From positions 1 through 30,149 of IMG/VR virus record IMGVR_UViG_3300047557_004385: a stretch of 30,149 nucleotides of DNA; one strand, 5' to 3'. Origin of the DNA: a virus. Taxonomy: Duplodnaviria > Caudoviricetes. The notes beneath the pieces were generated by a model. The model was not told where the DNA came from and did no database searches. It saw only the letters and a list, made by a program, of their open reading frames with translations. Positions within the stretch are counted from its first letter, which is position 1, and every line of letters starts with the position of its first letter. Positions 1-30,149 of the stretch are shown piece by piece. The translations under genes and the position numbers were made by a program.

Positions 1-1
1 T

Positions 2-27
2 GTGGGGACACTAATTAATGTCCCCAC
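2..27 (-). terminator. Hairpin downstream of the minus-strand operon, possible terminator
   Basis: GTGGGGACA-N8-TGTCCCCAC is a perfect 9-bp inverted repeat just after the stop at 38. Any U-tract would lie outside the window. Confidence 0.5.
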
Positions 28-37
28 TATAACTAAT

Positions 38-160
38 TTATTTCCCTTGGCCGCGACTTAACTTTCGACCGTGGCTGGGCTTGGAGTTACGGCCTTGGCC
101 TTGGCGGGTGAGCTTGGGCTTGGCTTCAATTCGGATTGTGGTTGACTTGGGTTTTGCCAT
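38..160 (-). CDS. Small basic phage protein, 40 aa (not in ORF track)
   Basis: Hand translation gives MAKPKSTTIRIEAKPKLTRQGQGRNSKPSHGRKLSRGQGK. The TRQG...RGQGK pattern resembles a widespread family of small cyanophage proteins. Confidence 0.75.
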   Translation of the reverse strand: MAKPKSTTIRIEAKPKLTRQGQGRNSKPSHGRKLSRGQGK

Positions 161-176
161 GGAACAAAAGCAGGCG

Positions 177-479
177 TCACCACTTTACGCGATCAGCCCA
201 ATATGCTGCAGACATTTTGCCTTTTTTAATATTTGATGCGTGGCGAGCCTTGAAGGACTCACGCCGTTTCCGATACGCCTCAGACTCCCCTTCTTTCTTG
301 GGACTACCGGAGACGCCTTGCTGCCCAAAACGGATGATCTTTTCCTGGCCGTTCTCACAGGCTTTAACAATGTGACTCTTGGTGGGGTGGCCAGGAGTTT
401 TTTGGGGCTTATTACAAGCCATCTCTGATTTTTTGTAGCGACTAGATGCTGCTGCTGCCTTGCGATGTTTTTCAGCCAT
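177..479 (-). CDS. Conserved basic phage protein (DUF6321-like)
   Basis: Motifs KIIRFGQQG, RRESFKARH and SAAYWA; TAATG coupling to the upstream gene. Confidence 0.75.
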   Translation of the reverse strand: MAEKHRKAAAASSRYKKSEMACNKPQKTPGHPTKSHIVKACENGQEKIIRFGQQGVSGSPKKEGESEAYRKRRESFKARHASNIKKGKMSAAYWADRVKW

Positions 480-3154
480 TAGAAACCTTTAAAAGCAGAC
501 GTAAATTCACCGAGAATACTTTCGGCTCTGGCCGATTTATAATCCTCATCATCTTCAAATCCTAATTTAAAGAAATCTGTATCTGAACTTGTTTTACTTG
601 TTGTACTTGTTGTGCTTTTTGGTGCCGTTCCAGAATCTTCAGAACCAAAGAAACCTTCCATTGTTCCCATGGCGGCAAATGGATCGCTAAAGTCAAAACT
701 TTGAAGTTCAAATTTGCCAGTAGTTCCGGCTTTGGTTAACGCAATTTGCTCTTCTCTATTTACGTCTGGGAAATACTTTTCGTAAAACTCATCTTCACTA
801 CCCTGGTATCCAGCTTGTTGAAAGATTTTATATAGTTCAGTTGTACCTTTTTCTTGTGTATTTTTAAAATCTTCCGGGCGTTCAATATAAGTAGAGCCAA
901 GTAATTCCTGCGTTGGCTTTTTTCTTTTTTCGTTTAAGTATTTAATATTTTCACGTATTTGACGCGCAGATCCAGTCTGCAATGTTTCCATAATTGTATC
1001 TTTTAATTCATCAATTGTTCCCTTAAAATCATCAAGTCCTGTTGCTTTTAAAACCTTATTCCACTCTTCTTTATTAGTAAAATCTACGCCCTTAAGCAAC
1101 TCATCGGCAAATTCTTTAGGTTTTAAAAACTGTCCAAAAACAGATCCCTGCTTAAGTGCTTCCTGCTCTAAGCTTGGCAATACAGTGTTGTAAATATAGT
1201 TGCTTACTTTACTTGCGTTTAATATATCTTCTGCTCCATCGTAATCAGAAAAACGACCCTTTACTTGATAGTGTAATTTTGCAAACGCATTTTTATCATT
1301 TATATCAACACCAAAGCGATAGGCTTGTTGGGCCCAGTACGGGTCACCTTGTTTTGCAGCTTCCCAGTCAGCATTAACAGTCTGTGATTGCTTTGCATAA
1401 TCCTCCTTCCTGGCATCATCACCTGTTGGATTAAAGTAAAAGGATGGATCAAAAGTTCTGTCGGATGCTTGCTTAAGTTGATCTAAAAAGTATTGGGACC
1501 TTACATTAGCTACGTTATTTAAAGCAGTAACAAGGTCTTCTGTCTGGAATGGGTTCTTTTCGCTTTGTCGAACATCAAGGTATTCGACAAATTCATCCAT
1601 AGATCTTGATTCGTCAAAACGCGGTTTTAAATATTTTTCTATGAAGTTGGTTGCGAACTCTTTTTGTATTTTAATTGTTTCTTTTGCTTCGTCTGTTGTA
1701 TAACCAAGCTCAAGGTCTTCTTGATATTTTTTAGTCAAAGTATCATCAAACCATTTCTGCCAGTTGTACGTAACATTGTTTCCAACTCCGGTAATATTTT
1801 TTAAACCTTTTTCAAGAGATTCAGAATATTTATCACCGCCAACAAAAGAAAGATAACCGCCAATGCCAGATTCGCCCAACAAAGAATCAGTAATAGTTTG
1901 ATTAACACCCATGATTTCACCAAAGGTGCCCAAATTATTTAGCATTCCCAATGTTTGCTCTTTTGCTTTTGCCTTCTTAATTTCTTCTATGGTATCTTTT
2001 AGAACACTCTGAGTTAATGCACCAAAACGTTTTACGTCTACTGTTGCTTTTTCACCGGCAGCTTTATTAATTGCATCTTCTAATTCAGTGATTCCATATC
2101 CTTGGTTTACGTTGTAATCAAAGCTTACTTGTTTATCTTCCGGCCGTTCGGATAATCGAAACAGAGCTGCAAATTCATCTTTTTTATTCAAGTCTAAATA
2201 CTTTTCTTTTGCTAATTCTTTCCAATATGTATCTCCATTTTTTGCTTTTTCCCATTCTTCTGCAATGCGTGGAATTTTTAATAAACGATCAGTTTGATTA
2301 CCTACGTCACCAACACCAAGTTGCAATGTACGGACATCTTGTAAATCTTTATCAGTAGGTTTTTTCTCCAGGTATTGATTAACAGCTTGTTTATCCTCTA
2401 CAGGATTACCACGTAAGCCAGCAGCTTTTCCTTGATTTGTGTAATGTTGTAGGTAAAAACCTTCTTCCCCATATCTTTCGGTAATATCAATATCATCTTC
2501 TGCGACTGCTTTTTTCCATGTTTCAGCAACATTTGGATTTTGCTCTTTATAAAACTTTGGATCAAACTCACCATAAGGAGGTTTTGCTCCTAGCTTTGTA
2601 TCCCAGCTCTGAAGTTTTTCAGCGCGATAAAAAGTTTTAAAGTTATCTTCTAATCCAGCAATGCCTAATTTTTTTAAACTATCACGCTGTTGAACATAGT
2701 CTCCCCCAGCGGTTGAGCCAATGACAGCTTTAACAGTTGGTAGTTTGCTGTTGTATGTGTCAACTTCGTTGTTGTATGGAATAATAACATTTTTATTTAT
2801 TGAGTCATTGTTTTGCGCTTCTTCATATTTGCTTTTAACATTTGCCGACTCTCTTATATACTTTTGCATTGCCTGGTATATATAACCATTATAATTTGCT
2901 CCTCGGAATGCAACATTTTGAACATCGCCTCCAACCCTATCCCAAAGATTCGCCTCTAAGGGTCCCGTTACAGGGCCAGATTTTGTTGCTTTTGGATCTT
3001 TTTCAGTACTTATATTTGCGCCTGTAACGACGTTTCGCGTCATATAAACATTTAAGTAATAACTTGTGCTTGGATAGTTAACCTGTTTAAGACCTTGTTT
3101 TGCTCTTTCTGTAATTGTCCATTTCTTATTGTTAGCGTCGTATGTAACTGTCAT
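479..3154 (-). CDS. Large 891-aa probable virion protein with internal repeats
   Basis: Long ORF in the late operon with repeated FDPxFY and WxxAKxGDxYW blocks. Confidence 0.8.
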   Translation of the reverse strand: MTVTYDANNKKWTITERAKQGLKQVNYPSTSYYLNVYMTRNVVTGANISTEKDPKATKSGPVTGPLEANLWDRVGGDVQNVAFRGANYNGYIYQAMQKYIRESANVKSKYEEAQNNDSINKNVIIPYNNEVDTYNSKLPTVKAVIGSTAGGDYVQQRDSLKKLGIAGLEDNFKTFYRAEKLQSWDTKLGAKPPYGEFDPKFYKEQNPNVAETWKKAVAEDDIDITERYGEEGFYLQHYTNQGKAAGLRGNPVEDKQAVNQYLEKKPTDKDLQDVRTLQLGVGDVGNQTDRLLKIPRIAEEWEKAKNGDTYWKELAKEKYLDLNKKDEFAALFRLSERPEDKQVSFDYNVNQGYGITELEDAINKAAGEKATVDVKRFGALTQSVLKDTIEEIKKAKAKEQTLGMLNNLGTFGEIMGVNQTITDSLLGESGIGGYLSFVGGDKYSESLEKGLKNITGVGNNVTYNWQKWFDDTLTKKYQEDLELGYTTDEAKETIKIQKEFATNFIEKYLKPRFDESRSMDEFVEYLDVRQSEKNPFQTEDLVTALNNVANVRSQYFLDQLKQASDRTFDPSFYFNPTGDDARKEDYAKQSQTVNADWEAAKQGDPYWAQQAYRFGVDINDKNAFAKLHYQVKGRFSDYDGAEDILNASKVSNYIYNTVLPSLEQEALKQGSVFGQFLKPKEFADELLKGVDFTNKEEWNKVLKATGLDDFKGTIDELKDTIMETLQTGSARQIRENIKYLNEKRKKPTQELLGSTYIERPEDFKNTQEKGTTELYKIFQQAGYQGSEDEFYEKYFPDVNREEQIALTKAGTTGKFELQSFDFSDPFAAMGTMEGFFGSEDSGTAPKSTTSTTSKTSSDTDFFKLGFEDDEDYKSARAESILGEFTSAFKGF

Positions 3155-3155
3155 G

Positions 3156-3518
3156 TCAACTTGCCAAGCTTAACGAATCGACTTGATAAACAAAAACATC
3201 AATAGGTTCTTGCTTTACCCAGGAGTTAATTCTATCCATCTTAGCCTGCGTAAAAAAATCTTGTTGCTCAAACCATTCTTTTACTTTATTGCTTGCTTTA
3301 GATGCATTGCATTTTCTGCATGCAGGAACAAGATTATTGCGGTTGCTAGATCCAGACCTAAATCTTGGTACCACATGGTCAAGCGATGTTGCCTCTGCTT
3401 CGCAGTAAGCGCATCTGTAATCCCAGGCTTCGTATATTGATTGTCGATAACGTTTCTTGGCAAGTTTAGGTGTTAGTTCAATTAGCAGGGCGAGGGGTTC
3501 TTGCTCGCTGTTGAACAT
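3156..3518 (-). CDS. Small zinc-binding HNH endonuclease (HK97 gp74/McrA-like)
   Basis: CAYC...SLDHVVPRFRSGSSNRNNLVPACRKCN gives CxxC, the HNH core and a second CxxC. Confidence 0.9.
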   Translation of the reverse strand: MFNSEQEPLALLIELTPKLAKKRYRQSIYEAWDYRCAYCEAEATSLDHVVPRFRSGSSNRNNLVPACRKCNASKASNKVKEWFEQQDFFTQAKMDRINSWVKQEPIDVFVYQVDSLSLAS

Positions 3519-3598
3519 ACTATTGATGCCGTTAATCTATTTTAAATTCCCCCTATTTGCACAAGAAAAAACAAAAGATTAAAACTTGTTACAAGCTT

Positions 3599-3626
3599 TT
3601 GACTGGGTCGGGTGGGTTGTTACTCT
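3599..3626 (+). promoter_or_regulatory. Sigma70-like promoter for the HTH gene
   Basis: TTGACT (3599-3604), 16-nt spacer, TACTCT preceded by TGn (extended -10), upstream of ATG 3651. Confidence 0.5.
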
Positions 3627-3650
3627 ATTTCTGTAAGCCAATTTTCTTCC

Positions 3651-3851
3651 ATGGCAGCGCAGTCTACTTGGGTGTCGGCCCAGAAACTTGAAGAGCTTCT
3701 TGGAATTGACAAGAAGACTCTCTTTAAGTATCGAGATGATGGGACCCTGAAGCTCGGTGCCCATTATGCGGCATTCCCAGAGACTCGATCAAGGGACAGC
3801 TACCGATGGAATGTTAAAGCAGTTAAGAGACAACTAGAACAAATGGTTTGA
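3651..3851 (+). CDS. Excisionase/MerR-like HTH DNA-binding protein
   Basis: WVSAQKLEELLGIDKKTLFKYRDDG..YRWN fits a winged-HTH pattern. It has its own promoter and terminator. ATG 3651 is preferred over the track start. Confidence 0.75.
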   Translation: MAAQSTWVSAQKLEELLGIDKKTLFKYRDDGTLKLGAHYAAFPETRSRDSYRWNVKAVKRQLEQMV

Positions 3852-3855
3852 TATC

Positions 3856-3879
3856 AAGGCCACGCAAGTGGCCTTTTTT
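3856..3879 (+). terminator. Intrinsic terminator between convergent genes
   Basis: AAGGCCAC-GCAA-GTGGCCTT followed by TTTT; GNRA loop. Confidence 0.85.
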
Positions 3880-5443
3880 ATGTTGAAGGTTTCTCATCAA
3901 GGCTTGGCACGTATTCATTGCCATCTTTGTCAATCATGACAAAATTTTCCATGACGACCAAATCAGATGGAATATTAAATAGCTTTTGCATCATTGGCAT
4001 CATCATTGGTGATTGACAGTTGTATGGTGGTACATCCATTTTGGCCAGTGATTTACGTGTCAGTCTGGCAGCGCGAGACTCAAGCTGATCAGATTCAGTT
4101 TCATCTACAAGTTTTTGTTCCCACTTTGCCATTGATCCAATGCCCACGGGAAAATCGGATGGCTCTGGCGGGAATGTTCCATCTTTGAATTTAAGTGCGT
4201 AGATGTGCTTGCAATATCTAAACTCATCTAGCAATGGTGTCCAGTTATCGCTAACAGATGTAATTTTTCCATTAGCTGAACTGTAATCGTCATAGCCTGG
4301 CATGCTTTCTGCCGCAGATCCAGGTAAGGATGGTTCTGCTGGTGTTGATGTTTTTCTCAGATAAATTGCACCAAAATCTCTGTAAACCCCTGGATTGTCA
4401 CGGTTGACATTCTGTCCTTCTTGGACTGATCCACCCTGTCCCAAAGACACTGAATAGCCGGATGGGGCGTATACCGTCATACGTCTATTAACTTTTGCAT
4501 TGGTCATAGCGCTGTTGTCTACCTTGCCACTCAGTGTTGTTATCTCGTTTCTTCCTGGTTTAATGTTTGCAATACTAGTGCGAGGAAAAACTTTCTTTGT
4601 TGTATCTCCACCTATCTCAGTAAATGCATAATCGCGACGCGTAAAATCTTGGCAAGAGCAACAAAAACGCGCACCAGTAATTAAAAATCTTCCTGGTGTA
4701 AAACCTACTGGAGACGGTGTTAATAGCTCTTTATCTGGTGAAACATAAACAGAACCTGCCTTGCGAAACTTTAAGATTCCCGTCGTTGAACCTGTGTTTA
4801 CAAGCACAGCCTGGACATAGCCATAACGCTTTTGTGTTGTCGGATCAATAGTATCGGCATTAATAATTGGCCCGTCTTGAGTGATAACACGATCTTCAAG
4901 AATCTCAGTTGTAATGGGAGTGATGCCAAAAGGACCGCCGCCAATCTGAACAAAGAAAGGAGGAGGAAGTCGGTTGGATGCGCTCCAGGTACCGGCAAGT
5001 TTTACATACCAATAATCTGCATCTTCCGTAACGGATTCGATAAATAATTTCTGGAGCGATACTGGGTCTGTAATTTTGTCACAGCGCAAGGAGCCTGCAT
5101 AGCGCCAGCCAGCCCAATGCATTCCAAGCTCTTTATCTTTTGTTGGAAAACCTACGAATGCGCCAGAAACTGTTGGTTGTGGATTTGCGATAGAACCTGA
5201 AGTTGTACTAGAAACAGGAATTGTGTATTTAAAAGGATAGGAAAAGTCGTTATCGTAAATATTTGCCGTAGCCAGTTCATATCCACGGCGCCAACGAGAC
5301 CAGGCTGATTCTCTGTTGGCGGTGGTAATTGAATCAGGGACACCGCCTTTAGAGAATTCAGTGCGAATCGGTGTCAGGCGAAATGGATCTTTATTTATTG
5401 CTTGGCCAAAAGATCCAAACGCGTCCCCGGTTTTGGGCTTCAT
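3878..5443 (-). CDS. 521-aa protein with a split SWIM-like zinc-finger motif
   Basis: FCCSCQDF ... YCKHIYAL. Confidence 0.75.
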   Translation of the reverse strand: MKPKTGDAFGSFGQAINKDPFRLTPIRTEFSKGGVPDSITTANRESAWSRWRRGYELATANIYDNDFSYPFKYTIPVSSTTSGSIANPQPTVSGAFVGFPTKDKELGMHWAGWRYAGSLRCDKITDPVSLQKLFIESVTEDADYWYVKLAGTWSASNRLPPPFFVQIGGGPFGITPITTEILEDRVITQDGPIINADTIDPTTQKRYGYVQAVLVNTGSTTGILKFRKAGSVYVSPDKELLTPSPVGFTPGRFLITGARFCCSCQDFTRRDYAFTEIGGDTTKKVFPRTSIANIKPGRNEITTLSGKVDNSAMTNAKVNRRMTVYAPSGYSVSLGQGGSVQEGQNVNRDNPGVYRDFGAIYLRKTSTPAEPSLPGSAAESMPGYDDYSSANGKITSVSDNWTPLLDEFRYCKHIYALKFKDGTFPPEPSDFPVGIGSMAKWEQKLVDETESDQLESRAARLTRKSLAKMDVPPYNCQSPMMMPMMQKLFNIPSDLVVMENFVMIDKDGNEYVPSLDEKPST

Positions 5444-5445
5444 CT

Positions 5446-6231
5446 TTAGAAGAAACCACCCTGTGCATAAACGTGAGCACCTGGGGTGTAACCAGAAATG
5501 TTAGGGCCGTCAGGGAAGACCCCAACGTAAATACGATCGCCTCGCTCCAGGTAGATGCCCTTGTTCCGCAGGGGAGCTGTTGTTCCTAATCCAGTGGTAT
5601 TCCCTGCCTGTGGCATCGGATAAGCAAGCTGAGGCATTGCGTCTGCACAATCTACCTGGCCGCTGTTGGCAGGGACGGTCTTGGAAAAAAGGATTCGATA
5701 GTCACCACTACCAGGGATAGGAGTGGTGGTGCCACGGGTGTGGTAGAAAACAAAGGTTACAGCAGGTTGCGTACCGTAGTTAGAACCGTTGTAGGTAAAG
5801 CCACTTGCGCCGGAGAACACAAGGCTTGTGTTAACACCTGTCAGTGTTGTGGCACCCGTGTACGTGTAATAACCGTAGCCGCTCATTGGAGCGGTACCAA
5901 GAACACCAGTGTTTTGAATAAAAACAATCTGGCCACTGTTCAGGGAAATTACGGTGCCAGAAGTACCAGAGCTAATGGTGTAATCAGGATCACGATATTT
6001 ATCGTTTCGGACAATTGTGATGGAGTCAACTACACCACCGTTGTTGGTGTCATCGCTCAGTTCAGCGTCCATATCAACGAGAATGGACGGGGCCTGACCA
6101 CCCTGCACAAACAATGTATTGCTGGATGCACTGCCAACAGTTTGCGTTGTTACCCGAACGGAATCAAATAACGGACGATCCGAAAATACGGGCTGCTTGT
6201 TCGTACTAGTACTGGCCGTTTGACTAAACAC
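5446..6231 (-). CDS. Probable virion structural protein, beta-rich (start uncertain)
   Basis: T/G/S/V-rich 261-aa ORF in the morphogenesis operon with a GTG start. Confidence 0.7.
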   Translation of the reverse strand: MFSQTASTSTNKQPVFSDRPLFDSVRVTTQTVGSASSNTLFVQGGQAPSILVDMDAELSDDTNNGGVVDSITIVRNDKYRDPDYTISSGTSGTVISLNSGQIVFIQNTGVLGTAPMSGYGYYTYTGATTLTGVNTSLVFSGASGFTYNGSNYGTQPAVTFVFYHTRGTTTPIPGSGDYRILFSKTVPANSGQVDCADAMPQLAYPMPQAGNTTGLGTTAPLRNKGIYLERGDRIYVGVFPDGPNISGYTPGAHVYAQGGFF

Positions 6232-6248
6232 CCTATCTATGTTACTTT
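6220..6248 (+). promoter_or_regulatory. Sigma70-like promoter for the free-standing HNH gene
   Basis: TTGACT (6220-6225), 17-nt spacer, TACTTT (6243-6248) with extended TGn. Confidence 0.55.
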
Positions 6249-6280
6249 GATAGGGGCCTCCGAAAACTATCCCTATTCTA

Positions 6281-6832
6281 ATGGCACAAACAACTTTTCA
6301 ATGCGCTCAATGCGGGAAAACCTATACAAGAGAAGGCAATACTGCAGCCTGGCACAGAAAAAGATTGAAAGAAAAGGGTTACACTTTTTGCTCTAAAGAA
6401 TGTGGCTCTTTTAAGCATGGCGGGCATAAAAATAAAACACCTGAATATGGCTCATGGTGTGCAATGAAAAATCGTTGTAACAATAAAAAACATCCGTCTT
6501 ATGAGCGATACGGTGGCCGAGGCATCACCTACGATCCCCCATGGCAAAAATTTGAAAACTTCTTCGCTGACATGGGAGAAAAACCGGATCCCAAGATGGA
6601 ACTTGAAAGAATTGATAACAATAAAAATTATTGTAAAGACAATTGCAGGTGGGCGACGCACAAAGAGCAAACAAGAAATCGTGGCGGCAAACGCGCAACA
6701 CGACTTTATACGTTCAACGGAGAAACTTTATGTATTGCCGATTGGGCTAAAAAAATTGGAATATCTCCTCAATCAATGCAAAAAAGATTAAATAAAGGGT
6801 GGCCGCTTGAAAAAGCTTTTGCACCAAAATAA
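6281..6832 (+). CDS. Free-standing HNH-family homing endonuclease, antisense to the operon
   Basis: N-terminal CxxC...FCSxxC finger; YGGRGI..W..FENFFADMG..LERIDNNKNYCKDNCRWAT..EQ.RN core; C-terminal HTH (WAKKIGIS...RLNKGW). Confidence 0.85.
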   Translation: MAQTTFQCAQCGKTYTREGNTAAWHRKRLKEKGYTFCSKECGSFKHGGHKNKTPEYGSWCAMKNRCNNKKHPSYERYGGRGITYDPPWQKFENFFADMGEKPDPKMELERIDNNKNYCKDNCRWATHKEQTRNRGGKRATRLYTFNGETLCIADWAKKIGISPQSMQKRLNKGWPLEKAFAPK

Positions 6833-6835
6833 TTA

Positions 6836-7090
6836 TTACTGAGCCATTTGAGCAAATGCCACAAAGTCACCTGGCAGCCTCATGTCTCTTTCCGCAAGTG
6901 CATTTGGATTTTGATACAGCCGCATAAATTCTTCTAGATATTTACCAGCGATATCAGACTTTGGTTTAAATTTAATTCTTTTACTTAATTCATATTCCAA
7001 TGCGGAGAAAGGAGAGGCGTCTCCGTAGGCGCCCCTCCGTACTTCTCCCGGAAGGTAATCGGAATCCAGATAGTCAGCAAAATTTGCCAT
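6836..7090 (-). CDS. Hypothetical protein
   Basis: 84-aa ORF coupled by TAATG to the upstream gene. Confidence 0.7.
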   Translation of the reverse strand: MANFADYLDSDYLPGEVRRGAYGDASPFSALEYELSKRIKFKPKSDIAGKYLEEFMRLYQNPNALAERDMRLPGDFVAFAQMAQ

Positions 7091-7761
7091 TATCGTACGG
7101 TTCCAAATAGAGAAGGAATAATTCCAACACCTGGAAGAAGGCTTTGGATGGCGTTTTGAACAAACATCTGAGAAAGAGATTTTTTCTCTTCTGATCTGTT
7201 CAGATCAACGCCAAGTATTCCAGACAGAACCGAAGAAACAGGCGGCGCTGGTTGCTGTGGTGGAGCAGGCGGTCTGGCAGCTTGCATGGGTTCGGTCATG
7301 CCTCCGTCCTGTGGAATATCGCCTAACACTCGTCGTGCATTGGCATACAGATCACCACCCTTCCGAAAACGAGAAAGTGCACCAGAAACGGATGTTCCAA
7401 ATGAATCTTTAGCATTTAAAGAAACATTTGGATTTCCGCCTAACACAGTGGCATATGCACGAGCAATACCCATCCCTGGCTTAAAGCCACGATCCGAAAA
7501 GTACTGCAGAACTTTTGGCATTTGACCAGCGCGTGTCTGTGGTCCTTCAATTCCATAAAGGCGTTGTTCGTTTTGACCGAACTGAATCAAACCCCTATGG
7601 CGACCACCGGCACCTCCCACAATATTCGGGTCCATATTTGGCCCTGATTCCAGGGATAAAAATGCACCAAATTCGTAGGGATCCAGGCCCAGTTTCCTGG
7701 CACCTTGGATAATTGCCATGCGTTCTTCGTGAGGAAGAATACCAACGCGTGGTTTACTCAC
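7090..7761 (-). CDS. Lysozyme-like/lytic transglycosylase-like virion protein
   Basis: FLSLESG...NIVGG...GLIQFG resembles the SLT catalytic Glu-Ser and GLxQ motifs, followed by a Pro-rich linker. GTG 7761 follows the upstream stop; the track start at 7827 overlaps the upstream gene. Confidence 0.7.
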   Translation of the reverse strand: MSKPRVGILPHEERMAIIQGARKLGLDPYEFGAFLSLESGPNMDPNIVGGAGGRHRGLIQFGQNEQRLYGIEGPQTRAGQMPKVLQYFSDRGFKPGMGIARAYATVLGGNPNVSLNAKDSFGTSVSGALSRFRKGGDLYANARRVLGDIPQDGGMTEPMQAARPPAPPQQPAPPVSSVLSGILGVDLNRSEEKKSLSQMFVQNAIQSLLPGVGIIPSLFGTVR

Positions 7762-7763
7762 TG

Positions 7764-9083
7764 TTACTGCCTCCCCTTTAATCGCAACATCTCCCGGTAA
7801 GCAAGCTCCGGATTGGCCTGAGCCCACTTCTGAAGATTCTCCGGAGTCATTCCAGCTGCACCACCCAGTGCTTGGAGTTCGCTCACCAGGTTTCCTTTCT
7901 GCATCATGCTCCTACCCAATTGCTGCTGGCTCTCATAGAAGGAAGAAAGAGGGACATTTGTAGGAGCAGCGTACTGCTGAGCAGCGTTAAGTACTTCCTG
8001 AGACAGTGAGCGGTTAAGAACATTTTGACGTTGTGCGGGAACACCGGCCCCGTTGGACATCGCTGCTGCCCCTGGTGGAGGGGGTGCAGCAGGAGGTGTC
8101 GCTTGTCCGGCTTGCTGCCCGCTGAATGAGCTACCAGGAGAACCTGAAAACCCTGGGGCAGGAGGTGGAACTGCTCCCGGAAGAACAGAGCCACTTCTAT
8201 CCATTAAACCAGTAGGAATCCCAGGGCCAAACTGTTCAGTGCCAATTGCTTTACCTGCATTCTCAATTTGAGCTTGGCGACTGACGCGTTGCATCATGTC
8301 TTGCTTAGAGCTATAACCAAGCTGTTGCCACCGATCAAAAGGATCACTGGATTGCGGGCTAGAACCTTCTAAACCAGCAAGGCTTAAAAGACTACCACCT
8401 ACAGATCCACCGGCGCCAACTAAACCGAGACCAACTGTCTTTGCCCAAGTTGGACCAGGGATTGCATTAAAAACAGAGGATACAGTTCCCAAGTTGCGCA
8501 TCAAACCGCCAACGGCTGAAGGGTTAACTGCACTGCGTGAAAGTGCGTCAGCAGCCCTTTGACTAGTGCCACCAAATTGCTTAAGAAATTCACGGCGTAA
8601 ACCAGGATCCCGAGCAAATGGACCACCAAATCCTGTGGGGCTTACTAAGCCACCCGTCAAACCTGTTGCAATATTTCGACCAGCTTGTACTGCATCACCA
8701 ATGACAGGAGCACGGAGAGCACCAGAGGCAGCTTGTTGAATAGCTGCTGGAACGCGAGGAATGTCACCAGCCATCTCACGGATGGCACGCGATGCCATTC
8801 CAGATTGCACAGCACGCTGAACCCCTTGGGGCATATCAGCAACTTGGTTGATTAAACCAATGGCTTGTGTTGGTATGCGACCAAAATTTGCACCAGAGAA
8901 TTGTGATGGTAAACCACGGCGCAATGCATTTTCAGCCCTGGCGGCAAGCCCCTGATAGGTTGCAGGGCTTGTCATATCCCTAGCTACTGGTGCAATACGC
9001 TTTACCGCTTGGTTAAAACCAACAGGAACGTTACGTGAAGCTTGCTGTAAAAGTTGTTGGAATAACTTGTTCATTAGCGACAA
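7764..9083 (-). CDS. A/G/Q-rich probable internal virion protein
   Basis: 439-aa low-complexity ORF in the structural operon. Confidence 0.65.
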   Translation of the reverse strand: MSLMNKLFQQLLQQASRNVPVGFNQAVKRIAPVARDMTSPATYQGLAARAENALRRGLPSQFSGANFGRIPTQAIGLINQVADMPQGVQRAVQSGMASRAIREMAGDIPRVPAAIQQAASGALRAPVIGDAVQAGRNIATGLTGGLVSPTGFGGPFARDPGLRREFLKQFGGTSQRAADALSRSAVNPSAVGGLMRNLGTVSSVFNAIPGPTWAKTVGLGLVGAGGSVGGSLLSLAGLEGSSPQSSDPFDRWQQLGYSSKQDMMQRVSRQAQIENAGKAIGTEQFGPGIPTGLMDRSGSVLPGAVPPPAPGFSGSPGSSFSGQQAGQATPPAAPPPPGAAAMSNGAGVPAQRQNVLNRSLSQEVLNAAQQYAAPTNVPLSSFYESQQQLGRSMMQKGNLVSELQALGGAAGMTPENLQKWAQANPELAYREMLRLKGRQ

Positions 9084-9535
9084 ACCTCACGAAGATAAAT
9101 ACGAGAGCCGACAGCGGTATCAGCAGGACCAGGTAAAGCCTGAATAAATTCAGCACCAGAGCGTTCGTAGCGGTAACGCGCCTGGAAGGGATCTTTGTAG
9201 TTTGGAACGTAAAGAATATTGGCTAAACGATTTGTTTCGTAAAGATAAATCTCATCCCAAACCTTAAGGGCCTCTTTGGCATTACTGGAACGAATCGTAC
9301 GATCAACGTCGCCAGCAATACTTTCAAGACGTGTAGAAGGCGAAGTAGCAACCTCTGTCTTTTTCTCGGCGGTATCACAACGACCGAGTTGAATAATAAT
9401 TTTGTCGTAAAAATACGAATCAGGTACTGTATTCATTGCTTCTTCCAAACGGGCGTAGTCACCCGCTGGAACAGAAACAGTGAAGTATCCCAGGTGATAC
9501 CTGACCCTACTTTTATCAAAGTCAGAAAGCTGCAC
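9074..9535 (-). CDS. Probable head completion/adaptor-type protein
   Basis: 153-aa helical ORF (LSDFDKSRVRYHLGY) downstream of the capsid genes. Function is inferred from position. Confidence 0.55.
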   Translation of the reverse strand: MQLSDFDKSRVRYHLGYFTVSVPAGDYARLEEAMNTVPDSYFYDKIIIQLGRCDTAEKKTEVATSPSTRLESIAGDVDRTIRSSNAKEALKVWDEIYLYETNRLANILYVPNYKDPFQARYRYERSGAEFIQALPGPADTAVGSRIYLREVCR

Positions 9536-9574
9536 GGCTTATTCCTGTTATCAATTCATTATAAATTAAAACAA

Positions 9575-10312
9575 TCAACCAAATAAACCGCTTAGGTAAT
9601 CATTGATAGATGCACCCTGGCCCTGCAAATATGGTTCTTGTTGAATAAAGCGAGAAAGAAAAGAGCGTTGCGGTGTAAATGCTTGTTGCATCACACCGGC
9701 AAACAATGCATCTTTCAAGCTCGGTTCTTTTGCTTTTGGTTGTTGATATTGCGTGCCGTAAACAAATGCTTCAAGAATATCCCGTGTTCTTGTATCACTT
9801 GCAGTAGGTTGAGCTGTGGCCGTAGCACCAGGGAGTACAGGTGCTGCAGGAACTGCAGTCGATCCAACCGAAGCAGCTTTACCGGGTCGCGTATGAAGTA
9901 ATCTAATTTCGTATGGATTTCCCTGCGGGTCTGAAACCATTAAAGACCCAAAGCCGTGATCAGGTCGATAGCTTCCATATCCCTTGTAAGCAATAGGAGT
10001 TCCTGCTCCTACACCAATGTCAATACCCTGGTGAAAACTAGATGCACCTGCGGTTGGTGCAGTGCGTGGACCAAAGCGAGAAGTGATGGGAAAATTCCAT
10101 TTCCATCCTTCTCTGGTTTGCTGTACCAGGGGGATTTTATTTTGCCCGATTAAAACGTTTTGCGCTACCGTTCGAATTGATTCTGGATTAATTGCGCGGC
10201 CTTTATTTTTCCCAAATTGAGGATAAATGCGAAGGTCAAGATGATCCCCTGTTCTGGGAAATGGATCTTCCTTTGCTGTGGCAACAACACCAGCAGGAAT
10301 AAAACCAGCCAT
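9575..10312 (-). CDS. M23-family peptidase-like protein, apparently circularly permuted
   Basis: PITSRFGPR..P....HQGIDIG...GTPI carries HxxxD; RLLH is present; TGDHLDLRI...INP sits at the N-terminus. Confidence 0.75.
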   Translation of the reverse strand: MAGFIPAGVVATAKEDPFPRTGDHLDLRIYPQFGKNKGRAINPESIRTVAQNVLIGQNKIPLVQQTREGWKWNFPITSRFGPRTAPTAGASSFHQGIDIGVGAGTPIAYKGYGSYRPDHGFGSLMVSDPQGNPYEIRLLHTRPGKAASVGSTAVPAAPVLPGATATAQPTASDTRTRDILEAFVYGTQYQQPKAKEPSLKDALFAGVMQQAFTPQRSFLSRFIQQEPYLQGQGASINDYLSGLFG

Positions 10313-10341
10313 TATCTTTTTATTTTTTATTTTAAAACAAC

Positions 10342-10364
10342 AAAACCCCCGGTTTCCCAGGGGC
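10342..10364 (-). terminator. Intrinsic terminator after the capsid/HhH genes
   Basis: Minus strand reads GCCCCTGG-GAAA-CCGGGGGT then TTTGTTGTTTT. Confidence 0.75.
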
Positions 10365-10384
10365 TTTGCGTTTGGAGATGAGTA

Positions 10385-10795
10385 TTAGACACGTACCAGG
10401 TCTGCAGCAAGCACTGCATCCCAATCAACACGTTTGATTTGCCTTAGTTGCTCCAGAGAACTAAACCTTTCACCCGATAAGGACATTTGAAGATCTTTAA
10501 TTTCTCGGGCAGTTTTCAGGCCAATACCTTTAATATGATCAGCGATCATCTGGGCGGTGGCTGAATTGATATTGAGGCGTGTGTCCGGAGGGAAGCTGCG
10601 TGGATCTTCATTTGCAGCCCTGTCTTTAATCTGAAGAGTTTTTACTTTTTTAGTAGCAGACTCATCAGGAGACAGTTCATTTTTGTAAGCAGTATAAAGG
10701 CGACCGTCCTGGTCTTCGACCATGTACCAATCGCCGTTATCCCATTCGCTTACAATTTTGACACGGGCTCCGGTCTTTTTGTGCTGATAAAGCAT
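10385..10795 (-). CDS. Helix-hairpin-helix (ComEA-like) DNA-binding protein
   Basis: RLNINSATAQMIADHIKGIGLKTAREI...FSSLEQLRQIKRV. Confidence 0.85.
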   Translation of the reverse strand: MLYQHKKTGARVKIVSEWDNGDWYMVEDQDGRLYTAYKNELSPDESATKKVKTLQIKDRAANEDPRSFPPDTRLNINSATAQMIADHIKGIGLKTAREIKDLQMSLSGERFSSLEQLRQIKRVDWDAVLAADLVRV

Positions 10796-10831
10796 AGGGA
10801 TCAGTAATTTTCTGATCCCAGTTTAACGCAA

Positions 10832-11629
10832 TCAGCTAACAGTACGACCGAGCAGATAGCCGTCAATATCTTCGTAACCAGGAGCGTCATCAGGCTGCAC
10901 GTAGCAGACTTCAACGACCAGGTAACCAGTGCGGCCAGCGGCGGAATCAGCATCAGAGATGTAGATACCACCAGAGGTGCTGGTGTCATTAGCAGCGCCC
11001 TTAGCAAACACCTTCAGGGTGGTGCCAGTGGTAGCGGCGTAGTAGAGCACACCACCCGACACACCGGCAGCGCCAGTAGCGGTGATGAAAGGATTAGTAC
11101 CGAAGGCTTGGGTACCACCAGAGAAGTAGATCTTGGTGGCGGCATCACCCGACACGGTGGAGGACAGGTTGGCCTGGATCGGACCTTCACCCACACCCGA
11201 AGCGGCAGTAGGACCGCTGGAGTCACGACCGAAGGAGATCACGTTACCGGTGGCGGCATACACACCGGAAGCGGTGCGGCCGTCGCCCCAGCCCTTAGCC
11301 ACGGAGATCGCAGTGCGATACACGTAAGCAGGCAGGGTGGTGGTACCAGAGATCACCATGCCGGTGATGTCGGGACGGGTGTCGTCCTGGCGATAAGGGG
11401 AAGGAACGATCACGTTGCCGGTCACCAGAGGGGTGCCGGAGGTCTGAGTCACAGCAACGTAACCACGCTGCTGGAAGTAGCGGTAGCCAGGAATGGCCAG
11501 CACCGAAGTGGGGCCACCCTTGGAACCGTCAACAGTACCTGCGTAGTCGGCATCAATGTTCTTGTACCAACCGTTCAGGGGTTCTGCCCAGTTGCCTGGG
11601 TAGATTTTTTTAGCTGACAGATAAGTCAT
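10832..11629 (-). CDS. Abundant capsid-associated (decoration/minor capsid-like) protein
   Basis: Directly downstream of the MCP, with the same C-ending codon bias; G/T/A/S-rich. Confidence 0.65.
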   Translation of the reverse strand: MTYLSAKKIYPGNWAEPLNGWYKNIDADYAGTVDGSKGGPTSVLAIPGYRYFQQRGYVAVTQTSGTPLVTGNVIVPSPYRQDDTRPDITGMVISGTTTLPAYVYRTAISVAKGWGDGRTASGVYAATGNVISFGRDSSGPTAASGVGEGPIQANLSSTVSGDAATKIYFSGGTQAFGTNPFITATGAAGVSGGVLYYAATTGTTLKVFAKGAANDTSTSGGIYISDADSAAGRTGYLVVEVCYVQPDDAPGYEDIDGYLLGRTVS

Positions 11630-11662
11630 TTATTTTTCCCTATATGTTATGTAGGTTAATTA

Positions 11663-13653
11663 TCAGACGGTACCGTCATCAGACACGTAGCTGAAAGCGG
11701 TGGTCACGAAGTCCTTGTTCAGGATTTCGAAACCAGCGTACAGCTGCCAAATCAGAATGATGAAGCGGCTGAAGTCGTCGTTGTTGTTGATGAGCACCTG
11801 GGCGTTCGGACCACCGATGCCCACGCCAATGGCCTGAGGACCAAAGAAGAAGCCCTGGGCAACTTCCTGAGCAGCATAGGTACCGCCGGTACCAGCAAAG
11901 GAAGTGGTGATGGACTTGGTGGGGAAGTTGGTCGATTCGAAGAACTTCACACCTTCGAACTGAACACCAGTCGGCATGACAGGCTCACCAGCCAGGAAGT
12001 AACCCTGACCAGCCTGGGGACCCATGTAGAAGCTGGCGTTGTTAGGCATCATGGGGTTGCCCATGTACATGCCTTGACCAGGATTGCCGCTGTAACGAGC
12101 AATCTCACGGAAGTCAGGATCACGACGCAGGTGCATCATGAAGGTAGGATCGCAAATGCAGCGATACAGACCATCGGAGAAGGTCGGCACGTTGCGCTTA
12201 CGCAGATCCTTCACCACGGTCAGCAGGTCGGTACGAACCGAGAATTGCTGCAGATCAGCGGTGTATTCGGTCGAAGTGTAGGTGATACGACCGGTAGAAT
12301 CTTTAGCCTTAGCACCAGGGAAGTAGTAACCACCCTGAGTAGAGGAGGCTTGACCGTTGGCTTCGGCTTTGGCGAGTTCATCAATGAACACGCGGTCACG
12401 CCAACGGCGGTAGTCGTCAAGCAGCGTCAGGCTACCGATCGACTGGTGGAACATGTTCAGGTTACCGGTGTCCAGCAGAAGACGCTGGGCGGTAATCAGA
12501 GTTTCACGAGCAATCTTGAAGGTGCTCGGTTGAGTCGGATCACCCGGGTCGGCAGGACCGGTGTACTCCTTCAGCACAACAAGCACCTTCTCTTTGGTGA
12601 TGTTGCGGCTGTTGGCAGTACCGATCGTCTGGTCAGCCACACGCTCGCGGCTGTCCTTCGTGCCGGGGGTACCCCAGAACTTGTAGCGATCTAACTGAAC
12701 AGTTTGACCGGGTTGACGAGTAAAGTCGTGGACGACCACAGGCTCTACCGCCATTTCTGCAATGTAAGCAGGGTGGGGGCGGTAAAGCTCCGCACCCAAA
12801 ATCTTTGGAAAGTCGTTCTCCTGGTCTCCAGTTTCTTGGAGGGGTGGACTATCTCTTCATCCCTGTGGGATGCCGGACGCTGAATCTGGTATTACGTAAC
12901 AAGATCGTGTTACACCCAGTAGTCTCTGCACCTTCCAATCACGCTTGATTGGCTTGGCTCAGGATTACCCTCGACTATACGTTAGGGCTTCCCTGAATTC
13001 ATCCGGTTTGCACTCATCGATTGCTCGGTGAGGTGACAACGTTGAGCGTTCAGCTGAGGCATGCTATCTTTTGGAAAGCTGTTTATAAACAACATGGACC
13101 CAAAATTAGTTCCAGGATTTGGTAATCTTTACTTAACGGAAGAAGGTAAAGCTTTTGAAAAACAACTTGATCCCGATAATCAAGAATATTTTCAAGAGAT
13201 TCCCATTCGTTCAACCAGTGTTTATGACCGTATTTCAGTTCTTGTTAACGGAAAGAGAAAGCGTTTTCATCTTCACGTCTTGATGGCAGTTGCATTTTTG
13301 GGTTTAGATCTGCGTTCACATGGAACACATAACTTTTCCCTGCAAGTAGATCACAAAGATAACAACAAGAGAAATAATCAAGTTGATAATCTTGAAATCG
13401 TTACCAAACAAGAAAATTTAACAAGGGCCTGGAAAACGGGTTGTTACAAGAACAATGGTTTTGCCAGCAAAGGGAAACCGAAAAAAACTTTAAGAAAATT
13501 TTCTTCGGATGACGTGGCTCAAATCAAAGCTTTAAAAGAGGCAGGTCTGTCGTATAGAAAGATCGCCGAAAAGTTTAACTGTAACCACGGAGCTATTTAC
13601 CAAATCTTGAAGGGCAATACCTACCAGGATCTGAACTAGCTATCAATGAACAC
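11663..13653 (-). CDS. Major capsid protein, intron-split: join(13653..13642, 12817..11663), 388 aa
   Basis: SD GGAGG at 13668-13664, then GTG TTC ATT GAT | AAC GAC TTT CCA AAG ATT TTG GGT, giving MFIDNDFPKILGAELYRPHP. Position after portal and scaffold, size and codon bias all fit an MCP. Confidence 0.88.
13042..13070 (+). promoter_or_regulatory. Promoter for the intron-encoded HNH
   Basis: TTGAGC, 17-nt spacer, TATCTT with extended TGn, upstream of ATG 13094. Confidence 0.5.
13094..13639 (+). CDS. Intron-encoded HNH homing endonuclease (antisense)
   Basis: NUMOD4-like start (KLVPGFGNLYLTEEG); LHVLMAVAFL...VDHKDNNKRNNQVDNLEIVTKQEN core; C-terminal HTH. Alternative start at 13061. Confidence 0.9.
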   Translation: MDPKLVPGFGNLYLTEEGKAFEKQLDPDNQEYFQEIPIRSTSVYDRISVLVNGKRKRFHLHVLMAVAFLGLDLRSHGTHNFSLQVDHKDNNKRNNQVDNLEIVTKQENLTRAWKTGCYKNNGFASKGKPKKTLRKFSSDDVAQIKALKEAGLSYRKIAEKFNCNHGAIYQILKGNTYQDLN

Positions 13654-13751
13654 TTTGGTTTATCCTCCAGTGTCAGTGTTTTTATCGGGTGAAAGATAAA
13701 GACACGTGTGTCTTATCTAACACAAATTTTAGCAGTTAATAACCTTTTTAG

Positions 13752-14312
13752 TTACACATACTGCATTGTTGGTGCTTTATAGCGAGCACCAGGGGAATTG
13801 CTAGAGCCATAAGACTCTGGATCAACACCCATAGATTGCTGGAAACCAGGAACACCAAGTGCCCCAGGAATTGCACCAGCGGCTACGCCACCTAAACCAG
13901 CGGCAGCGGCAGCGGCTGGAACTGCACCAGCAACTGCCATTTTTTGAACCAGGGCAGGATTAATTTCTCCAGCGGCTTGATATGCACCCGCGAGTGCGTT
14001 ACGTACTTTGCCAAGTGCTCCGGCACGCTTGCCACCAGGGGGTACATCTTTCATTGCACCGCGAACTGCACGGCCAACAGGAGCAATAGCACCTTGGAGG
14101 TTTTCAGCAATAGCAGGGGCATATTTACCAGCAAGTCGAGCGGCACCTAAGCCACCACGTGCGCCTAAAGCAGCGGCTGCACCGCCAAGAATTGCACTGC
14201 CAGGATCTTCACCTTGAGCAGCAAGAGCCCCGCCAACTGCCAAACCGGCAGCGGCGGGAACTCCGTATGCGAGCAAGGGACGAGTTTGTCCTAATGGTCG
14301 CATTTGCCTCAC
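13752..14312 (-). CDS. Gly/Ala-rich hydrophobic protein
   Basis: 186-aa ORF between scaffold and MCP with G/A hydrophobic stretches. Confidence 0.7.
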   Translation of the reverse strand: MRQMRPLGQTRPLLAYGVPAAAGLAVGGALAAQGEDPGSAILGGAAAALGARGGLGAARLAGKYAPAIAENLQGAIAPVGRAVRGAMKDVPPGGKRAGALGKVRNALAGAYQAAGEINPALVQKMAVAGAVPAAAAAAGLGGVAAGAIPGALGVPGFQQSMGVDPESYGSSNSPGARYKAPTMQYV

Positions 14313-15280
14313 TCCATCACGAAGAGTTTGTTAGCAACAACTTGAGGTTGGGCCTGGTTCAGAACGCGCCATGCATTCTGGGGATCACGAGCCATTTGCT
14401 CTTGGAAGCTGCCCCAGAAATTCTCGGGGGCTTGAGGAGCGGCAGCAGCAGGGGGAGCCGGGAACTCACCGTAACCAGGGCTAATCGAACCAGTGGGATA
14501 ACCACGGGTTTCCAGTTGGCCTTCGTTTTCGTACACAGGGTACGGACCTTCAGGACCAAAGAACTTCAGGGTGTAATCACTGAGAACATCAGGGTTGGTG
14601 AGGATCTCGTTATACGCAAGATTCTCTTGATGCTCGTTAACAGCAAAGTTAGCGTAACCGCGAATTACATCAGCGGCGAGGCTTCCCCAGCCGACGGCGC
14701 TGTCCAGGAGTCCCTCCAGATTCAGGGCGTACTGGTTCAGAATTGCCGGAGCTTCCATCCCGAACGCGTCCAGGACCTGACGGGTTTCGCCGCTCAGACC
14801 GTAATAATCCGCGATCGCTTCGTTCACCTCTTGATGCGCTTGCACCGCCGAGGAGCCCGTCAAGTAAGTTTGGGAAGAGCTGAGCGAGTAATCCTGGCTG
14901 GGCGACCAAGTCGGCTGAGCCGATGGTTGCATAACTGGGCTGCTGGGCAGTCCGTAATTGGCCGGGGTAAATTGAGTCGCTGGAAGCGAGGGTTGACCCT
15001 GGAACGGGGATTGGACTGGTGCGCTCAGCAGGTTCACCACCTTGTTGAACGCCGATTCCCATGGATTCCCCGCCGGTTGGGATTGGGGGGCGTACTGAAT
15101 AGGGTTGGATTGGTAACTGGGGCTCGCCTGAGGTACCGCTTGGGGGTAGCTGGTACCCACTTGATACGCCACCGGCGCCGGGGAGGCTGCCTGTGGAGTT
15201 GTTACCACGTAACTGCTGGGAGCCACCGCCACTGGTGCTGGGCTCGTCTGTGGGATCGATTGGACGGTAGCGTCCTGCAT
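14309..15280 (-). CDS. Putative capsid scaffolding protein
   Basis: SD AAGGAG; P/Q/S/A-rich N-terminal half and helical C-terminal half; lies between portal and MCP. Confidence 0.65.
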   Translation of the reverse strand: MQDATVQSIPQTSPAPVAVAPSSYVVTTPQAASPAPVAYQVGTSYPQAVPQASPSYQSNPIQYAPQSQPAGNPWESAFNKVVNLLSAPVQSPFQGQPSLPATQFTPANYGLPSSPVMQPSAQPTWSPSQDYSLSSSQTYLTGSSAVQAHQEVNEAIADYYGLSGETRQVLDAFGMEAPAILNQYALNLEGLLDSAVGWGSLAADVIRGYANFAVNEHQENLAYNEILTNPDVLSDYTLKFFGPEGPYPVYENEGQLETRGYPTGSISPGYGEFPAPPAAAAPQAPENFWGSFQEQMARDPQNAWRVLNQAQPQVVANKLFVME

Positions 15281-17027
15281 AACTCATCTCCTTTTGTAAT
15301 GCTTCAAGAGTTCGATACAGATATGGAGTTAAATCCAACCTGGGATCCGCAGCCATCGGTAAATCCGGTGATTGCGGGTGAGGAGTCTGCATCATCCCCC
15401 CCACTAAGCGAGCAAATTGAGAATAAGCATTCTGCAATTCACCCACCATCCTGAACGGGAACCCAGATAACATCTCGGCCCGTTCCTCATCCGTCTTAGA
15501 CGGGAAGAGGTATTTCAGTGCTTCAATGCTATCAACACCTAATTCTTGCAAGTTTCTTACAACAATTGAGTTGTTGAGAATATCTTGGGTTGAATCCTCA
15601 TAGACAGGACCTAACCAACGCCAAAGCATGGTTACATCACCATCCGGAATTAAGCCTAAAACACCGGGCGGAATTTGTTGTGTTTTCAAGCAAGCCATCA
15701 TTAATTGCTTGACTTGATTATCAAATTGCGCCATGGCCTCTTCATATGCCATAACATCTTCATCTGATGCATCCTCTGGTAGTTCCAGGGGTTTTTCTAG
15801 ACCTGTTGCAGCAGCAAGCGTTTCACGGAACAAACGCTCTTCTTGATAAATAATTAATTCAAGACAGCGGCAAATTCCATATGTATAAATGGCATTTGCT
15901 TTCTTTTTAGAGGTTGCAGACACACGGCCAAACAACGATTTGTATTCAGTTGCGGTTACGCCTGCAGAAATAGAAAGCTCATCTACACCACCAAGGGCAG
16001 TCCGTATTTCTTCTCGATATTGACGAGCAAACGAATTCTGGTCACCGGTAATAGCATCTGGAACAATATAACCAACACGGTCGTTTGGCTCCAGGTTTGC
16101 AATTACGCGTGGAACTCGAATCTGTCCATCAACTCCACGGCTAATTGGATCAGCTTTAAAACGAGATTGGCTCAAAGTACTTAGACCTGTAAAGCCGGAG
16201 TTTGCCGCAATTGATGGACGCTGAACCACGGCCTCTCCACCAGCCTCCATTAGGTCGGTCTTGGGACGAGAAGAAAGCAGAGTTGGGTTACCGAAAAACT
16301 GTACGTTCTTACGCATGGTGCGAACCATCTCATCATGCGTACAAATATGATTAGCTAAAGCGTCAAATTCACCAACACCTTCTGTGGCAAAACCCTTGGG
16401 ATTATTAAAAATTTCAACACAAGGAATAAAACCAAGTGTGTTGCGAAACACTTTTGTTTTACCTTGTACGGAATATTGAGGCTGCTCAAAAGAAATCTCA
16501 CCTTCCGAATGAGTTTCTTCGATCTGTTTTCGCTTGATTGAAAGACGAATATATCTCTTTGCACCTTGGCCCATGGTGGCAGGACCAGTTAAATTCCCAG
16601 CTTGAATTTCTTGTTCAAAACCAAATCCACGGCGCACCTTATAGCTGTAGATGATCACCACCTCATCCAGCTCACCGTCTAGGTTGTAGTACGTCCGGTA
16701 CTCATGACGCCGGAAATAATACATTCGGTAGTTATTTTTGGTAGGGCGAATGTAAAAAAGACCCTGGCCATCACACAAAAAATAATCCCAGATGGAATCC
16801 AGGCGCGTATCAATTTGATTGTATTTAATTACACGATCAATAAAGTCCTTGCGTTGATTGCCAAAATTATCTTGTGCAGGAAAAAATTCAACTCCTTGAC
16901 GTATGCCAAAGAGTTTCATCTGAGCAAGATGAGAGGCTACGACGCCAGTGTCAATCAGAGTACCCCCATCCTTCTCTAGATAGGAATCAATGATTTCTTT
17001 TAAGCGGGCCTTTGCGTCGACAGCCAT
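14670..17027 (-). CDS. Portal protein with a long C-terminal overlap into the scaffold gene
   Basis: Lies between terminase and scaffold/MCP; LGFIPCVEIFNNP, GVGEF and SAGVTATEYK have portal-like character. Confidence 0.75.
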   Translation of the reverse strand: MAVDAKARLKEIIDSYLEKDGGTLIDTGVVASHLAQMKLFGIRQGVEFFPAQDNFGNQRKDFIDRVIKYNQIDTRLDSIWDYFLCDGQGLFYIRPTKNNYRMYYFRRHEYRTYYNLDGELDEVVIIYSYKVRRGFGFEQEIQAGNLTGPATMGQGAKRYIRLSIKRKQIEETHSEGEISFEQPQYSVQGKTKVFRNTLGFIPCVEIFNNPKGFATEGVGEFDALANHICTHDEMVRTMRKNVQFFGNPTLLSSRPKTDLMEAGGEAVVQRPSIAANSGFTGLSTLSQSRFKADPISRGVDGQIRVPRVIANLEPNDRVGYIVPDAITGDQNSFARQYREEIRTALGGVDELSISAGVTATEYKSLFGRVSATSKKKANAIYTYGICRCLELIIYQEERLFRETLAAATGLEKPLELPEDASDEDVMAYEEAMAQFDNQVKQLMMACLKTQQIPPGVLGLIPDGDVTMLWRWLGPVYEDSTQDILNNSIVVRNLQELGVDSIEALKYLFPSKTDEERAEMLSGFPFRMVGELQNAYSQFARLVGGMMQTPHPQSPDLPMAADPRLDLTPYLYRTLEALQKEMSYAGRYRPIDPTDEPSTSGGGSQQLRGNNSTGSLPGAGGVSSGYQLPPSGTSGEPQLPIQPYSVRPPIPTGGESMGIGVQQGGEPAERTSPIPVPGSTLASSDSIYPGQLRTAQQPSYATIGSADLVAQPGLLAQLFPNLLDGLLGGASASRGERSDRGLLRSERRNPSGPGRVRDGSSGNSEPVRPESGGTPGQRRRLGKPRR

Positions 17028-17170
17028 TAACTATAAACCTTCTTTTTATTGATCTTAGCAGTTTTCTTTTGTTTCTTTTCGATAAGCCACCGATCAAAGA
17101 AAGCAAGTTCAGCCGGTGTATAAAGTTCCGGATGCTGAAGTGCTTGTTTGACCAGCTTTTTCTTTTTCAT
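17027..17170 (-). CDS. Small Lys-rich protein, 47 aa (not in ORF track)
   Basis: MKKKKLVKQALQHPELYTPAELAFFDRWLIEKKQKKTAKINKKKVYS, with TAATG coupling at both ends. Confidence 0.8.
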   Translation of the reverse strand: MKKKKLVKQALQHPELYTPAELAFFDRWLIEKKQKKTAKINKKKVYS

Positions 17171-17481
17171 TAGGATACTGTTTTGACGTAACCAGGAGGA
17201 AGTTGCTGTCCGTATTGGGGTCCCATGTAGAACCCAGCATTGCCCATTGGAAACATGCCGGGTAATAAATTGGCTTGCCTGAATTGAATGTCGATCGCCC
17301 CTTCACGACCAGGTTGATCCTTTGGAAACAAACGGACCGGTGTTTGCTGTAAAGGATTAAGCTGTGGGCCGCCCGCTGGAGTCTGTCGACGTTGCTGAGG
17401 AATTACAAAGTCAGCTCCAAAGGGATTACCTGCAAGCATCCCGGCTGCATTACCAATGAAACCACCTTGAATTCCGTACAT
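17170..17481 (-). CDS. Hypothetical G/Q/P-rich protein
   Basis: 103-aa ORF tightly packed in the operon. Confidence 0.65.
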   Translation of the reverse strand: MYGIQGGFIGNAAGMLAGNPFGADFVIPQQRRQTPAGGPQLNPLQQTPVRLFPKDQPGREGAIDIQFRQANLLPGMFPMGNAGFYMGPQYGQQLPPGYVKTVS

Positions 17482-17482
17482 C

Positions 17483-17665
17483 TTAATCCTCTAATAATTC
17501 GTAGCCCGATGCTTCATTTAGTTTACTCAATACAACTCCATCTCCTTTAATATTCCACTCAAGAATATCGTCTTCTTCCCAGCCCAATTCTTCGATTAAT
17601 TCATCGGGAAAGGTGATAAAAAATTCACCGTTGTCATCCTCTTGCACTTCAAGGATGTAACTCAT
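17483..17665 (-). CDS. AbrB/MazE-like small DNA-binding protein
   Basis: GEFFITFPDELIEELGWEEDDILEW fits the swapped-hairpin pattern. Confidence 0.75.
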   Translation of the reverse strand: MSYILEVQEDDNGEFFITFPDELIEELGWEEDDILEWNIKGDGVVLSKLNEASGYELLED

Positions 17666-17955
17666 TTTTCCAAAAGCTTTTCCATAAGCTTATCAAGCTT
17701 AATGTTTATCTGCTTGAAGTTGTCATGCATTGTTTGGATTTCGCGCAAAAAGTCAACTTTTAATACATATTCCAAAGGCATTCGCGCAATGCTGTCTTCT
17801 AAAGTTTTAATTTTTTCGTCTTGTTTTCTTATGTCATCTTGCACATCTCTAACCCTTTCATAAGCGCGGTTTAGAAATTTATTCATAACCCAGCTACCGC
17901 CTGTTACAGCGGAACCAACTGCGGTTATTACAAGGGCTAGATACTCTGGGCCCAC
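17662..17955 (-). CDS. Membrane-anchored coiled-coil protein (holin-like candidate)
   Basis: N-terminal hydrophobic helix followed by a heptad-rich region. Confidence 0.55.
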   Translation of the reverse strand: MGPEYLALVITAVGSAVTGGSWVMNKFLNRAYERVRDVQDDIRKQDEKIKTLEDSIARMPLEYVLKVDFLREIQTMHDNFKQINIKLDKLMEKLLEK

Positions 17956-17984
17956 TGAGCCAAAACTTTTTTCTTATTCTAAAT

Positions 17985-19511
17985 CTAGTAATCAATGTGT
18001 AACTGGCCTTTTTTAGCGAGGCCCGTGACCAACCATACTAACGCGTCAACCGTGTCATCGTGGCTACTAACGCCGAAATTGGTTAGCTCTTCAAACATTG
18101 CAGTGAAATTACGAAAACGATTAAAGATAATTTTGCGATCTTCAAACATGCCCATGATGCCACGAAAACGGGCAAGTTTATCTGCACGGAATCCTTTAAC
18201 TGGATGCCAGATTAAGTTGTAAAGACCCTCGTTATTAAGACAGACCCGTTTGAAGTCAGCTTCCAGTGATGCCTGGTACTGTACGGCCTCCGACCAAATA
18301 TCACACGTAGAATACGTCGGAAAATAATTTCCGTTCTCATCTTTGCCAAGAATTGACCAATCATTAAGAAGCTCTTTTAGGGCATCTAGTTTTTCCAGAT
18401 TTCCCATAACGCGAATTCGACGGTAATCAATAATGTGAATACGGTCTTCAATGCGACCGCCAAGAATCATAACGGTATAGTCATTCTTTTCTTTTGTTCC
18501 AGCGGAAAGGTCAACCCCAATTCCAAGTGTGTCAAATTCTGTCGAAATTTCTGCCTTAACAATTAACTCAGGTGCCAAAGACAATTCGTTTTGTCTGACA
18601 ATTTGATTCATGTACTGGAAAGAAAAAGCGATAGGCGCTTGCCTTTTCTTTTCACGCAAGTAATCCAATGACCACATATCGGGCCAATAAGATTCCTCTT
18701 CGCCTGTTTGAGGATTAGATTGAATTGCAGAAAGGACAATCTGAGTCCAATTATTCTGTTCGTTAAATGTTGTAGCGTGAATATCATCATGTCGAAAACG
18801 AGTACCAAGGCAAATAGCCCGGGCACCTTCAAACATGGTGGGAGCGATCACCGCATTCCAGTTATCCTGCATTGTTTTACGAATGTCAGGATTAGAAATA
18901 TCAGCAGCAGACTTAATAGCGTCATCGATCATTACAAGATGTGAACGTTTAGATGTCACCGAACCTTTGAGGCCAGCAGCGCAAAGCGTAAATTGTTCAT
19001 CGCCTGTTACATCAATGCCAGCAAACCTGTGATCAATTGACCAGTATTCATTACTGGTTACATTCTTCATCAAACGAACCGTAGGAAAAACTTCTTGGTA
19101 TCGTTTACTTTCAATGATACGTTTAATGGTTGCTGATTTAGATCGAGCAATATCAACCGTGTAAGAAAGATAAAGAATCTGAAGAGGCAGTTTAGCTTGC
19201 GTGTGAATGCCAATAGCCCAGGCAGTTAATAAACCAAGGACAGTACTTTTTGCTGAACCCCGTGGAGCAAGAAGATCAATGTTGGGACCAGCGATCTTGA
19301 TTAAACAAGAACTATCTTCGTTGGTAACAAAGTGTCGATGCCAATCTCGATGGTGTTGTGCAGGAGGTTTATCGGCAACGTACTCACAAAAAAACGCAAA
19401 ATCTTCTCTGGCTTTTGCCAGAGCTTCTGCGTTACGTGGTACTTTAATTTGTTGATTACGTGCAACAGCTTTTGCGTTTCTGCGATGCGCTAGATGTACG
19501 TAAGAGGGCAC
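17985..19511 (-). CDS. terL: Terminase large subunit
   Basis: Walker A APRGSAKST, Walker B VMIDD, coupling motif GTR, nuclease motifs GVDLS and HDDTVDA. Confidence 0.95.
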   Translation of the reverse strand: MPSYVHLAHRRNAKAVARNQQIKVPRNAEALAKAREDFAFFCEYVADKPPAQHHRDWHRHFVTNEDSSCLIKIAGPNIDLLAPRGSAKSTVLGLLTAWAIGIHTQAKLPLQILYLSYTVDIARSKSATIKRIIESKRYQEVFPTVRLMKNVTSNEYWSIDHRFAGIDVTGDEQFTLCAAGLKGSVTSKRSHLVMIDDAIKSAADISNPDIRKTMQDNWNAVIAPTMFEGARAICLGTRFRHDDIHATTFNEQNNWTQIVLSAIQSNPQTGEEESYWPDMWSLDYLREKKRQAPIAFSFQYMNQIVRQNELSLAPELIVKAEISTEFDTLGIGVDLSAGTKEKNDYTVMILGGRIEDRIHIIDYRRIRVMGNLEKLDALKELLNDWSILGKDENGNYFPTYSTCDIWSEAVQYQASLEADFKRVCLNNEGLYNLIWHPVKGFRADKLARFRGIMGMFEDRKIIFNRFRNFTAMFEELTNFGVSSHDDTVDALVWLVTGLAKKGQLHIDY

Positions 19512-19544
19512 AACAATTAAGCAATGAGATCAATAAATAGTAGC

Positions 19545-19706
19545 CTATTTATTTTTAACTTGCTTTCTTTTGTTTTCCTGGTATTTACGTGCTTTATCTA
19601 AAGCTGCTTTACGTTTTTCTTTGTCGGACATTTCTGTCCCATCTTCGCGTTTTGCTTCTTTTTTCTTGAAATGTTCAAGAAGTTGGGGAGGCATTTTGGA
19701 AGCCAT
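19545..19706 (-). CDS. Small basic protein, 53 aa (not in ORF track)
   Basis: MASKMPPQLLEHFKKKEAKREDG...KNK, with TGATG coupling. Confidence 0.7.
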   Translation of the reverse strand: MASKMPPQLLEHFKKKEAKREDGTEMSDKEKRKAALDKARKYQENKRKQVKNK

Positions 19707-19858
19707 CAGCGGTCACCTACCATGCGAACAGCAGTAGTTTGCTGCGGTGTACCTTGACGGCGTGGACCAACCGAACCACTACCTTGATTTACGCTGCGAA
19801 GAGTATTCATCCGAGCCTGAATGTTTTGCGCACTACTAGTACTGGCGCCCATTTGCAT
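19706..19858 (-). CDS. Small hypothetical protein, 50 aa (not in ORF track)
   Basis: MQMGASTSSAQNIQARMNTLRS...GDR fills the gap, and its stop overlaps the next start. Confidence 0.55.
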   Translation of the reverse strand: MQMGASTSSAQNIQARMNTLRSVNQGSGSVGPRRQGTPQQTTAVRMVGDR

Positions 19859-19885
19859 GAATGCTTTTTAAATATTTTAATTTAA

Positions 19886-20503
19886 TTATTCTTCAAGTTG
19901 CATACGAGCCCATACGCTCATGGATGCTTCTTCCAAGGGCATTTCAATTGGGTCATCTTTAAAAATAAACATGAGTTCACGAATTGCCCTATCCGCTCCT
20001 GCCATTAAAAGACCTTTGCGATCTTTCATGGTTGTAAATTGTTCAACCTGGGCAATGGTCCCACGGAGTTCTTTTTGCATTGACGCAATACGAGCAACAC
20101 CTGCATCGCGTTTTACGACGCCGCTTTCTACGTCTTCACGTAGCTTTCGGATGTCCTCCTGCATTTCATCAATTTCATACAGGAGTTTTTTCCGGTGATC
20201 AGGTTTTGAGTAATGATGTTTTACCCAAAGATCACAGCCAACAATACCTCCTTTATAACCAAGGAAGCGAGCGTACAGATAAATTTCAATAACTGAATAG
20301 TTATCTGCGGCAAACAAGCAGAATGCTTCTTGGGAAGCAGAATCGAGATTATCTACCCAAGAATCAAACAGCTCAATATCGATAAGCTCGTTGGGCCTGA
20401 CCGTAGTCACGCTCTTCGTCTTTTTGTTTAAACTGCTGCTGTTGTTCTGCAGAAGTGCGTTGTTCCGACGCGCCTCTACCAATTGTTTCTCGTTCTTGCT
20501 CAC
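19886..20503 (-). CDS. Helical protein, terminase small subunit candidate (true start probably near 20410)
   Basis: Coiled-coil ORF upstream of terL. The first ~43 codons overlap the neighbouring gene. Confidence 0.55.
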   Translation of the reverse strand: MSKNEKQLVEARRNNALLQNNSSSLNKKTKSVTTVRPNELIDIELFDSWVDNLDSASQEAFCLFAADNYSVIEIYLYARFLGYKGGIVGCDLWVKHHYSKPDHRKKLLYEIDEMQEDIRKLREDVESGVVKRDAGVARIASMQKELRGTIAQVEQFTTMKDRKGLLMAGADRAIRELMFIFKDDPIEMPLEEASMSVWARMQLEE

Positions 20504-20621
20504 CAGCAGTCTCCATCTTTTTCTTAGAAAAATCGTAAGCCACGCCAGCAGCTTGGCGGTATTTATCTAGATCAAACCAATCATCAACATCGGTTTGTCC
20601 GGCAGGTACACTGCTAGTCAT
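20373..20621 (-). CDS. Small coiled-coil hypothetical protein
   Basis: 82-aa Q/E/R-rich ORF. Confidence 0.7.
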   Translation of the reverse strand: MTSSVPAGQTDVDDWFDLDKYRQAAGVAYDFSKKKMETAGEQERETIGRGASEQRTSAEQQQQFKQKDEERDYGQAQRAYRY

Positions 20622-20641
20622 GGCTTAGATAATTTTCAGAA

Positions 20642-20797
20642 TCAGAAATTGCCCATCATACCGGCAAGACCTTGTGCCCAAACGTCACGACGGCCTTCAA
20701 CCGATTTCTGGCGCTGTTGACGACCTTTAGAGGCTTCCAGACGATTCAAGAGTTCTTCAAAACTCCGAATATTAAAATAAGTGTCCTGGTTTTCCAT
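20642..20797 (-). CDS. Small protein, tandem paralog A (51 aa; not in track)
   Basis: MENQDTYFNIRSFEELLNRLEASKGRQQRQKSVEGRRDVWAQGLAGMMGNF. Confidence 0.8.
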   Translation of the reverse strand: MENQDTYFNIRSFEELLNRLEASKGRQQRQKSVEGRRDVWAQGLAGMMGNF

Positions 20798-20814
20798 TTT
20801 AATTACTGGTTAAA

Positions 20815-20967
20815 TCAGAAATTGCCCATCATACCGGCAAGACCTTGTGCGAAGATATCGCGGCGGCCTTCAACCGATTTCTGACGCTGTTGGCGACCCT
20901 TAGAGGCTTCCAGGCGATTGAGGAGTTCTTCAAAACTCCGAATATTAAAATAAGTGTCCTGGTTCAT
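20815..20967 (-). CDS. Small protein, tandem paralog B (50 aa; not in track)
   Basis: MNQDTYFNIRSFEELLNRLEASKGRQQRQKSVEGRRDIFAQGLAGMMGNF. Confidence 0.8.
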   Translation of the reverse strand: MNQDTYFNIRSFEELLNRLEASKGRQQRQKSVEGRRDIFAQGLAGMMGNF

Positions 20968-21026
20968 TTTAGTTTTTTTATTCAGAACTAAAGTAATTAT
21001 AACAAAGAAATCTAGGGAGATTTACA

Positions 21027-21923
21027 TCAACCCCAGAATCCAGCAACAAGGCTGGATGCAACATTTCCAAAGGATTGGATTTTTTGCACTTCCTTCATTC
21101 CTTCATTTTTAAACTTTTGTGTTTCCCTGTCAATATCTCCTTGAAGATTAGTCAAACCGGCACTATAAAGAAACTGTCTACTATCACGTACGTTTTGAAT
21201 TTGTTCTTCCAACTCCGCAGCTGTTCCTGTAAATGATTCACCAAAACTCGGAAGGTTGACGCCTGTTTTTTGCGCAAGGCCAGCGGTATCTTTAAAAGAA
21301 GGAAGAAGATTGGAGGCAAAAGTAAAAGTGCGACGGCCTGTTTTTTTACCTTTTTCGTCAACTTCTTGTTTGCCAAATTTAGTGTCGTAATAATTGTCAA
21401 GATAACTTTGATTGAATTTATCTTGATATTCGGTACCTTTGTAAAGAGAATCTCGGAGGTCTTGAACCGAAGAGTAATATCCTTGGTTGAACCGCTCCAT
21501 TGCTTTTGATTTCTCTTCCTCGGTTGCTTGACGACCAAGGATTTCTTCGTAAGCTGCGCCAATGCCTGTTTGGCGGCGACCAGGGAGCAGTTCTTTGGTG
21601 TAAATATCTCCTAACTTAGCAATATCCGATTCAACTGGGGCCAGATTATATTTGGCTCCATAATCACGAAGACGAGATGTTGCATCTTCAAAGCCAAGTA
21701 AACCCTGGCGAAGTTGAGATTCAACTCCTGACTTTAAGGCACCGTAACCAGCTTGTCCAGCGGCAATACGTGCATCTTCTTTTGCTTTTTCTTCTGCACG
21801 TTCTTGTGCAGCACGCTGTTCAGCAATACGCTCTTTTTCTTGTTGGTATTGAAGAAACTGCGAAAAACTATTATCAGGCGGTGGTGCCTGATATTGAACT
21901 GTTGTACCTCTTCCGCCACCCAT
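21027..21923 (-). CDS. Probable internal virion protein
   Basis: 298-aa ORF with MGGG N-terminus; helical and Q/E-rich. Confidence 0.65.
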   Translation of the reverse strand: MGGGRGTTVQYQAPPPDNSFSQFLQYQQEKERIAEQRAAQERAEEKAKEDARIAAGQAGYGALKSGVESQLRQGLLGFEDATSRLRDYGAKYNLAPVESDIAKLGDIYTKELLPGRRQTGIGAAYEEILGRQATEEEKSKAMERFNQGYYSSVQDLRDSLYKGTEYQDKFNQSYLDNYYDTKFGKQEVDEKGKKTGRRTFTFASNLLPSFKDTAGLAQKTGVNLPSFGESFTGTAAELEEQIQNVRDSRQFLYSAGLTNLQGDIDRETQKFKNEGMKEVQKIQSFGNVASSLVAGFWG

Positions 21924-21925
21924 AA

Positions 21926-22477
21926 TTAACCTGCCAGTGATTCTATATTAATACGTGCAATTGGTCCAAACATACCTGTTGGTTGTGCCATATATCCAGC
22001 AATGGTTTCTTGTAGTCGCCCCATGCGTTCTTGCCTGGATAAAGCACGTGCTTCGGGTGAAGTACCAAACGCTGTTTGCCAGCGGATATTTTCACGCTCT
22101 AAACCTGTTTGCTTAGGAAGAAGCTCACTATATTCTTTACGTTTTGCTGCAAGTTGTTGACCAAACGCAATATCAGCTCCTGTTGTTGAGCCAAAGAGAG
22201 TATTAAACATCCCCATGCCCATGCTGCCTTTTTGCATTTCGCGGGCATTGCGAACAGCATCAGCTTGAGCAGCTAATTGAGCATTGGCAATAGCAGCTTG
22301 AGTATTGGCTTGTTTTTGGGCGCCCATCATGCCAAAGGCACCACTCAAAGCTGTGCCTACGCCCAATAATGCATCATCCCATCCAAAAGCCATTGGTTTA
22401 GATCCCGAACCTAAAAACGCGCCAGAACCAGAAGATTTTAAATAACTTTCTGGATTGCTACCGCCAAAATATGCCAT
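21926..22477 (-). CDS. Probable internal virion/ejection protein
   Basis: Gly-rich hydrophobic segment followed by a QA-rich coiled coil, as in pilot/ejection proteins. Confidence 0.6.
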   Translation of the reverse strand: MAYFGGSNPESYLKSSGSGAFLGSGSKPMAFGWDDALLGVGTALSGAFGMMGAQKQANTQAAIANAQLAAQADAVRNAREMQKGSMGMGMFNTLFGSTTGADIAFGQQLAAKRKEYSELLPKQTGLERENIRWQTAFGTSPEARALSRQERMGRLQETIAGYMAQPTGMFGPIARINIESLAG

Positions 22478-22495
22478 GTATTTATTTTACATCAA

Positions 22496-23071
22496 TTAGA
22501 AGTAACGGAATTGAGATGTGCTGGAACCAGGTATTTGAACCTGGGGATATGCTTGAAGAGTTTGAGAATAAATAGAAGGAATTTGAGAAACACCTTGATA
22601 AGCCATTGCCGCACCCATTGGGCCGCCATAAGGGCTAAATGCATTAGCCATCTGCTCAGGAAGTTTTGACAATGTATTCCACATCAAGCCTTGCTTTGCT
22701 TTTTCTCTGGCGTCTTCACGAGCAAGTTCAAGTTGTGCTTTCATTCCTTCCGGACTATTAGCCCAGATGTTTTGCTTGATTTGCTCTTGCATCAGAGGAA
22801 GTACACCCTCAATGAAGTTACCTTCCGGTGTGCGACTTCCAGTAGTAGGAGCATACGGTTGCATTGCCGCATTAACTTCTTCTTTTGAGTAACCTTGTTT
22901 TTGAAGGTCACGCGCTTTTTTTAACCATTCCTCTGGAGTAGTTGGGTTAAAACCAGAAGTTTTTTGTTGTGGATTTAAAGCATTTGCAAAACGTCCGGCC
23001 AATTCAAAACCTCCTCTACCCTTGCCAAACGCAATGGGATTAAAGTTTCCAGCAAGATTAAAGGAGGCCAT
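22496..23071 (-). CDS. Hypothetical (probable virion) protein
   Basis: 191-aa ORF in the operon. Confidence 0.65.
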   Translation of the reverse strand: MASFNLAGNFNPIAFGKGRGGFELAGRFANALNPQQKTSGFNPTTPEEWLKKARDLQKQGYSKEEVNAAMQPYAPTTGSRTPEGNFIEGVLPLMQEQIKQNIWANSPEGMKAQLELAREDAREKAKQGLMWNTLSKLPEQMANAFSPYGGPMGAAMAYQGVSQIPSIYSQTLQAYPQVQIPGSSTSQFRYF

Positions 23072-23073
23072 AA

Positions 23074-23958
23074 TTATCGCAGAACAGCGTTAGCGTAAGG
23101 GTTGGACGTAAGCATGGTGCGCAGAGTTTCACCTGTTTGACCCTGGGCACCCATTGCAAGATTACCAGCGGTTTGCAGAATGTTGAGGCGTGCAAGCTGA
23201 TTACCCTGAGAAGCAAGTAATGCCTGTTGGCGAACCAGGTCGGCATTCTTCATTTGGTTCACCAGAGGCATGTTGCGTTGGAGATCCAGATAAGCTTGAT
23301 CAGAAGCAAACTTACTCAAATCTTTAACAACACTGGTTTCAATCCCGGTACGTGTACGGAATTGAGAAAGTTGAAGATCAGAGAGAGCACGTTCGGCTGC
23401 TAGTTGAGAGGCAAATTCACCTTCTTTGTTTTTTGTTGGAATATTAGTTAGCTGTTGACGACCGTATTCAGCACCTTCAGCACCAAGTTGAGCACCAGCC
23501 CCTGCACCAAGGAAAGGCAGACCTAAGCGAGCAGCTTTGCCGACGATGCCAAAACGGCCTGTGGTGGGCAGAAGACGGGCAATACCTGCAGCGGTAACAC
23601 CACCAATGGCAGCACCACCAAGAGCACCACCAGCGCCCACAGGACGACCTGCTGCAAGCTCAGCAGCTGCTGTCGTAACGCCAGGGATTACACCAGCGGC
23701 TAAACCAAGACGACCAAAAGGAAGAGCACCAAGGCTGCCCATCACATCTTGGGCTCCAGCCAGAGTCTTGTTGGCAAGTTCCTGTGCACGTTGCTTGGCT
23801 TGCTGCTGAACAGAAACCTTTGGTGTAATTGTCGTTGCACCACGTTGAGTCAGGACTTCTTCAGGAACAAGCCCAGCCCTGGCCCGAGCAGCAATATCGT
23901 AATCCGGATAATACGCCCGTGGATCCAGACCCGCTCGCATTAATTCTTCAGGGGTCAT
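23074..23958 (-). CDS. Gly/Ala-rich probable ejection protein
   Basis: Glycine-zipper-like hydrophobic segments plus a Q-rich helix. Confidence 0.65.
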   Translation of the reverse strand: MTPEELMRAGLDPRAYYPDYDIAARARAGLVPEEVLTQRGATTITPKVSVQQQAKQRAQELANKTLAGAQDVMGSLGALPFGRLGLAAGVIPGVTTAAAELAAGRPVGAGGALGGAAIGGVTAAGIARLLPTTGRFGIVGKAARLGLPFLGAGAGAQLGAEGAEYGRQQLTNIPTKNKEGEFASQLAAERALSDLQLSQFRTRTGIETSVVKDLSKFASDQAYLDLQRNMPLVNQMKNADLVRQQALLASQGNQLARLNILQTAGNLAMGAQGQTGETLRTMLTSNPYANAVLR

Positions 23959-23982
23959 TATAAATACAGTTGTTTTATTTGT

Positions 23983-24948
23983 TTAAATTCTATCAGTACT
24001 TAAGTTTTGATACTCGTTTGTAGTAGGAAGTTTTGGACGATTTGCAGATGCAATTGCTTCGTTAATAACATTACCTGCTGCAACACCAGCAATAGAACCA
24101 AGTGCACCGCCAATAGCACCACGGATACCGCGTTGTTTAGCGGGATAGAACTGGGCAACTGTTTTACCTGCTGGCGTTTTAGTTCTGCCTGCAATCGTTG
24201 CTTCCCTTGCCGCAATAGATCCTGCAGCAAAACCAGCAGCCATTGGAATATTTACAGGGAAACCAAGGACACGCGCTTCGGGATAACCTTGTAAGTTTTC
24301 TGGAGTTGCTTTGATAATGCCCAGACCAAGCAAACCTTTGTCGTTGTATAAGAAGTTTTGATAATTAGCGTAACGTTCTTTGGTCAAAGAGGGAATATCT
24401 TTTTGTGCTGTTTCATATTTTAATGGTTCACCTGTACGACCCATAAAGAAACGTTCGAACAACTCTTGTGCAGGTTGTGCAGTTTCACGGCGATCTTCAC
24501 TGCCAGGTTCGGAATATGTTTGGGCGTAACCCGTTGGACGGAAAAGTTGGCCGGGATTTAAAATGTTATAGGTACCAGCTGCAGAAATAGCTGGAGCAGC
24601 AATTGCAAGAGCGGCTGCTGCCCTTTGCGTTGGAGATGTAATACCACCAACACCATACTCAACACCCTTTTGTGCAACAGCGAGAGGATGATTGTATCGC
24701 CACCAGTATGTCCGCGTACCATCATTTGCCGCATCAACAATCAAACGAGATAAATAAGCGCCAGCAAATTGGGCTGGCGTTTGACGAGCCGTAATGCCTT
24801 GCGCAGCAATTTCTTTTTTAAAACGTGGATCTAGGATGCTTTGGCCGTAGCCCAATCCCCCTTCCAAGTTAAGTTGGTTTTTACGCTGAACAACGTCAGC
24901 AGTGCGAGCACCCTCTCGAATATCTTTTAAAACTTGAATAGGATTCAT
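23983..24948 (-). CDS. Hypothetical (probable virion) protein
   Basis: 321-aa ORF with a C-terminal glycine-zipper-like segment. Confidence 0.7.
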   Translation of the reverse strand: MNPIQVLKDIREGARTADVVQRKNQLNLEGGLGYGQSILDPRFKKEIAAQGITARQTPAQFAGAYLSRLIVDAANDGTRTYWWRYNHPLAVAQKGVEYGVGGITSPTQRAAAALAIAAPAISAAGTYNILNPGQLFRPTGYAQTYSEPGSEDRRETAQPAQELFERFFMGRTGEPLKYETAQKDIPSLTKERYANYQNFLYNDKGLLGLGIIKATPENLQGYPEARVLGFPVNIPMAAGFAAGSIAAREATIAGRTKTPAGKTVAQFYPAKQRGIRGAIGGALGSIAGVAAGNVINEAIASANRPKLPTTNEYQNLSTDRI

Positions 24949-24950
24949 AA

Positions 24951-25541
24951 TTATCCGAGCGGGTTGCGAATCTGCGCCAGATATTGTTCATATTCCGGCA
25001 TTAGCTCTGCTACGTAACTTTGAGGTTTAACGTAGTTTTTAAGAAAAGTCTGTTCTATGCCTTGCATTTGAAATTGAGTTCCAGGAGCAACAGCCTGTGG
25101 TACTTCCATGCCATTGATTGCAGCGCGTTGCTGCATCTCTTGCATGATTTGTTGTTGTTGAGATTGTTCTGTGGGTTGAGGATAAAGTGCTTTTCCGATG
25201 GTGGCATCAACCAGTAATGGTGATGCAAGTGATGCACCAAGGTTTACCGTACCTTCTACCGCACCACGAATTGTTTGTGGTTCGACTTGTTTACCAAGAA
25301 AACGTTGAAGGGGACCTGGAACGTTAACTGGTTTTGTAATATATTTTTGACCTAGTTTACGTGCAGCAAGAGTCGCTGGGTATGACGTAAGAAAATCTGC
25401 AGCACCATATGCGACACCTGCAACGGGACCACCAGTAAGCAAACCAAAGCCGCCTGCAAGTGCACTACCCGTACCAACTTGTGCTGCAATATCAGTATTG
25501 GTTTTGGCTAAGTTTGCTAGACGACCTAGTAATGCCCTCAT
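24951..25541 (-). CDS. Hypothetical (probable virion) protein
   Basis: 196-aa ORF with a hydrophobic Gly-rich N-terminus. Confidence 0.65.
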   Translation of the reverse strand: MRALLGRLANLAKTNTDIAAQVGTGSALAGGFGLLTGGPVAGVAYGAADFLTSYPATLAARKLGQKYITKPVNVPGPLQRFLGKQVEPQTIRGAVEGTVNLGASLASPLLVDATIGKALYPQPTEQSQQQQIMQEMQQRAAINGMEVPQAVAPGTQFQMQGIEQTFLKNYVKPQSYVAELMPEYEQYLAQIRNPLG

Positions 25542-25574
25542 TTTATTGTTCTCTTTTTTTTATTTTATCTAGGG

Positions 25575-26228
25575 TTATCCAATTGTTTTACCAGGAGAAA
25601 CATTAGTTTCTACATTATTTTCACTAGCGGTAGTTTCCCCTTGTTTTTCTTCTGCTTTATCTTGTGACTGTTTGCCACCTTTTTGGCGTTCAAGAAGTTG
25701 TGCAACCGAAACATTATCTTCTGCTTCGTTTTCCGCACGTTTTTCAGCCATTGCCATTAGATAGCCATTGGGATCAGGATTTCTAAGGCGTGGCATTGGA
25801 TTTTTAGCAACCTTAGATGGATCCAAAGTTGGACTAAGTTTATACGCTTCCATCCACTGAGGATTAAAATCTGGTTGATCTTGTGGCTTTAATGCGGTAA
25901 GAGGTCGACCGTTTTCAAAGTCATACTCTGTCGGACGATTGAAACGCCCCAGGCCAAACATGTCATAGCCAGGAGTAACCTCAGAGTTATCATCAAAGAA
26001 GGGAGTGTTTGGCGCAAAATTAAGATCAGGGTTTAAGCTAATCTTGCGCGTCATCATGCGCTTTAACAAATCCCGTTCAGTAAACCTAGATGGGTTCCAG
26101 GGATATTCTCCGGTTTCAGGCTTAGAACGAAATAGGTCGCCAAAATCTAAACGTTTGGCAACTGTGCCACGTTTATCAAATGGATTTTGAACGTAACGAC
26201 CAAGATCTAACCTGTGGTCTTTAGCCAT
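25575..26228 (-). CDS. Hypothetical protein
   Basis: 217-aa ORF with TAATG coupling. Confidence 0.7.
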   Translation of the reverse strand: MAKDHRLDLGRYVQNPFDKRGTVAKRLDFGDLFRSKPETGEYPWNPSRFTERDLLKRMMTRKISLNPDLNFAPNTPFFDDNSEVTPGYDMFGLGRFNRPTEYDFENGRPLTALKPQDQPDFNPQWMEAYKLSPTLDPSKVAKNPMPRLRNPDPNGYLMAMAEKRAENEAEDNVSVAQLLERQKGGKQSQDKAEEKQGETTASENNVETNVSPGKTIG

Positions 26229-26455
26229 TAGCTTTCAGCCTTTTTCTCTTTTTTCTTCTTGTGTAATCCTACAAGTGTTTGACGAAGACGCGCTTGTTTT
26301 ACCGTGCGTTCATCATATTTTTCTGGACTAGATAAAACGTTTTCTTGAAGTTGAGCGGATGTAATACCTTTGCGTTTGGCCTTGGCAGTGAAGGCGCCTT
26401 CCTTCATCTCCATGCCTTGAATCCACTTTTTAGATTTCTTTTTTTCTTCTGCCAT
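26228..26455 (-). CDS. Small basic phage protein
   Basis: KKWIQ...KEGAFTAKAKRKG...KQARLRQTL resembles a widespread small phage protein family. Confidence 0.75.
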   Translation of the reverse strand: MAEEKKKSKKWIQGMEMKEGAFTAKAKRKGITSAQLQENVLSSPEKYDERTVKQARLRQTLVGLHKKKKEKKAES

Positions 26456-26457
26456 GA

Positions 26458-28308
26458 TTACACGTCAAAGCCAAAGTTGCGCAGAACCATCTGCGGGTCT
26501 CGTCCTTCAATTGTAGCCCGACGTAACACTTCGCTTAAAGCAAGACTTTCTTTTGTGCGGCCACGTTGAGCAACAATATTTTGAGCTAGTTGCATGCGTG
26601 TTTTGGATAAAGGTGTTTTACCCTCACCTTCAATTAATTTTTGAATAGTTGGCGTAGAAAGCTGTTCAAAACCTGTATTTATAGGCATCTGTTTTTTCTG
26701 TAGCCAACTAGGAACATAAGTAGGTTGCCTTGAAGAAGCAAGAGAATATTCACCGGTAAATTTACTAACGGCGCCAGGGACATAACCGGGTTCGATGCCG
26801 TAGACACCAATACCTGCAGAGCCGCCCGGACGTTCTTCTTGAACTGGACGATCTAATACACTATAAACAATTTCTTGTTTAGAAAGTTGTTCTGGTTCTG
26901 CTTGAGGCTGAGGGCCGCCTCGAAGACGTAAAGCGCCCGGTAAATCAGGCATATCTTCATCCAATGCACCTGTTACTAAAGGATCTGCCGTGCCGAAAAT
27001 TTGACGAGTGCGATTGATGGGCAAAGCTTCATAAGCGGAAGGTGAAGCTCCCCTAATCGCTGTGCCTGCTGCGGTAGATGTAATTTTTGCTTCAGGGCCA
27101 ATATTGATGACTGTCCTTTCGGGAATAAAGCCCATGGGACCAGCACCTGCACTTTCTGCTTCAACAGCTTTACGTACTGCTGAAGGCAATGATATATCTA
27201 TTTTATTTAATTCTTGCAAGCGTTTAAATTCAGGCGTTCCAGGAGAAACTCCTGGTATTGATTTGGTTGTCCAGCTTTGAGCAAGAGCGTTTTCAAAACG
27301 TTGAACTTGCCCCTGTTGCAAAGCATTTGAATACCTAGAAACCATTCGGTTGTATTTATCCGGATTTGTTTCTGGAGTAATACCTTTACTGATTAATTTA
27401 TTTGCAAAGCTGTTTAAAAATTGAGGCGCTAAATTTTGGCGCAATGCAACCATTTCTTCGGTTGCTAAATCAGCTAGCTCTTGAGAAGATAGAGAACTAG
27501 TGCCTTCGGCTTGGTCAAAAGGAATACCGTCAGGCATTTGTGCAGCGGCCATATTAATTGGCTCGTCTTGCTCCATACCTGCAATACGATTTTGTTCTGC
27601 TATTTCTTCAAGCAACTCAACTTGACTCAAGTCGTATTGTTCATTGCGTTGAAGTTGGGCTTTCATTCGCCCGGTTTGTTGATCTTCACCTGATTCAACA
27701 GCGTTAACAAACTGACTACGCTGAAGAGGTTCAGTGGCATCCTGTACATCAGTCAATGTGATGCTTGGTTTCTGCAGTTCGGACAGAAGTTCGTCTGCAC
27801 TGCGCTCCAGGCGCTTACCATACGCTGCTTCCATGCGACCAGTGACTTCTTTGCCACGTGCAACACGCATTTCTTGCAGTTCTTCCAGGAGGCGATCCGT
27901 TGGATCTACTGGGACTGCGTTCTCAGTTGTAGTAAGAGCTGGAGCAGAGGGAGAAACTACCTTAGATGCTTTGACGGTAGGGGCAGTAATCTCTACAATG
28001 CGCCGAACTGTGTTTAAATCCTGCTGAACAACACCAGCGTTTGCGGCACGGGTGGGAGCTTTAGGAATTTCTTGGCGGCCACGTAGAAAACGACGGCCTG
28101 CAAGTCCAGCACCAAGGGCAGCAGCCCCGGCAAGAGCTACAGCACCCAAGGTTTGGAGCGCATTTCCCTCATTAGAAGGTGCTTTGAGCTGATTACGGCG
28201 GAATTCCAGGACTTCAGGCGCCATTAACGCCCGTTCTTCCGGATCTTCGGGGACTGGAGCCCCAGTGGCGCGGCTATAAGCGTAAAAATCCGCCGGAGAA
28301 ATAGCCAT
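26458..28308 (-). CDS. 616-aa hypothetical protein, first gene of the minus-strand module
   Basis: Long ORF with one hydrophobic segment near the N-terminus. Confidence 0.75.
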   Translation of the reverse strand: MAISPADFYAYSRATGAPVPEDPEERALMAPEVLEFRRNQLKAPSNEGNALQTLGAVALAGAAALGAGLAGRRFLRGRQEIPKAPTRAANAGVVQQDLNTVRRIVEITAPTVKASKVVSPSAPALTTTENAVPVDPTDRLLEELQEMRVARGKEVTGRMEAAYGKRLERSADELLSELQKPSITLTDVQDATEPLQRSQFVNAVESGEDQQTGRMKAQLQRNEQYDLSQVELLEEIAEQNRIAGMEQDEPINMAAAQMPDGIPFDQAEGTSSLSSQELADLATEEMVALRQNLAPQFLNSFANKLISKGITPETNPDKYNRMVSRYSNALQQGQVQRFENALAQSWTTKSIPGVSPGTPEFKRLQELNKIDISLPSAVRKAVEAESAGAGPMGFIPERTVINIGPEAKITSTAAGTAIRGASPSAYEALPINRTRQIFGTADPLVTGALDEDMPDLPGALRLRGGPQPQAEPEQLSKQEIVYSVLDRPVQEERPGGSAGIGVYGIEPGYVPGAVSKFTGEYSLASSRQPTYVPSWLQKKQMPINTGFEQLSTPTIQKLIEGEGKTPLSKTRMQLAQNIVAQRGRTKESLALSEVLRRATIEGRDPQMVLRNFGFDV

Positions 28309-28410
28309 TTGAAGGTATTGTTATACTTTTAAGCTTGTTTATATTCTATAAGGGAGACATCCTGGGGATAAAGGGTTTATATTTAAGTGAAAAGGTTTAA
28401 ATCACATCAA

Positions 28411-28626
28411 ATGGACGCAGGTACACGCCAAAAACGTGTGGAAGCACTAGAAGCCATCAAGAATAAAGCGATGGAGATGGCAATTGAAGGCAAAGATTCC
28501 CTTGATGTACGCAATTTTGTAAAAGAAGCCAAGACAACATTGGCATATGAGCTTCCAGATGAGGAAGCATTTGCCAAAGCGGCAAAAGCAACAATGGATT
28601 ACAAGCGTAAAAAAGAAGGTTATTAA
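28411..28626 (+). CDS. Small helical protein
   Basis: MDAGTRQKRVEALEAIKNK...; extended -10 TGTTATACT at 28319-28327; followed by a terminator. Confidence 0.75.
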   Translation: MDAGTRQKRVEALEAIKNKAMEMAIEGKDSLDVRNFVKEAKTTLAYELPDEEAFAKAAKATMDYKRKKEGY

Positions 28627-28657
28627 TATTTAAAATTACAAAACAAACTTTTGGTAG

Positions 28658-28684
28658 GCCGGGGATAGAACCCCCGGCTTTTTT
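28658..28684 (+). terminator. Intrinsic terminator
   Basis: GCCGGGG-ATAGAAC-CCCCGGC-TTTTTT. Confidence 0.9.
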
Positions 28685-28873
28685 GTGTAATTTTTTGGGC
28701 TAATTGGGGAAAATAATTACAAAAATCACTTTTAATTCTCGGTTTTTATATTGAAGGGCCCTTATATAGGCAAATAGGGAACAAAATTTCCTGACTGTTC
28801 TCCCAACACCTAGCCGAATGTGATTATGGGTAGAAAAAAAGAAAGGTGGAGGGGGTACCAAATTTAGTGCGTG

Positions 28874-28915
28874 GCCTGCTTCGATGAGAGGGAGGCGAGT
28901 AAGCCTGCTTCGATG
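28874..28915. repeat. 13-bp direct repeat, two copies
   Basis: GCCTGCTTCGATG at 28874 and 28903. Confidence 0.85.
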
Positions 28916-28967
28916 CGGAGTTTAGCATGCACCAACCTTGGGGGAAACCTAACACCTTCGTTGTATG

Positions 28968-29014
28968 GATACGGGATCGTATCTTTGCCTATTAAATGAT
29001 ACGAATTCGTATCA
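28968..29014. promoter_or_regulatory. Two operator-like palindromes GATACG-N4-CGTATC
   Basis: GATACGGGATCGTATC (28968-28983) and the perfect 18-bp TGATACGAATTCGTATCA (28997-29014). Confidence 0.6.
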
Positions 29015-29151
29015 AACTTAGCCCATAATCACGTATATTATCGCGCTTGGTTGGGGAAAGATTAGGGTGTGCTAAAGGGTCAGATAGAACTGTATTGAAT
29101 TAACGGGGGCTGCGCATCCGTAACACGCAGACATTCCACTGCATTAGAACC

Positions 29152-29307
29152 ATGGATCAACTTCTTGCTCAACTTGAAACTGCTCAGCGTGAACGCGATG
29201 AAGCAGTCGGTGAACTAGATCAACACAATGCTCAACGTAAGGTTGAGTGGTTGTTGTTCTGTATGGATGTTTACAAGCAGAGACATTATTTCGGTGATAT
29301 GCGCTGA
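29152..29307 (+). CDS. Small early-type protein, 51 aa (not in track)
   Basis: MDQLLAQLETAQRERDEAVGELDQHNAQRKVEWLLFCMDVYKQRHYFGDMR. Confidence 0.7.
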   Translation: MDQLLAQLETAQRERDEAVGELDQHNAQRKVEWLLFCMDVYKQRHYFGDMR

Positions 29308-29371
29308 GTACTAGGCGTGATGCCGGGGGATCGAATCCCCCACTCAGTATTGCCCACAGCGGAGATGGGCA
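29303..29371 (+). ncRNA. tRNA-like junction plus hairpin module 1
   Basis: GCTGAGT/ACTCAGT encloses GGC..GCC and GGGGGA-TCGAA-TCCCCC; then ATTGCCCA..TGGGCA. Confidence 0.6.
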
Positions 29372-29394
29372 CCGCACGCAACTCAACTCAGATC

Positions 29395-29574
29395 ATGACC
29401 AAGGAACTCGCTGTCGAGACCAAGGAAGCTGTGTACTTCTTCTTCATCTATCCCCAGATGAATGTTGCGCATGTAACCAAGTTGGTCCGTAAGGATGCAG
29501 ATGGTTACGATCAAAGCACCAGTCTCACGGTAGCTGGTGCACGCAAACTGTACAAGCGACTGGTTACTGCCTGA
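29395..29574 (+). CDS. Small early-type protein, 59 aa
   Basis: MTKELAVETKEAVYFFFIYP...ARKLYKRLVTA, with ATG just after module 1. Confidence 0.7.
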   Translation: MTKELAVETKEAVYFFFIYPQMNVAHVTKLVRKDADGYDQSTSLTVAGARKLYKRLVTA

Positions 29575-29578
29575 CTAC

Positions 29579-29650
29579 AACTGATCCGTCAAAGCGGGAG
29601 AGGGAGTGCAATCCTCCCTCCAGTTATTGCCACACACTGAGTGTGGCTCA
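29579..29650 (+). ncRNA. tRNA-like junction plus hairpin module 2
   Basis: AACTG/CAGTT encloses CCG-TCAAAG-CGG and GAGGGAG-TGCAATC-CTCCCTC; then ATT-GCCACAC-ACTGA-GTGTGGC. Confidence 0.65.
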
Positions 29651-29659
29651 TTCCAAATC

Positions 29660-29842
29660 ATGCGTACTTTCTTTCTATCCTTCAGCACTGCAATGACTGC
29701 TGGCATGATGCTTATTGCTCCAACCATTGCTCATCACTTGCATGAGGCAACTCTCAAGCAATGTGTAATGCATGACTGGCCAGCGCACCAGGCTGAAGCA
29801 CACCTCAAGTTCTGCGCTGATTACGTCAAGCAGAACGGCTAA
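29660..29842 (+). CDS. Small membrane-anchored cyanophage-type protein, 60 aa
   Basis: Hydrophobic N-terminus followed by QCVMHDWPAHQAEAHLKFC. Confidence 0.7.
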   Translation: MRTFFLSFSTAMTAGMMLIAPTIAHHLHEATLKQCVMHDWPAHQAEAHLKFCADYVKQNG

Positions 29843-29908
29843 TTCGTTCAAGCGAGTGGCAGGGTGCAAACCCCTGCCTAGCTATTGCCACACACTGAGT
29901 GTGGCTCA
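29837..29908 (+). ncRNA. tRNA-like junction plus hairpin module 3
   Basis: GGCTA/TAGCT encloses ATTCG-TTCAAG-CGAGT and GGCAGGG-TGCAAAC-CCCTGCC; then the same 26-nt hairpin segment as module 2. Confidence 0.65.
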
Positions 29909-29917
29909 ACTCAACTC

Positions 29918-30085
29918 ATGTTACGTCAGCGTTTATCCCAGGCTCTTGCCATTGCTGCCGTTAAGGTAGCTGAGAGCAAGAAGCCTGATGAGATCAAAGC
30001 TCAACTCAAGCAGCGCAAACAGGCATTGATCACTGAGGTCAATGGCTATCGCGCTGCTATCGCCAACATCATTTCACCTAACTGA
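29918..30085 (+). CDS. Small early-type protein, 55 aa
   Basis: MLRQRLSQALAIAAVKVAESKKPDEIK..., with ATG just after module 3. Confidence 0.7.
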   Translation: MLRQRLSQALAIAAVKVAESKKPDEIKAQLKQRKQALITEVNGYRAAIANIISPN

Positions 30086-30087
30086 CC

Positions 30088-30149
30088 ATGTTTATCTATC
30101 AACCCACCATTTCATCCACCGACCGTGTCGCTTGGTATGGTGGTGAATC
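30088..30149 (+). CDS. Partial ORF running off the window
   Basis: MFIYQPTISSTDRVAWYGGE..., starting 2 nt after the previous stop. Confidence 0.5.
   Translation, partial: MFIYQPTISSTDRVAWYGGE

Follow-up and report, generated by a model that had tools for sequence, protein, structure and literature searches.

Organization of the capsid locus

The window, by which we mean the whole 30,149-nt stretch of IMG/VR record IMGVR_UViG_3300047557_004385 that was analyzed, comes from an uncultured, S-EIV1-like freshwater cyanophage. On its minus strand, a group I intron separates two exons of the major capsid gene, and a homing endonuclease gene runs through the intron in the opposite direction.

11663..12817, minus strand: second exon of the major capsid gene (384 codons and a stop codon), in frame and beginning AAC GAC TTT
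12818..13641, minus strand: group I intron, 824 nt (RF00028 match; boundaries from intron-less homologs)
13061..13639, plus strand: HNH homing endonuclease gene situated in the P1 loop and running opposite to both the intron and the capsid gene (Pfam, PHROGs, and 1U3E alignment)
13642..13653, minus strand: the four-codon first capsid exon, GTG TTC ATT GAT, encoding MFID, GTGTTCATTGAT (sequence and contiguity in relatives)
13664..13668, minus strand: GGAGG, the Shine-Dalgarno motif for the capsid gene, separated by 10 nt from the GTG start (sequence)

The exon 2 product is, by its predicted fold, an HK97-type major capsid protein. The AlphaFold model (pLDDT 77, pTM 0.77) had 358 Foldseek matches at E ≤ 0.001, the best of which were phage capsids (Pan3, 9vye_A, E 3.9e-13; P-SCSP1u, 8i4l_A, 8.1e-13; GP4; and Sf14; range, E 4e-13 to 5e-11), and the protein matched phrog_1357, "major head protein" (3.4e-16). 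Its identity rests on PHROGs and the fold. Pfam scans of the capsid ORFs gave no match even at E ≤ 1; PF25209 is listed by the database for some of the capsid homologs. The capsid gene is preceded by a gene encoding 785 aa, for which the sole annotation is virion structural protein (phrog_20475); farther upstream is the large terminase gene.

The initial annotation had proposed, naming no strand, that a group I intron splits this gene after codon 4. We located the intron on the minus strand, where Rfam model RF00028 matches in its entirety (model positions 1 to 253) at 13066..12825. This was the sole Rfam match within the window, and its score (88.6 bits against a gathering cutoff of 50 bits) and E value (1.3e-21) put it far beyond chance. 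Our coordinates also agree with the proposed 12-nt exon, lying behind GGAGG and joined in frame to AAC GAC TTT over 824 nt. The 5′ splice site was placed after U13642, and the omega-G is 12818. These boundaries are exact because intron-less relatives are contiguous at codons 4 and 5. In S-EIV1, which has the same GGAGG motif ahead of its start codon, the DNA is unbroken across the site (GTGTTCATTGAT-ACCGAC, with GTGTTCATTGAT followed directly by ACCGACTTT), and exon 1 abuts exon 2 in 68 of 80 related IMG/VR loci. The intron-less capsid junction reads TTCATTGATAACGACTTT, and the junction expected after splicing is TTCATTGAT-AACGACTTT.

Joined, the two exons encode 388 aa, compared with 387 to 389 aa in homologs, and removal of the intron yields the N terminus MFIDNDFPK. 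The short product predicted earlier for unspliced RNA reads VFIDS*, the exon frame stopping at codon 6. Intron-less homologs had been expected to begin in a similar way to MFIDNDFPK, and S-EIV1 does so, as do 115 of the 120 homologs listed, which start with [MV]F[IL]D[NT]DFPK. Relatives at 46 to 53% identity begin MFNETDFP, MFIDEIFP, or MTFIDNQFP.

Ribozyme structure and covariation

The pairings that define the splice sites and the helices of the ribozyme are given below.

13639..13645, minus strand: 5′ strand of P1, exon UGAU (13645..13642) plus intron AGC (13641..13639), pairing with 13040..13034
13034..13041, minus strand: internal guide GUUGUCA (13040..13034) and P10 partner CGUU (13041..13038) (sequence)
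13631..13636, minus strand: 5′ strand of P1a, GUUCAG, pairing with CUGAAC at 13053..13048
13048..13053, minus strand: 3′ strand of P1a, CUGAAC, pairing with GUUCAG
13013..13032, minus strand: P2 hairpin with a GCAA (GNRA) loop (covariation and minimum-energy fold)
12858..13006, minus strand: catalytic core (Rfam alignment, covariation among 61 sequences, and minimum-energy fold)
13006-13000/12879-12873, minus strand: core helix P3
12996-12991/12964-12959, minus strand: core helix P4
12987-12984/12971-12968, minus strand: core helix P5
12958-12956/12932-12930, minus strand: core helix P6
12952-12946/12941-12935, minus strand: core helix P6a
12924-12920, minus strand: 5′ strand of P7, in the core
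12919-12886, minus strand: P7.1 hairpin, in the core
12872-12867/12863-12858, minus strand: core helix P8
12826..12851, minus strand: 3′ strand of P7, UAGUC (12851-12847), and P9 hairpin (12841-12837/12830-12826) (covariation)

The P1 wobble and the P10 pairing described in the initial annotation are both present. U13642 pairs with G13037, which gives a U-G wobble at the splice site, and exon base -4 covaries with the last base of the guide: exon UGAU occurs with guide GUCA in 59 locus entries (U-A), and CGAU occurs with GUCG in 9 (C-G). None of the 68 entries, which include the window itself, duplicate locus L201, and contigs fetched twice, was discordant. In P10, CGUU pairs with AACG of the 3′ exon (AACG/CGTT in the DNA), and variants retain at least three of the four pairs. 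P1a occurs with four compensated pair types (GUUCAG/CUGAAC, ACUCAG/CUGAGU, GCUCGC/GCGAGC, and GCUCAG/CUGAGC) and pairs at 6/6 positions in a fixed register in 38 of 43 distinct copies; in the other five, a complement was found by eye 1 to 2 nt off register, as a 5-mer in one of them.

Covariation was assessed among 61 distinct ribozymes, consisting of the window and 60 IMG/VR copies out of 119 loci. A total of 98.8% of 3111 cells were paired, and 22 of 51 pairs had changed on both sides. None of 500 shuffles reached any of five measures, and controls in which the pairing was slid had 24 to 42% of cells paired and 1 to 6 double-changed pairs. Helices that covary in related copies are P1, P1a, P2, P3, P6, P6a, P7, P8, and P9. 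Double-sided changes affect seven of the eight P2 pairs and four of the five P9 pairs, and a U-A to C-G double change in P7 was found in 6 sequences; P2 pair 13028/17, a C-A mismatch in the window, fails to pair in 31 of the 61 sequences. P4 and P5 are invariant in this alignment, which makes covariation uninformative for both, and P7.1 was excluded from the count because MAFFT misaligns it by one column between lineages. The omega-G (G12818) is likewise invariant across the 61 sequences and, together with the whole-model RF00028 match, bears out the earlier observation that the omega-G and the P/Q/R/S, P3, and P7 elements are all present.

The minimum-energy fold of 13045..12818 recovered P2 to P6a, P7.1, P8, and P9 (z = -2.97), and none of 200 shuffles folded as well. 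An extra hairpin between P7 and P3′ suggests that the intron may belong to subgroup IA. We put at roughly 90% the probability that this 824-nt group I intron, interrupting the major capsid gene of an S-EIV1-like cyanophage between codons 4 and 5, excises itself from the late pre-mRNA and thereby allows synthesis of the full-length capsid protein. Self-splicing would be initiated by guanosine and would take place at U13642 and G12818.

A homing endonuclease gene on the opposite strand

The antisense HNH gene, which was absent from the initial annotation, occupies most of the intron. It encodes 192 aa from ATG 13061 or 181 aa from ATG 13094, a start that is conserved among relatives, and it ends with TAG at 13637..13639. 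Pfam HNH_3 matched residues 88 to 119 (34.6 bits; cutoff, 24.8), and phrog_59, HNH endonuclease, matched at 2e-27; HTH_38 scored 24.4 bits, below its Pfam cutoff of 27, and HTH_23 and HTH_7 likewise fell below theirs. Residues 54 to 185 aligned with I-HmuI (1U3E), and the alignment takes in the HNH core (VDHKDNNKRNN) as well as the DNA-binding region at the C terminus, although the match is a distant one (E 6.1e-6). Both enzymes lie in phage group I introns. I-HmuI comes from the DNA polymerase intron of Bacillus phage SPO1, is encoded on the sense strand of that intron, and nicks one strand.

The antisense ORF is intact (179 to 205 aa) in all 37 distinct long introns, and no sense ORF of >70 aa was found in any of 45 distinct introns. 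The gene is under purifying selection (median dN/dS, 0.12; range, 0 to 0.26; 534 pairs). Its divergence parallels that of the ribozyme and exon lineages, with 65 to 67% identity where the ribozyme is 77 to 81% identical. Read on the plus strand, the 5′ strand of P1a makes up the last two endonuclease codons (Leu, Asn), adjoined by the stop TAG. The end of the gene, stop codon included, is contained in the 5′ strand of P1/P1a, and its last codons double as the P1a stem.

Given its orientation, this gene cannot be read from capsid mRNA. A scan for sigma-70 promoters detected none upstream of it; the sole match was inside the gene (13350..13378), and the number of matches was like that of shuffles. 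By eye, TTGAGC-N17-TATCTT (13041..13069, plus strand) is a weak promoter candidate with 8/12 matches, under the scan threshold. Because the -35 half is complementary to the guide region, conservation of this element carries no weight.

Distribution and probable mobility among relatives

Three allelic states occur at this one site: an empty site, an endonuclease-bearing intron, and a short ORF-less intron. Among 80 IMG/VR capsid loci, 12 carried the insert, comprising 8 complete introns with the endonuclease gene, 1 ORF-less intron of 276 nt, and 3 that were cut off inside the intron; the remaining 68 were intron-less. Long introns were 806 to 827 nt in 37 distinct related copies, with one lineage of 806 to 810 nt (L082, L085, L098, L115, L118, and L139). 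Short introns carry an apparent remnant of the last six endonuclease codons, TAC CAG GAC CTG AAC, in the shared P1 stem.

We mapped these states onto a FastTree phylogeny of 900 nt of exon 2 with 110 labeled distinct rows (49 with and 61 without the intron). Intron presence and absence required at least 21 changes, compared with 36.1 ± 2.8 (minimum, 28) for shuffled labels, and endonuclease-bearing versus ORF-less introns required at least 5 changes among 44 rows; all of these counts are rough, as they come from a quick tree of recombining phage DNA with sampling enriched for intron carriers. Such patchy occupancy of a single exact position is consistent with homing. The endonuclease may nick or cut intron-less capsid alleles in mixed infections, with repair copying the intron in, and short introns probably arose by loss of the endonuclease gene. 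The site would then display, across a natural population, the stages of homing (empty, intron plus endonuclease, and endonuclease lost), in dozens of variants that can be compared.

It is also conceivable, though very unlikely, that the intron splices but that the HNH gene is of a free-standing type, sits in the P1 loop as in a safe harbor, and acts elsewhere (e.g., against competing phages). The placement of the gene out of reach of the capsid transcript would suit such a role, as would the persistence of ORF-less introns in the population and the presence of two more HNH genes outside introns in the window (3156..3518, minus strand; 6281..6832, plus strand). However, all 72 loci with similarity to the endonuclease gene carry it inside the intron and in antisense, and its divergence in step with the ribozyme and exons, the purifying selection acting on it, and the scattered occupancy of a single site all favor a homing endonuclease that belongs to this intron.

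Integrity of the intron and evidence from RNA libraries

If the intron were a dead relic that does not splice, the capsid protein would be shortened by 10 residues and would start from TTG 12799. The initial annotation had warned that gene callers would mis-start here, and the ORF finder does place the capsid start at this TTG, as do some database gene calls: 5 of the 120 database homologs listed start at the same point, with LGAELY or MGAELY. Nevertheless, we regard a relic as highly improbable. All core helices are intact in the window, and compensatory changes have kept the ribozyme across lineages in which exon 2 is only 75 to 78% identical. Exon 1, the Shine-Dalgarno motif, and the P1 partner have been retained and covary, and the ten N-terminal residues that a relic would forfeit are conserved in the 115 listed homologs noted above and are recognizable at 46 to 53% identity. 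Moreover, the GGAG nearest to TTG 12799 is 18 nt upstream, a spacing too long for a Shine-Dalgarno motif to act on that start.

Contigs from runs X1, X7, X13, and X23 were compared with the window at 85% likeness; the runs share at most 0.12 of sampled words, and contig depths are unusable for ranking exon versus intron. Contigs in RNA-library sets X13 (depth, 187.5) and X23 (depth, 3.4) run directly from 12816/7 to 13641/2, with 824 nt left out. These joined contigs were counted neither for nor against splicing, given that phages lacking the intron are common, that DNA may be present in the libraries, and that the upstream spacer of the X13 contig differs from that of the window. An ORF-less form in X7 skips 13057..13622 and has 16 other letters between. 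Intron sequence is present in all four runs, with parts covered. That the insert is a chimera or other assembly artifact, as might be feared of a metagenome-derived IMG/VR record that is 38% complete (CheckV), has a negligible probability and is ruled out by its recurrence: of 119 loci, each assembled independently, 91 have the same insert at this codon, the copies are 72 to 97% identical to that of the window and carry compensatory changes, and contigs from the four runs cover parts of it.

Comparison with known introns

The closest counterpart found is the major capsid gene of mycobacteriophage LittleE, which has a group I-type insert of ~820 bp with endonuclease gp14 on the bottom strand and in which splicing was demonstrated by RT-PCR and N-terminal sequencing (Pope et al. 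2013, PLoS One, PMC3706429). The LittleE intron resembles ours in being a group I intron in a capsid gene, in its length, and in its antisense homing endonuclease ORF; further shared traits are the U at the end of exon 1, the G at the end of the intron, and the restriction of the intron to part of the phage cluster. The two differ in their enzymes, a LAGLIDADG/I-CreI-like endonuclease with an HNH-like tail in LittleE compared with an I-HmuI-like HNH protein with a putative helix-turn-helix module here, and in their sites, which lie well inside the gene just past the delta-domain cleavage point in LittleE and after codon 4 here. LittleE is an actinobacterial siphovirus, whereas the present phage is an S-EIV1-like cyanophage, and the introns are likened here by layout.

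A group I intron in a capsid subunit gene, as here, is also cited in PMC3706429 for lactococcal phage Tuc2009. With these two precedents, introns in phage capsid genes are already in print, a point on which the initial annotation, which called an MCP micro-exon uncommon, needs correction. The psbA introns of cyanophages S-PM2, S-CBWM1, and S-SRM01 are likewise group I introns in protein-coding genes, some with an endonuclease ORF (PMC3706429, PMC8557907); their host gene encodes photosystem protein D1 rather than a virion protein. Introns in other genes have been described for Jug phages, Lactobacillus plantarum phages, Citrobacter phages, OM43 phages, PA-SR01, and S-SRM01. A literature search covering few subscription journals returned LittleE and nothing on a capsid intron in the S-EIV1 lineage, and the words "antisense," "opposite," "orientation," and "phage" are absent from the text of the group I intron database paper (PMC11835236).

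The layout described here is real and widespread among related phages, and it is of a kind already published for LittleE (PMC3706429); the capsid intron opens no new class of system. For the backward-endonuclease layout, first seen in LittleE, it provides a second well-supported lineage, this one in cyanophages and carrying an HNH enzyme, which suggests that the layout recurs in capsid genes.

Potential consequences for capsid expression and annotation

Should the intron act as predicted, the phage would rely on a ribozyme for its most highly expressed late gene. The capsid start codon is only 12 nt from the 5′ splice site, and the palindrome CTAG at 13636..13639 supplies a stop on the capsid strand as well as the endonuclease stop on the other. 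It is possible, although we consider it rather doubtful, that the four-codon exon 1 allows splicing to gate capsid synthesis; that the intron, capsid, and backward endonuclease genes are co-adapted within one overlapping 30-nt segment; and that the endonuclease is made only when late transcription of the capsid strand is off. Under such a gate, a ribosome on unspliced RNA would cover the exon strand of P1 and then halt at the TAG six bases into the intron, and since it covers that strand, ribosome loading and P1 formation would be mutually exclusive.

A more immediate consequence concerns annotation, in that automated gene calling in these abundant freshwater cyanophages cuts the capsid gene short or misplaces its start. 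In the published S-EIV1 record itself, the capsid gene is not properly annotated.

An intron interrupts the major capsid gene

The initial annotation proposed that a group I intron splits the capsid gene after codon 4. The features of this region are as follows.

17985..19511: large terminase gene, upstream of the capsid gene
14670..17027: 785-aa gene, upstream of the capsid gene; phrog_20475, annotated only as virion structural protein
13668..13664, minus strand: Shine-Dalgarno GGAGG, ten bases ahead of the GTG start
13653..13642, minus strand: exon 1, GTG TTC ATT GAT, from reading the sequence
13641..12818, minus strand: intron, 824 nt
13061..13639, plus strand: HNH endonuclease gene, 192 aa; a methionine kept among relatives lies at 13094 (181 aa)
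12817..11663, minus strand: exon 2 open frame from AAC, 384 codons

The window, an IMG/VR virus record of 30,149 bases, is 38% complete (CheckV), and nearly all of its ORFs of at least 100 aa are on the minus strand. Because AGC TAG continues exon 1, the unspliced capsid frame reads VFIDS and then stops, in agreement with the proposal that unspliced mRNA terminates right after codon 5. The minus strand of the intron ends in ACCAGGAG and is followed by AAC GAC TTT CCA AAG. Gene callers had been expected to mis-start the capsid gene at TTG 12799, which is exactly where the ORF finder placed the start. The interrupted gene is the major capsid gene. Exon 2 matched phrog_1357 ("major head protein") at 3.4e-16, and an AlphaFold model of the protein built on 34 sequences (pLDDT 77, pTM 0.77) gave 358 Foldseek matches at E ≤ 0.001, the best of them to phage capsid proteins, led by cyanopodophage Pan3 (9vye_A; E = 3.9e-13) and P-SCSP1u (8i4l_A; 8.1e-13), then Ralstonia GP4 and Sf14. 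A Pfam search of the capsid protein returned no match.

The closest cultured relative, Synechococcus phage S-EIV1 (KJ410740), had ~80% identity across both intron flanks and no match to the 824 bases between them; its DNA is unbroken at the site, reading GGAGGATAAACACAA GTG TTC ATT GAT ACC GAC TTT CCT AAG. The joined exons encode 388 aa, and 115 of the 120 best protein homologues (of 827) are 387 to 389 aa long with the N terminus [MV]F[IL]D[NT]DFPK. Together with the S-EIV1 DNA, these homologues bear out the prediction that intron-less capsid proteins start like MFIDNDFPK. The other five of the best 120 begin at L/MGAELY, a false start. Relatives at only 46 to 53% identity still have the similar N termini MFNETDFP, MFIDEIFP, or MTFIDNQFP. 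By DNA comparison alone, the splice boundary is ambiguous by one base (GAT/A...GAG/A or GATA/...GAGA/, slashes marking splice sites). In group I introns, U precedes the 5′ splice site and G precedes the 3′ splice site, and we placed the boundary at GAT/A...GAG/A because only that option fits. The S-EIV1 record (L001; KJ410740, 60767..62010) lacks a proper capsid CDS, and the region is annotated as a wrong-strand "hypothetical protein" (locus positions 3018..3779, minus strand) and a partial one (3774..4244, plus strand).

Covariation supports a maintained ribozyme

The suggested search with the group I intron model RF00028 (gathering score, 50 bits) matched 13066..12825 on the minus strand across the whole model (88.6 bits; E = 1.3e-21), the only Rfam match in the window at gathering score. 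A scan of IMG/VR with a 16-base core motif recovered 119 loci, 96 of which carry a window-like ribozyme; 91 of these 96 adjoin a capsid exon 2 homologue. Identity to the window reached down to 68 to 78% in exon 2, with ribozymes 72 to 97% identical. A structure based on the Rfam alignment and on the sequence of the window was applied to 61 distinct aligned ribozymes, one from the window and 60 from the 119 loci; standard pairs formed in 98.8% of 3111 cells, and 22 of 51 pairs had changes on both sides. None of 500 column shuffles reached any of five covariation measures, and control partners slid by 1 to 3 columns paired in only 24 to 42% of cells, with 1 to 6 pairs changed on both sides. Double changes were found in P2 (7/8 pairs), P3 (3/7), P6 (1/3), P6a (4/7), P7 (1/5), P8 (2/6), and P9 (4/5), and P4 and P5 were invariant. 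The minimum-energy fold of 13045..12818 recovered P2 to P6a, the hairpin between P7 and P3′, P8, and P9 (z = −2.97). The group I ribozyme is therefore real and evolutionarily maintained.

The P1 and P10 pairings put forward initially are also borne out. In P1, exon UGAU and intron AGC pair with the guide GUUGUCA (13040..13034), which places U13642 opposite G13037. In lineages where the fourth-from-last exon base is C (Ile ATC rather than ATT), the last base of the guide is G, not A: exon and guide read UGAU/GUCA in 59 entries and CGAU/GUCG in 9, with 0 discordant among 68 entries that take in the window, a duplicate of it (locus L201), and contigs represented twice. In P10, CGUU directly 5′ of the guide pairs with 3′ exon AACG, and in the variants (UGUU with AAUG or AACG; GAUU with AAUG) at most one of the four pairs is lost. 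An additional stem, P1a, prolongs P1: GUUCAG (13636..13631) pairs with CUGAAC (13053..13048), and other lineages have ACUCAG/CUGAGU, GCUCGC/GCGAGC, or GCUCAG/CUGAGC. All six P1a pairs form at a fixed register in 38 of 43 distinct copies, and in the other five the complement is visible by eye, shifted by 1 to 2 bases and in one copy only 5 nt long. A structurally intact ribozyme sits where its removal restores the conserved capsid frame.

Three loci of a divergent capsid lineage (L095, L141, and L188) have an intron with a minimal P1 loop of ~10 nt, no endonuclease gene, a ribozyme only 72% identical, and a 3′ exon beginning AATGAC or AACGAC; immediately before their exon 1, the DNA resembles another ORF in antisense orientation. 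The remaining 23 of the 119 motif loci (e.g., L083, L092, L105, L130, L150, and L156), with neither a window-like ribozyme nor an adjoining capsid exon, presumably represent further group I introns located in different phage genes.

The intron carries a backward endonuclease gene

Almost all of the loop closed by P1a is one plus-strand ORF, antisense to both the intron and the capsid gene, which the initial annotation did not mention. Its product scored above the cut-off for Pfam HNH_3, with helix-turn-helix families just under theirs, and matched phrog_59 ("HNH endonuclease"; 2e-27) and I-HmuI, for which a structure has been solved (1U3E; E = 6.1e-6, residues 54 to 185). The gene is antisense in all 72 loci with similarity, and an antisense ORF of 179 to 205 aa is intact in all 37 distinct long introns (806 to 827 nt); no sense-strand ORF of >70 aa was found in the distinct introns examined. 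Median pairwise dN/dS was 0.12 (range, 0 to 0.26; 534 pairs with dS > 0.05). The endonuclease gene is thus intact and selectively constrained. The 3′ end of the gene, comprising its final codons and stop (CTG AAC TAG), is complementary to P1a and P1, and the palindrome CTAG (13636..13639) holds both the endonuclease stop on the plus strand (TAG 13637..13639) and that of the unspliced capsid frame on the minus strand (TAG 13638..13636). The region upstream of the gene showed no promoter-like site.

Two other HNH endonuclease genes occur in the window. One (6281..6832, plus strand; phrog_3377 at 3.3e-48) is, apart from the intron ORF, the only plus-strand ORF of appreciable size in the minus-strand array, between minus-strand ORFs 5446..6231 and 7090..7827. 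It looks free-standing, as well as backward, since Rfam shows no intron around it. The other (3156..3518, minus strand; 120 aa; phrog_2214 at 1.3e-26) immediately precedes an 891-aa ORF (479..3154) in transcription order.

Allelic states and a possible homing cycle

The 80 best IMG/VR capsid loci comprise 68 that lack the intron, 8 with a complete intron and its endonuclease gene (824 to 826 nt, 84 to 91% identical), 1 (L047) with an ORF-less 276-nt intron, and 3 with a contig end inside the intron. The site is thus polymorphic among related phages. With both scans pooled, there are 45 distinct complete introns, and 8 of them, 268 to 325 nt long, have no ORF. The ORF-less form retains sequence complementary to the final six endonuclease codons, with CAG replacing the stop and CCAG/CTGG at the CTAG position; since those six codons remain, the short introns are probably deletion derivatives rather than ancestors. 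In a FastTree phylogeny built from 900 nt of exon 2 (111 distinct rows: 49 intron bearing, 61 intron-less, and 1 unlabelled), intron presence required at least 21 changes, compared to 36.1 ± 2.8 (minimum, 28) for shuffled labels, and presence of the endonuclease gene versus the ORF-less state required at least 5 (44 rows); these counts are rough because the tree was quick, the sampled loci were enriched in intron carriers, and phages recombine. Homing, loss, and recombination would produce such a scattered yet nonrandom distribution.

Late minus-strand transcription would yield a pre-mRNA containing the intron, which would remove itself by two guanosine-initiated transesterifications at U13642 and G12818, and ribosomes would read beyond codon 4 only afterward. 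The endonuclease, which would be made from a plus-strand transcript, may cut or nick intron-less capsid alleles in mixed infections, with repair copying the intron in. Since a ribosome at GTG 13653 would cover the P1 exon strand and terminate six bases into the intron, we would guess that initiation on unspliced RNA competes with P1 formation. Contigs from two RNA libraries contain the exact joined exon form but are uninformative on splicing, since intron-less phages predominate and the upstream sequence of the contigs differs from that of the window.

In one locus (L099), capsid exon 2 lasts only 44 codons (to QPGQTVQLDR) before it is interrupted again, downstream of the capsid intron, by an insert with a sense-strand ORF (containing FWMDDGN) that is LAGLIDADG-like by eye. 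A second intron may be present in this capsid gene.

Comparison with known capsid introns

Ribozyme covariation, splice boundaries, and the P1 and P10 pairings confirm the original observation and support its interpretation. However, its list of phage genes known to host introns omitted capsid genes, for which a published report already describes a precedent: mycobacteriophage LittleE, whose major capsid gene holds a group I-type intron of 819 bp with a homing endonuclease ORF on the bottom strand. That intron is present in only some cluster members and is efficiently spliced, as shown by RT-PCR and N-terminal sequencing (Pope et al. 2013; PMC3706429). The same paper cites a capsid-gene intron in lactococcal phage Tuc2009. 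Compared to LittleE as described there, the window intron differs in enzyme family (HNH, I-HmuI-like), insertion site (codon 4), and host lineage (S-EIV1-like cyanophages). In literature mostly outside subscription journals, we found no published description of an S-EIV1-like capsid intron. The capsid intron with its backward endonuclease belongs to a known kind and is not a new kind of system; it is a clean example with many members, useful for annotation and for study of the homing cycle.

Approximately 165 to 180 nt of the ribozyme core also matched, at 70 to 78% identity, published phage genomes with no annotation at the match: Klebsiella phages Muenster, KP13-7, RCIP0023, and phiKp_21; Vibrio phages R16F and VnaP; Escherichia virus TH47; and Escherichia phage Turkey5. 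These are likely group I introns that lack annotation.

Follow-up and report, generated by a model that had tools for sequence, protein, structure and literature searches.

An endonuclease gene lying antisense within the intron of a phage capsid gene is already known, since a case of this kind has been published. The capsid gene of mycobacteriophage LittleE holds an intron with gene 14 on its bottom strand, and splicing was established by RT-PCR and protein sequencing (PMC3706429, Pope et al. 2013). According to the part of that account available, LittleE resembles the locus described here in having a probable group I intron of about 820 nt near the start of the mature capsid protein, an endonuclease on the opposite strand and intron-less alleles. 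It differs in that its gp14 is LAGLIDADG-like with a C-terminus of the HNH family, whereas our enzyme is an HNH protein of the I-HmuI type, and in that our gene sits in P1, after a four-codon exon, and shares bases with the P1 extension. Closer in enzyme type are I-HmuI and I-BasI from Bacillus phages, of the same family and domain order and also intron-encoded, and I-PfoP3I of cyanophage Pf-WMP3, of the same family, which nicks 4 nt from the insertion site (PMC3017599 and PMC3428280, in the extracts available). All three belong to DNA polymerase introns, whereas the present gene is antisense, in P1 and in a capsid gene, with a predicted activity; I-PfoP3I, furthermore, lies in P6a of a subgroup IA2 intron, with its ribosome-binding site in the intron RNA.

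Regulation offers another set of parallels. In the td intron of phage T4, I-TevI represses itself through a site matching its homing site at 15 of 20 positions (PMC2988022). A similar look-alike (18 of 27) overlaps the endonuclease promoter inside our intron, yet I-TevI is a GIY-YIG enzyme in sense orientation, read from a T4 late promoter, with binding and repression both shown, whereas the operator presented here is predicted only. In nuclear rDNA, the group I introns encoding I-DirII and I-DsqI carry these genes antisense with their own opposite-strand promoter; P1 is a listed insertion loop, and antisense interference is treated as a risk that needs avoiding (PMC9548176, PMC3679873 and PMC3073962, as far as their available sections go). 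Those are His-Cys box enzymes transcribed by RNA polymerase II, with a separation between nucleolus and nucleoplasm, while phages have no such compartments. How the RNAs are kept apart is left open for the nuclear introns in the available part of PMC9548176, and the locus described here poses the same question: a protein gene lies antisense within an intron of the phage's most abundant transcript, with no nucleus to separate the two RNAs. In phage AR9, g190 has its own early promoter inside the intron of a late gene (extract of PMC5312081), a case set apart by start sites that were mapped and by polymerases encoded in the phage. Beside the T4 capsid gene, segD offers a free-standing antisense example (extract of PMC2988022). 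The portions available of PMC3984707, PMC11835236 and PMC8557907 mention neither an antisense phage case nor the present element, and the open-access main texts searched hold no account of this intron of the S-EIV1 lineage, which catalogues such as PMC11835236 may list.

The window, that is, the whole stretch of 30,149 nt analysed here, is a 30-kb virus record, 38% complete. Its minus-strand genes comprise a terminase, a portal-like gene and head genes. The ORF at 12817-11663 shares 86% identity with an ORF from Synechococcus phage S-EIVl, and the phage hosting the intron is an S-EIV1-like cyanophage. The features of the MCP gene and its intron are as follows.

11663..12817, minus strand: MCP exon 2, 384 codons (PHROG 1357, major head protein, E 3e-16)
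12818..13641, minus strand: group I intron of 824 nt, inserted after MCP codon 4 (RF00028 match and intron-less alleles)
13642..13653, minus strand: MCP exon 1, four codons, joined to exon 2 in 70/80 relatives
13664..13668, minus strand: GGAGG, Shine-Dalgarno-like motif of MCP, identified by sequence; most intron-less alleles carry the same motif
13676..13705: hairpin of the MCP 5' leader, a weak terminator-like site when read on the plus strand
13726..13734, minus strand: predicted extended -10 of the MCP promoter, TGC-TAAAAT, with a predicted start site at about 13719

The intron matches the whole of Rfam model RF00028 on the minus strand (13066-12825) with 88.6 bits, against a cut-off of 50 bits, and the Rfam scan found no other family at the locus. 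Its limits, 13642|13641 on the 5' side, after GTG TTC ATT GAT, and 12818|12817 on the 3' side, are set by the intron-less alleles: among viral contigs, the 80 best-matching MCP loci include 70 that join GTG TTY (A/C)TN GAY directly to exon 2 exactly there, and the remaining ten have an insertion at the same point. Removing the intron restores the host reading frame and yields an MCP of 388 aa; exon 1 ends in U and the intron in G, the terminal G at 12818. Gene callers overlook the four-codon exon and begin MCP 10 residues late. In S-EIVl itself (L081, KJ410740.1), 60784-62010 is annotated as a minus-strand hypothetical gene plus a short plus-strand piece; the whole MCP matches there at 86%, and the region is likely misannotated.

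A set of 107 complete introns (76 unique, the window being L162), all at the MCP codon-4 site, was extracted from MCP loci and from those found by searching with the HNH protein and a 65%-identical relative. Some contigs were fetched twice, and most loci were fetched by the HNH protein, which biases the set toward intact genes. With 107 copies, 70 empty alleles and one ORF-less derivative, this is a widespread and well sampled natural case. The same site is occupied in MCP genes that are only 70% identical. An exact search for the core pattern found one locus only, identical to the window, and the nearest annotated blastn match to the intron is the psbA intron of S-CBWM1. The intron presumably resembles those of cyanobacterial tRNA genes (subgroup IC3, tRNA-Leu type). 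A further group I intron, devoid of an ORF, lies around MCP codon 35-39 in one relative that has the codon-4 intron too (L186:1836-2136, minus strand).

An earlier note on this DNA had described an intron with an antisense HNH gene in its P1 loop. This anatomy is confirmed, while the pairing register, the promoter and the gene start needed correction. The pairing elements, and a circular product to which we return below, are the following.

13639..13645, minus strand: 5' strand of P1, UGAU|AGC, across the 5' splice site; 7 pairs in 76/76 introns
13631..13636, minus strand: 5' arm of the P1 extension (clamp), paired in 76/76; the plus strand is the last two HNH codons
13048..13053, minus strand: 3' arm of the clamp; the plus strand is promoter spacer, and the circularisation site is 13049|13048
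13034..13041, minus strand: internal guide sequence, CGUU for P10 and GUCA for P1, assigned by P10 pairing
12818..13048, minus strand: shortened intron circle of 231 nt, the ribozyme core lacking the HNH loop, observed for close relatives

The end of exon 1 and intron positions +1 to +3 pair with the guide (13034-13040) in all 76 unique introns, with the U-G pair at the splice site (-1) in every one and, at exon position -4, U-A in 57 and C-G in 19. The first three P10 pairs are present in 76/76 and the fourth in 75/76; pairing in P10 is by itself a constraint on the opening bases of exon 2. The clamp GUUCAG/CUGAAC, formed by +6 to +11 with 13048-13053, is paired in 76/76, with compensatory changes at +6, +7, +10 and +11, most of which trace to one division between two clades, besides a few additional switches (L133, L173, L186). 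An 11-nt pairing of the intron start had been proposed; only its 6-bp clamp covaries, and the AGC part gives way to a separate helix. The AGC/GCU register holds at +3 in only 57/76, while AGC at +1 to +3 pairs with GUU of the guide in 76/76. The loop, put at about 580 nt, measures 577 nt (13630-13054). Energy folding of the 856-nt precursor failed to yield P1 for the window, with pair probabilities below 0.25, and the ribozyme core folded alone has a z of -2.0; P1 is assigned because covariation and duplex folding support it.

Sense orientation is generally taken as the rule for endonuclease genes of phage introns. Here the gene runs the other way, with the following features.

13094..13639, plus strand: HNH endonuclease gene, 181 aa, I-HmuI type (Pfam HNH_3 and HTH; match to I-HmuI, 1u3e)
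13042..13047, plus strand: -35-like hexamer TTGAGC (TTGACT in a divergent clade), within the P1 internal loop of the intron RNA
13062..13070, plus strand: predicted extended -10 of the HNH promoter, TGC-TATCTT, on grounds of conservation; predicted start at about 13077
13069..13095, minus strand: look-alike of the intron-less exon junction, 18/27, a candidate autorepression operator

The protein has a NUMOD4-like N-terminus, an HNH core (D86, H87, N99, N108) and a C-terminal helix-turn-helix. Among PDB entries, I-HmuI (1u3e) is matched alone by profile (E 7e-15) and alone at E<0.001 by fold, using a structure model of pLDDT 86. Residues H61, H87, N94, N95, N99 and N108 of the active site are present in 70/70 unique genes and D86 in 69, and for 52 close relatives compared with the window the median dN/dS is 0.082; by this measure the gene is under purifying selection. 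Its GC content is 37%, against 55% for exon 2. Searches made so far found no close HNH homologue outside this intron site. As for relatives at 46-57% identity, their genomic context is known from L186 alone, because the 53%-identical homologue P0101, used as query, led to six loci with short HNH matches only.

The stop codon does end 2 nt from the intron edge as had been noticed, TAG closing at 13639 on the plus strand in 106/106 ORF-bearing introns, among which 105 were parsed (all but L134) and encode 176-181 aa. The ten introns found through MCP comprise six whole ones with an intact ORF, one without ORF and three cut by contig ends. The ORF had further been said to fill the whole interval up to the guide; it is indeed antisense in the P1 loop, but about 40 nt of promoter and leader precede it before the clamp is reached. 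Its start is most likely at 13094, where the codon is ATG or GTG in 55/55 unique close relatives. An upstream ATG at 13061, giving 192 aa, was rejected: it is lost in 11/55 and indels follow it.

A promoter of the form TTGAGC-N17-TATCTT had been read on the plus strand. The two hexamers are there (13042-13047, 13065-13070), but they match only 8 of 12 consensus bases, go unlisted by a promoter scan and taken alone do not exceed chance; the exact TATCTT occurs in 1/55 relatives. What is conserved is an extended -10, TGnTAnnnT, with its defining bases (TG at 13062-63, T and A at 13065-66, T at 13070) kept in 53-55 of 55 and its free positions in 35-38. It lies 15-32 nt before the start codon in 53 of 56 unique leaders, the other three showing, by eye, TAnnnT without TG, and the spacer to the -35 is 17 nt in 48 of the 56, 15 in four and 10 in one. 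This pattern is retained across lineages at 54-95% protein identity: in divergent clades the -10 persists, while the -35 improves to TTGACT or shifts to a distance of 15 or 10 nt. The promoter had also been placed over the clamp. Its spacer does contain the 3' arm of the clamp and its -35 abuts the guide; the -10 and predicted start, however, lie in the loop.

Upstream of MCP, 107 of 110 unique regions contain TGnTAnnAT, compared with 6% of shuffles. This extended -10 is convergent with the HNH promoter and of the same class, but closer to consensus; both look like host sigma-70 promoters as defined by the established consensus. Neither is in the promoter-scan list, conservation being the support for both. 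The window's record, at 38% completeness, shows no sigma factor, which gives no ground for inference on timing. The terminator-like site at 13676..13705 would stand 37 nt past the HNH stop on the plus strand; two such sites were found and 1.2 are expected in shuffles, so that this is not beyond chance. Independent expression of the nuclease from the plus strand, as the earlier note supposed, appears likely in view of the conserved extended -10, the purifying selection and the lack of any sense-strand route to the ORF.

The leader of the nuclease gene holds a further signal. Positions 13095-13069 agree with the 27-nt intron-less junction at 18 bases, a score that 46 of 2000 dinucleotide-shuffled versions of the intron attain (P ~0.02). 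Leaving aside the two junction halves, the window contains no better match. It covers the end of the -10, the predicted start site and the leader. The likeness was noticed after the fact. The best site falls at the same place in 49/76 introns, and in 15 related representatives the P value for the leader alone ranges from 0.001 to 0.21, L186 having no look-alike; an 18-nt version is weaker (P<0.05 in 3/16). The motif GGAA-N4-(G/T)TT is kept in 52/56 leaders, and a 12-bp palindrome inside the look-alike, at 13080-13091, accounts for part of the same conservation. By analogy with I-TevI, we propose with moderate confidence that the enzyme would bind this candidate operator on its own promoter. 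On the plus strand, the guide itself (13034-13041) resembles the exon junction and stands directly before the HNH promoter, which may explain the backwards entry of the gene. The leader of the L186 gene has a Shine-Dalgarno motif and a TTG start.

RNA evidence comes from six metatranscriptome runs, as assembled contigs of relatives without strand. In X7 and X10, which belong to different studies, contigs join the terminal G at 12818 to 13048 with no shared bases, extending 65 and 30 nt on their short side, at low depth (2.9 and 9.9); the joint was not seen in X5, X8, X9 and X20, where contigs can show presence but not absence. Excised group I introns yield 5'-truncated circles as known products of a normal side reaction (PMC13168695, in its available part). 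The joint is what such a 231-nt circle would leave, which makes it likely that close relatives splice in nature; exon-joined contigs, for their part, are indistinguishable from intron-less alleles. The cut follows UGAA, a mimic of P1 with A rather than U opposite the guide G, and the mimic UGAA|CGC is kept in 80/107 introns. In an ORF-bearing intron, the cut at 13049|13048 would release the P1 loop in its entirety, an RNA complementary to the nuclease mRNA; the comparison is with RNA contigs only, and the circle's precursor may have been ORF-less. Another X10 contig (depth 2.5) runs from the intron 3' end, 12818-12859, into sequence that does not resemble MCP exon 2; it may come from a related intron inserted elsewhere.

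The distribution of the intron is patchy. On an MCP tree of 136 rows (FastTree; exon 2 minus its first 90 nt), its state changes 22 times, at least 13 of the changes being forced by well-supported branches, against a shuffled mean of 45. Intron-plus and intron-minus alleles occur at a third-position distance of 0.018. Over 47 intron-plus loci, third-position distance in HNH is unrelated to distance in distal MCP (Spearman 0.05, Mantel P 0.2) and follows that of the first 15 codons of exon 2 (Spearman 0.28); diversity at codons 5-14 is 0.24 with the intron and 0.42 without, and equal further on. Low flank diversity and uncoupled distances fit what co-conversion would give, and the intron is likely a mobile homing element, although repeated loss or ordinary recombination would produce a patchy presence as well. 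Leu at codon 3 or Thr at codon 5 is found in 27 of 70 empty alleles (among them L004, L007, L008, L019-L022 and L026-L030) and in 0 of 91 intron-plus junctions with exon 1 visible; such alleles are possibly resistant to homing. In L055 (1346-1621), an intron of 276 nt without ORF keeps the last HNH codons and groups with ORF-bearing introns, and a contig of run X8, with a joint 13057->13622, shows a similar deletion; loss of the gene is hence derived and tolerated. In both a short AU hairpin replaces the gene, and in L055 the changed stop codon lets the P1 extension pair further.

We consider it probable, taking all this together, that the MCP gene carries a group I intron, likely mobile, with an intact HNH gene antisense in its P1 loop, and that the nuclease is expressed from its own weak promoter, is held down and does not time capsid synthesis. 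The MCP precursor would form P1, P10 and the 6-bp extension, a pairing supported by covariation, shutting the loop out of the core, and would then splice, an activity for which the circle junction speaks in relatives only. A host polymerase of sigma-70 type would read the nuclease from the conserved extended -10 built into the P1 region. The enzyme, as I-HmuI does, would nick the intron-less MCP start of co-infecting relatives, repair then copying the intron in, as suggested by the enzyme family and the patchy distribution. Its output would be limited through binding to the homing-site look-alike, in the manner of I-TevI, and also by two RNAs complementary to the nuclease mRNA, namely the excised loop and the convergent, stronger transcript of MCP. 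The antisense overlap would thus be a cost of insertion, tolerated by the pair.

The earlier note went further, proposing that the nuclease mRNA could, as a natural antisense RNA, hold back the formation of P1 and thereby time capsid synthesis; taken as a function, this would make it a regulator kept by selection. To be sure, such interference is physically possible: with the stop 2 nt inside the intron in every ORF-bearing copy, the mRNA must cross the 5' splice site, and it is predicted to be complementary to that site, to exon 1 and probably to the MCP ribosome-binding site. Two convergent promoters of the same class stand about 640 bp apart, and regulated splicing has been reported for a cyanophage psbA intron (PMC5931967, in the part available). 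The mRNA would, however, miss the guide and the 3' arm of the clamp, both upstream of its predicted start. The MCP promoter is of the same class and nearer to consensus, so that MCP RNA probably dominates; it is more likely that it outnumbers and silences nuclease RNA than the reverse. An effect kept across the lineage is not what is found, the antisense RNA being absent from the 70 intron-less alleles and from the ORF-less intron. Since most close alleles lack the whole unit, a timing function is unlikely, and since intron presence is patchy, with frequent gains and losses, and an ORF-less derivative persists among ORF-bearing introns, retaining the gene's last codons, capsid timing cannot need this RNA. 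We find no support for the proposal, rate it as very improbable, and see in these results no new way of timing capsid synthesis. Selection may have acted in the opposite direction: the excised intron would cut itself at 13049|13048 and release a linear antisense RNA of about 593 nt that shuts the nuclease off once capsid transcription starts. The circle joint in two of six runs and the retained P1 mimic speak for such a switch, as does the released piece, which would cover the whole ORF and its predicted leader. Yet truncated circles are a normal side reaction (available part of PMC13168695), the shallow contigs are compatible with ORF-bearing or ORF-less introns, and the circularisation site is also constrained as clamp and promoter, all of which makes a selected switch unlikely. 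A broader version, in which a single 60-nt stretch would serve as guide, clamp, nuclease promoter, operator and circularisation site of a self-limiting cassette, the loop released by the ribozyme silencing the nuclease before packaging, also seems to us rather improbable; if true, it would mean an antisense regulator made by a ribozyme.

The operator is where an alternative weighs most. The leader might instead be bound, at its palindrome, by a repressor of host or phage origin, or form a short RNA hairpin ahead of the start codon; its likeness to the homing site would then be due to chance, and self-regulation would be absent. The symmetry TGTT-N4-AACA or GTTGT-N6-ACAAC, with balanced changes in both clades, and the modest P values of the look-alike agree with this. 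By contrast, GGAA-N4-(G/T)TT lies partly outside the palindrome, matches exon 2 and keeps its spacing in nearly all leaders, whereas its position relative to the -10 and the start codon is variable; we regard chance likeness as possible, though on balance doubtful. As to the protein, strong purifying selection over two deep clades, and occupation of one intron site in such diverged MCP genes, could be explained if it were a splicing helper or cut elsewhere, in an intron inherited vertically with frequent loss. A full HNH active site is nonetheless retained, ORF-less introns persist, HNH and distal MCP distances are uncoupled, and the searches made place close homologues at this intron site; we therefore hold a role other than homing to be highly unlikely.

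In L187 and L188 (2300-3640), a terminase-like gene is split by two group I-like introns, the first with an HNH gene on the sense strand; at 31% identity to the intron gene of the window, in sense direction and in a terminase-like region, this is a different element. The window itself has a second HNH gene at 6281-6832 on the plus strand (PHROG 3377), free-standing and antisense to its neighbours. Before it, at 6220-6248, stands TTGACT-N17-TACTTT preceded by TG, and an inverted repeat surrounds the -10; the intron gene in L173 has a promoter of this same design.
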